A stretch of 64,000 nt of DNA from Guillardia theta CCMP2712 (GCF_000315625.1 NW_005434603.1:186001-250000), one strand, 5' to 3'; counted from the stretch's first letter, positions 1 to 64,000 are shown. Notes: generated by a model from the sequence alone, not told the origin. A program made the numbers and translations.

Positions 1-2029
1 AGTAGATGAGGCCTAACACCTCCTGCTCCTGCTCCTGCAGATGAGGAGAGTCGGCAACTCACGGGAGCCGTCGCACCTGCGCCTCGGGCCTCGTGCTGCA
101 GTCTATGCTACCGTCTGCTGTGACGAGGTTTACCCTCCCTGCTCGATCAGGTCAGAGACTGTAAGGGAGAAGAGGCCCGTAGAGGGGCTACCTAGAGTAC
201 TGAGAGTCCGCTCTCTTATCAACCTCACGTTGTCCTTGTTGAGCACATTCCCTGCCGTAACAGATGAGCATCACAGATGAGCGGCGTGAGGAAATGAGGG
301 AACCATGGTACATACATAAGCAGGGAAGGAGGGAGGGAGGGAGGGAGGGAGGGAGGGAGGGAAGAAAAGATGGAATCTTAGATGTGGAGAAGGATCGCCC
401 CGTACTCACGGAGAACACGCATATCAACCTGTTCCATCCGCCCCGAAGTCCCAGTGCTCTTGGGTATGGTCGATAAGATCTGCATCCTGCCCTCCGTCTT
501 ACATTCCCTCCGGCACGTGAGGTATATCAAACCTCTCCTCGAGCCACCTTCTTCGCTATTGGGTCTTGCTCCTCCTCCTCGCTCCGCAGTGTGTTCGCCC
601 GCCAGCTCCATGTCACGTCCTTGCAACAGCATTCTTCATCAGCACGCTCTCGGGGAAGTCAGCCAGCCACTTTGTGCCGGGTCTTGAGGAGATGGTTGAG
701 GGCTGCTATGAAGCCTCCTGAGACCCTCTCGTCAGCCTCCGTCACTTCCTCCTTCCTCCCCCACCCGGTGCCTCGCAGACATGCAAGGAGGAGAGCTGTC
801 GGGAGTTGGAGGTGCCCTCAACTGCGATAGAGAGGGGAGGGGATGGCTTCAGTAAGAGAAAGAAGAGATGGAGCACAACAAAACGACAGAAAAGGAGAGA
901 GGGAGGGAGAGGGAGAGTGAGAGAGGGAGGGACAGGGACAGGGACAGGGAGAGAGGGAGGGTGGAACAGAAGGTGGAGGTATTGAGAACAAAGTTATATC
1001 AGCATGGCAATGACATCTCACCAGCCACGTTTGAAGGACTGATCAACTCCGGGTATGCTGACGCCCATTGAAGTGAGAGAAAGATCCAATCCAATCCCAT
1101 CCTATCCCACCACAACATATCTCGTCTCATTTCTTATGTTCTGAACTCGTCCCATCCCATCCCATCCCATCGCAAATCACAAGGACCTGTGCTGATATGA
1201 AACATCTTCACCCATGCATGCGAGCACATCTCGGCATCGTATTGATCTCTACAAGAGCGAGAGTAAGGTGTGACAAGTTCTCGAGCCTCAATCAATGAAC
1301 CTGATCGTGTTCACTAGCAACCCGTAAGGGTCCATGCTAGTCGTGTGACGGTGCCATGCCTGCATGCTTCGTCAAGCTTGCTCCACCTGACTCGTCGGGC
1401 TAGCATGTTGAATGAAGCAGAGCTGAAGTCCACGAGACTGCAGGGCGAAACTAGACCGCATGGGAGGAGAGGTGTGGGAGCGATTGTGGTGTGTCAAACT
1501 CACTGACTGAAAGTCTCCTTGCTGAGCCTGCGGCAGCTCCTCGTATCGCTTAAGAGCCTCTCGCCTTATTTTCCACTTGCACTCCACGAGCTCTGAAAGC
1601 TTCTCAGATGGAAATGACCTGCATGCTACAGAACCCTACCTTCATTGAGCTTGTCGAATTTTGCCTGAGCCTTACCCTCACAAGTCCCCTTGCTCCTCCA
1701 CTGCCATCTACCGTCCTCCCTTGGCACGTGCTTCATCCTCCATACCTTGGATATCCCCGAGACTCCAGTAGCTCCAAACTGAGCAAGGGAGTCAGCTCAG
1801 AAAGGGAGCTCTTCATGCGGAGGAGAATGACCTTGCTGAGGATCTTCTCCATGCTCTCTTGCTGCTCCTCGAACAGCCTGACCAGCGAATGCATCTGTTC
1901 TCCTCCTGCATCTCCTTCTCCCTCCCCTCTTCCTCCTCCTCCTCCTCCTCCTCCTCCTCCTCCTCCTCCTCCTCCTCCTCCTCCTCCTCCCTCCACCCAC
2001 TGCGTCGTGCACTGATATCGTTCCACCAT
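1..2029 (-). CDS. Hypothetical multi-exon protein with N-terminal poly-Gly (3' end unresolved, possibly beyond the window edge)
   Basis: ATG at 2029 (MVERYQ...), open exon-like blocks bounded by GT/AG at about 1748, 1640, 1500 and 390-480. Poly-Gly comes from a (CCT)n tract. No family recognised. Confidence 0.4.
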
Positions 2030-2319
2030 CCTGAGCAGTCGCTTTGCCTCTCAAGTCGCCGGGCCCGGAGACCCGGGGCCGTCAGTCACTCAGTCACTCA
2101 GTCGATTGACTTCTTTCTTTGCCACACCGAGTCACATCAATTATAACGGCTGTTGAAAGTGAGGGGGTACCTCAGGTAGAGGGGGTCCAGCAAGGGGCCA
2201 AGGAGGGGTTATCATGACGGACGTCACCATCAGGACCGGTGACCGACGGGAGTCAGTCTCCGTAGTACTCTAAGAGACAGAGAAAGGAGGAGAGCCGGCC
2301 TGAGAGGCGAAGAGAGGAG

Positions 2320-2470
2320 CGGAGGAGAGGAGGAGAGGAGGAGAGGAGGAGAGCAGGAGAGCAGGAGAGGAGGAGAGCAGGAGAGTAGGAGAGCAGGAGA
2401 GGAGGAGAGGAGGAGAGCAGGAGAGCAGGAGAGCAGGAGAGCAGGAGAGCAGGAGAGGAGGAGAGGAGGG
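2320..2470 (+). repeat. Compound microsatellite (GAGGA/GAGCAGGA)n
   Basis: Visible tandem units. Confidence 0.9.
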
Positions 2471-4479
2471 GAGTCAGTCGCGGCCGAGACTGAAAGGAGA
2501 AACGTAGAGAGTTATGATCAATCGGAAACCATCAACCACATAGCTGCAAGCCTTTGTGTGGAGGAGAGGATCGGACAGGGCAGGGGGCAGGGCACGGCAG
2601 TGAGGGGCAGGGGCATGGCATGGCATGGCATGGCATGGCATGGAATGGCGGAGCAGGAGAAGACTGAGGGGAGCGGAGATGGGGCGAACTTATCGGAAGG
2701 GTTTCAGTAAATGGGATATTGTCTGGCCCGTGTGTAGCACGAGAAAGAGAGCAGAAGGCAAGAACAATTGAGAGTATAGTTAGGCCGGCCCGGGACTGAG
2801 ATGATACTCAATCTAAGACCGGAAGCAAGCCCTCATTTTCTTTTGTTGCATCCAGTCCTATTGATTCTTGTTGCAGTCGCTAAAACGCAGTCTTGTCAGA
2901 GTGGCACGTCTGCATACCGTCCCAAGGCGAAGCTCGTACATTAGAGAATCTTCAGGACTGGTTGACTTGATTCCCATCCGTGACCTCTAGACCACCGAAT
3001 TGAGGTGCACCAGTCCCACAGGAGCTGATCTTGGAAGTTTGAACTCGGAGGCACCTCGCAAGCTCGAGTATGGATTTCTTTCTCCTGGCCTGCACCGGAG
3101 AGAAAAACGTGTTCACGGTGCAGGAGTGTTGCACCCCCTCGTGGACCAGACCCTCCTGGAGCAGAAGCAAATCAAACAGCACGACCCCTCGCTCAGCTGG
3201 GAGGCTGCTGAGCGCTGAGGTTCACGGTCCTCCATCCCGCATCGAGCTCTTCTGCGAGGACCACGAGGAGGAAGAGGGGGAGCTGCTTCCCTCCTCTCGC
3301 CGATTGGCCCCGGTCGCTCTTAAACCTGCCACTCACGGAAATCACCAGCAGGCTTTCCACCAGAACCTCTGGAGCTCCAAGGCGGCAGCAGAGCAACCGG
3401 ATCATAATGGGCCTGCTCTCGATCGCATCGAATCTGAGTCCATGCTCCTGCACCAGCTCCAGCCCAGCAACCCAACCACAGCTGAACCGACTCCGCGATC
3501 TGTCAACTTCTCGAGGAACCACACGCCGAGGCAGACGCGTGAGGCGGCGGCCCAGCCCAGCAGGTCGGAGGCTTCGAGGGTGTCAAAGGCGCAGGACGTG
3601 ATCCTGATCGAGTGAGTGGAGGAGTGACGGCAGGAGCATCTCTAACGATCTCTGGCCCCGCAGGTGCGACATCGTGTCCCCTGCTTCAGCTCCCCCGACG
3701 CACAGGGGTCATGAGGTAGCTGGAGCCTGGTTCGAGGGTGATCCTTACTGGTTCCGCAGGAGAGCCAGGGAGAGGAGAGCAACGAGAGGCAAGAGCAGGT
3801 TCCTTCGCAGGTGGGGATCAAGTTGACTTCCTGGTTGAACTGTGTGACGCGTCCGTGCAGAGCCCGATGAAGCAGGAGGATAGGGAGACGTTCCTGTGGG
3901 CTTGAGGGAGTGCCGGTATCGTGTTGGGATGAGATGAAGAAGTTTGAACACAGAACCTCTCCCTGCCTGCTCGCTTGTCTCATCAGCATCCTGAAGTTGT
4001 CAGCACACGAAAAACAGCAGCGAATGTGTGTGCGTGCGAGCGCGTGCGTGCGTGTATTGGTGGTGGTGAAGGTGGTGCAGGGAGGTGGGAGAGGGGGAGG
4101 GGGGCGGAGAAGGGATAGAGGGATTTGAGTCAGAGTCACTGGCCAAGAGAGCAACTTGGCCTCATGCTATGGATGAATCAACCTTAGAGGCCGCTTGCAA
4201 GACACTGGAAGCAGGCAGTTGCCAGTCACCGTACTATAGTAGGTGACCGGCCCGGCGGCGGGCGGGCCGGGCCACCGGCCGCGGGCGGCCGACCCCCTTA
4301 TCACTGTGATGAATGATGCCTGCCGCCAAAGCTCTTCGCTTCTCCTCAGCTCGCATGATTCGTGACCGCCTCAATCATCGGTGCGGGCTCAGCGTTGCCG
4401 AGCGTCGCCACCGTTGCCACGCGGCTGAGCATAAGAGAGTCTAGAGGGTGAGTCGACTCAACTGCGACTCAACGGCTGA

Positions 4480-6720
4480 GACGGGTAGGAGGGGGGATGA
4501 GGGCTCCTTTTACAAGATTCACCCCCCACCCCAATGGTTATTCTACCCCACCAACTCGAAAGAACCCTACCTACTAAATGGTGGAACCTACCCGACAAAA
4601 AATTTTACCACCCCATTGAAATCGTCTATACCACCCCCTCAAATAACCACCCACCGGATGAATTACAGCCCTGGGTCCTGCAATAACCCTACCTACCTTT
4701 CACAGATCAGATGGCTACACCCATCTTTGTGGATACATTTCGTGCTACCCCTTCGTTGTGGATTGTACCGGTGTATTTGATATCGAAAAAGTCAATAATG
4801 AAGGGGTCAAATTCACAAAGTACTGGTAGGGTGGATTTGGAAATGTCATTCTGGGAGAGTCATGGGGGGTGGGGGTGGAGAGCGTTGTTGCACCTCATGT
4901 TGTGCCTGCTGACGTGCAGTGGAACCACTACCCCCATGGAGATCTACCCTGTATTTACAGTACCCACCCCCTATATCACTTCTGAAATAAGCATACAAGG
5001 GGTACTAATTACCAAGATCCTTCCCACTACAGTACCCGGTAGTAATTCAAAAATACCCCACCCCTTGAACCCCCCTTGTTTTTTAGATGGCCTCCAGATT
5101 CCAGGGTGGCCTCAATTTAGAACGGAAAGGGGCTAGATCTTGGGTAGGGGTAGTCAAACAAGAGACTGCTATCCCTCAAGCGGTACGGGTCCTATGGTAA
5201 ACCTATATTGTGCAGGAAAACCAGGGGTAGAATTTTCATTTTTATGGGGTGATACCACAATGGCGACGGGGTAGGGGGTAGGTGTGATATCAAAGCGAAG
5301 GAACATGACTCGAGCAAAGGGAATTGACCGTACGAATGAAAGGGGGTGGGATGAAGAGATGGCTGAAATCAAGAAGGTACACACTATAGTAATTTTTATT
5401 AGAGACTCATTTGGATTTTCTCATATCTTTTGAGAATAAATTTCCCCTCTGGGTCGATATCTTGTGTGTTTTGAATTACGTGTGGTAGCAAACTGTCACA
5501 GGGTAGTTGCGGATCATGAGGGGTAGGTTGAAATGTTTTCTGTCCAGATGCAGACTAAGGTGGGGGTGATTTTATGGTAAAATAGAGGGTACATCGTTTC
5601 TGAGGTGGGTGAGCTGCCATCGTACCAGGTGGGGTGGATTGTCGAGGATACGCCTCCTAAATACTGTAGAACGGCAAGCCAACAGTTTTTCATCTTCTCC
5701 AAAAACACCCATGTACCCCCATCAAATCCATCTATTTGATATCCGATAGATAGGTAGGGTGAGTCCTCCTGGACCCCTCCAACGACCGTTTCAGAATGCG
5801 GCCCCGATCTGGGATGAGGATTCACCCCCTTATTCCCCCTCAACCACCCACCCCTCGGAAGGCAAGGCCTCGGGGCCCTGGAAGTCTATTTCGTATCATT
5901 TGGTGCCCCGGGCACACCACCCACCCCTTGGTCTCTTGCCGGTCACTGCGCGCATTTCCTCATTTGAGTAGTCCCGAGATGGCTGTAAATGCACAGGGGT
6001 CCTACCTTGAAGTTGGAAGCAAGATAGTATCATATAATATACTATGAAGAGAATCAAGAAAAGTTGTATGATAGTGGTATATGAAACAGGGTCGCCTCAA
6101 GAGCATGCTGTGGTACCGGGTACGGATGCGTCCCGATACTTGGGGTGGATTCGAGCGTAGCGCAGTTCTCGATGACTCAATAAGGGGGTGGAATCCCTTC
6201 CAACAAACTCTACTACCCCTACCCCCTATTTTCGACCCGGATCTATCACCCCACCCCTCAAAGGTGTGGGTAAGACGCGGTCCTTCTACCACTGTGTTTT
6301 CCTCAATGGGCCTCTACCCCTACCCCCATGTACTAACTTCACAAGCGTTACAGAATTTTCAGTAGAACTTTAGAACTACCCCACCCCACCCCCTGAGACA
6401 CAGGATGACCTGCCTTCAACACGCAACACGCTATACACCCCACCTACCACAACCAATCACTTCGTCACCCCACCCTACCTACTTGGTTCAATAATCTCAC
6501 TCTAATACCACCCGACCATATTTTCAAATGCACCTGCAATCACCCCGACCTTCTCCATTACCACCTCCAACCCCACCCCTCGTCATTCCCCCACCCAGCC
6601 TTCTCCATGTACACCCCTTCAGACCTGGACCCCACCTATCTCCAAAATCACCCCCTACCCCACCGTGACCGTAACTGTCCCACAAACGGTTTTTTTTCCT
6701 TTTTTTTTCGGTCTCCTTCC
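4480..6720. other. Apparently non-coding TACC/ACCC-GGTA/GGGT-rich tract
   Basis: Strong enrichment of these words by eye, no convincing ORF, composition unlike the flanking genes. Confidence 0.55.
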
Positions 6721-6882
6721 CGCTACCCCCACATCCTTCTCCCTCACCCCCTCGACTTCACTCCCGACCCGACTCCTCCTCCTCTCCCACGCGTTGCTAC
6801 TCCTCCTCCACTTCACCCCAAGAACAACCAAACACCTCTACGAACCCGACAGACACAGTTTCCTCCTCCAGAAACCCTCAAC

Positions 6883-7230
6883 ATGCCCCGTGCAGCCGCC
6901 GCAAAAGTCCCTAAGTCCCCAAGCGCCAAGGCTACGAAGCGAGCCACCGCGCCCAAGAAGACCATCTCCAAGGATGCTCCCAAGAAGAAGAGAACGGCAG
7001 TGTCCAAGAAGAAAGTTTCCACTGCTGCCTCCCCCAAGCCTGCCAAGAAGTCTGTGAAGAAGACGGCAACCAAGTCCCCCAAGGCAAAGTCCCCCAAGAC
7101 GACCGCCGCGAGCCCCAAGGCCGCGAGCCCCAAGAAGGCCCCGCTCGTTCGCAACACCACGTTGGCAGAGAAGGTGAAGGGAGAGACCGGAAAGCTCCGT
7201 GCTGTCTCTCGTCTCAAGGCCAAGAAGTAA
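6883..7230 (+). CDS. Small Lys/Ala/Pro-rich histone H1-like protein (115 aa, no globular domain)
   Basis: Single exon MPRAAAAKVPKSPSAK...RLKAKK*; repeated SPK motifs (ASPKP, KSPKAKSPK, ASPKAASPKK); strongly AAG-biased codons. Confidence 0.65.
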   Translation: MPRAAAAKVPKSPSAKATKRATAPKKTISKDAPKKKRTAVSKKKVSTAASPKPAKKSVKKTATKSPKAKSPKTTAASPKAASPKKAPLVRNTTLAEKVKGETGKLRAVSRLKAKK

Positions 7231-7701
7231 ACTTAAACCAGCTGATGGTGGTGTGATTGAACACTCCTTCTGAGCCAGCACCTCTCTTGCCCAACATGAT
7301 CGTCAGCGATCTGACCGGGGGATGATGTTTGTGTGGAGCTTGAGAATGAGAGTTTGTGCCTGCGGAAGTAGTGTAGCTATAATGCGTGAATTTCTAATAA
7401 ACCTATCAAACACTGCAACTGTTTTCGCTCGAAAGCGCACCACTGCTACCATGGCCGTTTAATCTGTTTGTGTGTTTGAAACGATCCCCTGAGTGCATAG
7501 ATGTTGAGCAGTATAATGGTAGGATGATTCAACTTGTACAGCATAAAGAGCAAGAGTAGGAGGAACAGCAAAGGAAAAGAATAATTTTACCCCACGAGGA
7601 CAAATACTCTCATTCTCTGACCGCTAACATACCAGTATGTAGTGCCTGTGCACCAGGACAAGATAGCCCGAGCATGTCAACTCATCTCCTCCTCCCTCCC
7701 C

Positions 7702-10700
7702 TCAGCTCCTCTTCACGTTGACGCTGGCGAACTTGTGGGTCCCCCTGAAAGTATGAATCCTGCGCAGGATGTCTCGCTGCAACCAGGAGGGATCAGTCGA
7801 GTCAGAGGGCTCCGGGGCCTCCTCCTCACCTTTGTGGTGATGCCGACCAGCGCGCCGTTGCGAACGACGAGGACGTAGCGGAGGCGCAGAGCTCGGAAGG
7901 CGTCGATGACGCGGTTGAGAGGAGTGGTCTCTACGATCTGTGAGAAGGAAAGTTGGGAAAGTCAGTTGGACAGGATGGGATGGGAACATCAGCAGATGAG
8001 GCAAGGAACTTCTGTCCCTGACATCTCAGATTCCAATGGTAACCCTCGATCCTCCCCGCTCCTCTTCCTTCTCCGCTCCTCTGCTCCCCCCGCTCCTCCC
8101 ACTCCATACACCTCCTTCCCCTCCTCTTTCTTTCTGCTCTCCGCAACATCTTCATCCTCCCTCCGCTCTCTTCTCCTTACCTGGATCGGGCTTTGGTCGA
8201 GCCAGGGGTTGAAGTCGAGGTAGGGGGCGTTGCGGGGGAAGGGCCTATCGTTGGTGAAGAAGCACTGGGTAGCGTCTGTCATGTCCGGGGTCTTAGCGTT
8301 GAGCACGGTCTCCAGGTTGGCACGTGAGATGTAGCCGATCAGTTGCATGCTGTCCATGGACTTCACGATGGGATACCCGCTGAACTCTGGTGAAGAGAGC
8401 GAGTGAGGAGGAGCGCAGAAAGAGAATGGGAGGGAGAGGGGAGAGTGGAGAGAGGGAGAGGGAAGAGAGGGAGAAGACGAGAGAGAGGAGACACTGACCT
8501 GTTGTGTTAAGGAGGTTGGCGATGCTGCCGTAAGTGTTTCCTGTCGCATTTATGACGCACAGATCCCTTGACTTCATGACGTCTGCTGCCGTCTCGTTGA
8601 AGACAAACTCCATCTTGTTGTTGAGGTAGGGATAGTCGTGAAGAATGATGAGCTCGTCATAGATTCCTGTCAGACTGGTGAGATGCAGGCGCAGGAGGAG
8701 ATTTGCGGAGGAGAAGAATGGGCAACGTCATCCATGAAAGGAGAGTGTCGGAGCAAAAGAGAAGGAGAGAGGAAAGCAAAAGAGGACGAGGAGGTAGAGG
8801 AGAAGCGATAAGGTCTAAGTAAAGAACGAAGTGTTGAAGGAGGAGGAGGGGGAGGAGGAGCAAAAGAACGAGGAGGAGGAGTTCGGTTCCAACCATCGCG
8901 GCCGAAGGCATCGGAGACCCACTTGGCGACGAGGATGCAGATGGTGGTGGGCATGATGTAGTCGATGCCGTCAGTGAGCTCGAAGATGATGACAACGAGC
9001 GAGACTGTCATCCTTGAAACAGCCGACAGCATGGCAGCTGACCCGATGATCGCGTACACCCCCGGGGTGATACAAGGGTCGTGCCCTGCGCACTCTGCGA
9101 AGAAACCGACGTCTCCTACTCGCTCCTTCGATGACATCGCGTCAGAGAAGGAGGATGGAGTCACAAGCGACAAGACAAGAGGAGGACAGGAGATCAGCTG
9201 AAAGGGCACACTGACGAAACTTCCTCGACCCTATCGATCCCTCCCCAACTCCTCCTTGCTCCTCGCCTCCACTCCTCTCCTCATCTCCCTCCGCATTCCT
9301 CCTTCCCCTCCCCGCTCATGTCCCCTCTGCCTCACCTGCACTAGACTCAAGCAGAAGCCGAAGACTCGTCCCAGACAAGCCCCGACGGCCATGGAGGGGA
9401 CCATGTGCCCTCCCGGCACGATGGTGTTGGGACCGAAGATGGTCAGGATGAACTTGATGAGCGCACAGGCGAGGAGGAAGATGATGATGTTTGATGCGTC
9501 GCTTTCCACGCAGAGCTGAAGAATGCAGAGTGAGGGAGGATGGTAGAAGACGAGGAAGAGGGAAAGGAGTTAGTAACAGAGAGGGGGGGAGGAAGGGGGG
9601 GGGGGGGGGGAAAGAGAGAGGGGGAAGCGATAAAAAAAGAGATGGAGAGAGACAAGGGGGGAAGAGGGGTAAAGGAAGAGGTGTGAGGGAAGGGGGGGGG
9701 GTGAGAGAGAGAGGGAAGAGAGTGGGAAAGGACATAAAGATGAGAATACATGGAAAGAGCAGCCAACATAAATCGTAGAGTGAGGAGAAATGTGTGAAGC
9801 AAAGGGCAAAGGCTACAAGTCAAACCTGGTCAACCGTTGCGTTCGTCTCATACTTGCAATCCGAGTACAGAGCGGCAAGAAGATCCTGCAAGAAATATGA
9901 GCAGCCCGTTGCCGTATCGGGTTGCCCACACCACCTCCCATCCCTCCACCTTCACTGTTCTCCACTACTCTTTCGTTTCCTCTCCTCTCCTCTCCTCTCC
10001 TCTCCTCTCCTCTCCTCTCCTCTCCTCACCGTTGTATCCATCCTCAGAAAAGTTGAAAGATAGGTCGCCGATGCCGAGAGAAAGGAGACAACTGCAGCCT
10101 GCAGAGACCCTCAGGACTGTCCTCTCTCCACTCCTCCCCCCTCCTCTCCTCTCCACTCCACTCCTCTCCTCTTGCCTGCCCTCTCCAACCCTACCTCATA
10201 GAGAGGATGGCGGGCTATGCGGGTAGTCTGGCGGAGGTAGGCGTATCGCACCATGAGCTTGAGGAGGAGAGTGCCGAGGAGCCCGCCGATGGCCCCGAGC
10301 ATGACGAAGATGGGCAGCTCGAACCAACCGAACGCGTAGTGGTAGGTGATCTCGAAGGCCACCAGCTTGCCGCTATGCAGGGGGTCGATTCCTCTCAGCG
10401 TGATGGCGGCGACGATGGCGCAGTAAAAGGAACGCCAGATTGTCTGAAGAGAGAGGCGTGAGAAGAAGGAGGAGGAGGAGGAGACTTCAAGGAAAGGAGG
10501 AGGGGGGGGCGGAGAAAACAAGGCAAGGGAGGAGGATGGGGTGGAGGGACGTCACTGACCTTGGGGGGGAAGTAGGAGCTCAGCATCTCCAAGCTGAAGA
10601 GAACTCCTCCTACAGGGGCTCCGAAGGCAACGGAGATGCCGGCAGCGGCAGCACCGGACAGCAGTTCGCGCTTCTTGACCTCTGACGTGGCGTACTTGGA

Positions 10701-11453
10701 GAAGTAGCGGGAGCTCACGTTGGCGACGCAGCATGCGATGTGCACGTAAGCCGCTTCTAGCCCAACGCTGAGCCCCGAGGCCACGGACAGGACGAGGGCG
10801 ACGCTCTTGATCAACAGCACGCGTCCTCCTAGGTAGCCCTTCATCACAAACCCTCCCAGGATGGTCTTGATCTCAGGGATGCCGGACCCCGACGCGAAGG
10901 GAGCGAACGTCTTCACCAGCCAGGCCGACCAGGTTCCCAGCACAGTACACCAGAGCATGTAGAGGAGGTAGTCGAGGCCGTACCCCCGGTCCCTCTTGCC
11001 GCTCCCGGGCAGGCCCATGAGGAACTCCGACCATGTCCTCCACTGCCAGCACGAGTCCTCGTCCTTGGATATCCTGCAGCACTCCTTCCTCGAGTTCCAG
11101 AACCCTCCCTCGCTGCAGTAGCCGAACTTGAGGTCAAACGCCCACTCCCTCGACACCTGAATCATCCCAGCAAGCAGGCCTGTGAAGAACCCCACGATGA
11201 GGAACACAAACCAGCCCTCCCCTGCTGTCAGGCTGTCCGACAGGATCCTCCTCCACTTGCTCCGTGACCGGTGCCGCATCTGCCTGCTCTTCTGCAGCGC
11301 CTCTCGCAGCAGCCTGTCCCTCTCCGCCCCGAACTCCCAGTCCACCGTCTCGAAGGTGCTGGCGGTAGCCGACACCAGCTTCGATGCCGAAGTGCCATAC
11401 GCAATGTCCCCGGAGCTCTTCTTGAGCAAGCTGGCGCTCTCTGACTCTGCCAT
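7702..11453 (-). CDS. CLC-family anion channel/transporter (CLC-3/4/5-like scaffold) with C-terminal CBS pair
   Basis: [36 protein letters not shown] and CBS motifs (SGYPIV, LVGITTKRDIL). Exons traced by GT-AG: 11453-10560, 10443-10195, 10098-10030, 9885-9826, 9515-9336, 9125-8894, 8666-8499, 8386-8181, 7937-7830, 7776-7702. Confidence 0.93.
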
Positions 11454-11879
11454 GCTCTACTGCAAGCTAGGAGAGGCTAGGATGAGCGAGGAGTGTTGTC
11501 AGTATGGTCTGCTCGTGTGATGGAGGAGCAAGGTTCAATGAGCAGCAGGCGTGCTAGTCTGTCTCTCCTGCAGCCTCAGCGGCATAATTACAGGTCCTTC
11601 AGATCCAAACCTGCAGCATCACTTCAATCACCTCCCTCTCGCATCACATCACATTGCGCTCATTCTCGTCCTCTCAGCAACAACCCCGCGATCCTTTTGG
11701 GTCATTCGACCCCTCACTTGTTCCACTGGGTGTAACTCAATCTCATCGCAGCACTTCCAACTCACTCCCATCATCCACTCGCCTCTTTGATCAGTTTGCT
11801 CTCAATCATCATCATCACAATCATCATCTATCAGCTCTCCTCTCCTCCTCCTCTCCTCCCTCCCTTCCCGTTTCGCCAT

Positions 11880-13053
11880 TTTGATGCTGTGCTGGACGAC
11901 CGTTACGTACCTGTTGCGCTTCAACTACGACCGTTTCGGAGTGGGGCACCCCTATTTCGGGCATGGCAGGAGGCGCGGCTTGGGAGGTCGTTGTGGTGAG
12001 GCGCAAAAGGTATGAAGATGAGGAGGAAGAGGAGGTGAAGAAGGAGACAGAGCAGGAATGGAGCAGGAACAAGGCAAGATGGTGTGAGGGAGGAGGCAAG
12101 AAAGGACAGGGTAGGAGGAGGGAGAGGGCGGTGGAATGGGAAGGGAATGTAGAGGGTGATGGAGAGAGGGGAGAGGAGGAGCGGGACAGGGATGGAATGG
12201 AAGGCATGAAATGCAGAGCGAGCAAGATATGCAGGAATTAGAGATTTCATTGAATCGACAAGGGTGGAACTTAAATAGCCTCACCTGTTGCCACCTAGTT
12301 GATGTGTGAAGAATTTCCTCTCCTGTGTAAGAGGAAAATCGTGTAATGGCAGAGTGGAAGCTGCGTTGTTTCTGTGTTTGATCCTTTTACTTCATGTCTG
12401 ATGCTCGATTGGTCAACAGCGAGTCTTACAAACGTGGAGTTGCCGCGCTCTGTGCGCTCGCGCTTCTTGCTGTTGTGGTGAGTCACAAGCTGTGTTCGAC
12501 AAGGTCTGTCTGAACACCTGGTTTCACAAAAGACCCTTGTTGCGTTGAGACATCAGAATGGGCAACAAGCTGGTCTGGCGCAGGCGTTCTTCAATGGCAA
12601 ACGTTACAGGGTACAGGGGCTGCTATCCGTCTCCAGGTAGGCGGAACTTCTCCTCCCCACCCGCGCAGATTCTCATCAGAGTGGTCAGCCCGATTCAGTC
12701 TGTCTCCCCTTACAACGACAACTTCTTTGAGCCGGAGCCCATCGATGACTATGGCATCTACCGTGAGAGACAGGTTGTTGGCTCGCACGACATCGTGACT
12801 GACTTGCTCGTTGACCCTGCAGCTGCAATGAAGTTCTCAGACTACACCAAGGTGAGGAGACGGGAGCGCGCTATGACTCAAGACAAGGGCGAGCCAGACT
12901 CGGGCAATGAGTACCAACAGAAAGCGAGTCAGAGCGGCTTCCTGGAACCCATCTTGAATGTGCGTTTACGTCGCTGTGCTGCAACGAGCCGTAACTGAAA
13001 TCGTTCCACGACAGGCCGACGTGTCAGGGGAGATTCAGAATCCACCGAAGTAA
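11880..13053 (+). CDS. Hypothetical multi-exon protein (boundaries uncertain)
   Basis: Exon-like blocks ending at donors near 12010 and 12852; terminal exon ADVSGEIQNPPK* ending at 13053. Confidence 0.3.
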
Positions 13054-14011
13054 TCTACAACTTTGGAGGTAGCGACAGAGAATATCTCACTGTCAGGAGA
13101 AAGGGGAGGCGACTCAGAGAAGGTAGGATTGTAAAACAACAGGCTGATCAAGAGGCTGAGGCCTACGTGCCATCATCATCCGGATGGCATCATGGCACCG
13201 GTGACCCCGGCGGCAGCCTAGTATCTCAGAAGATCGGACGGTCTCGGATCGGACGTTAGCCGTGTCACTGTCGGAACGGGGGCCTTTCAACTTGAATTGG
13301 AACACCATTCAGGCCCGCTTTGTAAATTCTAATGTGTTTTGCTTCAAACTTTAAAGCAAAGTAGACCGTCTCTCTCCGAACGGCGCCCGGCCCGGCCCGG
13401 GCCGGGCGCGGCCGCCCGGAACGCCCTCCGAGGCTCAGCGCCGGCCCGGGCCGGGCCTGCGGCCGCCGCTGGGCCACGGTCCGATCCCGGCGAGCCTGTG
13501 ACAGGCGGCGCCAGCTTCAACTCGGACCATTGCCGCTAACTAGTAAGTCTCAAGTTACCAACGGTACGGTCGGGAACTCACAGTGACTCGGAACATCATC
13601 CCACTTGGCAGGTCCGGGACTTGACTTCCAGCCTCCGTGAGGCCCTGAGGCTCGGTTCCCGCAAGTTCACCGGGCCCCCGGGGCCCGGGCCGCGCACAGG
13701 CAGTCGGAGCCTCCCGGCGCGGCCGCAATGATTCAATGAACTAATTTCCGTTAAAACGACGTTATCTCCGTTACATACCGTTGAATATAGAGGGACCGGT
13801 ACTTTTGCCTTGAAATGACCGGAGCAGTAACAATTTCTTTTCTTGATGGGGTCCTCTTTGTCTGAAGGTTGTACCAAATTCATAATTAGTGAGAGAAAGT
13901 TTCGAATTAACACAAAGTAAATCCAATTTTTGATTAATTTTCAAATATGAATACGAAACAAGAAAATTCAACTAGTGTGGAGGAGGTGCCGTAGCGAAGA
14001 GCCGCGGAGCT

Positions 14012-15129
14012 ATGGCATCGTACGGCTCCATGCCGCATGGGCTTCTTCCTGCTGCTGGGAGAGACTCCTCTTTCAAGCTCTCAAGGAAGACCATGGTTGC
14101 TGTTGCTTCTTCTCTGGCTGCTGTGATGGCTCTGGTTGCACTTGTCCTTGTGCGATCACGAGGAAACACTTCGGTAAGTGACCTCTCTGTGAATGCATGC
14201 TGCAAGGTCAGGAAGCGGTTGGCAAATGCGCGATTCTTTGTCTATGCTCATGAAATCTTAATGACGATGTTGCTGATGAATGTATCGTGTAGGAGTTGTT
14301 GCAGAAGGCAGTTGCTGTCAAGTATGTCTCCGCGCCATCAACTGTTAGATATGTTCCAGTCAAGGCACTCGGCCCTAGGAGCGTCAAGGCCAAGGCGCCT
14401 GCTGTCAAGTACGTCCCTGTGCAGGAGGTCAGAAACGTCAAGACTGGCAAGATTGAGTACATCCCTGTGAGCATGATGTCGTTGCCCAAGCGTAAGCTGG
14501 TCAAGGCCCAACAGCTGCGCATTGGCGGAAAGGGAACTCTCCGAGCTGGTTCGGTTCTCGCTGGTGAAGGGGAGGAGGCTGCTGCTGGCGAGGAGGCTGC
14601 TGCTGGCGGGGAGGCTGCTGCTGGCGAGGAGGCTGCCGCTGGAGAGGAGGCTGCCGCTGGAGAGGAGGCTGCTGCTGGAGAGGAGGCTGCTGCTGGAGAC
14701 GCTGCTGCGGAAGGAGAGGAGGGATCTGCTGATGAGGCTGGAGCTGATGAAGTTCCTGCCGCTGTGACCCCCCCAACTCCAGAGGAAATTGCCAAGGCTT
14801 TGCAACGCATCCAGGAGCGTGATATCCAGGAGCAGACCTTCCACGACACCCTTGTTGATGCTCAGACCGGCCAGCCCGTTCATGTTCCAGGAGTTGCAGG
14901 ATCAGCGCACAATGGTGTTTCTGGAGTCGGTGAGGAGCTGCGTGTCGTTCGAATATATACATGCTGACTTGCCACAGGTGGTATCTTCGGCGTTGGAGGA
15001 TTCCTTGGGCCAGACTATCCTATCTCTGACTCCGTCAGGTACGAGAACGCAGTCACCTCGGGCCCAGCATGCACTTGCACCTCTTGCACGGGAAGCCCAC
15101 CAGTATGCACGGGCTGCACATGCCGGTAG
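14012..15129 (+). CDS. Type II membrane-anchored repetitive protein (N-terminal TM, KYVPV-type repeats, GEEAAA repeats, Cys-rich C-terminus)
   Basis: Exons 14012-14173, 14293-14929 and 14978-15129 join in frame; TM VAVASSLAAVMALVALVLV; ends ...ACTCTSCTGSPPVCTGCTCR*. Confidence 0.75.
14568..14712 (+). repeat. 18-bp coding tandem repeat encoding GEEAAA (about 7 units)
   Basis: ggcgaggaggctgctgct-type units. Confidence 0.9.
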
Positions 15130-15480
15130 AGAGTGAATTAACTTCGCCGGATGCGAAAGAGCTCGGAGTGTCGGTCACATCGGTGGTGTGTATTGATGAA
15201 GGATGGAACGAGATTGTGTGGTGCAACAAGAGACCTTTGGAACCAAACTGTCAAGAGAGGGTCTAGAGTTTGAAACCCACAAAATGAGGACAAAAAAATA
15301 AAAATTCTGAAAGATACATCATGTTGGGGACTGTTAGTGTAGGTCAAATAGAAGAGACTCCCCGGAGATCAGGAGCATGGCGATGAGAGTGTGTTTATTG
15401 GGTCCATGTAGGTACATGTATTGGGTCCATGTAGATACGTCATCACACATCAAAATTCACATCTGCCAGCTCTGCGATCC

Positions 15481-16203
15481 TTACGAGATGATGCTCTTTG
15501 GCTCCACACGGGGCCCGAAAGCCTCGACCTTGTCGCCGTCGGTGATGAGGAACTTGGCGAAGTTCCACTGAATGTCCCCGCAGCTGGTTGCGTCCTTGAG
15601 TTTCTTGTACAAGGGATGAGTGTCGTTGCCGTTGACGTTGATCTTGGAGAAAAGGGGGAACTTGGCGTTGTACTTGGTCTCAACAAAATTCTTAATCTCT
15701 GCCTCAGTTCCTGGCTCCTGGGCACCGAACTGGTTGCAAGGGAATCCAAGAACCACCAGGTCGGGAGCGGTGTACTTCTTGGTGAGCTCAGCTGCGGAGA
15801 GAGTCAGCAACTACTTGCAAGAGTTCACAAAAGAATCACCGATCTCCTTGTAGTTGGAGTCGGTGAGCCCGCACTTGGAAGCCAGGTTGACGATCAAGAC
15901 CTTCTTGGCGCTGCCATAGCTGGACCCAAGGTCGACCTCCTTGCCATCAATGTCCTTCGCCTTGATACCATCGAGAAACTTCGCAGACATCCCGAGAGCA
16001 CCGCTCTTCTCTGCGTTCCTGAAGCCTCCTTGGAATGCAAGAGCCCTGGATCGCCCGGACCTGAACAAACCAGGGCAACTGTCACTCCTAGGAAGAGACT
16101 CTCGGCTGCTACGAAGCGTCTGGGTGAAGGAGGAGGAGAGGGGGGAGGAGAAGGCAGAGCATCCGGCGATGAGAACCGCCAGCACGCAGCTTCTAAGCGC
16201 CAT
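15481..16203 (-). CDS. GPX: Glutathione peroxidase family protein (Cys-type), plastid-targeted
   Basis: VNLASKCG (TGC codon), LGFPCNQFG, WNFAKFL; intron 15839-15792; signal peptide ending CSA|F followed by a Ser/Arg-rich transit peptide. Confidence 0.93.
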
Positions 16204-16634
16204 CGTCACCGTTTGTTTATGAGCTACCCTTCAACCCTTATGTGTATATAAACCCTACCACCCTACCCTTGCACTCATCCACAAATTCATGTTATCAGAA
16301 GGGGTACTAGGTATAACCGGTGATGACAACCACCCCCCACAAACATCCTCTGCGGCAACCCCCTCATTTTCCTTCTTTCCCTCAGTCCGATTCCCTTGAA
16401 AACTCTTGAGTTGTTCACTTTCCAATAAGATTAATTCTGTGTCATCTGCATCAACACAACACAGCCTGAATGTGGATTCCTAACAACAATAAAGAGTTGC
16501 ATGAGATGACGTCCCTGTTAAAAACTTGAGCATGTAGGACATTGGATGGATGATTCATTCAGTTGCAAAGAAGGTAGTTGAGTTGATAGGTGACATGTTT
16601 TAAGTATCTACAAGTGGTTATCCAGTCTCATCAG

Positions 16635-17945
16635 CTAAGATTTTGCATTTCTGTACGAGGGCAAGCGTTCTTCAGAATCCATCACTACAAAGGCGAAAGA
16701 TGTGGAGGAAGAGCCTTCTTCTCCTGGATCTTGCTCTGACATTTCGTTATACTCTCCTGTAACGAACGCGTCATAGTCTGCCATTGCAATGATGTGCTTT
16801 GCACCATCAAGTTCGTGAGTTCCTTCCGAAACTTGGAAAATGTTTCCTTGGCGCAGCAAAATCAGACCTATACATCGAGCATACAAAATTTGAACCTCCC
16901 TCACGACGCTTTTGCTGAATCGTGCACTCTCATACAAACGAAGATATCGTAATGCCGTTTTGGAATCAACATCTCTGTACGTAGGAACCGTCAGAAGGGT
17001 TTGGTCCGAAGGGAGAGAATGTTTGTCGTCAAGTCTGTTTTACTTACGGGTAGCGCTTCATGATGAGTAGCATCGCTTCCCGCGGGTTGAATGTCTCTAC
17101 GTTTTCCCTGCCATTCCCAGTCACTCGTTCGCAGCCCTCTATCGTGTTCCTTACGAGAAGGCTGCATTCAGATCTTTCTTGCAGCATTTCAACACAATGT
17201 CGCTAATTTTCACCAGCATCAGAGCATGGCCGATGGAGCAGAAGCAAATCCTCACCGATAGGATGTTGCAATCAGAGATCGATAGTTTTTCAGCTCGCCG
17301 TTGGAGTTTAATCGACCCCATCCCGGCCTGCCATGTCCGACTGTGAGGAGTAGGAAGACACAAAGATCAGCCATCTTCTCACAGATTGATGTGTTTGTCA
17401 TCTGGCTGGAATCTCGAAGAAATATCACATGATCTGCAAAGGACTATGAGCGGCCCTCACTCCTTTGAGATGGAAACTTTCATGCGTACCTGTACAGGTT
17501 TTTGTTGAGGAGAGTTCTGTGGCTTTTCGGTATGTGTGGTAGTTTTGTTTCAGTCACTGAAGCCGAGAGCGCAAAAATGATGCTCTGTCCATTGCTAAAT
17601 CTTTGTTTCACGTCCTGGCCTTCAAATGAACAACACGAGGAGTGTCAGGTAGTCTACACACCTGTATTTCTTTCCTCCTCCTCCCAGCCCTGGAAACCAC
17701 ACAGGTCAGGGATCGACGGGACATTGGTCAGTCAAACCTAGATCCCGTGAGACCAAAGAGGAGCACGACAAAGATGAAGGCGATCGGAATGGCACTGAGC
17801 ACCTGCAACGGCACATGAGGGTTGGGAGATCGTCCGTCGTCTCTTCTCGTTTGAAAGACAAACTCACATAGATCGTGCGCTCGAACGTGATCGACTGGTT
17901 GATTGTAGTCTCGCTCGCCACAACCGACATGTTCCATACCACCTA
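16635..17945 (-). CDS. Hypothetical multi-exon protein
   Basis: Several open blocks with GT/AG ends and one hydrophobic segment (VLSAIPIAFIFVVLLFGL); no family recognised. Confidence 0.3.
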
Positions 17946-18295
17946 TAGCAGACGATGCATTGCCGAGTGCGCGGCGAGGTAGAGCAGGCTCACAGGGAGG
18001 GAGGGACGGGAGGGAGAACTTGAGAGGGGAGAACAAGTTGAGGGCAGGAAGTGGATGAGGGGTGCAACGACGTGAGGCAAACGAAGAAGAAGAAGAAGAT
18101 TGTTGACGAGTACAATGAGGAGGAGGAGCAAGTGCGAGGGAAAGAACGAAGGTGATTGTTGACGAGTACAAGGAGGAAGAGCAGGAGCAAGTGCGAGGGG
18201 AAGAGCGGGCGAGAACGAACAGAGTGGAGGAGAGGCAAGGACACAACTAGAGCAAGGCAGCAAATCAATTAGCTAAATTTATTACTGTCCAACTT

Positions 18296-18722
18296 CATCT
18301 GCTGCCGGGCGGCCGAAGTTTTCCCGGGCCGCCCGCGGCCGCGGCGGGGGCCGCGGGCGGCCGGCCGGAAGCCTCCCGGAGTCCGACCGTCTCTGATGAT
18401 CGGACTTGACGTTTCAAAGCCCGCCCAAGCCGGCCGGGCAGTGTGGTTTCCGCGGACCGGCGGGCGGCCCGCGCCAGCCCCACCGCCTCCGGGCCGCGGC
18501 CGCCCGGCCGGGCCGCGGCCGCCCGGCCGGGCGGCGCACTGCCGGGCAGCCCGGGCCGGCGCGGCGCCTTGAACGGTTGATCACTGATGCCAACAGATGC
18601 CAACCGTGAGTCGGAGTGCGGCGGCCGCTAGTGCCGCCGGCCGCGCCGCGGCCGCCCGGCCCCATCAGCCCGGCGGCGGGCCCGGCGGCGCCGGACTCCG
18701 GGATGATCATCAGCGGCAGGAA
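18296..18722. promoter_or_regulatory. Very GC-rich, GGCC/CCGG palindrome-rich intergenic island between putative divergent genes
   Basis: Dense GGCCG/CCGGC/GCGGCCGC words; similar islands at about 4245-4295, 13380-13730, 26000-26580, 45960-46035 and 55860-55940. Confidence 0.5.
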
Positions 18723-19470
18723 CACGATTCAGCTAATTGAATTAACGTTGATAGTTTTGAGTTGAACTCGAGGCAATTTCCGCAGGCTTGCGACCCCTGA
18801 GCGGCCGGTTGTCAAGATCTCGACTACCCCTACCCAGTGTCACTTGTCACATTTTATATATATATTGGAGGTACCCTACCTACTCTAATCACTGACCAGG
18901 ACCCTTGTTTCAGTAGGCTCATATCGGAACCATCGCTACCATCGCTACCATCGCCACTACCCCCACCCTCAACTCTGGAGGCTTTCAGTACCCCACCCGT
19001 AATCCTTTTTAGTTCGCTCTTTCATTCCCCCATCCATCATGCCGGGAGGAGCTTGACTTGAGACTTCAGCGAACGTCCATGCAAGGGTAGGCTGAGACAG
19101 CGATACACCGGCGCATGGTGGGGATGGTCAAGGAGACATCCTGAAAGAAGCCCTGTACAAGCTCTGAGAGGAGCCTGTCAACCGTCAAGGAGATATCTTG
19201 ACAGCAGTTCGTCAAGGCAAGCTGAGTGGATCTTGAAGCTTTTCAAAGTCACCAGCACTTGCCGAATCGAGTCAGAGATCGAAATATTAGCAAGCAGCAT
19301 CCTTCTTCCCTGTCTTGATGAGATTGTGAAGAATTGACCGTGCTTACGTTGACAGCTCTTGAGACAAAAAAGTTTCTATCAGGTTGAGCAGGAATTGATA
19401 TCCTTAGGAAAAAAATGCAATGGTGATATCAAGACTTTGTTCTTCTCTAGCACATGTGACTGGTCGTGCA

Positions 19471-21216
19471 GGTATGTGCAGATCGGGTTTGTTTTGTTGA
19501 GCATGGTCGTCGTCATCTATCTCGTCCAATTCTTCGGCTTGATAGACCTGAGGAAGATTTTCTGTTCCCGAGCTTGCTTCGGAAAGCGTCAAGACAACTT
19601 GCCCTCCAAACCCGTGGACAGTGAGGACATCTCAGTGGTTGACTCCGCGCACACAGACAACTTCGACCCACTGAAGGACTTCCCACACGACTCTGCTCTT
19701 GCCAAGACCCATGATCGACTCCGCGACTTTCCCGACACGGACTCGGGGTCTGAATTCAACGACAGCTTCAGGAATCCCCCGAATGGCAACGTGCTGCAGC
19801 ACAACATCTTCCCAAGGATCCCGCCCAGACAGCCCATGGCTATTGACCTTTCCCAAGGGTCCGAAAGCAGCTTCAGTCACGCCCTCCTACCCAAGACTCT
19901 GGAGCATTCCGACGAGGAGTCTGAGGACGAGATGTTCGCCCTGCCAACGCTAGCCAGGAAGAAGTCTCTGCTGCCAGACAAGTCGAGGCTTCAGCAGGAG
20001 GAGCCCGACCAGGGTCTGCGCAGCCTCTACTCTCCGACTGGAGAGTCAGATTTCAGGTCCACTCGTACCGCGAGCACGGCCTCCGGTGACGAGCATCCCC
20101 TCCGCGATGCCATGCTGGAGCGGCTGGAGGAGGAGGACGGGGAGGATGCAGACTCCGATGTCTTCGTCCTTTCAAAGATGAGCTCGAGGCGCCCAGGTCA
20201 TCAGGTCGAACGATCAACCCATCAGGTCGAACGATCACCACCGTCAGGACCCGGACTGGAGCGGGCGGGGCAGGAGCTTCCCAAGAGGGCTTTCCCGGCA
20301 CCGAATGCGAGAGGCGGCAACATCGCTCTCACTACAACGCAGTCCATCCAGCACCTCAAGAAAGAAATCGAGAGGCAAGGCCAGCACACGACCACACTCA
20401 ATGAGGGCGTGCAGACAGACTATGACGAGGAGTTCGACGAGCCGTCAGCCCTCAACAGCAAGAAGGATGCGCAAGGAGATGGGTCAAGCGAGATGGTCCC
20501 TAAGACCCTCGAGCTGAACCTGCGGATCATCCGAGCACAGTTATCAAAGATGAAGGACGCAGACCCGCCGGACAGAGCCAAGAGCTCCCCGAGGACGGTC
20601 GAGTTTAGAAGCTCCCTCCCGCCCGAGCGAGGCAACAACAGGCAGAGCGACTTTCCTCCATCGCATCCGGTAAGAGATGTTGTGCTGTGTGCTGTGTGTG
20701 CTCAGATGCCCGTGTCCTCGTCTCCACGTGCTTTCTTGGTCTAGCTCCTGACGACTTCACTTGCTTCAGATGTCCTCCAGCAACGTCCGAAGGAACCGCA
20801 CTATGAGCCCCAGGGCCGTTCCCATGCTCTCCGACCAGATGCACGCGCTGTACTGGGCCGCAGTAGGCGGAGGGAACGACTCGAGGCCGGGGACCGCTCG
20901 CCTGATCACTCCGAGGCAGTCCTCCCCCCTCGCTGAGTCCGAGACCAGGAGGAGTCAGACTCCCTCTCGCGCTGACATGCTCGCTGCGCTTGCATCCAAA
21001 GTCGTCACCCCCAGGAGTGCGCAAAACTCGGCTCGAGGCTCCAGCTACCAGCCTCCTCCCTCGCTGGACGGGCTGGAAGTCAACACGCCACGCAGCGGCT
21101 CGATGCACTGGTCTCAGATCGCAGAGGAGAATCAGAGGTCGCAGAGGAGCGAAAAGTCGAGCAAGGATGTCTTCCTGCAGATGCTGAAGCCGAGAGCGGC
21201 AGGCGCGCAGCTGTGA
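19471..21216 (+). CDS. Hypothetical single-pass membrane protein with a long disordered Ser/Pro/Arg-rich tail (5' exons unresolved)
   Basis: 461-aa ORF with TM IGFVLLSMVVVIYLVQFFGLI; intron about 20669-20770 leads to a terminal exon ending at 21216. Confidence 0.55.
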
Positions 21217-21822
21217 GGAGAGGGAGTTTGAAGTTGAACGTCTTGATAAACCCTCGATCTCCTGCCCCTCTCTCCCCTCACCGACTCTCCCGTCCGCCAG
21301 CTAGCAAGGGCGCCGGGCTGTCAGCCTACCAGGAGCGTACAAGTCAGATACTCATGGCATGGAAGAAGTTGTGGAGACTGGTGTCCTGAAGACCAACGGA
21401 TCACTTGAACGATCTCTCACTTGTTCTCCGCGATGAACGCAGTCGGAGGAAGCAGCGAGGAGTTGTTAGAGTCCATGGTTGCCCTTCCTTCCTATCAGGG
21501 ATGGTCTCCACTCTTCTTCCTACTCCGTGCTCCGTTCCCGTCTGCCCCCTTCCTCAGTCAGTCAGGCCTCAGGTCAAGGTGAAGAGATAGATGACTAGCA
21601 AACTTTCCGAGATTCAGAGGGAGTGCCCTTGAGTCCACAAGGCCCCTCGGTAGCACGAGCGTGTTTTCGAACTTTTGCTCCCTCCCTCATCCTCCACTCG
21701 GTAGCAGACGGATCGCGCGAGAGTGAGTAAGACGAGCAAGACGAGTATGGTCAGAAGGAGCAAGACACTTATGGCAGCATCGCAGGAGCCTGCACACAAG
21801 ATTTATTCAAAAACACTTTTCA

Positions 21823-22099
<277 letters not shown>

Positions 22100-22308
22100 T
22101 CAGCGGGACATCATGTCGCGCCACTCGCAGTAGAACTCGTGGAAGCCTGCCTTGGTCATGATGTCGTAGAAACCCCGCAGGTGGATCTGAAGTCGCAAGA
22201 TCTCAAGTCAATCGCAGCTGAAGGCGCAGGCAGGCAAGCAGGCAGCGCAGCAGAAGCAGCAGCAGCATGATGATGATGATGAAGAGGAGAGGATGAGGTG
22301 GTGGTGGT

Positions 22309-22357
<49 letters not shown>

Positions 22358-25300
22358 AGTTTTGTTTCTCTCTGCTACCTGAACCTCAATGATGTAGCGC
22401 TCAACCGTGCCCTGCTCCCATTCCTCCACAGGGAGAAAGACGACGCTGTTCCTGTTGAACGTCCAGCCGACCTCGAGGTGCAGGGAGAGGTCGCGGTAGC
22501 CAGTCATGGGGTTGAAGACCTTGCTGCTGGAGTGAAAGCGATTCTTGACGTGAGTAATGCGGAAGAACTTTTCTTTCTTGGTCGTCGAGCTCTCAGTCCT
22601 GACCAGCTTCTGCCGCTCCTCATCGCCTGCCCACCTGTCTCTGTTGGTCAAGAAGCCGTTGACATAACTCTGAACATGCGACACGACTCGGCGATGGAAA
22701 GATCCCCGGGTGGTACTCAGGGGCTCGCTGTCCCAAGAGCTGGTTCGTTCTTCTCCCATAACCGACATGATCGTCTCGTCCGCAGGGTTCGCAGGTTCGA
22801 TGCCGACTAGCGATCGCTCCCGGATCAAGTTGAGCACCTGCAGCAGCTGCTCGACAGTCTCGGCGACGATGGTGCAGCGGACAAGATCTGTCAGGCAACC
22901 CACGTCGCGCCGGTACGAGCGCACGCACTTCTCGATGGCTCGTTGGGGTTGCTTCACGGGACCATAGATGAGCATCGGGTACTTGCCGACGGTCAGCTGC
23001 GAGCTGCCATGCCGGACTTGGAGGGGAGCGAGGAGGTCAGAGAGGAGGTCGTGAACGGCGGAGTTGATGGTGCTCGCCTGCTCGTACAGCTGGTCCAAGT
23101 TGGAGGAGACTTGTCGGATCTTTCCGCTCGACTGTGAGCCCTCGGCCGCCTTGAAGCGCCCGAAGCCCTTGTTCCTGAGCTGCCAGAAACGCTTCCATGG
23201 GTGCACGCGAGATCGGCAGTGGTGAAACTGCCGGACGAGCTCCTCCTCCACCTTGGACGTGACCTCCCACAGCTGCTGCAGTGGCCCCCGAGTGACTTGC
23301 TGATCGACGATCGCGATAGGATGAAGTCGTGAGCTGCTGTGCAGCATCCTGAAGGTGCTTCTCCTGTCGCTAACGCTCTTCTCCTCGTCGCGCTCGCTGC
23401 TGTGGTCGGCACCTCCCGAGAGGGAAGTCGCCTGCAGGCAGTTTTCCCAAACTTTGCGGTACTGCTGAACGTTCAACCCCAGCTTCTTCCGGGCCACCCG
23501 GATGGTGGTGACGCGGATGACAGCAAAGTACACGAAGAGACCAAACGTGAAGATGGACGTGAATAGAGTCATCAGGAAGTACAAGGGATACTCCCTCCAC
23601 AGGTAGGAATAAGTTACAGACAGCACGAATGCTACAAGTAACCAGGAAGGAATCCAAAACTCCTCCCGGTACTCGAAGACCAAGTACACGAACGTGGAGG
23701 CTGGTATGAACATCAACAGCTCGAACGCTGTCCCATTCACTGACAGGGTGTCGGCTACTGTCCAGCCAGGCTGGTGCTTTCCCGCCAGGATCTGGGCGAT
23801 TTCTGCGGCTACTCCAATGAGGAACATGAAGTTGATACGGAAGATTTGCTTCTTGAGCGTCGCACACGCCTTGTGCGGTCGGACGTATCTTGCTTCAAAG
23901 ACGGTCTTGAACAGCGTGATCGAGGTGGATGCCCATAACGGCAGGTAGTAAATGACCTTGAACCACAGGATCACCCCAAAGTCCTTGGACTGCCAGGTGG
24001 TCAGGGAGTCCATCTTCAACTCAGTCAGGGGCACAAGGCAGACGACGGCAAGCACAGCACACATCACTTGCCCCTGCCACTTTGAGATTACAATCTCAAT
24101 GGCGTTGGTAGTCCAGACTGCAGTTCCGATGGCTGTCGTCGAGTCTTTGAAATCGAGCAACCTCTGAGAATATCGGTTCGATCTCTTCTGTCCCTTCAGC
24201 TCTGCGATGGCCATTCGGAGTGCGACTTCTTGACCTTTTCGGCATGAGAACAAATCTTGGCCTTCACGTTCTGATGCGAACATCTCATGAACGTCGTTGT
24301 CTGTCAGGTTGGCTGCCTTATACAGCGAGTCGACATGGTGCTTGACAAGCATGTGAGAAAGTCCTAGGAGGCCGCACTCCTCCAGCCACTGCAGCACCTC
24401 GAGTCCTCCCGGAGTCTTGAAGGCAAACTCGTTGGGATCGAGCAGAAGTCTTTCGAGGTCGCGGATGACAACGTCGAGTATCTTCCCAGCGCAGTAATCA
24501 AGGAACTGCTCGTCCGGCTTCATCTCGGACGGTTTGCAAGCCTGGTGCTTGAGAATCATCTCCACAGTCTGCTTGATTGTCCTCTGCTTCATGCTCTGGA
24601 TCTGCTTCTCGTCGACGTCGAGCATCGACAGGATCGCAGCAGCTCTCTCGTTCGTCAGCACCGAAGGCCTCTCCGGCAGCATACGGATGCCCGACCACGA
24701 GAATTCGGAGAACGTGCCATCGTCTCCTCTGGGGCCAAGGAGGATAGGGAAGATGGATTGCAAGTGTGTGCCCTCCTTGCGGCACCACTCGATGGCGATG
24801 ATGTACTCCAGCAGGACGTTGTCGATTCGATCTTCTTCAGCAAGCGACAACAGCTCTCCGAGGGACCCCTTGAACCTCTTGGCTCCCGTCGTCTCGTCAG
24901 TTTCCACGTAGAAGGACAGTACAGGGACGAAGAGCAGCGAGTGCGCCAACCCGAGCACCAGCCCTGCCTCCCAGTCCTTGCCGTTCTCCAGGCAGCGCTT
25001 GTCAAGAAAGCCCTTGACCCCACTCTCTGCCTGCGCCGTCGGCTTCTTGACGCACCTTGGCCAGGTCCCTTTTGCTCCGAAGGGCAGGGGCTTCTTGTCA
25101 TTGGAGACTCGGGTGATCTCGTCGTACAGTCCTTCCACTAGCTCCTCCTCTGTCGACACCCTGTAGGACAGGAAGAAGTGAAAAAGCTCTGCTCGCAGAC
25201 TGCGCAAGGGTCGTGGCTTCCCCGTCTGTATCGTGGGGGAAGGAGGGGTCAAGCTTGTTGTCTGCACGCTGGATGAAGTAGTCTGGATGTTAGGATGCTG

Positions 25301-25387
25301 AACCCTTTGGGAAAGAGGCAAGCACAGAGCTGGGATGTTACCTTGCTCGACCCCAAACCCGCTCACGTCTTCGTGAACTCTATCCAT
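22100..25387 (-). CDS. TIR - SAM - 6 TM - RelA/SpoT-like nucleotidyltransferase fusion protein (about 1031 aa)
   Basis: Exons 25387-22379 and 22186-22100. TIR: FFLSYR..FLDKRCL..GKDW..LFVPVLS..DNVLLE..IFPIL. SAM: VLQWLEECGL..HHVDSL..LTDNDV..GQEVALRMAI. Six hydrophobic segments. Synthetase-like: GPVK..RAIEK..DLVRCTIV..KNRF..GYRD..EVQ|IH..HEFY. Confidence 0.75.
22308..22356 (+). repeat. Intronic (CAG)n microsatellite
   Basis: Lies inside intron 22378-22187; explains the spurious poly-L and poly-Q in the ORF track. Confidence 0.9.
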
Positions 25388-26689
25388 CGCGGTGACCTTG
25401 GGTGGGATGTATACTCTCAAGTGTTACGCTGACGCCAGTCTTCAATGTGTTGAGAAATAATTTCGCAATGAGTGCAGCACTTGCTTTGTATCCAAAGGAA
25501 AGCTCGGGGAGGGAAGGGTCGCTCGAACAAAGTAGACAAGGAAGAAGCTGTCGAGTGATAGCGTTGAAGGACTCTGTAAGACTAGAGGAGGGTTGCAGTC
25601 GCTGGGATCAGGACCACCTGAACTTACTGAAGCTTAACTCGAGGGCTTCTGTAAGGGACGGGAGCTCAGCGTCTTGCTGGGAGACAAGCATCCGATGATC
25701 TTCCGCATCGCCTCGCACTGTCAGGGCGGCTCCAGCTGTCGTAAACTGAAGTCGGAACAAAACGTGTCAAAAGGGAAAAGGGGGGGTGGTGGACTGATGC
25801 CCGGCCCCGTTTCCACTCCTGGAGGCCCAGTGACCTGTTGATTGTCCTCGTACTAATTTTTGACTTAACTTTCAGTGAGTAAACTTGCCCCGACAGTTCC
25901 GTTCAACTCGAGTCTGTTTTTCGTCACGCCGTCGCGACTTAATTTCGAGTAAAGTTCAAAGGTAGTAACTTAACTTGGCTTTGAATCATCCGAAGGCAGG
26001 TGCCACGGTCACGCGCCCGGCCAGGCCCCGGGCCGCGCAGCCCGGGCCGTCACAGTGACAGTGAGACTCAGTCGCGCCGCCGCGCGCCCGGCGGTCCGTC
26101 ACGTGACAGTGTAAACCAAGACGACTGACGTGTCCGACGGTCAAGGCGGCCCGGCCCATGTAGTAGCCGGCGTGTGGGCCCGACGAAGCCTCGGAGGGGG
26201 CTTTCCTAGCCGTCTTGCTAAGGTCCTCTCATGTCTGGATGCTCCGGGTTTCACATCCTAGCATACAGTCTACAGTGACTGAGTCACGAGTCAAGTTTTG
26301 TGTGCATTAAACTCGGTTTTGAGCAAAAATTGTCTTGTTGCAACTAAGGTCGATGCCACGGTCCGATATCTGCGTGACTGCGCGCCGAGCCGCTCGGAGA
26401 CTCAGTGCCCGGCCCGGCGGGTCGGGCGCCGTGAGCCGCACCCGGCCGCCGCCCGCGTCACAGAGTCAAGTCCGAACTTCCCGTTCAACCGTTGAACCCG
26501 GGCCGGGAGGGGCCCGGCCGGCGAGTCCCGGCGGGCCCAGGCGGCGGGCGGCCCAGAGCCTCCGAGACTCCGGATTGTTAGGATCATCATGAGGGTGGGC
26601 ACCGGAATGCCAGTCGTCACCGGTCGTCATCAGAGTCATGGCAGCACTCGGGGTCCAAAGGACGGGTGGTTTCGCTGAAAAGCTATTGA

Positions 26690-27620
26690 GGGTAGGGTGG
26701 CAAGGTAACTACATGGGTACAGGGTTGTTGCAGAAGGGGTGTACATGCTGATCTCCGGGCCGAAATGGGGTGGGTGTGTTGTGATTCGAATTAGAGGGGT
26801 GGGGGTGGTACAAGAGGATGAAACTGCTGGGGTATGAATACTGTGTTGACTGGGGGTAGGGTAGGTGGCCGTGTTCGCTCAATGAGCTTTGGAGGTGTGG
26901 GGTTCTCAACATGTTCTATAGGGCAGCATCAATAATAAAGGTATGGTAGGGTAGTATGAAAGATGGGTAGGGTACAAAAGCACCGGTCATGAGAAGGTCA
27001 TTCTTGCTATGGACGAGCGGGTGGAAATCCATTTGACAAGGTGGAGAAATGGGGTGGGTGAGTGAGTACGGGTCTAAAACAGATGCAATTGTGGGTAGTG
27101 GATAGCAGGCATTCTTGCTAGGTGGTGGGGTGTTCAGGAGGAAACCGAGGGGTACAGAATCCCCATGTCCACAGGGGGTGGGGGTACAATATCCTTGTAA
27201 ATCACCCCTGGCTTGCAATCTATTATTCGACAGTATGAAGGTAGGGTACTCACATCGAAACACTGGGGTGCCTCGTATCCATGACAATTGGGGTGGGGGT
27301 GATAAATTGTAGGTGGGGGTCAGGAAGAAACAAGTGTTGTAGGTGGGTGGTGAAAAAACAGGGGTGGTCAAATTGCAACAGGTGGTGGGGCCTGAAATCA
27401 CGCATTGTGATCGCACTCTTTCGTACTATGGGGTGGGTCAATTGTAGTCAAATGGAAGGGTAATATTTCATACCCACCCTTCCGCAAGTAGACGGTATTC
27501 AACGACATGGGTGGGTGGTCAATTCATACCGGTGCTCATCAAGACAGGGAGAGTGGAATGGGAGATACGAGTAGTACAAGATAAATTGTAGGGTAGGGGT
27601 AGAGTATTGTAGGGTGGGGT
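26690..27620. other. Second GGGT/GGTA-rich apparently non-coding tract
   Basis: Same word bias as 4480-6720; lies in the divergent intergenic region between the TIR gene and SNF1. Confidence 0.5.
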
Positions 27621-28630
27621 GTTCGGGGGTAGAGGAGGAGGCGGCCAGCGGCAGCGAAAAAAAATGCAGGAGAAGCGAGGCTGTGGGATATGGCAATGGT
27701 GGTAGGAAGAGGAGGAGAAGAATAACATGCTTGTGGAAGTGGAAGAAATGATGGGCAGGATCGGGTGAAGGAGAGGTAGAGGGATAGTTGTGCAGAGTCT
27801 GATAGGACCACCTTGAAGCATCACTGCTGCAGGCGCGCCGTAGGAATAGCAGGGAAGAGCGTGTTGACAAGAAGCCCATGGACGGATGAGGACAATGCAG
27901 AGAAGATTTATCTGTCCTTAGACATGTTGGACATGAAGTTAGGGAGGATGATGAATAGCCCAGACTTTGGAAGGAATTACAGTGTGACCGGACTGGATAC
28001 GGAATCGAGAAGGTGACTGGAGGTCAGCGAATGCACGAAAGATCCCAAGCTGGGATAACTGATGTAAATGTGTTAAGAGGAAAACTAGAGGTGTATCGTC
28101 GTGCAGAGTGACCACAACGGCAGCATGTTGCGTTCTGTTGATATTGCAGCCCCTTGGTGATTAATTGCAGCATCCTGGTATTGAGATTGATCAGGTCGAA
28201 GAGTTTATCATGATGTTTCAGGATGGTATAATTACTTGGAAGCGATAGTCAACTAGTTTGTGAATTAGTTTGTGAACAAACTCGAACGAGTTTCAAAACA
28301 GTCGTAGCGATAAAAACTGAGGTATCAAATGAGTAGAACGAGCGGAGTTCAGTGGAAGGTAAGGTTCATTTACCATGAGGAAACTCTTCATCGAAATCAC
28401 GATCGAATCGTGATTGCCATCAAATCTGAACTTTCATCATCGAAATGCAGAAGACATATATTTAACCAATTTTTTTGTCGATGAATTCCTAATGCTTTTT
28501 GTTCTGCAGGGTATTCAGCAACAACGTGAAAGGGGAACTGGATTTTCTATCTACATCTCTGTCTTGTCTGAATTGAACATCGTTTTGAAGGCAAAGCCGT
28601 GCAGATTTTTGCCGGCTGCCTGCAAACACG

Positions 28631-30639
<2,009 letters not shown>

Positions 30640-30981
30640 GGGGCGATGGAACGAGGGAGTTGAGAAGGAGCTGGAACAAGTCCGGAAGGGCTTGTGAAGG
30701 GATGAGAGCTCGTGTACACTAGAACCGTCAGCCGCTCCTCCTCTCTTCTGCTCCCTCCATCCCCTCTATCTCTCGTAGGATATAATCGAATACTTACAGT
30801 AAAATTGTCGGGACTCAAAACCCATCCAACTCGTCACTCCTCCCTCTTGTCCCCTGACGTGCTTCCCCAGCATCCTTGCCAAGCATGCCGAACCCTACTC
30901 CCCTCTTCCTGGTTGTGCTCGTCCCCCTCTGCGCTTGAGAACATCTCATTGAGCCTCTGTCGCGAGATCATGCTGTGCCCG

Positions 30982-32217
30982 TCATGCGTCGCTCTCGTCA
31001 TCCGAGTAAGCAGCAAGAGCGCTGAGAGAGTTGTTCCCTTCATCTGCAGACGCATGAGGGGGTGAGGAGGATGAAACAGCTGCTGACCCTTCTTCTCCGC
31101 AGGCTTCTCGTCCTTCTTGTCCGTTGGCTTGTCAGTTGCTTCGATCTTGGGTTTCTTCGATGGGTTTTCTGCTTTTGATCCCTGTCGTCGCGTTGTGAGC
31201 AGGATGTGGAGGATTATGAAGCGAAGGAGGGGACGAGGAGTGGGGTCGGGTTACTAAGTGGCGCATACAAAGGAGAGGAAGAGTGAGAGGGCTCAGGGCT
31301 CAGAGACCAGACAACATTTCAGGACCAGAGCAGGATGGCGATCAGAGAGGTCAGGAGGGACGTACGTCGTCATCGTTGCTGGACTTCTTCTTTACGTTGA
31401 CGAGGGACGTCAGAAGTTTCTTGCTCTTGTCCAGCTGCTGTCTTGCATTCTCAGCTTTCTTGGCGATCACGGATGGGAACAGCGACGAAGGCGCTTCTCC
31501 GACGCTCTCCTGCAGCAACACTTGAGCGCTGGTCACTGTGCTTGACAAGCCTGACTTGTTGCTTCTTGAAATTGTTGATCTGTTCCTGCTCTTCCATCTG
31601 CAGCGGAACCATCAACCATCGAGGAAACGAGGGGAGCGCCGATGGCTCGCCAGACCTTGCCGTACTTCTCAAGCATTCGCTTCGTCTGCATTTGCTGATG
31701 CTGTCATGAAGTCACCACACGGAACCAGCAGTAACGGTCTCATTTACCTGCCATAGGAGATCGCTAGGATCGGTCGCTCCACCTGGTTGGATGCAACCCA
31801 TCAGTCTTGTACTTTACACATACTTTCACTGGCCAATCCTAGAAATTGTCTACCTGTCTTACGCTTCCTCTCCGCCCGTCGTCCATCCACCAACAACTAC
31901 TCTAGTCGATGCCTCGTTCCCTCCTTCTTTTCTGCCCTGATCTTCTTGAAGAAACTTCCAGCTTCTCTTCTACTCCAATCCTCCTCTTGATCATCTTCCC
32001 TTGTGCCTCCTGCTAGTCCACTTACCCCTCTCCCCAAGTCGTCTCCCTCTACCCTTCCCCTCCCTCTCGTCCTTTCCCCCTCCTCTTCCTCTTCCCCGAC
32101 CCCCTTCTCCTGGGTTTCCCTCTCTCCTTCCTACCTCCCACTCACTCTCTTCCTCTCCCTCTCTCCCCCACCTTCTCGCAGGAACTGTCCTCCTTCGCCA
32201 TACTCGTCGTAGGACAT
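30982..32217 (-). CDS. Hypothetical charged protein, weak resemblance to a FAM192A/NIP30-type C-terminus
   Basis: Exon-like blocks MSYDEYGE..., MEEQEQINNFKKQQ, LLTSLVNVKKK, and terminal SLSALAAYSDDESDA*; the 5' splicing could not be fully resolved. Confidence 0.45.
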
Positions 32218-33105
32218 GATGGTCGGTCACCCGGGTTGCGACTCGGGCCAACCCTCCCCACATCTGCCGACCAAAATCAGACTAGACCAACATGTCCTAC
32301 GACGAGTATGGCGAAGCAGGACAGTTCCTGCGAGAAGGAGAGAGGGAGAGAGGGAGAGGAAGAAAGTGAGTGAGAGGTAGGAAGGAGAGAGGGAAACCCA
32401 GGAGAAGGGGGTCGGGGAAGAGGAAGACTGGCAGGAGGCACAAGGGAAGATGATCAAGAGGAGGATTGGAAAAGGAGAGAAGCTGGAAGTTTCTTCAAGA
32501 AGGTCAGGGCAGAAAAGAAGGAGGGAACGAGGCATCGACTAGAGTAGTTGTTGGTGGATGGACGACGGGAGGAGAGGAAGCGTGGAGGAGGTACAAACTT
32601 GATGTGATGATGGGAGAGGAAGGAAGTCAATTTCTAGGATTGGCAAGTGAAAGTATGTGTAAAGTACAAGACTGATGAGTCCCATCCGTGATCGCCAAGA
32701 AAGCTGAGAATGCAAGACAGCAGCTGGACAAGAGCAAGAAACTTCTGACGTCCCTCGTCAACGTAAAGAAGAAGTCCAGCAACGATGACGACGTACGTCC
32801 CTCCTGACCTCTCTGATCGCCATCCTGCTCTGGTCCTGAAATGTTGTCTGGTCTCTGAGCCCTGAGCCCTCTCACTCTTCCTCTCCTTTGTATGCGCCAC
32901 TTAGTAACCCGACCCCACTCCTCGTCCCCTCCTTCGCTTCATAATCCTCCACATCCTGCTCACAACGCGACGACAGGGATCAAAAGCAGAAAACCCATCG
33001 AAGAAACCCAAGATCGAAGCAACTGACAAGCCAACGGACAAGAAGGACGAGAAGCCTGCGGAGAAGAAGGGTCAGCAGCTGTTTCATCCTCCTCTCCCCC
33101 TCATG
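31053..33105. repeat. Large imperfect inverted repeat (foldback), arms 31053-32218 and 32291-33105, 72-bp spacer
   Basis: 31053-31478 is the reverse complement of 32680-33105; about 31799-32218 corresponds to 32291-32678; the right arm lacks about 320 bp. Confidence 0.93.
32292..33105 (+). pseudogene. Inverted, internally deleted and 3'-truncated copy of the 30982-32217 gene
   Basis: Same ATG exon (MSYDEYGE) on the opposite strand; middle exons deleted; last exon absent. Confidence 0.6.
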
Positions 33106-33294
33106 TTGGTACGAACATCACTCTTGTGGTGACTCACGGCCCTCTTTGACTCTCCCAGTCTGAGTGATTTGTCGGCATGTATGAGTCATAGGCATAGTAA
33201 AAAGATGAGGCTAACTACGGTAAGATGAAGAGTCTAAAATCCATATCCGCATGATCATCGATGATGGCTGGCATAGTGACACGGACGCCGCGTA

Positions 33295-34916
33295 TCATCC
33301 CACCCCTGGCGACCCGCTTCCCAGCGGCTGCCCAGGCAACTTGAACCCTGGGATCCTCGAGACAAAAAGAGCCGCCATGCTAATTGCCATAAAGCTCCAA
33401 AGACTCTTCTGAACCTGTGAGATGCTCGCCACTACCTGCGATCAGTTTGTCACGAATGAGCTAACACATTCATCGGTCTCAGTCAGTCGCCTCGGAAACA
33501 CCCAGCGAGACTCTCAAGTACAGGATGCACCGCCGAATACCTTGTCGATACTCGCCTCAACCTGCGATCCTTTGTCACATGATCGTATCCGACAAACATC
33601 CCTCAGGCTACGCTGACACTGGTATACCTTGTCAAACCTGCTATTGTTGCTTTCCTGCACCTGCGATCGTTGTCACCGTTCAACCAGCGAGAAGGGAGCT
33701 TGAACACTGACGATCAGGTTCGAAAATACCTCGCAAAATCTGTCCTCTAGATGCACAAGACTCGTCTGAACCTGTGAGATGCTCGCCTCAACCTGCGATC
33801 CTTTGTCACATGATCGTATCCGACAAACATCCCTACTACGCTGACACTGGTATACCTTGTCAAACCTGCTATTGTTGCTTTCCTGCACCTGCGATCGTTG
33901 TCACCGTTCAACCAGCGAGAAGGGAGCTTGAACACTGACGATCAGGTTCGAAAATACCTCGCAAAATCTGTCCTCTAGATGCGCAAGACTCGTCTGAACC
34001 TGCAAGGCCGACACCCTTCGTCAACGTGTGTGATCAAACATTTTGGTTCACTGGCAGCACTCCGAGCGGCGCTCATCACCTGGTCCATCGAGCTGAAGAG
34101 ATTTCTGCATGGGGTGTAGATGAGAAAGATTGGTACTCCTGATTTCCCGATGAGTATCGCTTCTTTGTGTTCTCTCCATCTGCTCAATTGCAATCACTTA
34201 CTCAGTGGCCCCAGCATGTACTGAGCTTACCTTGCCAATATATTTACCGAGTTTCTCTTGAAGATTTCTTTGTTCCCGTTGACAAACACTCCCATTGCCT
34301 TGATCACGACGTTGGTCTTGTGAATCCGATTCCGAAGGGCATATGCTCGATCCAGCTGATACATCTTTTCAAGTATACAGCTCGGGCTTTCAGTTATCTC
34401 GAAGTGGAAACACTCCCCTCGCTCAAGACGTATGTCGCTGAGGCATTCGGCGGCGGATGTCGTAGCCTGACCATCTTCATTGCTGAGGCAGACGATGCTC
34501 TCACTGTCATTCAAGTCCACGACACGATTGAAGATGCTGTCCAGATGAACCGGCCCATCTCGTACTTTGACATACAGGTCTAATTCGAAGTAGTGGCCCT
34601 TGCTGTATTGCTTCTGCTTTTGATCGATACCACTGAGAGAATGGATCGAGAACCTCTTGCGCAGGTTTGTCCTGTACTCCGTGCTGTTCACATGTTGCAG
34701 GGCCGCTATGTCGTTGGAGTCTCTCAAGAAGAACCTCCTGCACATCATGGTCGCCGGGACATGAGCGAGTTGCGAGTAAAGCTGATTAGCGAAGTAGTCC
34801 CGCGCAGAGACGAGGTTGAGCTGAACCTCCTCCCAGTGCGGCAGCTCGTGAGGCTCCAAGTTGCTCATGCTGGGGGAGCTGGTGCCCGCCGGCGACTCCC
34901 CTGACCCCTCTGGCAT
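33295..34916 (-). CDS. Putative PD-(D/E)xK-like nuclease domain + coiled-coil stalk + C-terminal hydrophobic anchor, copy 1 (about 372 aa)
   Basis: Exons 34916-34231, 34179-34080, 33999-33958, 33888-33856, 33792-33730, 33660-33628, 33561-33541 and 33435-33295 join in frame. Motifs FELDLYV..FEIT..EKMYQLDR; anchor SLWSFMAISMAALFVS. Confidence 0.6.
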
Positions 34917-35296
34917 TGCCACAAACTTTTTCCAAGGCGCGGGAAACTGAAGTAAATCCCACCCTACCCCTGCTGATCGTTCGGAATCCTACCAGAGGTG
35001 CTCTCTTGGAGGGGGTGGTGGTGGGAGGAGGAGGGACTCGGGAGAGCTATCAGAACATTCATAGAACAGGTTTTCGCTGCCTCGTCCCTCTGGCTGAGGC
35101 GGATTTGTTGGTACGAACATCACTCTTGTGGTGACTCACGGCCCTCTTTGACTCTCCCAGTCTGAGTGATTTGTCGGCATGTATGAGTCATAGGCATAGT
35201 AAAAAGATGAGGCTAACTACGGTAAGATGAAGAGTCTAAAATCCATATCCGCATGATCATCGATGATGGCTGGCATAGTGACACGGACGCCGCGTA

Positions 35297-36909
35297 TCAT
35301 CCCACCCCTGGCGACCCGCTTCCCAGCGGCTGCCCAGGCAACTTGAACCCTGGGATCCTCGAGACAAAAAGAGCCGCCATGCTAATTGCCATAAAGCTCC
35401 AAAGACTCTTCTGAACCTGTGAGATGCTCGCCACTACCTGCGATCAGTTTGTCACGAATGAGCTAACACATTCATCGGTCTCAGTCAGTCGCCTCGGAAA
35501 CACCCAGCGAGACTCTCAAGTACAGGATGCACCGCCGAATACCTTGTCGATACTCGCCTCAACCTGCGATCCTTTGTCACATGATCGTATCCGACAAACA
35601 TCCCTACTACGCTGACACTGGTATACCTTGTCAAACCTGCTATTGTTGCTTTCCTGCACCTGCGATCGTTGTCACCGTTCAACCAGCGAGAAGGGAGCTT
35701 GAACACTGACGATCAGGTTCGAAAATACCTCGCAAAATCTGTCCTCTAGATGCGCAAGACTCGTCTGAACCTGTGAGATGCTCGCCTCAACCTGCGATCC
35801 TTTGTCACATGATCGTATCCGACAAACATCCCTACTACGCTGACACTGGTATACCTTGTCAAACCTGCTATTGTTGCTTTCCTGCACCTGCGATCGTTGT
35901 CACCGTTCAACCAGCGAGAAGGGAGCTTGAACACTGACGATCAGGTTCGAAAATACCTCGCAAAATCTGTCCTCTAGATGCGCAAGACTCGTCTGAACCT
36001 GCAAGGCCGACACCCTTCGTCAACGTGTGTGATCAAACATTTTGGTTCACTGGCAGCACTCCGAGCGGCGCTCATCACCTGGTCCATCGAGCTGAAGAGA
36101 TTTCTGCATGGGGTGTAGATGAGAAAGATTGGTACTCCTGATTTCCCGATGAGCATCGCTTCTTTGTGTTCTCTCCATCTGCTCAATTGCAATCACTTAC
36201 TCAGTGGCCCCAGCATGTACTGAGCTTACCTTGCCAATATATTTACCGAGTTTCTCTTGAAGATTTCTTTGTTCCCGTTGACAAACACTCCCATTGCCTT
36301 GATCACGACGTTGGTCTTGTGAATCCGATTCCGAAGGGCATATGCTCGATCCAGCTGATACATCTTTTCAAGTATACAGCTCGGGCTTTCAGTTATCTCG
36401 AAGTGGAAACACTCCCCTCGCTCAAGACGTATGTCGCTGAGGCATTCGGCGGCGGATGTCGTAGCCTGACCATCTTCATTGCTGAGGCAGACGATGCTCT
36501 CACTGTCATTCAAGTCCACGACACGATTGAAGATGCTGTCCAGATGAACCGGCCCATCTCGTACTTTGACATACAGGTCTAATTCGAAGTAGTGGCCCTT
36601 GCTGTATTGCTTCTGCTTTTGATCGATACCACTGAGAGAATGGATCGAGAACCTCTTGCACAGGTTTGTCCTGTACTCCGTGCTGTTCACATGTTGCAGG
36701 GCCGCTATGTCGTTGGAGTCTCTCAAGAAGAACCTCCTGCACATCATGGTCGCCGGGACATGAGCGAGTTGCGAGTAAAGCTGATTAGCGAAGTAGTCCC
36801 GCGCAGAGACGAGGTTGAGCTGAACCTCCTCCCAGTGCGGCAGCTCGTGAGGCTCCAAGTTGCTCATGCTGGGGGAGCTGGTGCCCGCCGGCGACTCCCC
36901 TGACCCCAT
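35297..36909 (-). CDS. Same protein, copy 2
   Basis: Near-identical to copy 1 with the same splice sites; differences seen are a 6-bp indel and R>C, I>M, V>A. Confidence 0.6.
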
Positions 36910-37680
36910 TGCCACAAACTTTTTCCGAGGCGCGGGAAACTGAAGTAAATCCCACCCTACCCCTGCTGATCGTTCGGAATCCTACCAGAGGTGCTCTCTT
37001 GGAGGGGGTGGTGGTGGGAGGAGAAAGGGACTCGGGAGAGCTACCAGAACATTCATAGAACAGGTTTTCGCTGCCTCCGAGGCTCGTCCGAGGCTCTTTG
37101 GCTGAGGCGGATTTGTTGGTACGAACATCACTCTTGTGGTGACTCACGGCCCTCTTTCAACGACTCTCCCAGTCTGAGTGATTTGTCGGCATGTATGAGT
37201 CATAGGCATAGTAGAAAGATGAGGCTAACTAGGCATGGACGCCGCGTATCATCCCACCCAGCGGCTGATCTCTTGGTCTTGGTGAGGATGCGGCTCGTCG
37301 TCCGATCATTGCGCACTGATGGCCCAGTGGCGTGCCGCATGGCGGGATAGCAGGGGGGGGGGACTCAGGGAAGAGGAGGAAGAGGAGGGATATTCGCGTG
37401 TACGGTATGCACCCCTTCCCGTCGCCGAATCTCCGGGGCCGAGGCTTCCTCTACCCTTCCCCTCCCTCTCGTCCTCCCTCCTCCTTCCCTCACTGTCTCC
37501 CTCTCACCTTCTCGCACTGCGGCAGGAGTAGGACATGTACGTCGGTCACCAGGGTTGCGACTCGGGCCAACCCTCCCCGGTCATACCCAGGCCTGCCCCA
37601 GGCCGCGCGGCCTCTTGTACGCATTGCTTCGATCAAAGATTCATTCCTGAATGCGCCAATGGCGCCAGGCAGACGAGCCG

Positions 37681-38051
37681 TCAGGATCCTCCTCCCCGTC
37701 TTGGGCCCTGCTGCATCTTCGCGGTCGTCTTACTGGCTCTGCAGCCAGTCAGGTGTTGTCATGGCACCAAGTTCTGAGACAGTCAGTCACCTGCACTCCG
37801 CCATGTTGTCCTTAAGAGCGTCAGAGTCAGGGATGAGACCTCCTAGAACGGGCTCAGAAGCATGGAGCCTGGACCAACAAGGAGGGGATGAAGCGGGAGC
37901 AGGGCAGGGAGGGAAAGCTTATAGAAGTCGGGAAGGAAGGGAAAGAGAGATGGTGGTCACCGCTAGCCAAGGAAGCTCTGAGGCTCATCAGGTTGGCTGT
38001 TTCGTCAGGACGGATCCCCTGCGACTGAACATTCGAGCTCGTATGTCAGTT

Positions 38052-38099
<48 letters not shown>

Positions 38100-38154
38100 A
38101 GGCTCCTCCTGCTCCTCCTCCTGCTGCTCCCGCTCCCGCTCCCGCTCCCGCTCC

Positions 38155-38190
<36 letters not shown>

Positions 38191-41100
38191 CCCTCCTCCT
38201 TCGCTCTTTCATTCCCCCTCTCGCTCGCTCGCTCGCTCGCTCTCTTCCCACCCCCGGGGGTCTCACTTGGATGTCATGGAAGTCAGGCGTGAAGTACTTG
38301 GCAATTGTCAGCATGAGGCCGGAGCCATCGGAAAGCGGAAAAGCTCCTTGGATAAGCCCTTTTCCGAAGCTCCTAGGGGATCACCATTACAACGAGCCAT
38401 CCATCTCCTCGCCCGCTCCCTCGCTCCCTTCTTTCATCCTTGCGGTGTTAGACGGGGTCGAGGGAGCAGACTAACGAGGACGAAGAGAATCAAGAGGATG
38501 GGGAGGACGAGGATAAGGGTTCTTACATTGAGGACAAGGGAGGAAAGGAGGGGGGCAGCAGGAGGAGAAGACCTCTTGTTGCTTCCAATGACGTAAGCAC
38601 GGCAGTAGTCTTGCAAGGAGCCGGTAAGGACCTGTCCGCCCCTCCCTTCAGCAGGAAGTCGGCTCCGGGACCACGAGCCAGACCTCACTCGCTGATGCCG
38701 TCCTGCGGTCGACGACGACGATCAAAGGCGTCTCTGCGTCAATCGTCTTGCCATTGGGAACGAGGATGGTTTCCAGGTCTCCTGCCCTGGTCTGCACCTG
38801 AAAGTGGTCGAGGTCAGGAGGAGGTCATGGGAGTGGAGAGCGAGCGGAGGAGGAAGGAGTGAAAGCGTGAAGAACGTAAGGAGGGAGGAAGTCAGGAAGG
38901 AGTGGAGGGTCTGCGCAGGGGGAAGGGGGAGGGGTCATTGTGCAGGGCTACCCAGGCCACTTTCTTGGATGGTTCTCCTTCCACGTTCTCAAGCAGGTAA
39001 CCGGAGATCTCGATGGCCTCTTGAAGCAACCCGCCCTGAGGAAACATCAGCCAGCAACCATGGAGGGGGTTAGGAGGGAGATCACGGGGTTCCCTCTCAA
39101 GTCAAGGAGGAGGAGGTCACTCCTGCGGAGATGTCGTGTCACAGGAGCAGGGGAGACCAGGACTGCTCCAGCACTCACGATGAAAGATGCTTCAAAGCAT
39201 CCGCCATGTCTCCTCCGCTCCTCCCGTCGAACTCTTTCAGACGGATGTAACCAACCTGCCCACTCAATCATTCTCTTGTTCCCGCCATCCCTTGCTCCGC
39301 CTCTCCCAAATCGCTCTACTTCTCTTGACCTTCTTCTCCTCCTCCTCCTCCTCCTCCTCCTCCTCCTCCTCCTCATCCTACCTACATACCTTTTTCTGAT
39401 TGCTGGCTGCTATCAACTCATATGACAGAGAACTTTTCGAGCTTTTCTTCTTCCTCAACCGGAACGACTTGACCATCTCAGGGCCTGATCCTCACCTTGC
39501 CATCAGTGGAGGAAAATCCCCATCCTGCTCTCACCTTTCTCCTCCTTCTCGGAGACAACTAGCTCGACTTCCCGGTCCCCGGTGTCCTGCATCACCCGTG
39601 AGGATCCGGGGATCTCTCAGGATACATCTGCACACCTCGACGGCTCTCATCGCATCTGCTGAAGTCTTCCCCCTCATGTCAACATGGTTGATGAATAAAA
39701 CCTGGTGGCGATTCGTCAATGATTCCGGGAAAAATCCTCTCCTCCTCGTTATTTTCCTCCCATCTCCTCCTCCAACTCTACCGCCTCCCTCCTCCCTCCC
39801 CGCCCCCCCCAAAAAATGATCATTGACAAAAACATACTCCGACTCGCCCGATGACCGAATATCCAGTCCCAAAATCTAAAATAAAAAGGAGCTAGCAGAA
39901 ATTGCTCTTTTTCATTATGATGTACTGCCGTTAGAGGTGAGAGGGCGAATATATATGATCTTGTCTTGCNNNNNNNNNNNNNNNNNNNNNNNNNNNNNNN
40001 NNNNNNNNNNNNNNNNNNNNNNNNNNNNNNNNNNNNNNNNNNNNNNNNNNNNNNNNNNNNNNNNNNNNNTCCTCCTCCTCCTCCTCCTCCCCCAGACCAC
40101 GAGACCAATCTACGCTCAGAAGAACATACTTTGTCTCCCATGCGGACGCCAGCTATGTATCCTTGCGAATCTTGGGAGAGGGAGGTCAGCGGAGGGGTCT
40201 TGGAGGCAGAAGAAGTGACCGGGAAGGGAGGGGCAGAGATGATGACTGAGTCTTGCTTTGTCATGAAGACCAACCCTAACAGTCATTCATGAAAATTCAA
40301 TCGACTCCCTCCCTCCCTCCCTCCCTCCCTGCCCTCTCATTATCTGTCATTCTCTCTCTGGTTCCCTTCTATTCCTCCCTCCGTCCCTCCGTCCCTCCGT
40401 CCCTCCGTCCCTCCGTCCCTCCGTCCCTCCCTCCGCTCTTCTCCGCTTGTCATTGTCTCATCCCGTTCTCAATGTCTCACTGTCTCACCGATTCCCGTGG
40501 GGTCGTACTTCGAGAGTGTTTTGAGCTGACAGGAATATCAGCGATACAGTCTGCAAGGTTGCAGTAGCAACTTCATCAGGAGGGATGAATCGTGAGTAGA
40601 CATCTCCTAGTTGTTTCACAATCTTCTTTATCTGCAGTTTGCAGGATCGGTATGCAATCTGAGCAAGGACAGAACAAACTAGTCACCAACCTCTTGGTAA
40701 GCTGCGCTTTGAGTAGAGAATGATCGACTCTTCAAGTCTGCTCGCACATCCTGTATATCAACACCATTGTAAACATGCCTCTCCGCGCTGTCTCTGCACA
40801 ATGATCAGACTCGAGGGCTTCTGACCGACTTGGATCATAGTCCTACTTGGGGCCCAAGGGGTTGGTCTTGTCGAAGTACTTGGCATCAATCAGGTCCAAC
40901 ACCTTGCCCTTGGTTGAGAAGGACGAGGATCGAGATAGTCGCTATCGACATACTTCATCGACGATGGTATGATGCTGAGCAAGCGCAAGTCATACTACGT
41001 GGTTGACACCCAGGGAAGTACCTCGTCATCGGGGAAGATAGTCTTTGTCTGTGAACAAGGTCACCATTCTAAAGAGGGCTGTCATCATACCTGAGTGTGA

Positions 41101-41377
41101 TCATCGCAGGAAAATGCCGATCCTGAGCATCTGGAGCATGCAGTGAGGAGCTTGTCATGCTTGCAAGCTGTGGGAAGCGCATGGGGTACCTGCTCATCGC
41201 ACTTTCCTTCAGCGGAGGGTCGTCAGGTCCGGCAGACAAGGACACCTGGAAGGATGGGTACAACGGGGTTACAAGGATGATAGCAGCATGCTTTGCTGAA
41301 CATGGCATCACCTCTGAATCTATCAATCCACACAGGAGGCAAAGAGAAAGCGCCATGAAAACGGAGAACATCCGCAT
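37681..41377 (-). CDS. ctpA: C-terminal processing peptidase (S41A, CtpA/Tsp-like) with PDZ domain; both ends approximate
   Basis: Exon fragments LGDVYSRFIPP, AGVRMGDK|VLFIN (PDZ), VGYIRLKEF, LLDLRGNP|GG, TASASE (catalytic Ser), FGKGLIQ (catalytic Lys), LTIAKYFTP, GIRPD; hydrophobic N-terminus. Confidence 0.85.
39970..40069. other. Assembly gap (100 N), apparently within a ctpA intron
   Basis: Run of N between two PDZ-coding exons. Confidence 0.95.
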
Positions 41378-41887
41378 CTTGTTCGGTCTGCGCGTCCTTG
41401 ACCTTGGAGGCAGAGTAAGCCAAACAAAGAGGAGGCTTGAAGAGTAAGGAACAACCTCTCGAGCATCTTCTGGATCTTCGGTTGTTGCCACGTCTCCTGC
41501 CCATCTCGACTCATGCAGCTCTGCCCACACGTCTCGTTATGCTGCCTCCCCCTTCAACCAACGCATACCCTTGAGCTCGATGCATGAAAGAAGGCAGGTT
41601 GTTTGCTGTGCAGCAGCTGGTCCCATGGACCATATCCTCTTGCAGGCCTCCTCGTCATACACGCGAATATCCCTCCTCCTCCTCCTGCTCCTCCTCCTCC
41701 CTCCTGCCATCCCGCCATTGCGCGCCATTGCGCAATGACGCCGACGAGCCGCATTTTTACCCAGGGATCAAGGCAGAAAAGCTTGAATGCAAAGGAATTT
41801 GCTAAGATGACTCAGTGTCTTTATGTATTACTATGTTTTGGCTCTGAGGGGAGCTGCAGAAGGGTCGGGAAGGGCAGGATACAGAAA

Positions 41888-43056
41888 ATGGCCGTGCGGG
41901 TCATGACGACGATGCGAAGCCTGAGCAAAGTCGGTGTGGACTTGGACGTCTTGAAGAGACAGACCGAGGTCGATGCATGCTGTGATGCGAGGAGAGGGGA
42001 GAGGAGAGGGGAAGGGGAGGAGGGATGGGAGGGGAGGAGTTCACGAGGAGATGCGATACGATGCGGTATGAATGGGATGTGGTATGGTATAGTATGGTAT
42101 AGTATAGAGTGGTATGATGTAGTTGTTTTGATACAAGCCTGTGTGCTTGCTTTGACTCGGTCCTGTCAGTGTCTTATGAGCGCCGCACACCTGGACGATT
42201 GGAGTCTCGGTACCGCTATTTCCTTGCTTGTTTTCCTGATCCCCTTCTCCTACTGAAAATCTTCTCTTGGGGATGATTGTGAACGGAGATTGTCTTTCCC
42301 AAGTCTTTTATCCTGACAGCGGATGTTACCATTTCAGATGTGCATCTCGCGAACAACCACAACATGAAGACCTTTAACAGCAAATACCGCGGCAAAGACA
42401 AGGCCACCGACATCTTGACGTTCCCTTTCCACGAGCATCTTTATCCTGGACAGGAAACAACCAGCAATGGTTGGCGGCATGGAAATGAATGACGAGTACT
42501 ACTCAGGCACTCAAGAACATCCCGAAGGAGGAGCGGGTCCTGGGAGAGATTGTCATCGCCATTCCTTACGTGAGGTGAGCATGGGGATCATGAGCCTTGC
42601 TCTCTGTGACCTCAAGGACGTCCTCCATCAGTCGATGGTGTGTGAAGAACAAAGTCCCCATCGCAACGAGGCTGCCAGGTCAAAAAGCTGTTCCTGTTGT
42701 GCGTCATGCTCAAGACTGGATTCAGAGCTCATGGCGCATGGGATTTGTCACTGTCTGCACTACGATCATGAGAACGAATTCGATTATCGGTAAGGCGCGT
42801 CTGTCTACCAACACCCTGAACCGGGGTGATTATGAATGCCATTCGCTCACACATGGTACTTGTCAGTATCATGAAGGCAAGGGAGCTTCTGTTATTGAGG
42901 AAGGTGAGGACGGAGAGTTGGGAGGCAGCGGTGTACATGGGTGGCTCAGTCAGACATGTTTCCCAGATGCAGTCCTCACTGCAAGTCGATTCCAGCCAGC
43001 CAGCGGAGGAAACGCTGAAACCACATCCTCTGACTCAAGTGCAGCCGGAGGAGTAG
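41888..43056 (+). CDS. ybeY: YbeY-family endoribonuclease (UPF0054)
   Basis: NSKYRGKDKATDILTFP, LGEIVI and the zinc motif HGICHCLHYDH (H-x3-H-x5-H) across short exons. Confidence 0.88.
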
Positions 43057-43386
43057 GTAGAAAATGCGGCGCAAGATGTGGGCCTGTCCCCCACACAATA
43101 AGAGCCGGGCCCGGCGATGAAAGTTATGTTGTCATTAATATTCTGAATTTGATCTGCAATGGTTTGGATCGCGTGCTAACACCGACTAGCCTGATCTTTC
43201 AGTTCTGCCTCATACTAGTGACGAGCGGTAGACCATAACGTCCTGCTCCTCAGTCGAGTGCTCGGTCGGCCTCGAGCATGACTCTGCATCGGCCTCACAG
43301 CTGCGCCAGACTCACTGAGACGAACTTCCGAAGTACGTCTCGGGTGTCAAGCCCGGGGCGCGCGGCCCGGGGAGCCGAATCACGGT

Positions 43387-45486
43387 TTACTCAAGAGGAG
43401 TCAGAAAGCTAGTCGTTGTGGGCTGATGTCCAGCCATTGACCCTTCAGACGGGCACTTGGCGCAGAAGGAAGAAAAGTTCGTCTCTTGTTCTTGTTCCTC
43501 CAGTGTCAGCGTGCTGCTTGTATCTTGACCGTCGTCGCTCCCCCCTTGCTTCGTAGAGGCACTGACTGCAATGAAAGAGATCGTCTGATCTGCCCCTCCT
43601 CTCTCCCCCACTTGCTCCATCGGGAGGTACCCGGTAAGGTCTCGATACCCCCCAACCTCCCAGTTTGACTCCGCCATCTCGATCAGCGCTTGTACGGCAG
43701 AGAGCATGTGATCTGCAGGGAGGAAGCTCAGCGTGAATTTCTCGTGTTCGTGCGCAGCATTTCGTTCCACCCCCATCAGGATTTGTTGGTCTGCGCTCCT
43801 AAAGGTCCCCAGGGCCATTTTTCCGGGTCGGGACAGGATCTCCTCTATCCACCGGCAGACGTCCTCTGCCTCTTCCGTCACTTCATGTACAACTCTGCGC
43901 AGCTCTTGCCCCGAGCAGCGGATCGTGTTGGGTTGATGCTTAGACTCCACGTGGCACATGAAGGGCTCCTTTGGAACCAAGTCCTCCTCGCGCTCTGTCG
44001 CGTCTGATATTCTGTTGTCCACCGCCCCCAGCCTGGCCTGTTGTTGATTGCAGATTCGATTGAAAAACTCCTGATCTTCCTCCATGCAGGCTGCCTCAAA
44101 TCTCTCAATCTTGCTACGCATCTCCAACTGCAGCTCAGCCTCTGAGGAGTCCAGCTCCGTCCTGGATGACGTTGTAGTCCGGGAGAGCTCAGCGAGTTCG
44201 CGTCCGAGGCTGAGCTCGCTCATACCTCGCTGCGGCTCCATCGGTTCTTCGTTGCTGCATCCCTCTTTTGCGTGCCGTCCTGCTGAATCTTCTGCATCGA
44301 GTATCATGACATTGACCTGCTGTTCTCCCCATGCCTTTGGATCACGCACACTACTGCAGGTAAGTGCAGTCCTCTGAACTTTGCCGCTGCCCCTGGTGTT
44401 TCTTCGCCTCGAAGTAGCAGGAGAGTTGAAATGAATCAAATCCAACTTTGGAATCACTTGTAATGCGTCAGAGAACTGTGTGTCTACCTGAACCGCTATG
44501 GCTCGATGTTGTAAATATGCACTCGCCACGCCCGCGTGAAAAGTTTGGAACGTGAGCACTATGTTGTGGTGTTCGTCAGCGCCCGGAGGGCTGATAGCAA
44601 GGAAAGCATAGAGTTTCGCCTCTATTCCCCATTTCCAGGGCCGAAAGGAGTCGGAGAAGTAATTGTCCTCAATGCTGGACTCCTCGCACATAACACGCCG
44701 ATCCGCGCCGAGATCCGCAAGGAACTTCGCCATGGACGGGTCCGACCTTGTTGTAGCCGGGGATTCCACCAAGCGTCTCCGCACCACAGTGTCTGTGCTG
44801 AAGGTGGACGCATTGAAGTCCCCTCCTATGAAATGGAGTTGCGTTGTTGCAAGGGAGAACTCTAGCAGAGATCTGAAGAACTTCTCCCGCTCCCTGATTG
44901 CATTCCTGGTAGGGAACTGATGCACGTTCGTGATGATTGCCTTGCCTACTCGCACCGACAAGATTCGATGCGGAAAGAGCATCGTTGGAGAGCGCATGAC
45001 GGGGGCAGGTGCGAGCGCTGCGTGAACGAGGGTGGCCAGGCGAAAGTCGATATACCCATTGGCCTTGGTTGGCTTTCCGTGAGCCATGAAGATCCTGTAG
45101 TAGCCCCAGTTCAGCTTGATAAGCTTGCGCAACTTTGTCTCATGCCGATTGGAGACACAAACGCCTTGCAGGAGGATAATTCCTGGTTTGAAAGGCTCGA
45201 TCAAAGCAGCGAGCACTCGCAGCAGAGTAGCGTGGTCGCAGCCGTTGACATTTTGCGAGACTATGAAGCCTGGCTCCGAGCATCTCTGCTGAATTTCCAA
45301 CCAGCTCTCCCGGCTCCTTACCTCAGAGCTCTGTTGCTCCAATGGCTCCTTGCTTTCCCAGTCGAGCTCCGCAGGCTCCCAATCTAGGTTGGTGAAACAT
45401 GTTGGCGGATCTTCCGATGTGTCCTCGTGCGTTTCGAGCTCGCTCTCGCTCGATACTGGATCCTTACACGATGCGTCCTCTTGCAT
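43387..45486 (-). mobile_element. Intronless ORF with a degenerate APE/EEP endonuclease domain, probably LINE-derived; no RT domain seen
   Basis: SQNVNG, IILLQG, RILSV, TNVH, IGGDFNA; several catalytic residues altered. Confidence 0.6.
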
Positions 45487-46211
45487 CTTGAGTTCACCTC
45501 ATACGGACAAGCACGCAGATCTGAGGGAGGAGACGGCGACGAGGGAGACAACCGAAATCATGCGCGCTACCTTCATGGGCATCAAAGGTACCATAGTGGT
45601 AAATCAGCGGGAAGACAGCTGTAGGAAGCTGAAGAGGGATTGATAGACATGGAAGCGTCAAAGGAGATGCCGCAGCCCTTCGTAGTTCACCACAGGGAGT
45701 GAACGAGGCAGAGCAGGATGCAAGCGGGGGCTTCACGAAGATGAGAACGGGAGAGGGGGAGTAATCAGGAGCAGCAAGCAGGGCAGAGGACTATCATGCA
45801 AGGCTGTGTGTGCACAGCAGCTGACCTGACCTTGGAAGCTGCTCTAGCAGCAGCAGCACGCAGCATTTCGGCAAGCCGCAGGCATGTTTGTAGCCTCCTC
45901 GACTGATTGTCCTCGTACTGATTTTTAACTTAAAATTTTGAGTAAAAGAGTTTGTAAACGGTTTGCCGGGCCATGCCACCCGGCCTTTGCCGGGCCCGGT
46001 CCGATTGACAGTGGGACAGTAGCCGAGCCCGCCTAGTACGAAATTCCAACAGAGCGGGGATGAGGGTAGGGAGCCAACGGCTGATGGCGGCGATGCTCGG
46101 GTGCCGTGTGGCGATTGGGAGATGGCGGAGGAAGCAAAGGTAGAGGAGAAGGGAGGAAGGAGTTCAAAACCAAGAGGTAGATAGTTCAAGAGGAAGCTTG
46201 TTCCTACCACT

Positions 46212-49200
46212 ATGCCCAAGTTCGATGATGAGACGCTGGCGAAGCTGCAGGAGAAGCTCATCGCCGCCGGGTACACGGACGGGGAGTGGAGGAGCATCAT
46301 GCTTGAGCACTATAATGAGGACTACGAGCACATGGCAGAATTTGCGAAGCGGAGGGCGGAGGAGCGAGAGAAGAGGAGGCTGGCCATGGATATATCCAAG
46401 GAAACCAGCTTCCTGTCCTCCCATGGCGCTTCCAGGACGGACCCGGCGCTCACTGGGAACGTGCAAGCTCTGCTCGAGAACACTTTTCAAGATTATTTCA
46501 CCACCCCTCCTGTCTCGGATCAAGATCGGAAGCTTCCTTTTGAGCTTGCCCCGCCCTCCCAGCCCATCTCCCACACCATCGGTACTACTGCGCCGGGAAA
46601 GGGCGGAGTGGCGAGCTCTGGGCCGGTTAGGATCAAGGCGATCATGGAGGAAGAGGAAGAGAAGGAGGGGGTAGCCGAAGAAAAGCCTTCGGAAGAAGCT
46701 CAGGCAGAGGGCGAGGAGGAGGGAGGAGAGACGAAAAAGAAGGCACCTGAGCCCATCGACGAAGACGAGCTTATGTTCATCTGGAACCGACGGGAGGCCC
46801 CGCAGCACCGGCGGCCCAAGGTCGATCAAGCTCTGGAGCAGAAGCTCCAGGATGTGCAGAAGATCGAGGAGACGATGAACGTCCGGCGCAACGAGATCAT
46901 CGAGCAGGACAAGGCGTTCTGGGCCACGATTGGAGTCAGCGACGAGCACCCGGACGGGACCATAGCCTCCGGGCAGTTCTCTCAGTTCCTTGCCAAGACG
47001 GAGAAGAAGCCGACGGCTCTGGTCATGGACGGGCAGCACCAGACAGCTCGCTGGGCTCTGGAGGTGGCAGAGGAGGCCGAGCAACCGGATTTTCGCAGCG
47101 CCATCCTGCCTATCGGACCCCCCAAGGTCGAGCACGACGAGAGCATACTCAAGGAAAATTTCCTCATCAGCACGAGGGCCGACCTGGAGACGATGGAACA
47201 GTCGATGCTGAGAGAGTCGCTGGGCCCTTCGAAGCTGGAGATGCCCCCGGACGCCGACCCGCACTACATGAACACTACCTTCTTCAAGACGGCCCACTCG
47301 ATGAACGCGGCCTCCAAGTCGCCGCGTCCCGACGAGGGCACGATGAAGACCGTGGGGATGCAAACGACGCAGGCGCTGCAGGAGATGGCCAAGGAGACTG
47401 AGCAGAGGATACAAGAGGTGCAGAGGAGGCTGAAGAAGACGATCATCAAGGATGCTGGGGAGAAATTGGACATCCCTGCTATCCTCCTCCGCAAGTTCAA
47501 CTATCTCAAGAATCCTCGCTATAAAGACCCCCCCGTGGACTTCAGGGGGCTGGTGGACAGCATTCAGCAGGGAACGATCAAGGAGGAGACGAAGAAGGGA
47601 GAGGAGACTTTCAGCCTAGTCGGCCCTGCCGTCTTCGTCCCGAAGCCTCAGGTCGTGCAGTTCACTGAGTATGAGGTGGACAAGACGTATGAGCTTCCGC
47701 TGAAGCTGCAGAACGTCACGGGCATCTTGAGGAGGATCAGGATCATGCCCCCAGCCTCGGAGCACTTCTCCGTGTCGCTAGTGAAGTACCTCGGGGAGGA
47801 CGGGCTAGTCGCTCCAGGCATGTACTGCATGGTACACATTCGCTTCAACCCAGACACGCTTGCTGACTACGAAGACACGCTGCACGTGGTGACAGAGAAG
47901 GGGCTGATCGCCATCCCCCTCCTCGCTCGCCGCCTCCCTCCGAACCTGACGCTCCCCGACGTGATCGACATCGGGAACTGCTTCGTGGACGACATGAAGC
48001 GCGTGGTTATCCCGTGCAGGAACCAGGGAGGGAAGGGGCAGTTCATCCTTGTGCCGGACTCAGAGTGGCCCCAGCCGCCGGACGACGTGAAGAATCGGGA
48101 GGTAGTGAGCATGCCCCCGTTCCGCTTCAGCCCGTCGAGCTGGGAGCTCAACGGCGGAGAGGAGCTGGACATCACCGTGGAGTTCTGCCCGGCACGGAAT
48201 GGCAAGTTCTCCGTTGGCTTCCGGCTCGTCTGCGACAACTGCTCCGTGCAGCAGTACCAGCTGGTGGGTACCGCCATCACCCCCTCCTTCCAGCTGGTGC
48301 AGCTGGACTCCCTGCTGGTCGTGCCCCCCCTCTCCGAGATGCTGCGGCCCCGGGTCGACCTCTCGTTCCCCAACCTCGCCCCCGGCGCTTACCAGGAGAA
48401 GCTGGTGACGCTGCAGAACAGGACACCCCTGGAGATGGACTTCAGGTGGGAGGTCGATCATACCCCCACCCCCCACACGAACCTCAACTCGTACGTGAGC
48501 AAGTGGGGTAAGGTCGGGCAGAGCCACCAGGTCTTCTCCATCCTCCCCATCAGCGGCACCTTCGCTCCCAACCAGACTCTCAGCTTCCAAATCCAGTTCG
48601 CTCCCGTCGACTGCGCCGCGTACGAGGGGGTTGCCCGCCTGCTCGTCCCGAACCTCCCATGCCCGAGGGAGGAGGGGGAGGGAGAGGGGGACTTCGGGGC
48701 CTCGGGGTACAGGTACAAGGAGTACGAGATGTCGAGAGTGCAGCTGAAGGGGACGGGGCATGAGTGCGAGGTCGCCATCGACCCGCTGGTGCTGGTGGTG
48801 GCGCAGAAGTTGAGCGTCGGGAAGGTCTACTGTCGACCTGTGACTGTCAGGAACTTGAGTGACGCCCCCGTCTCGATCTCGTGGGAGAAGTATCCCGACC
48901 TGCTCTATCAGACCGTCAGGGTCCTGCCCGACAAGCTCGTCCTCGCTCCGAGGGAGGAGAAGAAGCTCAAGGTCGAGATCGCTCCCAAGGTCGTCGCTCC
49001 CCTGCAGGTAGTCCATCCCTCCCGCTCCTCCTCCCGCTCCTCCCTGGTCTGTTCTAGGATGCTCTTCAATCCTTTCCCTTGCTGTCCCTCCCATCCCTTG
49101 CCTTCTCCTCTTTCCTCTTTCCTCTTTCCTCCTCCTCACCTCTCCTCCAGGTCTCCCTTGCGTGCAACGTAGAGCACGGCTCCTCTCAGATCTTCACTGT

Positions 49201-52200
49201 CATCGCCGAGACGGACGGGCCCCGCGTCCGTATCACCAGCACTCACCTTGACTTTGGGCTGATGCGGGTGGGCTGGAGAGCAAAGAAGAAAATCTCCTTC
49301 CTCAACATCTGCGACGTCTCCGCCCGTTGGTCAGTCTCCCTCTACCGCGCCGGCACCTCCGATCCATGGGGCCCGACCATGACCGTGTCTCCATCCCATG
49401 GCATCCTCGACGCCGGCAAGACGGCGACGGTGGAGGTGGAGTTCCGTCCGGAGGAGCCGGAAAGGATGAGGAGTACGCTGGTGGTGGAGGTGGAGGGAGG
49501 GCAGACCGAGTTCTTGTCCCTGCGGGGAGAGGTAGTGTTCTCCAAGGTGTGCCTCGACACTTCCGTGCTTGACCTCGGGACGATCTTCCTCGCCGTTCCG
49601 GTGACAAGGAGGATCACGATGAGGAACCTGACCCTCCTCCCCTCCACTCCCTTCCGCTGGGACATGCGAACCATCGAGGCGCTGCGGGACCCGAGCACCG
49701 CCTCCTTCAAGCTTCAGTTCAGAGTCGTCGAGGGGATCCTTGGCCCTGAGGAGGAGCAGCAGGTATATGGTGCAACCTGCGCTACTTGAAATCTGACTGA
49801 GCTGTCTCCTACTTGCCTCCTCCTGCTCTTCCTCCCTGTGTCTTCCCTCCTCCTCCTCCCTCCCTTCAGGTCGACATGACCATCGAGGCCATCAGCCTGG
49901 GTGAAGCAACGGAGGAGCAGAGCGCGCTAGAGGAGCAAGGGGAGCAGCTGGGATCGGTCAGCAACCCAGGTGCATAAACACAAGTTCATTCTTCTTCTTT
50001 GCTCTGTACACCTTCTTCCCACTTTTCCTCCCCTCCCCTCCTCTCCTCTCCACTCCTCTCCCCTCCTCTCCCCTCCTCCCCTCTCCTCTCCCTCCTCCCC
50101 TCCAATCTCCTCCTCACCTCCCCTGCAGGCATCCTCAACTCGCTCGTCCCCCTCCACGTGGAAGGCATGCCCGAGCTGACTGGCTTCGAGCTGCGAGCTC
50201 GCGTCATGGGGCTGGCCGTCACCTATCATCTCGGAACCATCGAGAGCATCGAGCCGGTCCCAGACGCGCTTCGTGGGACTCCAGCAGCGCTCAAGGTGGG
50301 GGTGAGGAAGGACTGGCCACGGGAGCTGGTGGGGGTTGAGAGCTCGGTGCCGATCGTGCTGGACTTCGGGGAGAGGAAGATGATGGAGAAGCACAGCATG
50401 ACGTTTGTAGTTCGCAACCACACCGGGATCGAGGCTGCGTTCAACCTCCACGCCGAGGAGTTCGGGGTGCCGGAGCACGAGATGGAGATGATCGCCCGAG
50501 CTGACGCGGGGGAGGAGGCGAGGCCGACAAGAGACCTCCTGCGCGGGTTCTCCTCGGCCTCCAGCACCTCCGACAGGCTGCGCCGGGGAGGAGAGCAGAC
50601 GACCAAGATCAGGTTCGCCGACACGACCATGGGCAAGGAGTCGCAGCCCCTGACGCAGACGCGCGCGTCTGAGAGGACGAGCACTTCCTTGAAGCCTTCC
50701 TCGGCTCCTCGCTCTCGCAAGCACACCGGCACCATCGCCTCCATCAGAATGGGAGCAACCATGCAGCGAGCGGTCTCGACCGGCCCGGCAGGAAGGTCCT
50801 TGACGCAGGCAGAGATCGCGATGAGGAAGAACCGAGTCAGCGCGCCCTACGTGAAAGACGCAGAGAGGCAGCTGGACGCGGGGCTGAGGAGGGGGCATGC
50901 GAGCATCCAGCTCCTTCAGTCCTCCAAGGTCAAGGAGGAGAACACTCGCCTCCGGTCCACCGCGCTCTGGTGCTTGCCAGGGGACCACTCGTCCATCGCC
51001 TCGCGTGGACGGTCGCACACGGGGCAGCAGGCAAGCAAGCTGATCCTCTCGGACGACCACGAGGAGGTGGAGAGGTTCCGGTCGATGCACGGGCAGAAGC
51101 TGCTGAACCAGAGGAGCGCGGCGCAGGAGGCGTTCAGGATGCTGGAGGGCGGGAAGGGCTTCGCTGTCACGTGCTCCACCTACACCGGGAGGATCGAGCC
51201 GTGGGGGGAGGTGGAGGTGCGAGTGGACCTCTTCTCAGATGTTTGCGGCATCTTCAGGGACAGGCTGGTGGTCGAGGTGATCGGCCTTCCGGTCGTGCAC
51301 ATCCCCGTGCTGGGGAAGCTGGTGGGGTCCCCGGTGGGGATGGAGGGGGGGTCCCTGGGGCTGAACCTCCTGGGGGAGGTGCCCTCAGTGGACTTTGGGG
51401 ACATCCTGATCAACGGGCAGAGCCAGACGCGGTCGCTACGGGTGAGGAACTCGTCGCCATGGCCCCTCCTCGTAGACTGGCAGCTGCTGGAGTCAGCTCC
51501 CCCCAACGAGAAGAACCTGATCCAGCTGAGCTCCGTGGTGGGCGAGGACGGGACCGTCTCCTACCAGCTCGCCGCCGTCGAGCCTCCGGAGGCCAAGAGC
51601 ACTCCCTTTACCCTGACGCCTCACAGAATGGCGATACCCGCTCACTCGACCAAGACCGTCGACGTCTCTTGCCAGTGGCACAAGCCCCAGCACCACGACA
51701 ACTTCCTGGTAGGCTCCGTCTCCTTCCTGTCCAAGGACATGGAGGGCAGCCTGGCAGAGGTGGAGGAGGAGGGGGCGGAGCTGCTGCTGGAGGAGCTGCG
51801 GGATCGGGAGACGGCGAGCGTGGCGGATTTACAGGAGAGGGCGACGGGGATGGAGCTGGTGGACGTCGAGCAGCTCGTGCTCGCCCTGCGCTGCGAGGTG
51901 ACGAACGCGAGGCTGGAGGCAGACTGCCACAAGCACCTCAAGTGGATCTGCAGCTCCTCCAACGACTGGAGGTCGCACGCGTCCTACGTGAAGGAGCTCG
52001 TGCTGTCGAACCGGGGAAGGTGCAACCAGACCTTTGCGCTCAAGACCAACTCCCCCTTCTCCATCGACTCCACCGTCTGCACTGCCCCCGTCCACCCCAT
52101 GGCGCGGGCAGGAGACATCGACCCTGCCTCCTCAAAGCCGCAGCTGTTCATCCTCCCGCCCAAGGACAATCTGGTCGTCCGCGTGCGCTTCACCCCCCCG

Positions 52201-53193
52201 AGCAAGCATCGCTCAGGGCGCGTGGTGGATGACCAGGTGCTGTTCGGGGAGCTTGTCATGCTCTTCAGCAACGAGGAGGTTCAGAGGATCGAGCTTGAGG
52301 CTCAGATCAAACACCCACAGCTGGACATCTTGCCGGAGGAGCTAAATTTCAACACCCTCCATGTTGAGTCGACTGCCGTCCTGACCCTCGCGCTCTGCAA
52401 CCCGACGTATGCCGATGCTCACTTCAAAATCGTGCACGCCCCCAAGCTCCTCACCATGACCTCCGCCCTCCACGCGGAGGGATCCTCCTCCAATTTCAAA
52501 GGTGCGGCTGCTCTCCTCCCCTGCCCTTCTTCGTATGCCATGCTTGCCGCTACTTGCAGCATGCTCATGATTGTCCCCCATCCCTCCCTCTTTCCCTCCC
52601 TGTCTCCCTGTCTCCCTCCCTCCCTGTCTCCCTGTCTCCCTGTCTCCCTCCCTGTCTCCCTCCCTCCCTCACTCACTCCTTCCCTCCCTCCCTGTCTCCC
52701 TCCCTCCCTCACTCACTCCTTCCCTCCCTCCCTGTCTCCCTCACTCACTCACTCACTCACGTCCCTACCTCAACCTTCCTTTCTTCCTGACTTGCACGCA
52801 GCCCTCACAGCCCGCACGGTGGAGACAACGGTGGACGACGCCGAAGTCTTCTCCTTCGAGCCTCAGTCGGGCGTCATCCGAGGCAACCTCCTCCGCCCCA
52901 CCATCCCCGAGTCAGTCATCCTCACCGTCCGCTTCAACCCCAAGAAGAACGTGGACTACAGGAGCCGCTTCAAGGTTGAGATCGAAGGAGGAAGGGGAGG
53001 CTACTTCACCCTGCTAGGCTCTGGATCCTACGACGAGAGCAAGGAGCCAGGAGGAGCAACAGGCATCATCCGTGATCACCCGGGCTTCCATCCCCTCATG
53101 ACCGGCGTCCGAGGACCGATCGTGCCCGGGGAACAGGAGCGGGGGGCAAGGCCGTTGGCTCCTCCTCCTCCGATGAGTCTGCCGTCCTGGTAG
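46212..53193 (+). CDS. DLEC1: DLEC1/FAP81-like central-apparatus protein with multiple ASH (Ig-like) domains
   Basis: NYLKNPRY, VVQFTEYEV..LQNVT..PPASEHFS..GLVAPGM..ARRLPPNLTL..IGNCF; repeated DFG/V.N.S ASH patterns; introns near 49008-49150, 49762-49869, ~49900-50127 and ~52502-52801. Confidence 0.82.
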
Positions 53194-53429
53194 GATGCGA
53201 CGTGGTGGGGGTGAGCGGGGCGCTGACTTTCGAGCAGGTACAACATGGACCAGAGCATGCAGCCCCAGCATCTCACCAAGCACACGCTGCGATGATGGCG
53301 CATGGAAAGGCGGAGAGATAAAGGAGGGGAGAAGGGACCAAGGGAGACGAAGACTAGGACGAGGACGAAGAGGAAGAGGGGAGGGGGCGGAGCGGAGGGA
53401 GCGGAGGGAAGAAGGAGCAAGGAGGCGAC

Positions 53430-54239
53430 TTATGTGATGGGTTGGCTTCGTTGAATGTACATAGAAACATCGCGATGCGGTCGAGACGCTCTGTGGGGCT
53501 GCGCAAGCACCCCTTCCACATCAGCAGCCTGAGTAATAGCGCATGATGAAAGTGACAGCTGTAGCGAAAGAAATCCCGTCAGAAGAGGAGGAGGAGGAGG
53601 AGGAGAGACGAGGAGGAGGAGGAGGAGGAGGAGGAGGAGGAGCGAGAGCAGGAGGAGCAGGAGGAGGAGTGTTGTAGGTGGAGGAGCAGGAGAAGAGAAG
53701 GGAGGAGGGAGGAGACCGAAGCCGATGCCGATGAGGAGGGGAAGGTGAACGTCCGGAAGAATTTCCTGAGAAGGGTCAGAAGCTGGGAGGTAGAAGGGTT
53801 CGTAGCGGACCAGCGCCAAGTTCAAATTTTGGTTGCGCACCTGCTGCTTCCTGTAGTATCTGATGAACACGAGAAGAGGTCAATTGACAAAAAGTGACTT
53901 TGATGCAAATGTCACCTCACAGCAGAGATCATCTTTTTCTTCCTTGTTGGCACGCACGTGCCGTACACGTACTCGTCGATATTCTTGTCGTTCTTAGTTA
54001 GTCTCCCCCTCCTGCTCTACCTCCTCACCTGGATGAAGATGATGGCTACTGTCGATCGTATGACCTCCTCCTGCATCGCCCGTCAATGCTGATCTTTCAG
54101 AGGGCAACGCAGTTCCATCAACCATAGTCATCGAGTTAAAGATGAACAGAATTCCTGTGATTATACAACCGAACCTACACTGAGTGATGAGTGCCACAGG
54201 AGCAGGAGAAGGAGCAGGAGCAGGAGCAGGAGCAGGAGA

Positions 54240-54295
<56 letters not shown>

Positions 54296-55455
54296 CATGA
54301 TGAACAGAACAAGGAGGAACGGGCAAAAGAACAAGGCAGACAATACCAAGCTCCCCACTCCGTCACCACCGCAAACAGGAAGGTCTGAATAGGAAGATCA
54401 GTTCAACTGGGAGGTCAGCAACCCCAGGCATGTTTCAGTCACCAGGCATCTCTTGGGAAAGGAGACGTTAATTTCCTTGAGGCCATCTGTCGGGTTGACG
54501 CATCAGAGATTCTCCATTCCATTCTCACCTTCACCTTCTGTCTCCACATAACAGCACCGGAAGACAATGTTGCAACCGCGAAAGCTTCCAGGAAGTCTGT
54601 TGAGCATGATGCAGCAGTACACTGACGTTGCTGCCAGCTGCAGACGTGTAAGTTCGACATGTTGGACAACAAGGCAAGGAAAGCACATGCAGCCAAGTCG
54701 GAACTTCGCACAGAGATGGTTTGTCAAGGACACACCGCCATGCATCTCTGCTGTTTACACAATCTTGCCGCACAATCTGCGAAGGCATCAGAGCAAGTGG
54801 GTTCTGACCCGTGTCATCAATCATACCTTCCATAGGTAGTAGGTGAACACAGACTGTGTCATACACGAGACGATCACCATCAGGCCGAAACCATGGAAGG
54901 CCAGGAAAATCGAGTTGTGCATGCTGGAGTAGATGAAGGCACCGTACGCATTGTCGCTCGTCGCCCCCATGTCCTCCAGCCCATCCTGTGGCAGTAAGAA
55001 CCTTTACAACGCCTGCGAAAGGAAGGCGGGGCAGGAGCTGCATTTCAAGGGGTGATAAGTGGGCAGGGAGGGCCCGGGGAGCGAAGGGGGGAAGGCAGGA
55101 TGGTGGAGCGAAGGTAGGAAGGGGTAGGAGGGAGGGGTGCTTCCGAAGGAGGAAGGCAGAACGATCATCTCACCATAGATTTTGAGTCTAGCTGTTTCTC
55201 CACCTTCCCTCCTCCCTGCGCGTCTTCCTGCGGGCCCTCAGAGACGTTCAGGTTCCTTGCGACTTGCGCCGAGCTGATCGCATGGCTCGTGCCGACAGCC
55301 TGCACATCACGAGCATCCGCGAGAGTGCTCAGGTACTGCTCGACGACAGAAAGCCGTTCACGGAGCTCGACGACCTCGTTGTAGTCGACAGCACCATTCT
55401 GCTCTGACTTAGGGAAGGACAGCCAACCGAAGTCCCCTGAAGTCGCAGAGTCCAT
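53430..55455 (-). CDS. Hypothetical multi-pass membrane protein
   Basis: ATG at 55455; hydrophobic exons (FLAFHGFGLMVIV, FGCIITGILFIF, LPLLIGIGFG) with GT-AG boundaries. Confidence 0.5.
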
Positions 55456-56661
55456 CGCACCGTTGCCTGAGGGACCCCACAGGCTGTGACCCTGTCAAAG
55501 TGAACGCAGTCAGACCTCTTCAGCACCAATACATTGAAAGTCATTGGAAGCACGAGCAGGCTAGAGATGTCTGTGGGGCGTTAGAGGCTTGTAATGGCCC
55601 TGTTCCCGGGTCTAATCGATTATCATCACTGCTCAGTTATGAAAGTATTGCTTGCTGCCCTGATCTCAATGAATGTTGAATGAAGGTTTGCCAGGGCAGC
55701 TCTCAGCTGGCAAGAGTGAATCTGCTATCATGCCAGCGGAAGCGGCGGCCTGAGGACCGCATCGCCGATCATTATTATTATGATGTAGAATGACTTTTTG
55801 TTTTCTTCAGCGAGGAGCCACTGAGCCTGGTCAACTCAGTTCATTTCAGTCCAAGTCGTTGGCCCGGCAACTTTGCCTGCCGGCCCGGGCCACGGGCCCG
55901 GCGGCAACTTTGCCTGCCACCGGTGGCCCCGGGTACCGTCCAGCGTCGCTGTGCGGACCAAGCCGGTGGCAGCACCGTGTACACCAGCTAAGCTTGCAGG
56001 TGACTTTGGGATGTGACTGGCCCGTGGTGCGTTATACCGGGAGGGGTGGTCTAGAGCCCGGGCCAGTACGGTCCAAGGGCATTGGGGCCGTACCGGTAGT
56101 ACTACCGTACCGTACTATCATGCCAGCATAGGACTAAAAGATTTTCAGTGTATCCCGGGGTGGGGGCCGGTGGGGTGGGGTGGGTGGGTGGGCACTTTGT
56201 GTGGTAGCCTGGGTGGGGAAGATAACAAAAACTCGGACACCGGTAGTACTGATGGAGGTTTACAGGGGTAGTCCGAGCCGGGGTACGGTAGTGGGCGTTG
56301 CTACAGTACCCGTACGGGGTAGTAGTTGCCGAACCGAACCACTGAGTTCATGGCGATAGGAGCGCTGCACGAAGAGGCATGATGGCAGGGGATCAAGAAG
56401 TCAGGATAGCGTGTTTGAGGACACTTATGTAGCAGGAGGGGGTAGAGCGAGTGTGTGGTGGACCCAACGAAGATGTTTTATGTCAGTTGCCATGATTTGT
56501 ATGTATCTGATCCCTGCTCCTTCCCCCTGAAGTTGCGATTGATCCATCCTTTCTACAACTCTTCCTCACATCGACTGTGCTATTTTAGTACGTCATTCAC
56601 ACGAGAACATCTCCTTTTGTTTGCATTTCAGACCATGTGATTTCCATTCTTGAATTCGCAG

Positions 56662-59235
56662 ATGTTTTTTGGCCTGCAGTGGGGTAATTTCCTGCTGATC
56701 AAGAAGAAAAGGCAGGAAAACGATCAATCTCACAACACAGACAACAATCATATTGGCCAACTTTCTGAGAGAATCAATGTTAAACGAACCCTGGCCCTGT
56801 TGGAGAAGTGGTGACGATGATTTGCTGTTGCACCCGTATTGCTCATTGGATTTTACCAGGCCGGGGGTTGTAAGTGGGTACAAAGATCTATTCTCTTATA
56901 CTCTTTTCTTCCTCTTGTTTACCTTGCTTGTCCGCTGGCAGCTGAATGTGGAGGCGTCCTATGAAATCCACAACATGCTTACGTCGGTCTTGATAGACCA
57001 AAGTGGCGCGCTGGCTGCGATAGCGACAGAAGGACAATTCTTTGATTACCTGCTCAGGTCCTTCGACTCAGGATCCAACACTTTTGTCTCTGGTACAGGG
57101 CCAACAGGAGGTATCCTCGGAAACTTGTTCTCGACAGCTTGGTATAACGGTGACCCAATCACCGCATCCGATTCTGGAATGCTCTACGATTACAACAAGT
57201 TGATCGGTGGGGTTCTGATCGTCCAAGAAAGAGCTTATACGGGGAATTGTGAGTATTCTGTCTACAACAATTACTATCCTGTTTGTTACGATGGTCAGCC
57301 CATCACCGCCATTCCGCCGACAAAGCCTTCAAATTTCAGCTCAAACTCGTGTGCCATTTCTCAAAGCAGGGTCGTTGACAAAGAGTCTCCCAAGTACGCA
57401 CAGTACTTGAAAGATTTGGAAAACTCCAAGTACGGAGATCGGACTGTGCTGGAATCAGGCACTTACGCAAAGACCATCAAAGACTCTTTCGAGTATCGTT
57501 ACGATCAAGATGGATTTTCAGTCTTCCTGTCACTCGCAGAAGGGCCAGATGCAAACCTTCAAAAGATAAAAGATTTGGAGACGATGAAATGGTTGGACTA
57601 CCAGACTCGAAAACTTTCAATCAAGTTCACATTCTACAATGGAAATTTCGGTACCTTCACATATGCGAAGATTTCTTTTGATTTCAACAAGGTTGGATCG
57701 TAAGTCTGCGTCCATACTTAAAGTTTGCGATTGACCTTGGGTTGCTCTAGGTTTGTTCGCTACGATCCTGGTGCATCTTTTGTTCAGAAAGGTTTGCCGG
57801 GAGCAACCAGTGTGTCTATTGGAACCTTGAACATCGAACCATATTTGACTCAAGATGACTTTGCAAGACTTGCCTTCGAAGTAATCTTCATGGTGTGGGT
57901 GTTCTATTTCATTTCAGGCTATTTGGTAAATTTCATCATCGCTGTTCAGAGAAAACAGCTGTCTAAGTTTTTCAACATGGTGAGAAACTCAATGTCTCTT
58001 ATTGCGACCACTGAATTGTTTGTGACCAGTGGGCGTTTCTTGACCTCATCAACTACTCGTGCTACGTCACTTTCATCGTCCTCAGGATTGACATCTTGCG
58101 CACAATAATCTGCAATCCAGTGTATGTGCCAACTAACCAGTACAACCCCATCTTCGAGACTCTCACACACAAGACAAGAAATCAACTGGCGGTCAACTTC
58201 GTATCGATTCTTATCGGAATCCTGCGCTTCTTCAAATATTACGAGTTCCAGCCCAGGCTGCAGATCATCAACAAGACCATGTCGGCATCACTCATTCATT
58301 TGTACCATTTCTGTTTTGTCTTCATGGCGATTCTCTTTGGATTCAGTTTGGTCGGTCATATCAACTTTGGAAATCAAAACCGCGACTTCTGCACGTTCTT
58401 CAACGCTGTTCAGGTATGAATTCTTTGATCATTTCCACCCTCCTCATCCTTGCCACAGTGTATGTGGGAGTCGCTTTGGGGAGCCTTCGATCTTGGTCCC
58501 ACGATTGGAAACTACGATCTGGCATATATCAATCCTTACACTGCTCAAATCTTTTTCATCTCTTGGATGTTCGTAACAGGGATGGTGTTGATGAATGTGT
58601 TTGTTGCTATCTTGATGGACGGATACGCATGCGCGAAGGAGGAAGGCTTGATATCCGCCAGCAAGTCTGGGAAAGATGCGCCTGATGCAGTCCATGAAGA
58701 TGTTCTACAAGCGCTCAACTACTTCGCCCGGGCGTTCAACCCGCTATCATGGAAGTATGACGAGGAAACTTTGATTTGCGCCATGAGGTCCGTCGATTCG
58801 CGGATCCCTGACCCAGTGGCAGACAAGACTCTGATAAAAAAGGAGCTTGACTTCTTGAAGGACACCCGAGAAGAGCTCTCGTCCCGCATCCATCATCTCC
58901 AAGAACTCTATCAAAAAGACTTCGATGAGTTCCCTTTCCTCCCCGTCTGGGATCAAAAAACTTGCCGAGTTGATGAGCTGGCACATCTGATCCCCCTGAT
59001 CAAAACCAAGATTGCTGGCAGCGTTGAGCATCGCGAGATCATGTCAACGTACAAGTCAAGGTTCATCTTCAACATGGAGGAGGAGACGACCGCTGACAAG
59101 ACCGCACACTTGGACTACGTCGAACGCCTGATAGCCTACCTCAAGGCAGAGAACCGAGTCCTGGAGACCAAGTTGTATTATGGAACGGACGGAAAGAAGG
59201 ACGGGGAAATTCAGGAGCAGAATACGCAGCATTGA
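56662..59235 (+). CDS. PKD2: Polycystin-2-like (TRPP) cation channel; start uncertain
   Basis: NKLIGGVLIVQER, WLDYQTR..FTFYN (TOP domain), RFFKY..PRLQIINKT, GHINFG..DF, LWGAFD pore, LMNVFVAILMDGY, C-terminal coiled coil. Confidence 0.85.
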
Positions 59236-59451
59236 TAGTGGAAGCATGGAGATAACGTCGCAACAGGAGGCAGAGTTTGTGGTGGTTGTTAAAGAGAGGT
59301 TAGCAGTTGACATTGTAATCGTAGTGTAGCTAGATAGCTTTTGAGGTTATGTGAACAAAATTTTTGACTTTTGGCAAGCCTCTTTGTGCACACGAGCAAT
59401 AACCATTGAATTCATTCATGGAGACATTTGTATACAGCTAAGTCCATAGAT

Positions 59452-62400
59452 TTAGTGAATCAACATGTGCTGCCGTCGTCCAGGCGGGACGTACTTGTTG
59501 CTTGAATCGCTCACGGCCCGACCAGCTCCTTGCTGTTCCCAGCTGTTCCCTTGAGGGAGCTGAGAATCCCGCTGGGCCCTCATGTCCATGGCCCCTGGTA
59601 CGCTGCCGTTGTAGCCCCCGAAGCCCCGAGGAACCGGAGGAACCATCCCGTAGCGCCAGTCCGCGACAGGCGGCCGACCCATCCCCATGGTCCTATCTCT
59701 CCCGTAGGACATGTCGTCGAGGTAGGCCGGTGCCACGTCAGCGCGAGGAGCGGGAAGGATCGACGTCTCCTCCACGTGATAGTGTGTCTCTCCTCCTGAC
59801 TGCCCGGTGAGCGCCCGGAGAACCGCCTGCAGATCGACTTCTGCTGACTTGCTGCCCAGCCCGACACCCAGCACGTGGCGGTCGACGCTCCTCTTGGCCG
59901 CCTCGCGCACGAGCATGACGGCATTGACGACTTCCCTGTCTGCTGCCAGCCGGATCCAGTTGTCGCAGAGCAGCCCGTCCTCGCATCGCTCGACCTTGCC
60001 GCAAAAGATGGCGACGGCGAGAGGGCGGGCGAGGCAGAGGTCGGAAGCGAACAGCTGAGTGGTGCGGATGAGCTCATGGAAGCAGATGAAACCGTCGCAC
60101 GTGTCGACGTAGTCGAGCTGCACCACCGACTTGGTCTGTGCGGTGACTCTTGTGCCGTCCCTGAGGATCATCTTCTTCTTGTTCGACTTCAAGTAGACCC
60201 TCGCGACGTTGGGCAGGAGCCCGGAGCAGATCACGGCTCTGACCAGCTCGCCATGCCGATCCCACGTGCTCGAGTCCATGAGGAAGGGCTGGAGGGGAGG
60301 CCTGTAGCCCCTCTGGTTGGCATGATGAGGCGTCATGGCCTGCAGATGAGTCAGGAGGAACGAGATCAAGGAAGGCGAGCAGGAGCTGAGAAGAGGAGGG
60401 AGCAGAGAGGGGAGAGGCAAGGCATCACGACCAGCGACAAGAGGCAGGGAAGAGGAGGGATGGTACGAGGACGGGAAGGATCAACAGACCTTACAGACCA
60501 TGTCCAAGACCTTAGTCTGGAAGCCCTTCATCTGGTTCAGCAGATTGTAGCTCAGCAAGTTCCTGTTGCAGAAGTCGTAGGCCTCGGCGCTGCTCCTGTC
60601 GCTCGCGGACTCGAACAAGTTCAAGATCTCCGCCGTCAGCAGCTGATCGCTGCAGCACCTTCCCGCTACTCTCAGCCTCGCCTCCTCCGTCCTGGGGTCG
60701 GAGATGAAGGGATCTTTGAATTCCCTCCCACACACGACCGCCAGCATCGGCCTCAGGCAGCGGAACACGGTAGAAAAGAGAAGCATCTTTGCAAGCCTCG
60801 GCTCCATGTGCATCTGGCAGAGCTTCTGGCCCAGGGGAAGAAGTTTCTGCTGCTCGTCGGTCGCCCCGAGCCCTCGGAGCGACTTGAGCGCAACTTCGAT
60901 CTGCGACAGGGGAGGAGGATCCAGAGCCTGGGACAGAACCTGAACATGTTGTCAGCTCCCCTTCCAAGAACCACCTCTCCCTCCAAGAACCACCTCCTCC
61001 TCCCGTCTCCTCCTCCTCTCCTCACCTCCTGGCAGTTTCCGATCTGGAGAGCAAGTGTGCTCAGGCAGATCTGGTCGAGAGGAACGACCGTCATGTCCGG
61101 GTCCATCTCATCCTGCATCCCCGCGAACTGGCTGCGAGTGAAGAGACGGTAGCATACGCCCTCGCACACGCGCCCAGCTCGACCCTTCCTCTGCTTCACG
61201 TTGGCCTTGGAGGCCCAGGTGACTCCGAGCGAGGAGATTTGAGTGTGCGGATCGTAGGTCATCCGCTTGGCCCTGCCGGAGTCGATGACGAAGACGCAGT
61301 CGTCGAGGGTGATGGAGGTCTCAGCGATGTTGGTCGACAACACTATCTTCCTCTTGTCGTCGGCGACAGGCCGGAAGACTTCCTGCTGCTCCTGCGGGGA
61401 GATGTTGGAGTGCAGCCTGAGGACGACGAAGCGAGGGTTCCTGACGACGAAGGGATGCGACAGGAGCATCTCGTGCGCGGAAAGAATCTCCTCCCAGCCG
61501 GGAAGGAAGCAGAGGATCGATCCCCTGCGGGGGTCCTGGTCAATGTGCAGGATGAGTTCGGTGAGCATGTCGTAGTCGATGAAGTTCACGTCCGACATCG
61601 AGGCTACCGCAGCAAGCTCGTCCTCATCCAGCCCCTTGTGCCGCAGCTGCCGTACCGCCTCGCTATACTCGAACGTGGACCTTGCTCGTGTCCTGTTCCT
61701 CTCTAGCTTCTCCCTCCTCCACGAGTCGCTGCGCATGAGCTTGTTGCCGAAGGAGGAGGAGGAGGAGGCGACTGGGCGGGCGATGATGGTGACGTAGTCT
61801 TCAAGGAACTGCTCGGTCACGTCGAAGGTCCTCCCGGGGATGGTGACGATGGGGCAGGAGTCGAAGAACTGGCTGAACTTCTCCGCGTTGATGGTGGCGG
61901 ACATGAGGACGATGCGGATGGAGGAGTTGTGCTGCAGGATCTTCTTGAGCATGATGAGCAGGAAGTCGCTGTTCACGTCCCTCTCGTGCACCTCGTCCAC
62001 GAAGATGATCGAGATGTTGGGGATCTCCTGGGCGCCAGTCCGGATGAACTTGGTCAGGCGCCGGATCAGCACGCCGGTCGTGCAGAAGAGCAGGCTGCCG
62101 CAGGACCGCGGGAGCACGGACTCCTGTCGGATCTGGTAGCCGACGGTCGTCCCAAGGATTTCCACTCGCTCTGCTGCCACTCGCTCTGCAACTGACATGG
62201 CCGAGACTCGACGTGGCTGGGTCACCACACAGTGACAGGTTCCACCCATCCCCATGCTCACATAGTGATCGAACACCGCCTGCGGCACTTGCGTCGTCTT
62301 GCCGCAGCCCGTGTCCCCGCTGATGATAGTCACTCTGTTCTGCAGGATGGTGCTGACGCACGTCTCCTTCATCTTGAAACCGGGCAGCTGTTGCCTCCCC

Positions 62401-63677
62401 TCCAGGATCTTGCAGTACCTGGGGTTCTGCTCCCGCTCCTGCGCCAGCAGCGAGTGCTGCCTGTTCCAGAAGGCGATCTCTGACGGCTCGTAGACCCTTG
62501 TGGTCTCAGACTCCTCCTCCCCTGCGCCATGGTGACGGTGCTCGATGCTCGCGTGCGGGACGTCACGCAAATTCTCAGCTGCCTTCATGAGGTTCTCGAA
62601 CTCAGCTTGAGACGAGAGGAGTGGAACAGCCCCAACGTCTCCTGCATGGATCGACTTGCGCGCTTCCTGCCTCGCCGCCGCCGTCTTCTGCGCTTTGCTC
62701 CCTTTCCCAACGATCTTCAACCTGCCCAACTGAGCAAGCTTCACGCACGCGTCGAGCGCGGCATATTTCTCTGCCGTCTTCTTGTTGGAGGCCTTGCCGT
62801 AGCCCACCAGATCTCCAATCATGCTCCCTCCCACGTCGGGGATTCTGACGGAGGCGAAGAAGACGGGAGCATGCGCAGAACCTTGGGACTCTACTTGGAA
62901 CTCAAGGCCACCTGGGGCAGACGCGCATCAGCAACAACGTCCCCTCAGAAGCGAGGTGCACCTGAATGTTTGCCTACCGAGGCCTGGAGGTGACCCTTAG
63001 CATCATCAAGGGAGATATCGAGCGTCTCAGCGTTGATGTCGAGGTTGATCCCAACAGTCTGGACCTGCTCAGCCTTGAGAGCAGCCGCTCGCTCGTTCAT
63101 CTCCCGCGGGCGATGAAACGACTCGCTCCCTGTCATGCTACTCTTGCCTCCCCGCGACCTCACGTTCCGCCCGTGCGGGTCGTTCCTCCACGGCTTCCCG
63201 TTTTCTTCAGCCAGCGACTCCCAGCTGTTCACAACGTTGCCACCCCTGCTCGACTCCTGCTCGGACCTCTTGGGACCGGCCCTGTTCTTCTCTCTCCTCA
63301 TGTTGTTGGGCATCGGCCTGCCGTCGAAGGCGCCCAGGGACTTCATCTCGTGGAACGCCTTCTCAGCTGCTGCTTGCTCCGACGCCTGAACCAGCATGTC
63401 ATCTCCTCCGCACGCCCCCGCTGCACTTGACTCCCTCCTACCTTCTTGTTGGGCCCCTCGCCCACGTAAGCGCAAGGCTGCCTCGAGACTGGGTTGTACA
63501 ACTTGATGGTACACTGGAACTGGGGCCGGTTGAGAGGCCCTGGGAGCTGAACGATCTGCCGTGATCAAGGGCGTGAGAAGCTCCTCCTGGCCGAACCCAA
63601 CTCACGTCAAAGGTCGCCGGGTTGATCTTCATCTTCGAGCAGATGTCTAGCAACGCTCCCTTGTAGTTGCCCGACAT
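59452..63677 (-). CDS. DExH-box RNA helicase with two N-terminal dsRBD-like domains (DHX9/DHX30-like)
   Basis: GDTGCGKTTQ, TQPRR, DEVHER, MSAT, FLPGW, TNIAETSIT, QRKGRAGR, HA2 and OB regions; dsRBD-like NYKGALLDIC and GKASNKKTAEKYAA. Confidence 0.92.
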
Positions 63678-64000
63678 GATGTTCTGCGACACGAACTCCT
63701 CCCCCCTTTCGCTAGAGTTGCGAGGAGGGTTCCCGAAGCTCCTCCCAGGATCTCTCGGAGAATCCTCTCCCACCTGTCAGGACGTCAGGGTATGCTCTCG
63801 GCCAGTACCGCCCACGACTGAGAGCTCTGCAGGAGCTGGTTGACCAATCAAGGAACGAGGGGACGACATTGGGGTTGGGGGAGCGCGGGGGAGGGTCGTG
63901 GTGAGAGGAAGTCACGACAACAAGCAGGAAGCAGGACAAGGAGCAACGTCCTCCTTCTTTCTCTAACTCCATGGCCCCCACAAGAAGCTCACAGAACATT

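Follow-up and report, generated by a model that had tools for sequence, protein, structure and literature searches.

A six-pass membrane protein of Guillardia theta combining a SARM1-type TIR domain, a SAM domain, and a RelA/SpoT synthetase-like domain

The gene GUITHDRAFT_113953 of the cryptophyte Guillardia theta CCMP2712 encodes a six-pass membrane protein that carries a cytosolic SARM1-type TIR domain, a single SAM domain, and a C-terminal RelA/SpoT (RSH) synthetase-like domain, an architecture that the evidence presented here either establishes or strongly supports. Within the analyzed window, a stretch of 64,000 nucleotides, the two-exon coding sequence (1031 codons plus stop) spans 22100..25387 on the minus strand, on which all features given below also lie. 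Gene and domain pattern exceed chance, and the original observation on this locus is confirmed. On balance, we lean toward a protein in which an NAD+-cleaving TIR domain and a pyrophosphokinase RSH-like domain are joined in the same membrane protein, providing a nucleotide signal during stress or infection. The initial annotation had gone further in describing a membrane sensor that couples NAD+ cleavage to pyrophosphoryl transfer; its domain structure stands, while the proposal as a whole is partly supported, the two enzyme activities, their coupling, a sensing function, and a role in immunity being inferred.

Translation of the two-exon model, with exons of 3009 and 87 nt as originally read, is identical to the NCBI protein GUITHDRAFT_113953 (P0001, 1031 aa). 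The gene was already modeled in GenBank, where it is labeled just as a hypothetical or "SAM domain" protein. Exon 1 (22379..25387, residues 1-1003) ends in ...IIEVQ and is followed by a 192-nt, phase 0, GT..AG intron (22187..22378) whose sequence includes a (CTG)n microsatellite and, at 22210-22208 (-), a stop codon in frame. The CTG repeat itself spans 22241-22363. An ORF at 22208-25420(-), found in the window, is a real ORF. Exon 2 (22100..22186) adds residues 1004-1031 and the stop, an IH...HEFY...WRD tail that completes the RSH-like domain, so that the need for a spliced terminal exon claimed in the initial annotation is borne out by the ExQ...HxxY motif it restores. All of the motifs listed there (GPVK..R..EK, DLVRCTIV, KNRF, GYRD, EVQ|IH, and HEFY) were found in the sequence.

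Several lines of comparison support the terminal exon. In the paralog L002, a 44-nt GT..AG intron interrupts the gene between exactly the same two codons, and the tail is contiguous in MMETSP transcript-derived relatives and in intron-free paralogs. Exon 2 is 82% identical to that of a paralog (pN 0.09, pS 0.67), and the resulting dN/dS of 0.06 indicates strong purifying selection. We therefore give almost no credence to a wrong gene model, with exon 2 unused and a low-complexity read-through tail at the C terminus, or to a pseudogene. Homologue entries P0003-P0006 do continue past EVQ as read-through, and 0 RNA reads mapped to the gene from ~6% of one RNA run, too small a share to test expression or splicing. 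However, the read-through tail is translated CTG repeat that closes at the in-frame stop, retaining the 44-nt intron of the paralog would shift the frame, and the tail motif occurs in at least 30 relatives, transcripts among these. Three sequencing runs containing the stretch look like genome-project DNA, and over the CTG repeat reads were skipped.

Six full-length homologues were recovered at 41-66% identity, and 1271 representative proteins matched the family profile. Relative to the paralog C229, dN/dS was 0.15 overall and ~0.1 in every folded domain. The family goes unrecognized by standard annotation. Neither the single sequence nor the six full-length homologues gave a Pfam match to TIR, SAM, or RelA_SpoT, and the Pfam check suggested in the initial annotation (TIR_2, SAM, and RelA_SpoT PF04607) was thus negative for the protein itself. 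A phmmer search of the whole protein against PDB sequences returned noise only, and NCBIfam and PADLOC gave nothing meaningful on GUITHDRAFT_113953. AlphaFold models of each enzyme domain searched with Foldseek, also suggested at the outset, recovered the TIR and RSH synthetase folds.

The TIR domain (24464..25186, residues 68-308) is SARM1-like, with ~100 aa of insertions plus a C-terminal helical extension. Its AF2 model (pLDDT 93.6) gave plant TNL and SARM1 TIRs as best Foldseek matches, each at a probability of 1.00. In VIA, the SARM1 TIR was the best solved match (Z 13.6, rmsd 2.5 Å, 140/140 residues aligned, 26% identity), and the TIRs of TIRAP, IL-18Rb, and MyD88 scored Z 11.8-13.2; identity to Caenorhabditis elegans TIR-1 was 23%. 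The fold call of the initial annotation holds, as does a predicted catalytic glutamate, but its range of ~25185-24730 covers the core only, the full domain running from 25186 to 24464. At the level of sequence profiles, P0001 matched neither Pfam TIR nor TIR_2 at E<=1 and a six-sequence TIR profile had no match in the PDB. TIR_2 was matched by 9/51 relatives, and two relatives of the same layout, P0028 (34.2 bits) and P0034 (28.6 bits), cleared the Pfam cut-off of 28. The HMMER alignment of a deeper TIR profile to SARM1 (E 0.03) was mis-registered and was therefore left out of residue mapping. The predicted catalytic glutamate, E194 in the motif DNVLLEY (codon 24806..24808, by arithmetic within the intron-free exon 1), is invariant in 46-51 relatives and pairs by BLASTP with the catalytic Glu1141 of L1IYH1, an active G. 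theta TIR.

C-terminal to the TIR lies a single SAM domain (24161..24415, residues 325-409), in agreement with the SAM-like domain first claimed from the sequence. VIA matched it to the SAM domains of Caskin2 (Z 8.1), p73 (Z 7.7, rmsd 1.4), and EphA5 (Z 7.4), and the family profile matched SAM structures at E 1.4e-4. In P0001 alone the domain falls below Pfam detection; among relatives, SAM_2 was matched by 10/51 and SAM_1 by 7/51.

Six hydrophobic segments (23510..24076, residues 438-626) follow, at about 438-456, 470-493, 515-536, 552-572, 577-596, and 601-626, a count based on hydropathy and not on a fold. Lysine plus arginine residues number 6 before TM1, then 2, 6, 1, 1, and 1 in successive loops, and 6 past TM6, a distribution that fits an N-in/C-in, positive-inside topology. 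The TIR, SAM, and RSH-like domains are accordingly all predicted on the cytosolic side, and hydropathy and charge pattern agree with the initial proposal of six TMs and both enzyme modules on one side. In relatives with a discoidin domain, that domain sits in the TM1-TM2 loop. Just ahead of TM1, the juxtamembrane motif ...TAIGTAVWTTNAIEI... (24077..24145, residues 415-437) is almost invariant among orthologues and is probably an amphipathic cytosolic helix. It was rejected as a seventh TM segment because the homologous stretch is polar (..GAQNQLEV..KK..) in the discoidin-bearing relatives. An ESM-Atlas feature search using the TM region gave no usable match, leaving the membrane domain without a known relative. 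Past TM6, the linker (23102..23509, residues 627-762; dN/dS 0.26) consists of a poorly conserved stretch and then a confident helical hairpin packed on the catalytic domain in the AF2 model (helices 2-27 and 31-39 of the model of residues 700-1031, pLDDT ~95).

The RSH-like domain comprises residues 763-1031, of which residues 763-1003 are encoded by exon 1 (22379..23101), and it has the RSH synthetase fold with conserved predicted catalytic Asp and Glu, as the initial annotation had claimed for the C terminus. The AF2 core exceeded pLDDT 90, and all of the top 50 Foldseek matches (50/50) were RSH synthetases. In VIA, 25 RSH entries scored Z 14.3-9.2, including RelQ (14.3), CapRel (11.1 and 10.8), and Tas1 (10.3), versus no more than 7.9 for TdT; FaRel2 matched at Z 6.6. 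A structure search of BFVD found phage RSH-like modules only. By sequence profile, the sole PDB match was Tas1 (E 6.6e-6). P0001 did not match PF04607 (gathering score 27 bits), and in relatives the PF04607 matches were collinear but sub-threshold, the best at 20 bits. Alignment to canonical RSH with hhalign was likewise collinear (E 2e-4, probability just 46%) and placed K812, K820, D834, G963-Y964, E1001, Q1003, and Y1022 on invariant RSH columns, D834 corresponding to RelA D275 and E1001 to RelA E335, the Mg-binding Asp/Glu pair. The exon 1 motifs are GPVK(812)..R816..K820..R823, D834-LVR837, G963-Y964-R965, and E1001-V-Q1003. Between them lies a variable insertion (22568..22795, residues 865-940) that is probably disordered, with pLDDT below 50-65, dN/dS of 0.67, and variable length or absence in relatives.

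Because both enzyme domains are too divergent for Pfam thresholds, and because the Arg of the canonical DxxGxR is displaced (DLVR), one might suppose that the RSH-like domain lacks catalysis and binds nucleotides as a regulatory pseudoenzyme gating the TIR, or that the TIR is a mere scaffold. We regard this as very improbable. The predicted catalytic residues of the RSH-like domain are invariant or nearly so in 39 diverse relatives, and across the 39-51 relatives compared the Mg-binding Asp and Glu, the Lys/Arg cluster, and the TIR glutamate are invariant; the low dN/dS of the folded domains points the same way, the Arg displacement is shared with Tas1, and a TIR of the same subfamily in G. 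theta is reported active (10.64898/2026.04.20.719644). Marginally less improbable, though still unlikely, is a suicide effector aimed at translation, which would pyrophosphorylate the tRNA 3' CCA end in the manner of CapRel, FaRel2, or PhRel and, together with NAD+ depletion, stop the infected cell. CapRel and FaRel2 are among the structural matches, and the ATP-binding and catalytic residues are common to all RSH synthetases. However, the nearest enzyme by sequence, Tas1, pyrophosphorylates nucleotides, RelQ and RelP match best in fold, the chain stops 28 residues past ExQ with no C-terminal antitoxin-like extension, and tethering to a membrane is awkward for a tRNA modifier.

Under the favored reading, SAM-mediated clustering in the membrane would bring TIR domains together, and the clustered TIR would cleave NAD+ to nicotinamide and ADPR or cADPR. 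In the RSH-like domain, ATP-Mg would be held by the Lys/Arg cluster together with D834 and E1001, and the ATP beta,gamma-pyrophosphate would be moved onto the 3'-OH of an acceptor. The likeliest acceptor is a purine nucleotide, in which case the product would resemble (p)ppGpp or (p)ppApp, as for Tas1 and SAS enzymes; less likely is the 3' end of a tRNA, the CapRel target. During stress or infection, the protein may generate a nucleotide signal in the cytosol or, when highly active, deplete NAD+ and ATP. GUITHDRAFT_113953 has no ectodomain, and input would therefore come via the membrane domain or clustering.

The gene belongs to a large family within its own genome. The search for the same architecture that the initial annotation recommended identified ~11 genes with the TIR-to-RSH-like layout in G. 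theta, GUITHDRAFT_113953 included, inside a much larger receptor-like RSH-like family; the A6 profile had 161 matches, representing at least 70 RSH-like domain copies, mostly in 800-1500-aa ORFs and some in tandem. Some of these relatives have a discoidin ectodomain past TM1 and others a protein kinase domain. A scan of viral contigs with the six-sequence alignment found no relative, and a defence-island location was rejected, the neighbors being ordinary eukaryotic genes.

Given this large receptor-like family, an ordinary signaling role is about as likely as an immune role. By analogy with the receptor-type nucleotide cyclases found in other protists, the protein may possibly, if with rather less than even probability, be an ordinary receptor-type second-messenger enzyme without immune function, the RSH-like domain serving as the output module of a cryptophyte membrane-receptor family and the TIR, which is linked to only ~11 of the RSH-like copies, adding cADPR-type signaling. 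The number of copies, their ORF lengths, and the discoidin- and kinase-bearing relatives favor such a role. Set against it are the missing ectodomain of GUITHDRAFT_113953 itself and the fact that death or defence is the best-known function of SARM1-type TIRs and of Tas1-/toxSAS-type RSH enzymes; lineage-specific expansion and domain shuffling also fit immune families. Nor was there an expansion of HD-type hydrolases for turning off a messenger: HD_4 hydrolases in the G. theta genome were confined to two canonical RSH genes, which leaves a new alarmone with no evident enzyme dedicated to its breakdown.

More broadly, we tentatively suggest that cryptophytes such as G. theta may produce cytosolic alarmone-like nucleotides with a large family of RelA/SpoT-like pyrophosphokinases, built as membrane receptors and hitherto without annotation, in which the TIR-SAM subfamily, GUITHDRAFT_113953 among it, would link NAD+-derived (cADPR-type) and pyrophosphorylated-nucleotide signaling in one polypeptide. 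If true, this would represent a eukaryotic signaling or immune logic without a characterized counterpart. Pfam-based surveys do not see this family, whose membrane-anchored RSH-like members number in the dozens in a single alga; if they are active, alarmone-type chemistry would take place at large scale in a eukaryotic cytosol.

No description of the TIR-SAM-6TM-RSH-like architecture was found in the searchable literature, in agreement with the statement in the initial annotation that no characterized protein has it; its parts each have known counterparts. As in SARM1 and TIR-1, the TIR helix bears the glutamate and a SAM domain adjoins the TIR. SARM1, however, is a soluble protein associated with mitochondria and arranged as ARM-SAM-SAM-TIR, whereas GUITHDRAFT_113953 has the order TIR-SAM with an N-terminal TIR, one SAM, and no ARM, carries the ~100 aa of TIR insertions, and has six TMs and the RSH-like domain appended; orthology with SARM1 was rejected on this architecture. 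Further counterparts are the TIRs of L1IYH1 from G. theta and F2UB80 from Salpingoeca rosetta, which reportedly produce cADPR, that of L1IYH1 additionally depleting NAD+ (preprint 10.64898/2026.04.20.719644). Both form one subfamily with the TIR described here, sharing its C-terminal helical extension and the motif D[NH]VL[LM]E[WY]. Identity between the GUITHDRAFT_113953 and L1IYH1 TIRs is 23% (E 1e-6), and the TIR profile reaches the L1IYH1 locus at E 1.5e-15. L1IYH1 is nevertheless encoded by a separate gene (G000:C63); its TIR occupies residues 1049-1273 of 1337 aa, and the locus has no RSH-like match nearby.

Apart from plastid (p)ppGpp enzymes, Mesh1 hydrolases, and a few unexplained "divergent SAS" (PMC3153485), hardly any RSH proteins are known from eukaryotes. 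The divergent SAS ("divRel") are RSH synthetase-only domains outside plastid RSH (PMC3153485), and fungal NLRs count RelA_SpoT in their repertoire of N-terminal effectors (10.1101/2022.03.16.484565). Unlike the domain described here, these are detectable with PF04607 and soluble or NLR-linked, none having been described with a TIR, SAM, or TM region. The best fold matches, RelQ/SAS1 and RelP/SAS2 (Z 14.3-12.4, rmsd 2.6-3.5 across ~155 residues), have the Asp/Glu catalytic pair in common with it, along with the GY loop, ExQ, and HxxY, but identity is just 15-18%, the domain stays below the PF04607 threshold, and it is not a free-standing tetrameric enzyme. With toxSAS, CapRel, and FaRel2 it shares the fold and the idea of an RSH enzyme as a shut-down effector. 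Membership of such a defence system was rejected: GUITHDRAFT_113953 has neither an antitoxin gene nor a fused C-terminal antitoxin-like domain, its neighbors are ordinary, and PADLOC models were unmatched. Tas1 (PDB 6ox6), a (p)ppApp synthetase that Pseudomonas aeruginosa delivers as a toxin by type VI secretion, is 20% identical and has in common the motif ..P[IV]K..[EQ]RA.[EQ]K...D....L.DL.R.T[IV][IV], including the shifted Arg. Unlike Tas1, which a bacterium exports and pairs with a cognate immunity protein, the domain described here is the tail, on the cytosolic side, of a membrane protein in a eukaryote and has a 76-aa insertion. Through its TIR with the catalytic Glu intact, the fusion offers a testable eukaryotic link between TIR/Thoeris-like and toxSAS/Tas1-like chemistry, the two nucleotide-based forms of bacterial defence that are best known.

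The stretch was placed on scaffold C71 (186001-250000) of the Guillardia theta CCMP2712 genome. Within a minus-strand ORF of 1070 codons (22208-25420), the initial annotation had proposed a two-exon gene consisting of exon 1 (25387-22379), a GT..AG intron (22378-22187), and exon 2 (22186-22100). Translation of this model gives exactly GenBank GUITHDRAFT_113953 (hereafter P0001, 1031 aa), confirming the proposal. P0001 is labelled only 'hypothetical' by NCBI and 'SAM domain-containing' by UniRef; hence, the gene was already modelled, yet functionally unannotated. Unspliced read-through would lead into a CTG-repeat-encoded tail closed by an in-frame stop. In a paralog on scaffold C229 (66% identical to P0001), the codon boundary after ...EVQ is likewise interrupted by a GT..AG intron, here of 44 nt, which would shift the frame if retained; an 87-nt exon follows it. 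The two introns are unrelated in sequence and length, and exon 2 gives pN 0.09, pS 0.67, and dN/dS 0.06 between the two genes. Directly after ExQ, the tail motif [IV][HR]...H..Y..[WF]R[DN] continues uninterrupted in >30 relatives, among them proteins derived from MMETSP transcripts and numerous G. theta paralogs that lack introns. These comparisons give strong support for splicing of the terminal exon. The folded modules are under purifying selection, each having a dN/dS of about 0.1 against the C229 paralog. A (CTG)n/(CAT)n-type repeat occupies much of the intron (22241-22363), and immediately downstream of the stop codon there is a long microsatellite with a GCTCT-type pentanucleotide unit (21910-22050). 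An extra G after 24730, in the TIR-coding region, appears in one Logan contig of sequencing run X10 and in none of the other runs; since the position falls at a contig junction, it is likely an assembly error.

The modules of P0001 were missed by single-sequence searches and recovered by family profiles. Pfam returned no TIR, SAM, or RelA_SpoT match for P0001 and its five closest homologues, and phmmer of P0001 against the PDB found nothing. When 1.84 billion representatives were searched with a family profile, 1271 proteins matched at E<=1e-3, of which 356 reached E<=1e-10; many of the 1271 hold only part of the module set. From these matches, alignments were built for the C-terminal domain (A6, 39 sequences), TIR plus SAM (A7, 51 sequences), and TIR (A8, 46 sequences).

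The AlphaFold model of residues 60-420 was very confident (pLDDT 93.6, pTM 0.88). Its TIR domain best matched plant TNL TIRs and the SARM1 TIR in the PDB using Foldseek, all with probability 1.00. The top hit of an independent VIA search was the SARM1 TIR (Z 13.6, rmsd 2.5 A, 140/140 residues, 26% identity), followed by TIRAP, IL-18Rb, MyD88, and C. elegans TIR-1. Pfam TIR_2 was matched by 9 of 51 relatives, two relatives with the same layout as P0001 exceeding its gathering score, and a D..DNVLLE motif was invariant across the TIR family. In agreement with the SAM call, residues 325-409 superposed on the SAM domains of Caskin2, p73 (rmsd 1.4 A), and EphA5 (VIA Z 8.1-7.4), the family profile matched SAM structures with E as low as 1.4e-4, and Pfam SAM_2 and SAM_1 were found in 10/51 and 7/51 relatives, respectively. 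Unlike SARM1, which has a tandem SAM pair, P0001 has a single SAM.

In a 2026 preprint, a G. theta TIR (UniProt L1IYH1) is reported to make cADPR and to deplete NAD+ in E. coli, and the activity of all TIRs tested there is stated to depend on the catalytic glutamate (10.64898/2026.04.20.719644), the L1IYH1 construct being listed with Glu1141 (Table S4 therein). We located this TIR on scaffold C63 (L025:3851-4528; TIR profile E 1.5e-15), and BLASTP aligned it to the P0001 TIR at 23% identity (E 1e-6) with P0001 E194 opposite Glu1141. Because profile and BLASTP tie the two together, the P0001 TIR is, by sequence, a member of a TIR subfamily holding one reportedly active TIR. A close paralog of the L1IYH1 TIR lies on C33 (L024, about 4210-4900). 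Searching the G. theta genome with A6 and the TIR profiles placed no RSH-like match near either of these two loci.

Six hydrophobic segments (residues 438-626) follow the SAM domain and are kept in orthologues; an ESM Atlas search detected no relative of this TM domain. Lys+Arg counts of 6 before TM1, 2, 6, 1, 1, and 1 in successive loops, and 6 after TM6 fit an N-in/C-in orientation. The nearly invariant residues 415-437, just before TM1, were considered as a seventh helix and rejected, the homologous stretch in relatives being polar and ending in Lys residues. In several metagenomic relatives with a receptor-like layout and a retained RSH-like C-terminus (P0028, P0074, P0154, P0128), an F5/8-type-C (discoidin) domain sits immediately after TM1. 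Discoidin domains are expected to be extracellular, which supports TM1 running from inside to outside. Both enzyme modules are likely to share the cytosolic side, as initially proposed from the six segments.

The C-terminal model (residues 700-1031) reached a pLDDT of 79 overall and more than 90 in its core. Confidence is low across a 76-residue insertion, which evolves almost neutrally and varies among relatives or is missing from them. The top 50 Foldseek hits against the PDB were without exception RelA/SpoT-homologue (RSH) synthetases. VIA likewise gave RelQ/SAS1 (Z 14.3, rmsd 2.8 over 153 residues), SAS2/RelP (14.1-12.4), Rel (11.8), CapRel (11.1), and Tas1 (10.3), with TdT as the next fold (7.9 or less). 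The only solved protein matched by the family profile was Tas1 (E 6.6e-6), a toxin synthesising (p)ppApp, and PF04607 gave collinear, sub-threshold matches in 5 of 39 relatives. To represent canonical RSH enzymes, E. coli RelA and SpoT were aligned with six RSH genes borne on plasmids; against this small alignment, hhalign recovered 147 collinear columns (E 2e-4, probability 46%), matching K812 and K820 to the RxKxxxSxxxK lysines, D834 to RelA D275, G963-Y964 to the GY loop, E1001 and Q1003 to the ExQ containing RelA E335, and Y1022 to HxxYK. D275 and E335 are required for synthesis by RelA. K812, R816, K820, R823, D834, R837, R965, E1001, Q1003, and R1026 showed no variation among 39 relatives with 24-67% identity. 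Based on fold, alignment, and invariant residues, the domain, initially read as RelA/SpoT-type, looks like an active ATP-dependent pyrophosphokinase.

Flanking genes in the window showed no clustering with relatives. Ordinary neighbours encode a CLC chloride channel (10395-11453, minus), an SNF1/AMPK-like kinase with AID (29023-30087, plus), an Exo_endo_phos family protein (exo/endonuclease-phosphatase; 43387-45486, minus), a polycystin-domain protein (56753-57703, plus), and a DEAD/DEAH (DEAD-box) helicase (60753-62834, minus). Two long plus-strand ORFs with CFAP65/hydin/ASH-type Ig-like domains (46212-49172 and 49999-53193) probably represent exons of a single large gene for a flagellar protein.

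Family context is the point that changes the picture of P0001 most. The C-terminal profile matched the G. theta genome 161 times, representing at least 70 domain copies (for example C206:46651-57039, C1:833992-843210, C30:477356-529487, and on C62, C86, and C12). These lie mostly in 800-1500-codon ORFs, many of them 1000-1500 codons long; some ORFs contain two copies, local tandem arrays of genes also occur, and most copies have no intron after ExQ. About 11 of 13 TIR profile matches adjoin an RSH-like match (C71, C229, C49 x2, C4 x2, C339, C16, C117 x2). Elsewhere, the RSH-like domain occurs with discoidin, or with a protein kinase and HEPN-like region, and also with SAM and TM segments. P0068 (1443 aa; L015:2743-7074, ENA metagenome scaffold), an intron-free relative, joins a protein kinase domain and a region with a weak HEPN_DZIP3-like match to a SAM-like region, six hydrophobic segments, and an RSH-like domain. 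Structural neighbours retrieved from the ESM Atlas comprise, among others, TPR- or ankyrin-repeat fusions as well as a bacterial RelA_SpoT cluster. Those family members that are named belong to Guillardia and Hanusia; the others are metagenomic. Two canonical G. theta RSH genes carry hydrolase domains (HD_4 plus RelA_SpoT; C47:131263-132737 and C24:131220-132315), and no further HD_4 hydrolase was found in the genome to pair with the expanded family. Since that family is large and modular, a receptor-type second-messenger role is a serious rival to an immune role for P0001, the two not being exclusive.

P0001 has a gene model established by comparison, four modules with their folds, and intact catalytic residues. 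Upon clustering, its TIR would act as an NADase or cyclase, while the RSH-like domain would carry out ATP-dependent pyrophosphoryl transfer, and the protein may serve in stress or infection signalling or metabolic shut-down. In the literature searched, no description of TIR-SAM-TM-RSH proteins was found, as the initial annotation had anticipated, and none of membrane-anchored RSH enzymes in eukaryotes. Eukaryotic RSH cases known from the literature comprise plastid RSH, Mesh1, unplaced 'divRel' SAS in fungi, Dictyostelium, and diatoms (PMC3153485), and RelA_SpoT effector domains in fungal NLRs (10.1101/2022.03.16.484565). The novelty of P0001 is its domain combination and divergent RSH subfamily, built from kinds of component that are already known.
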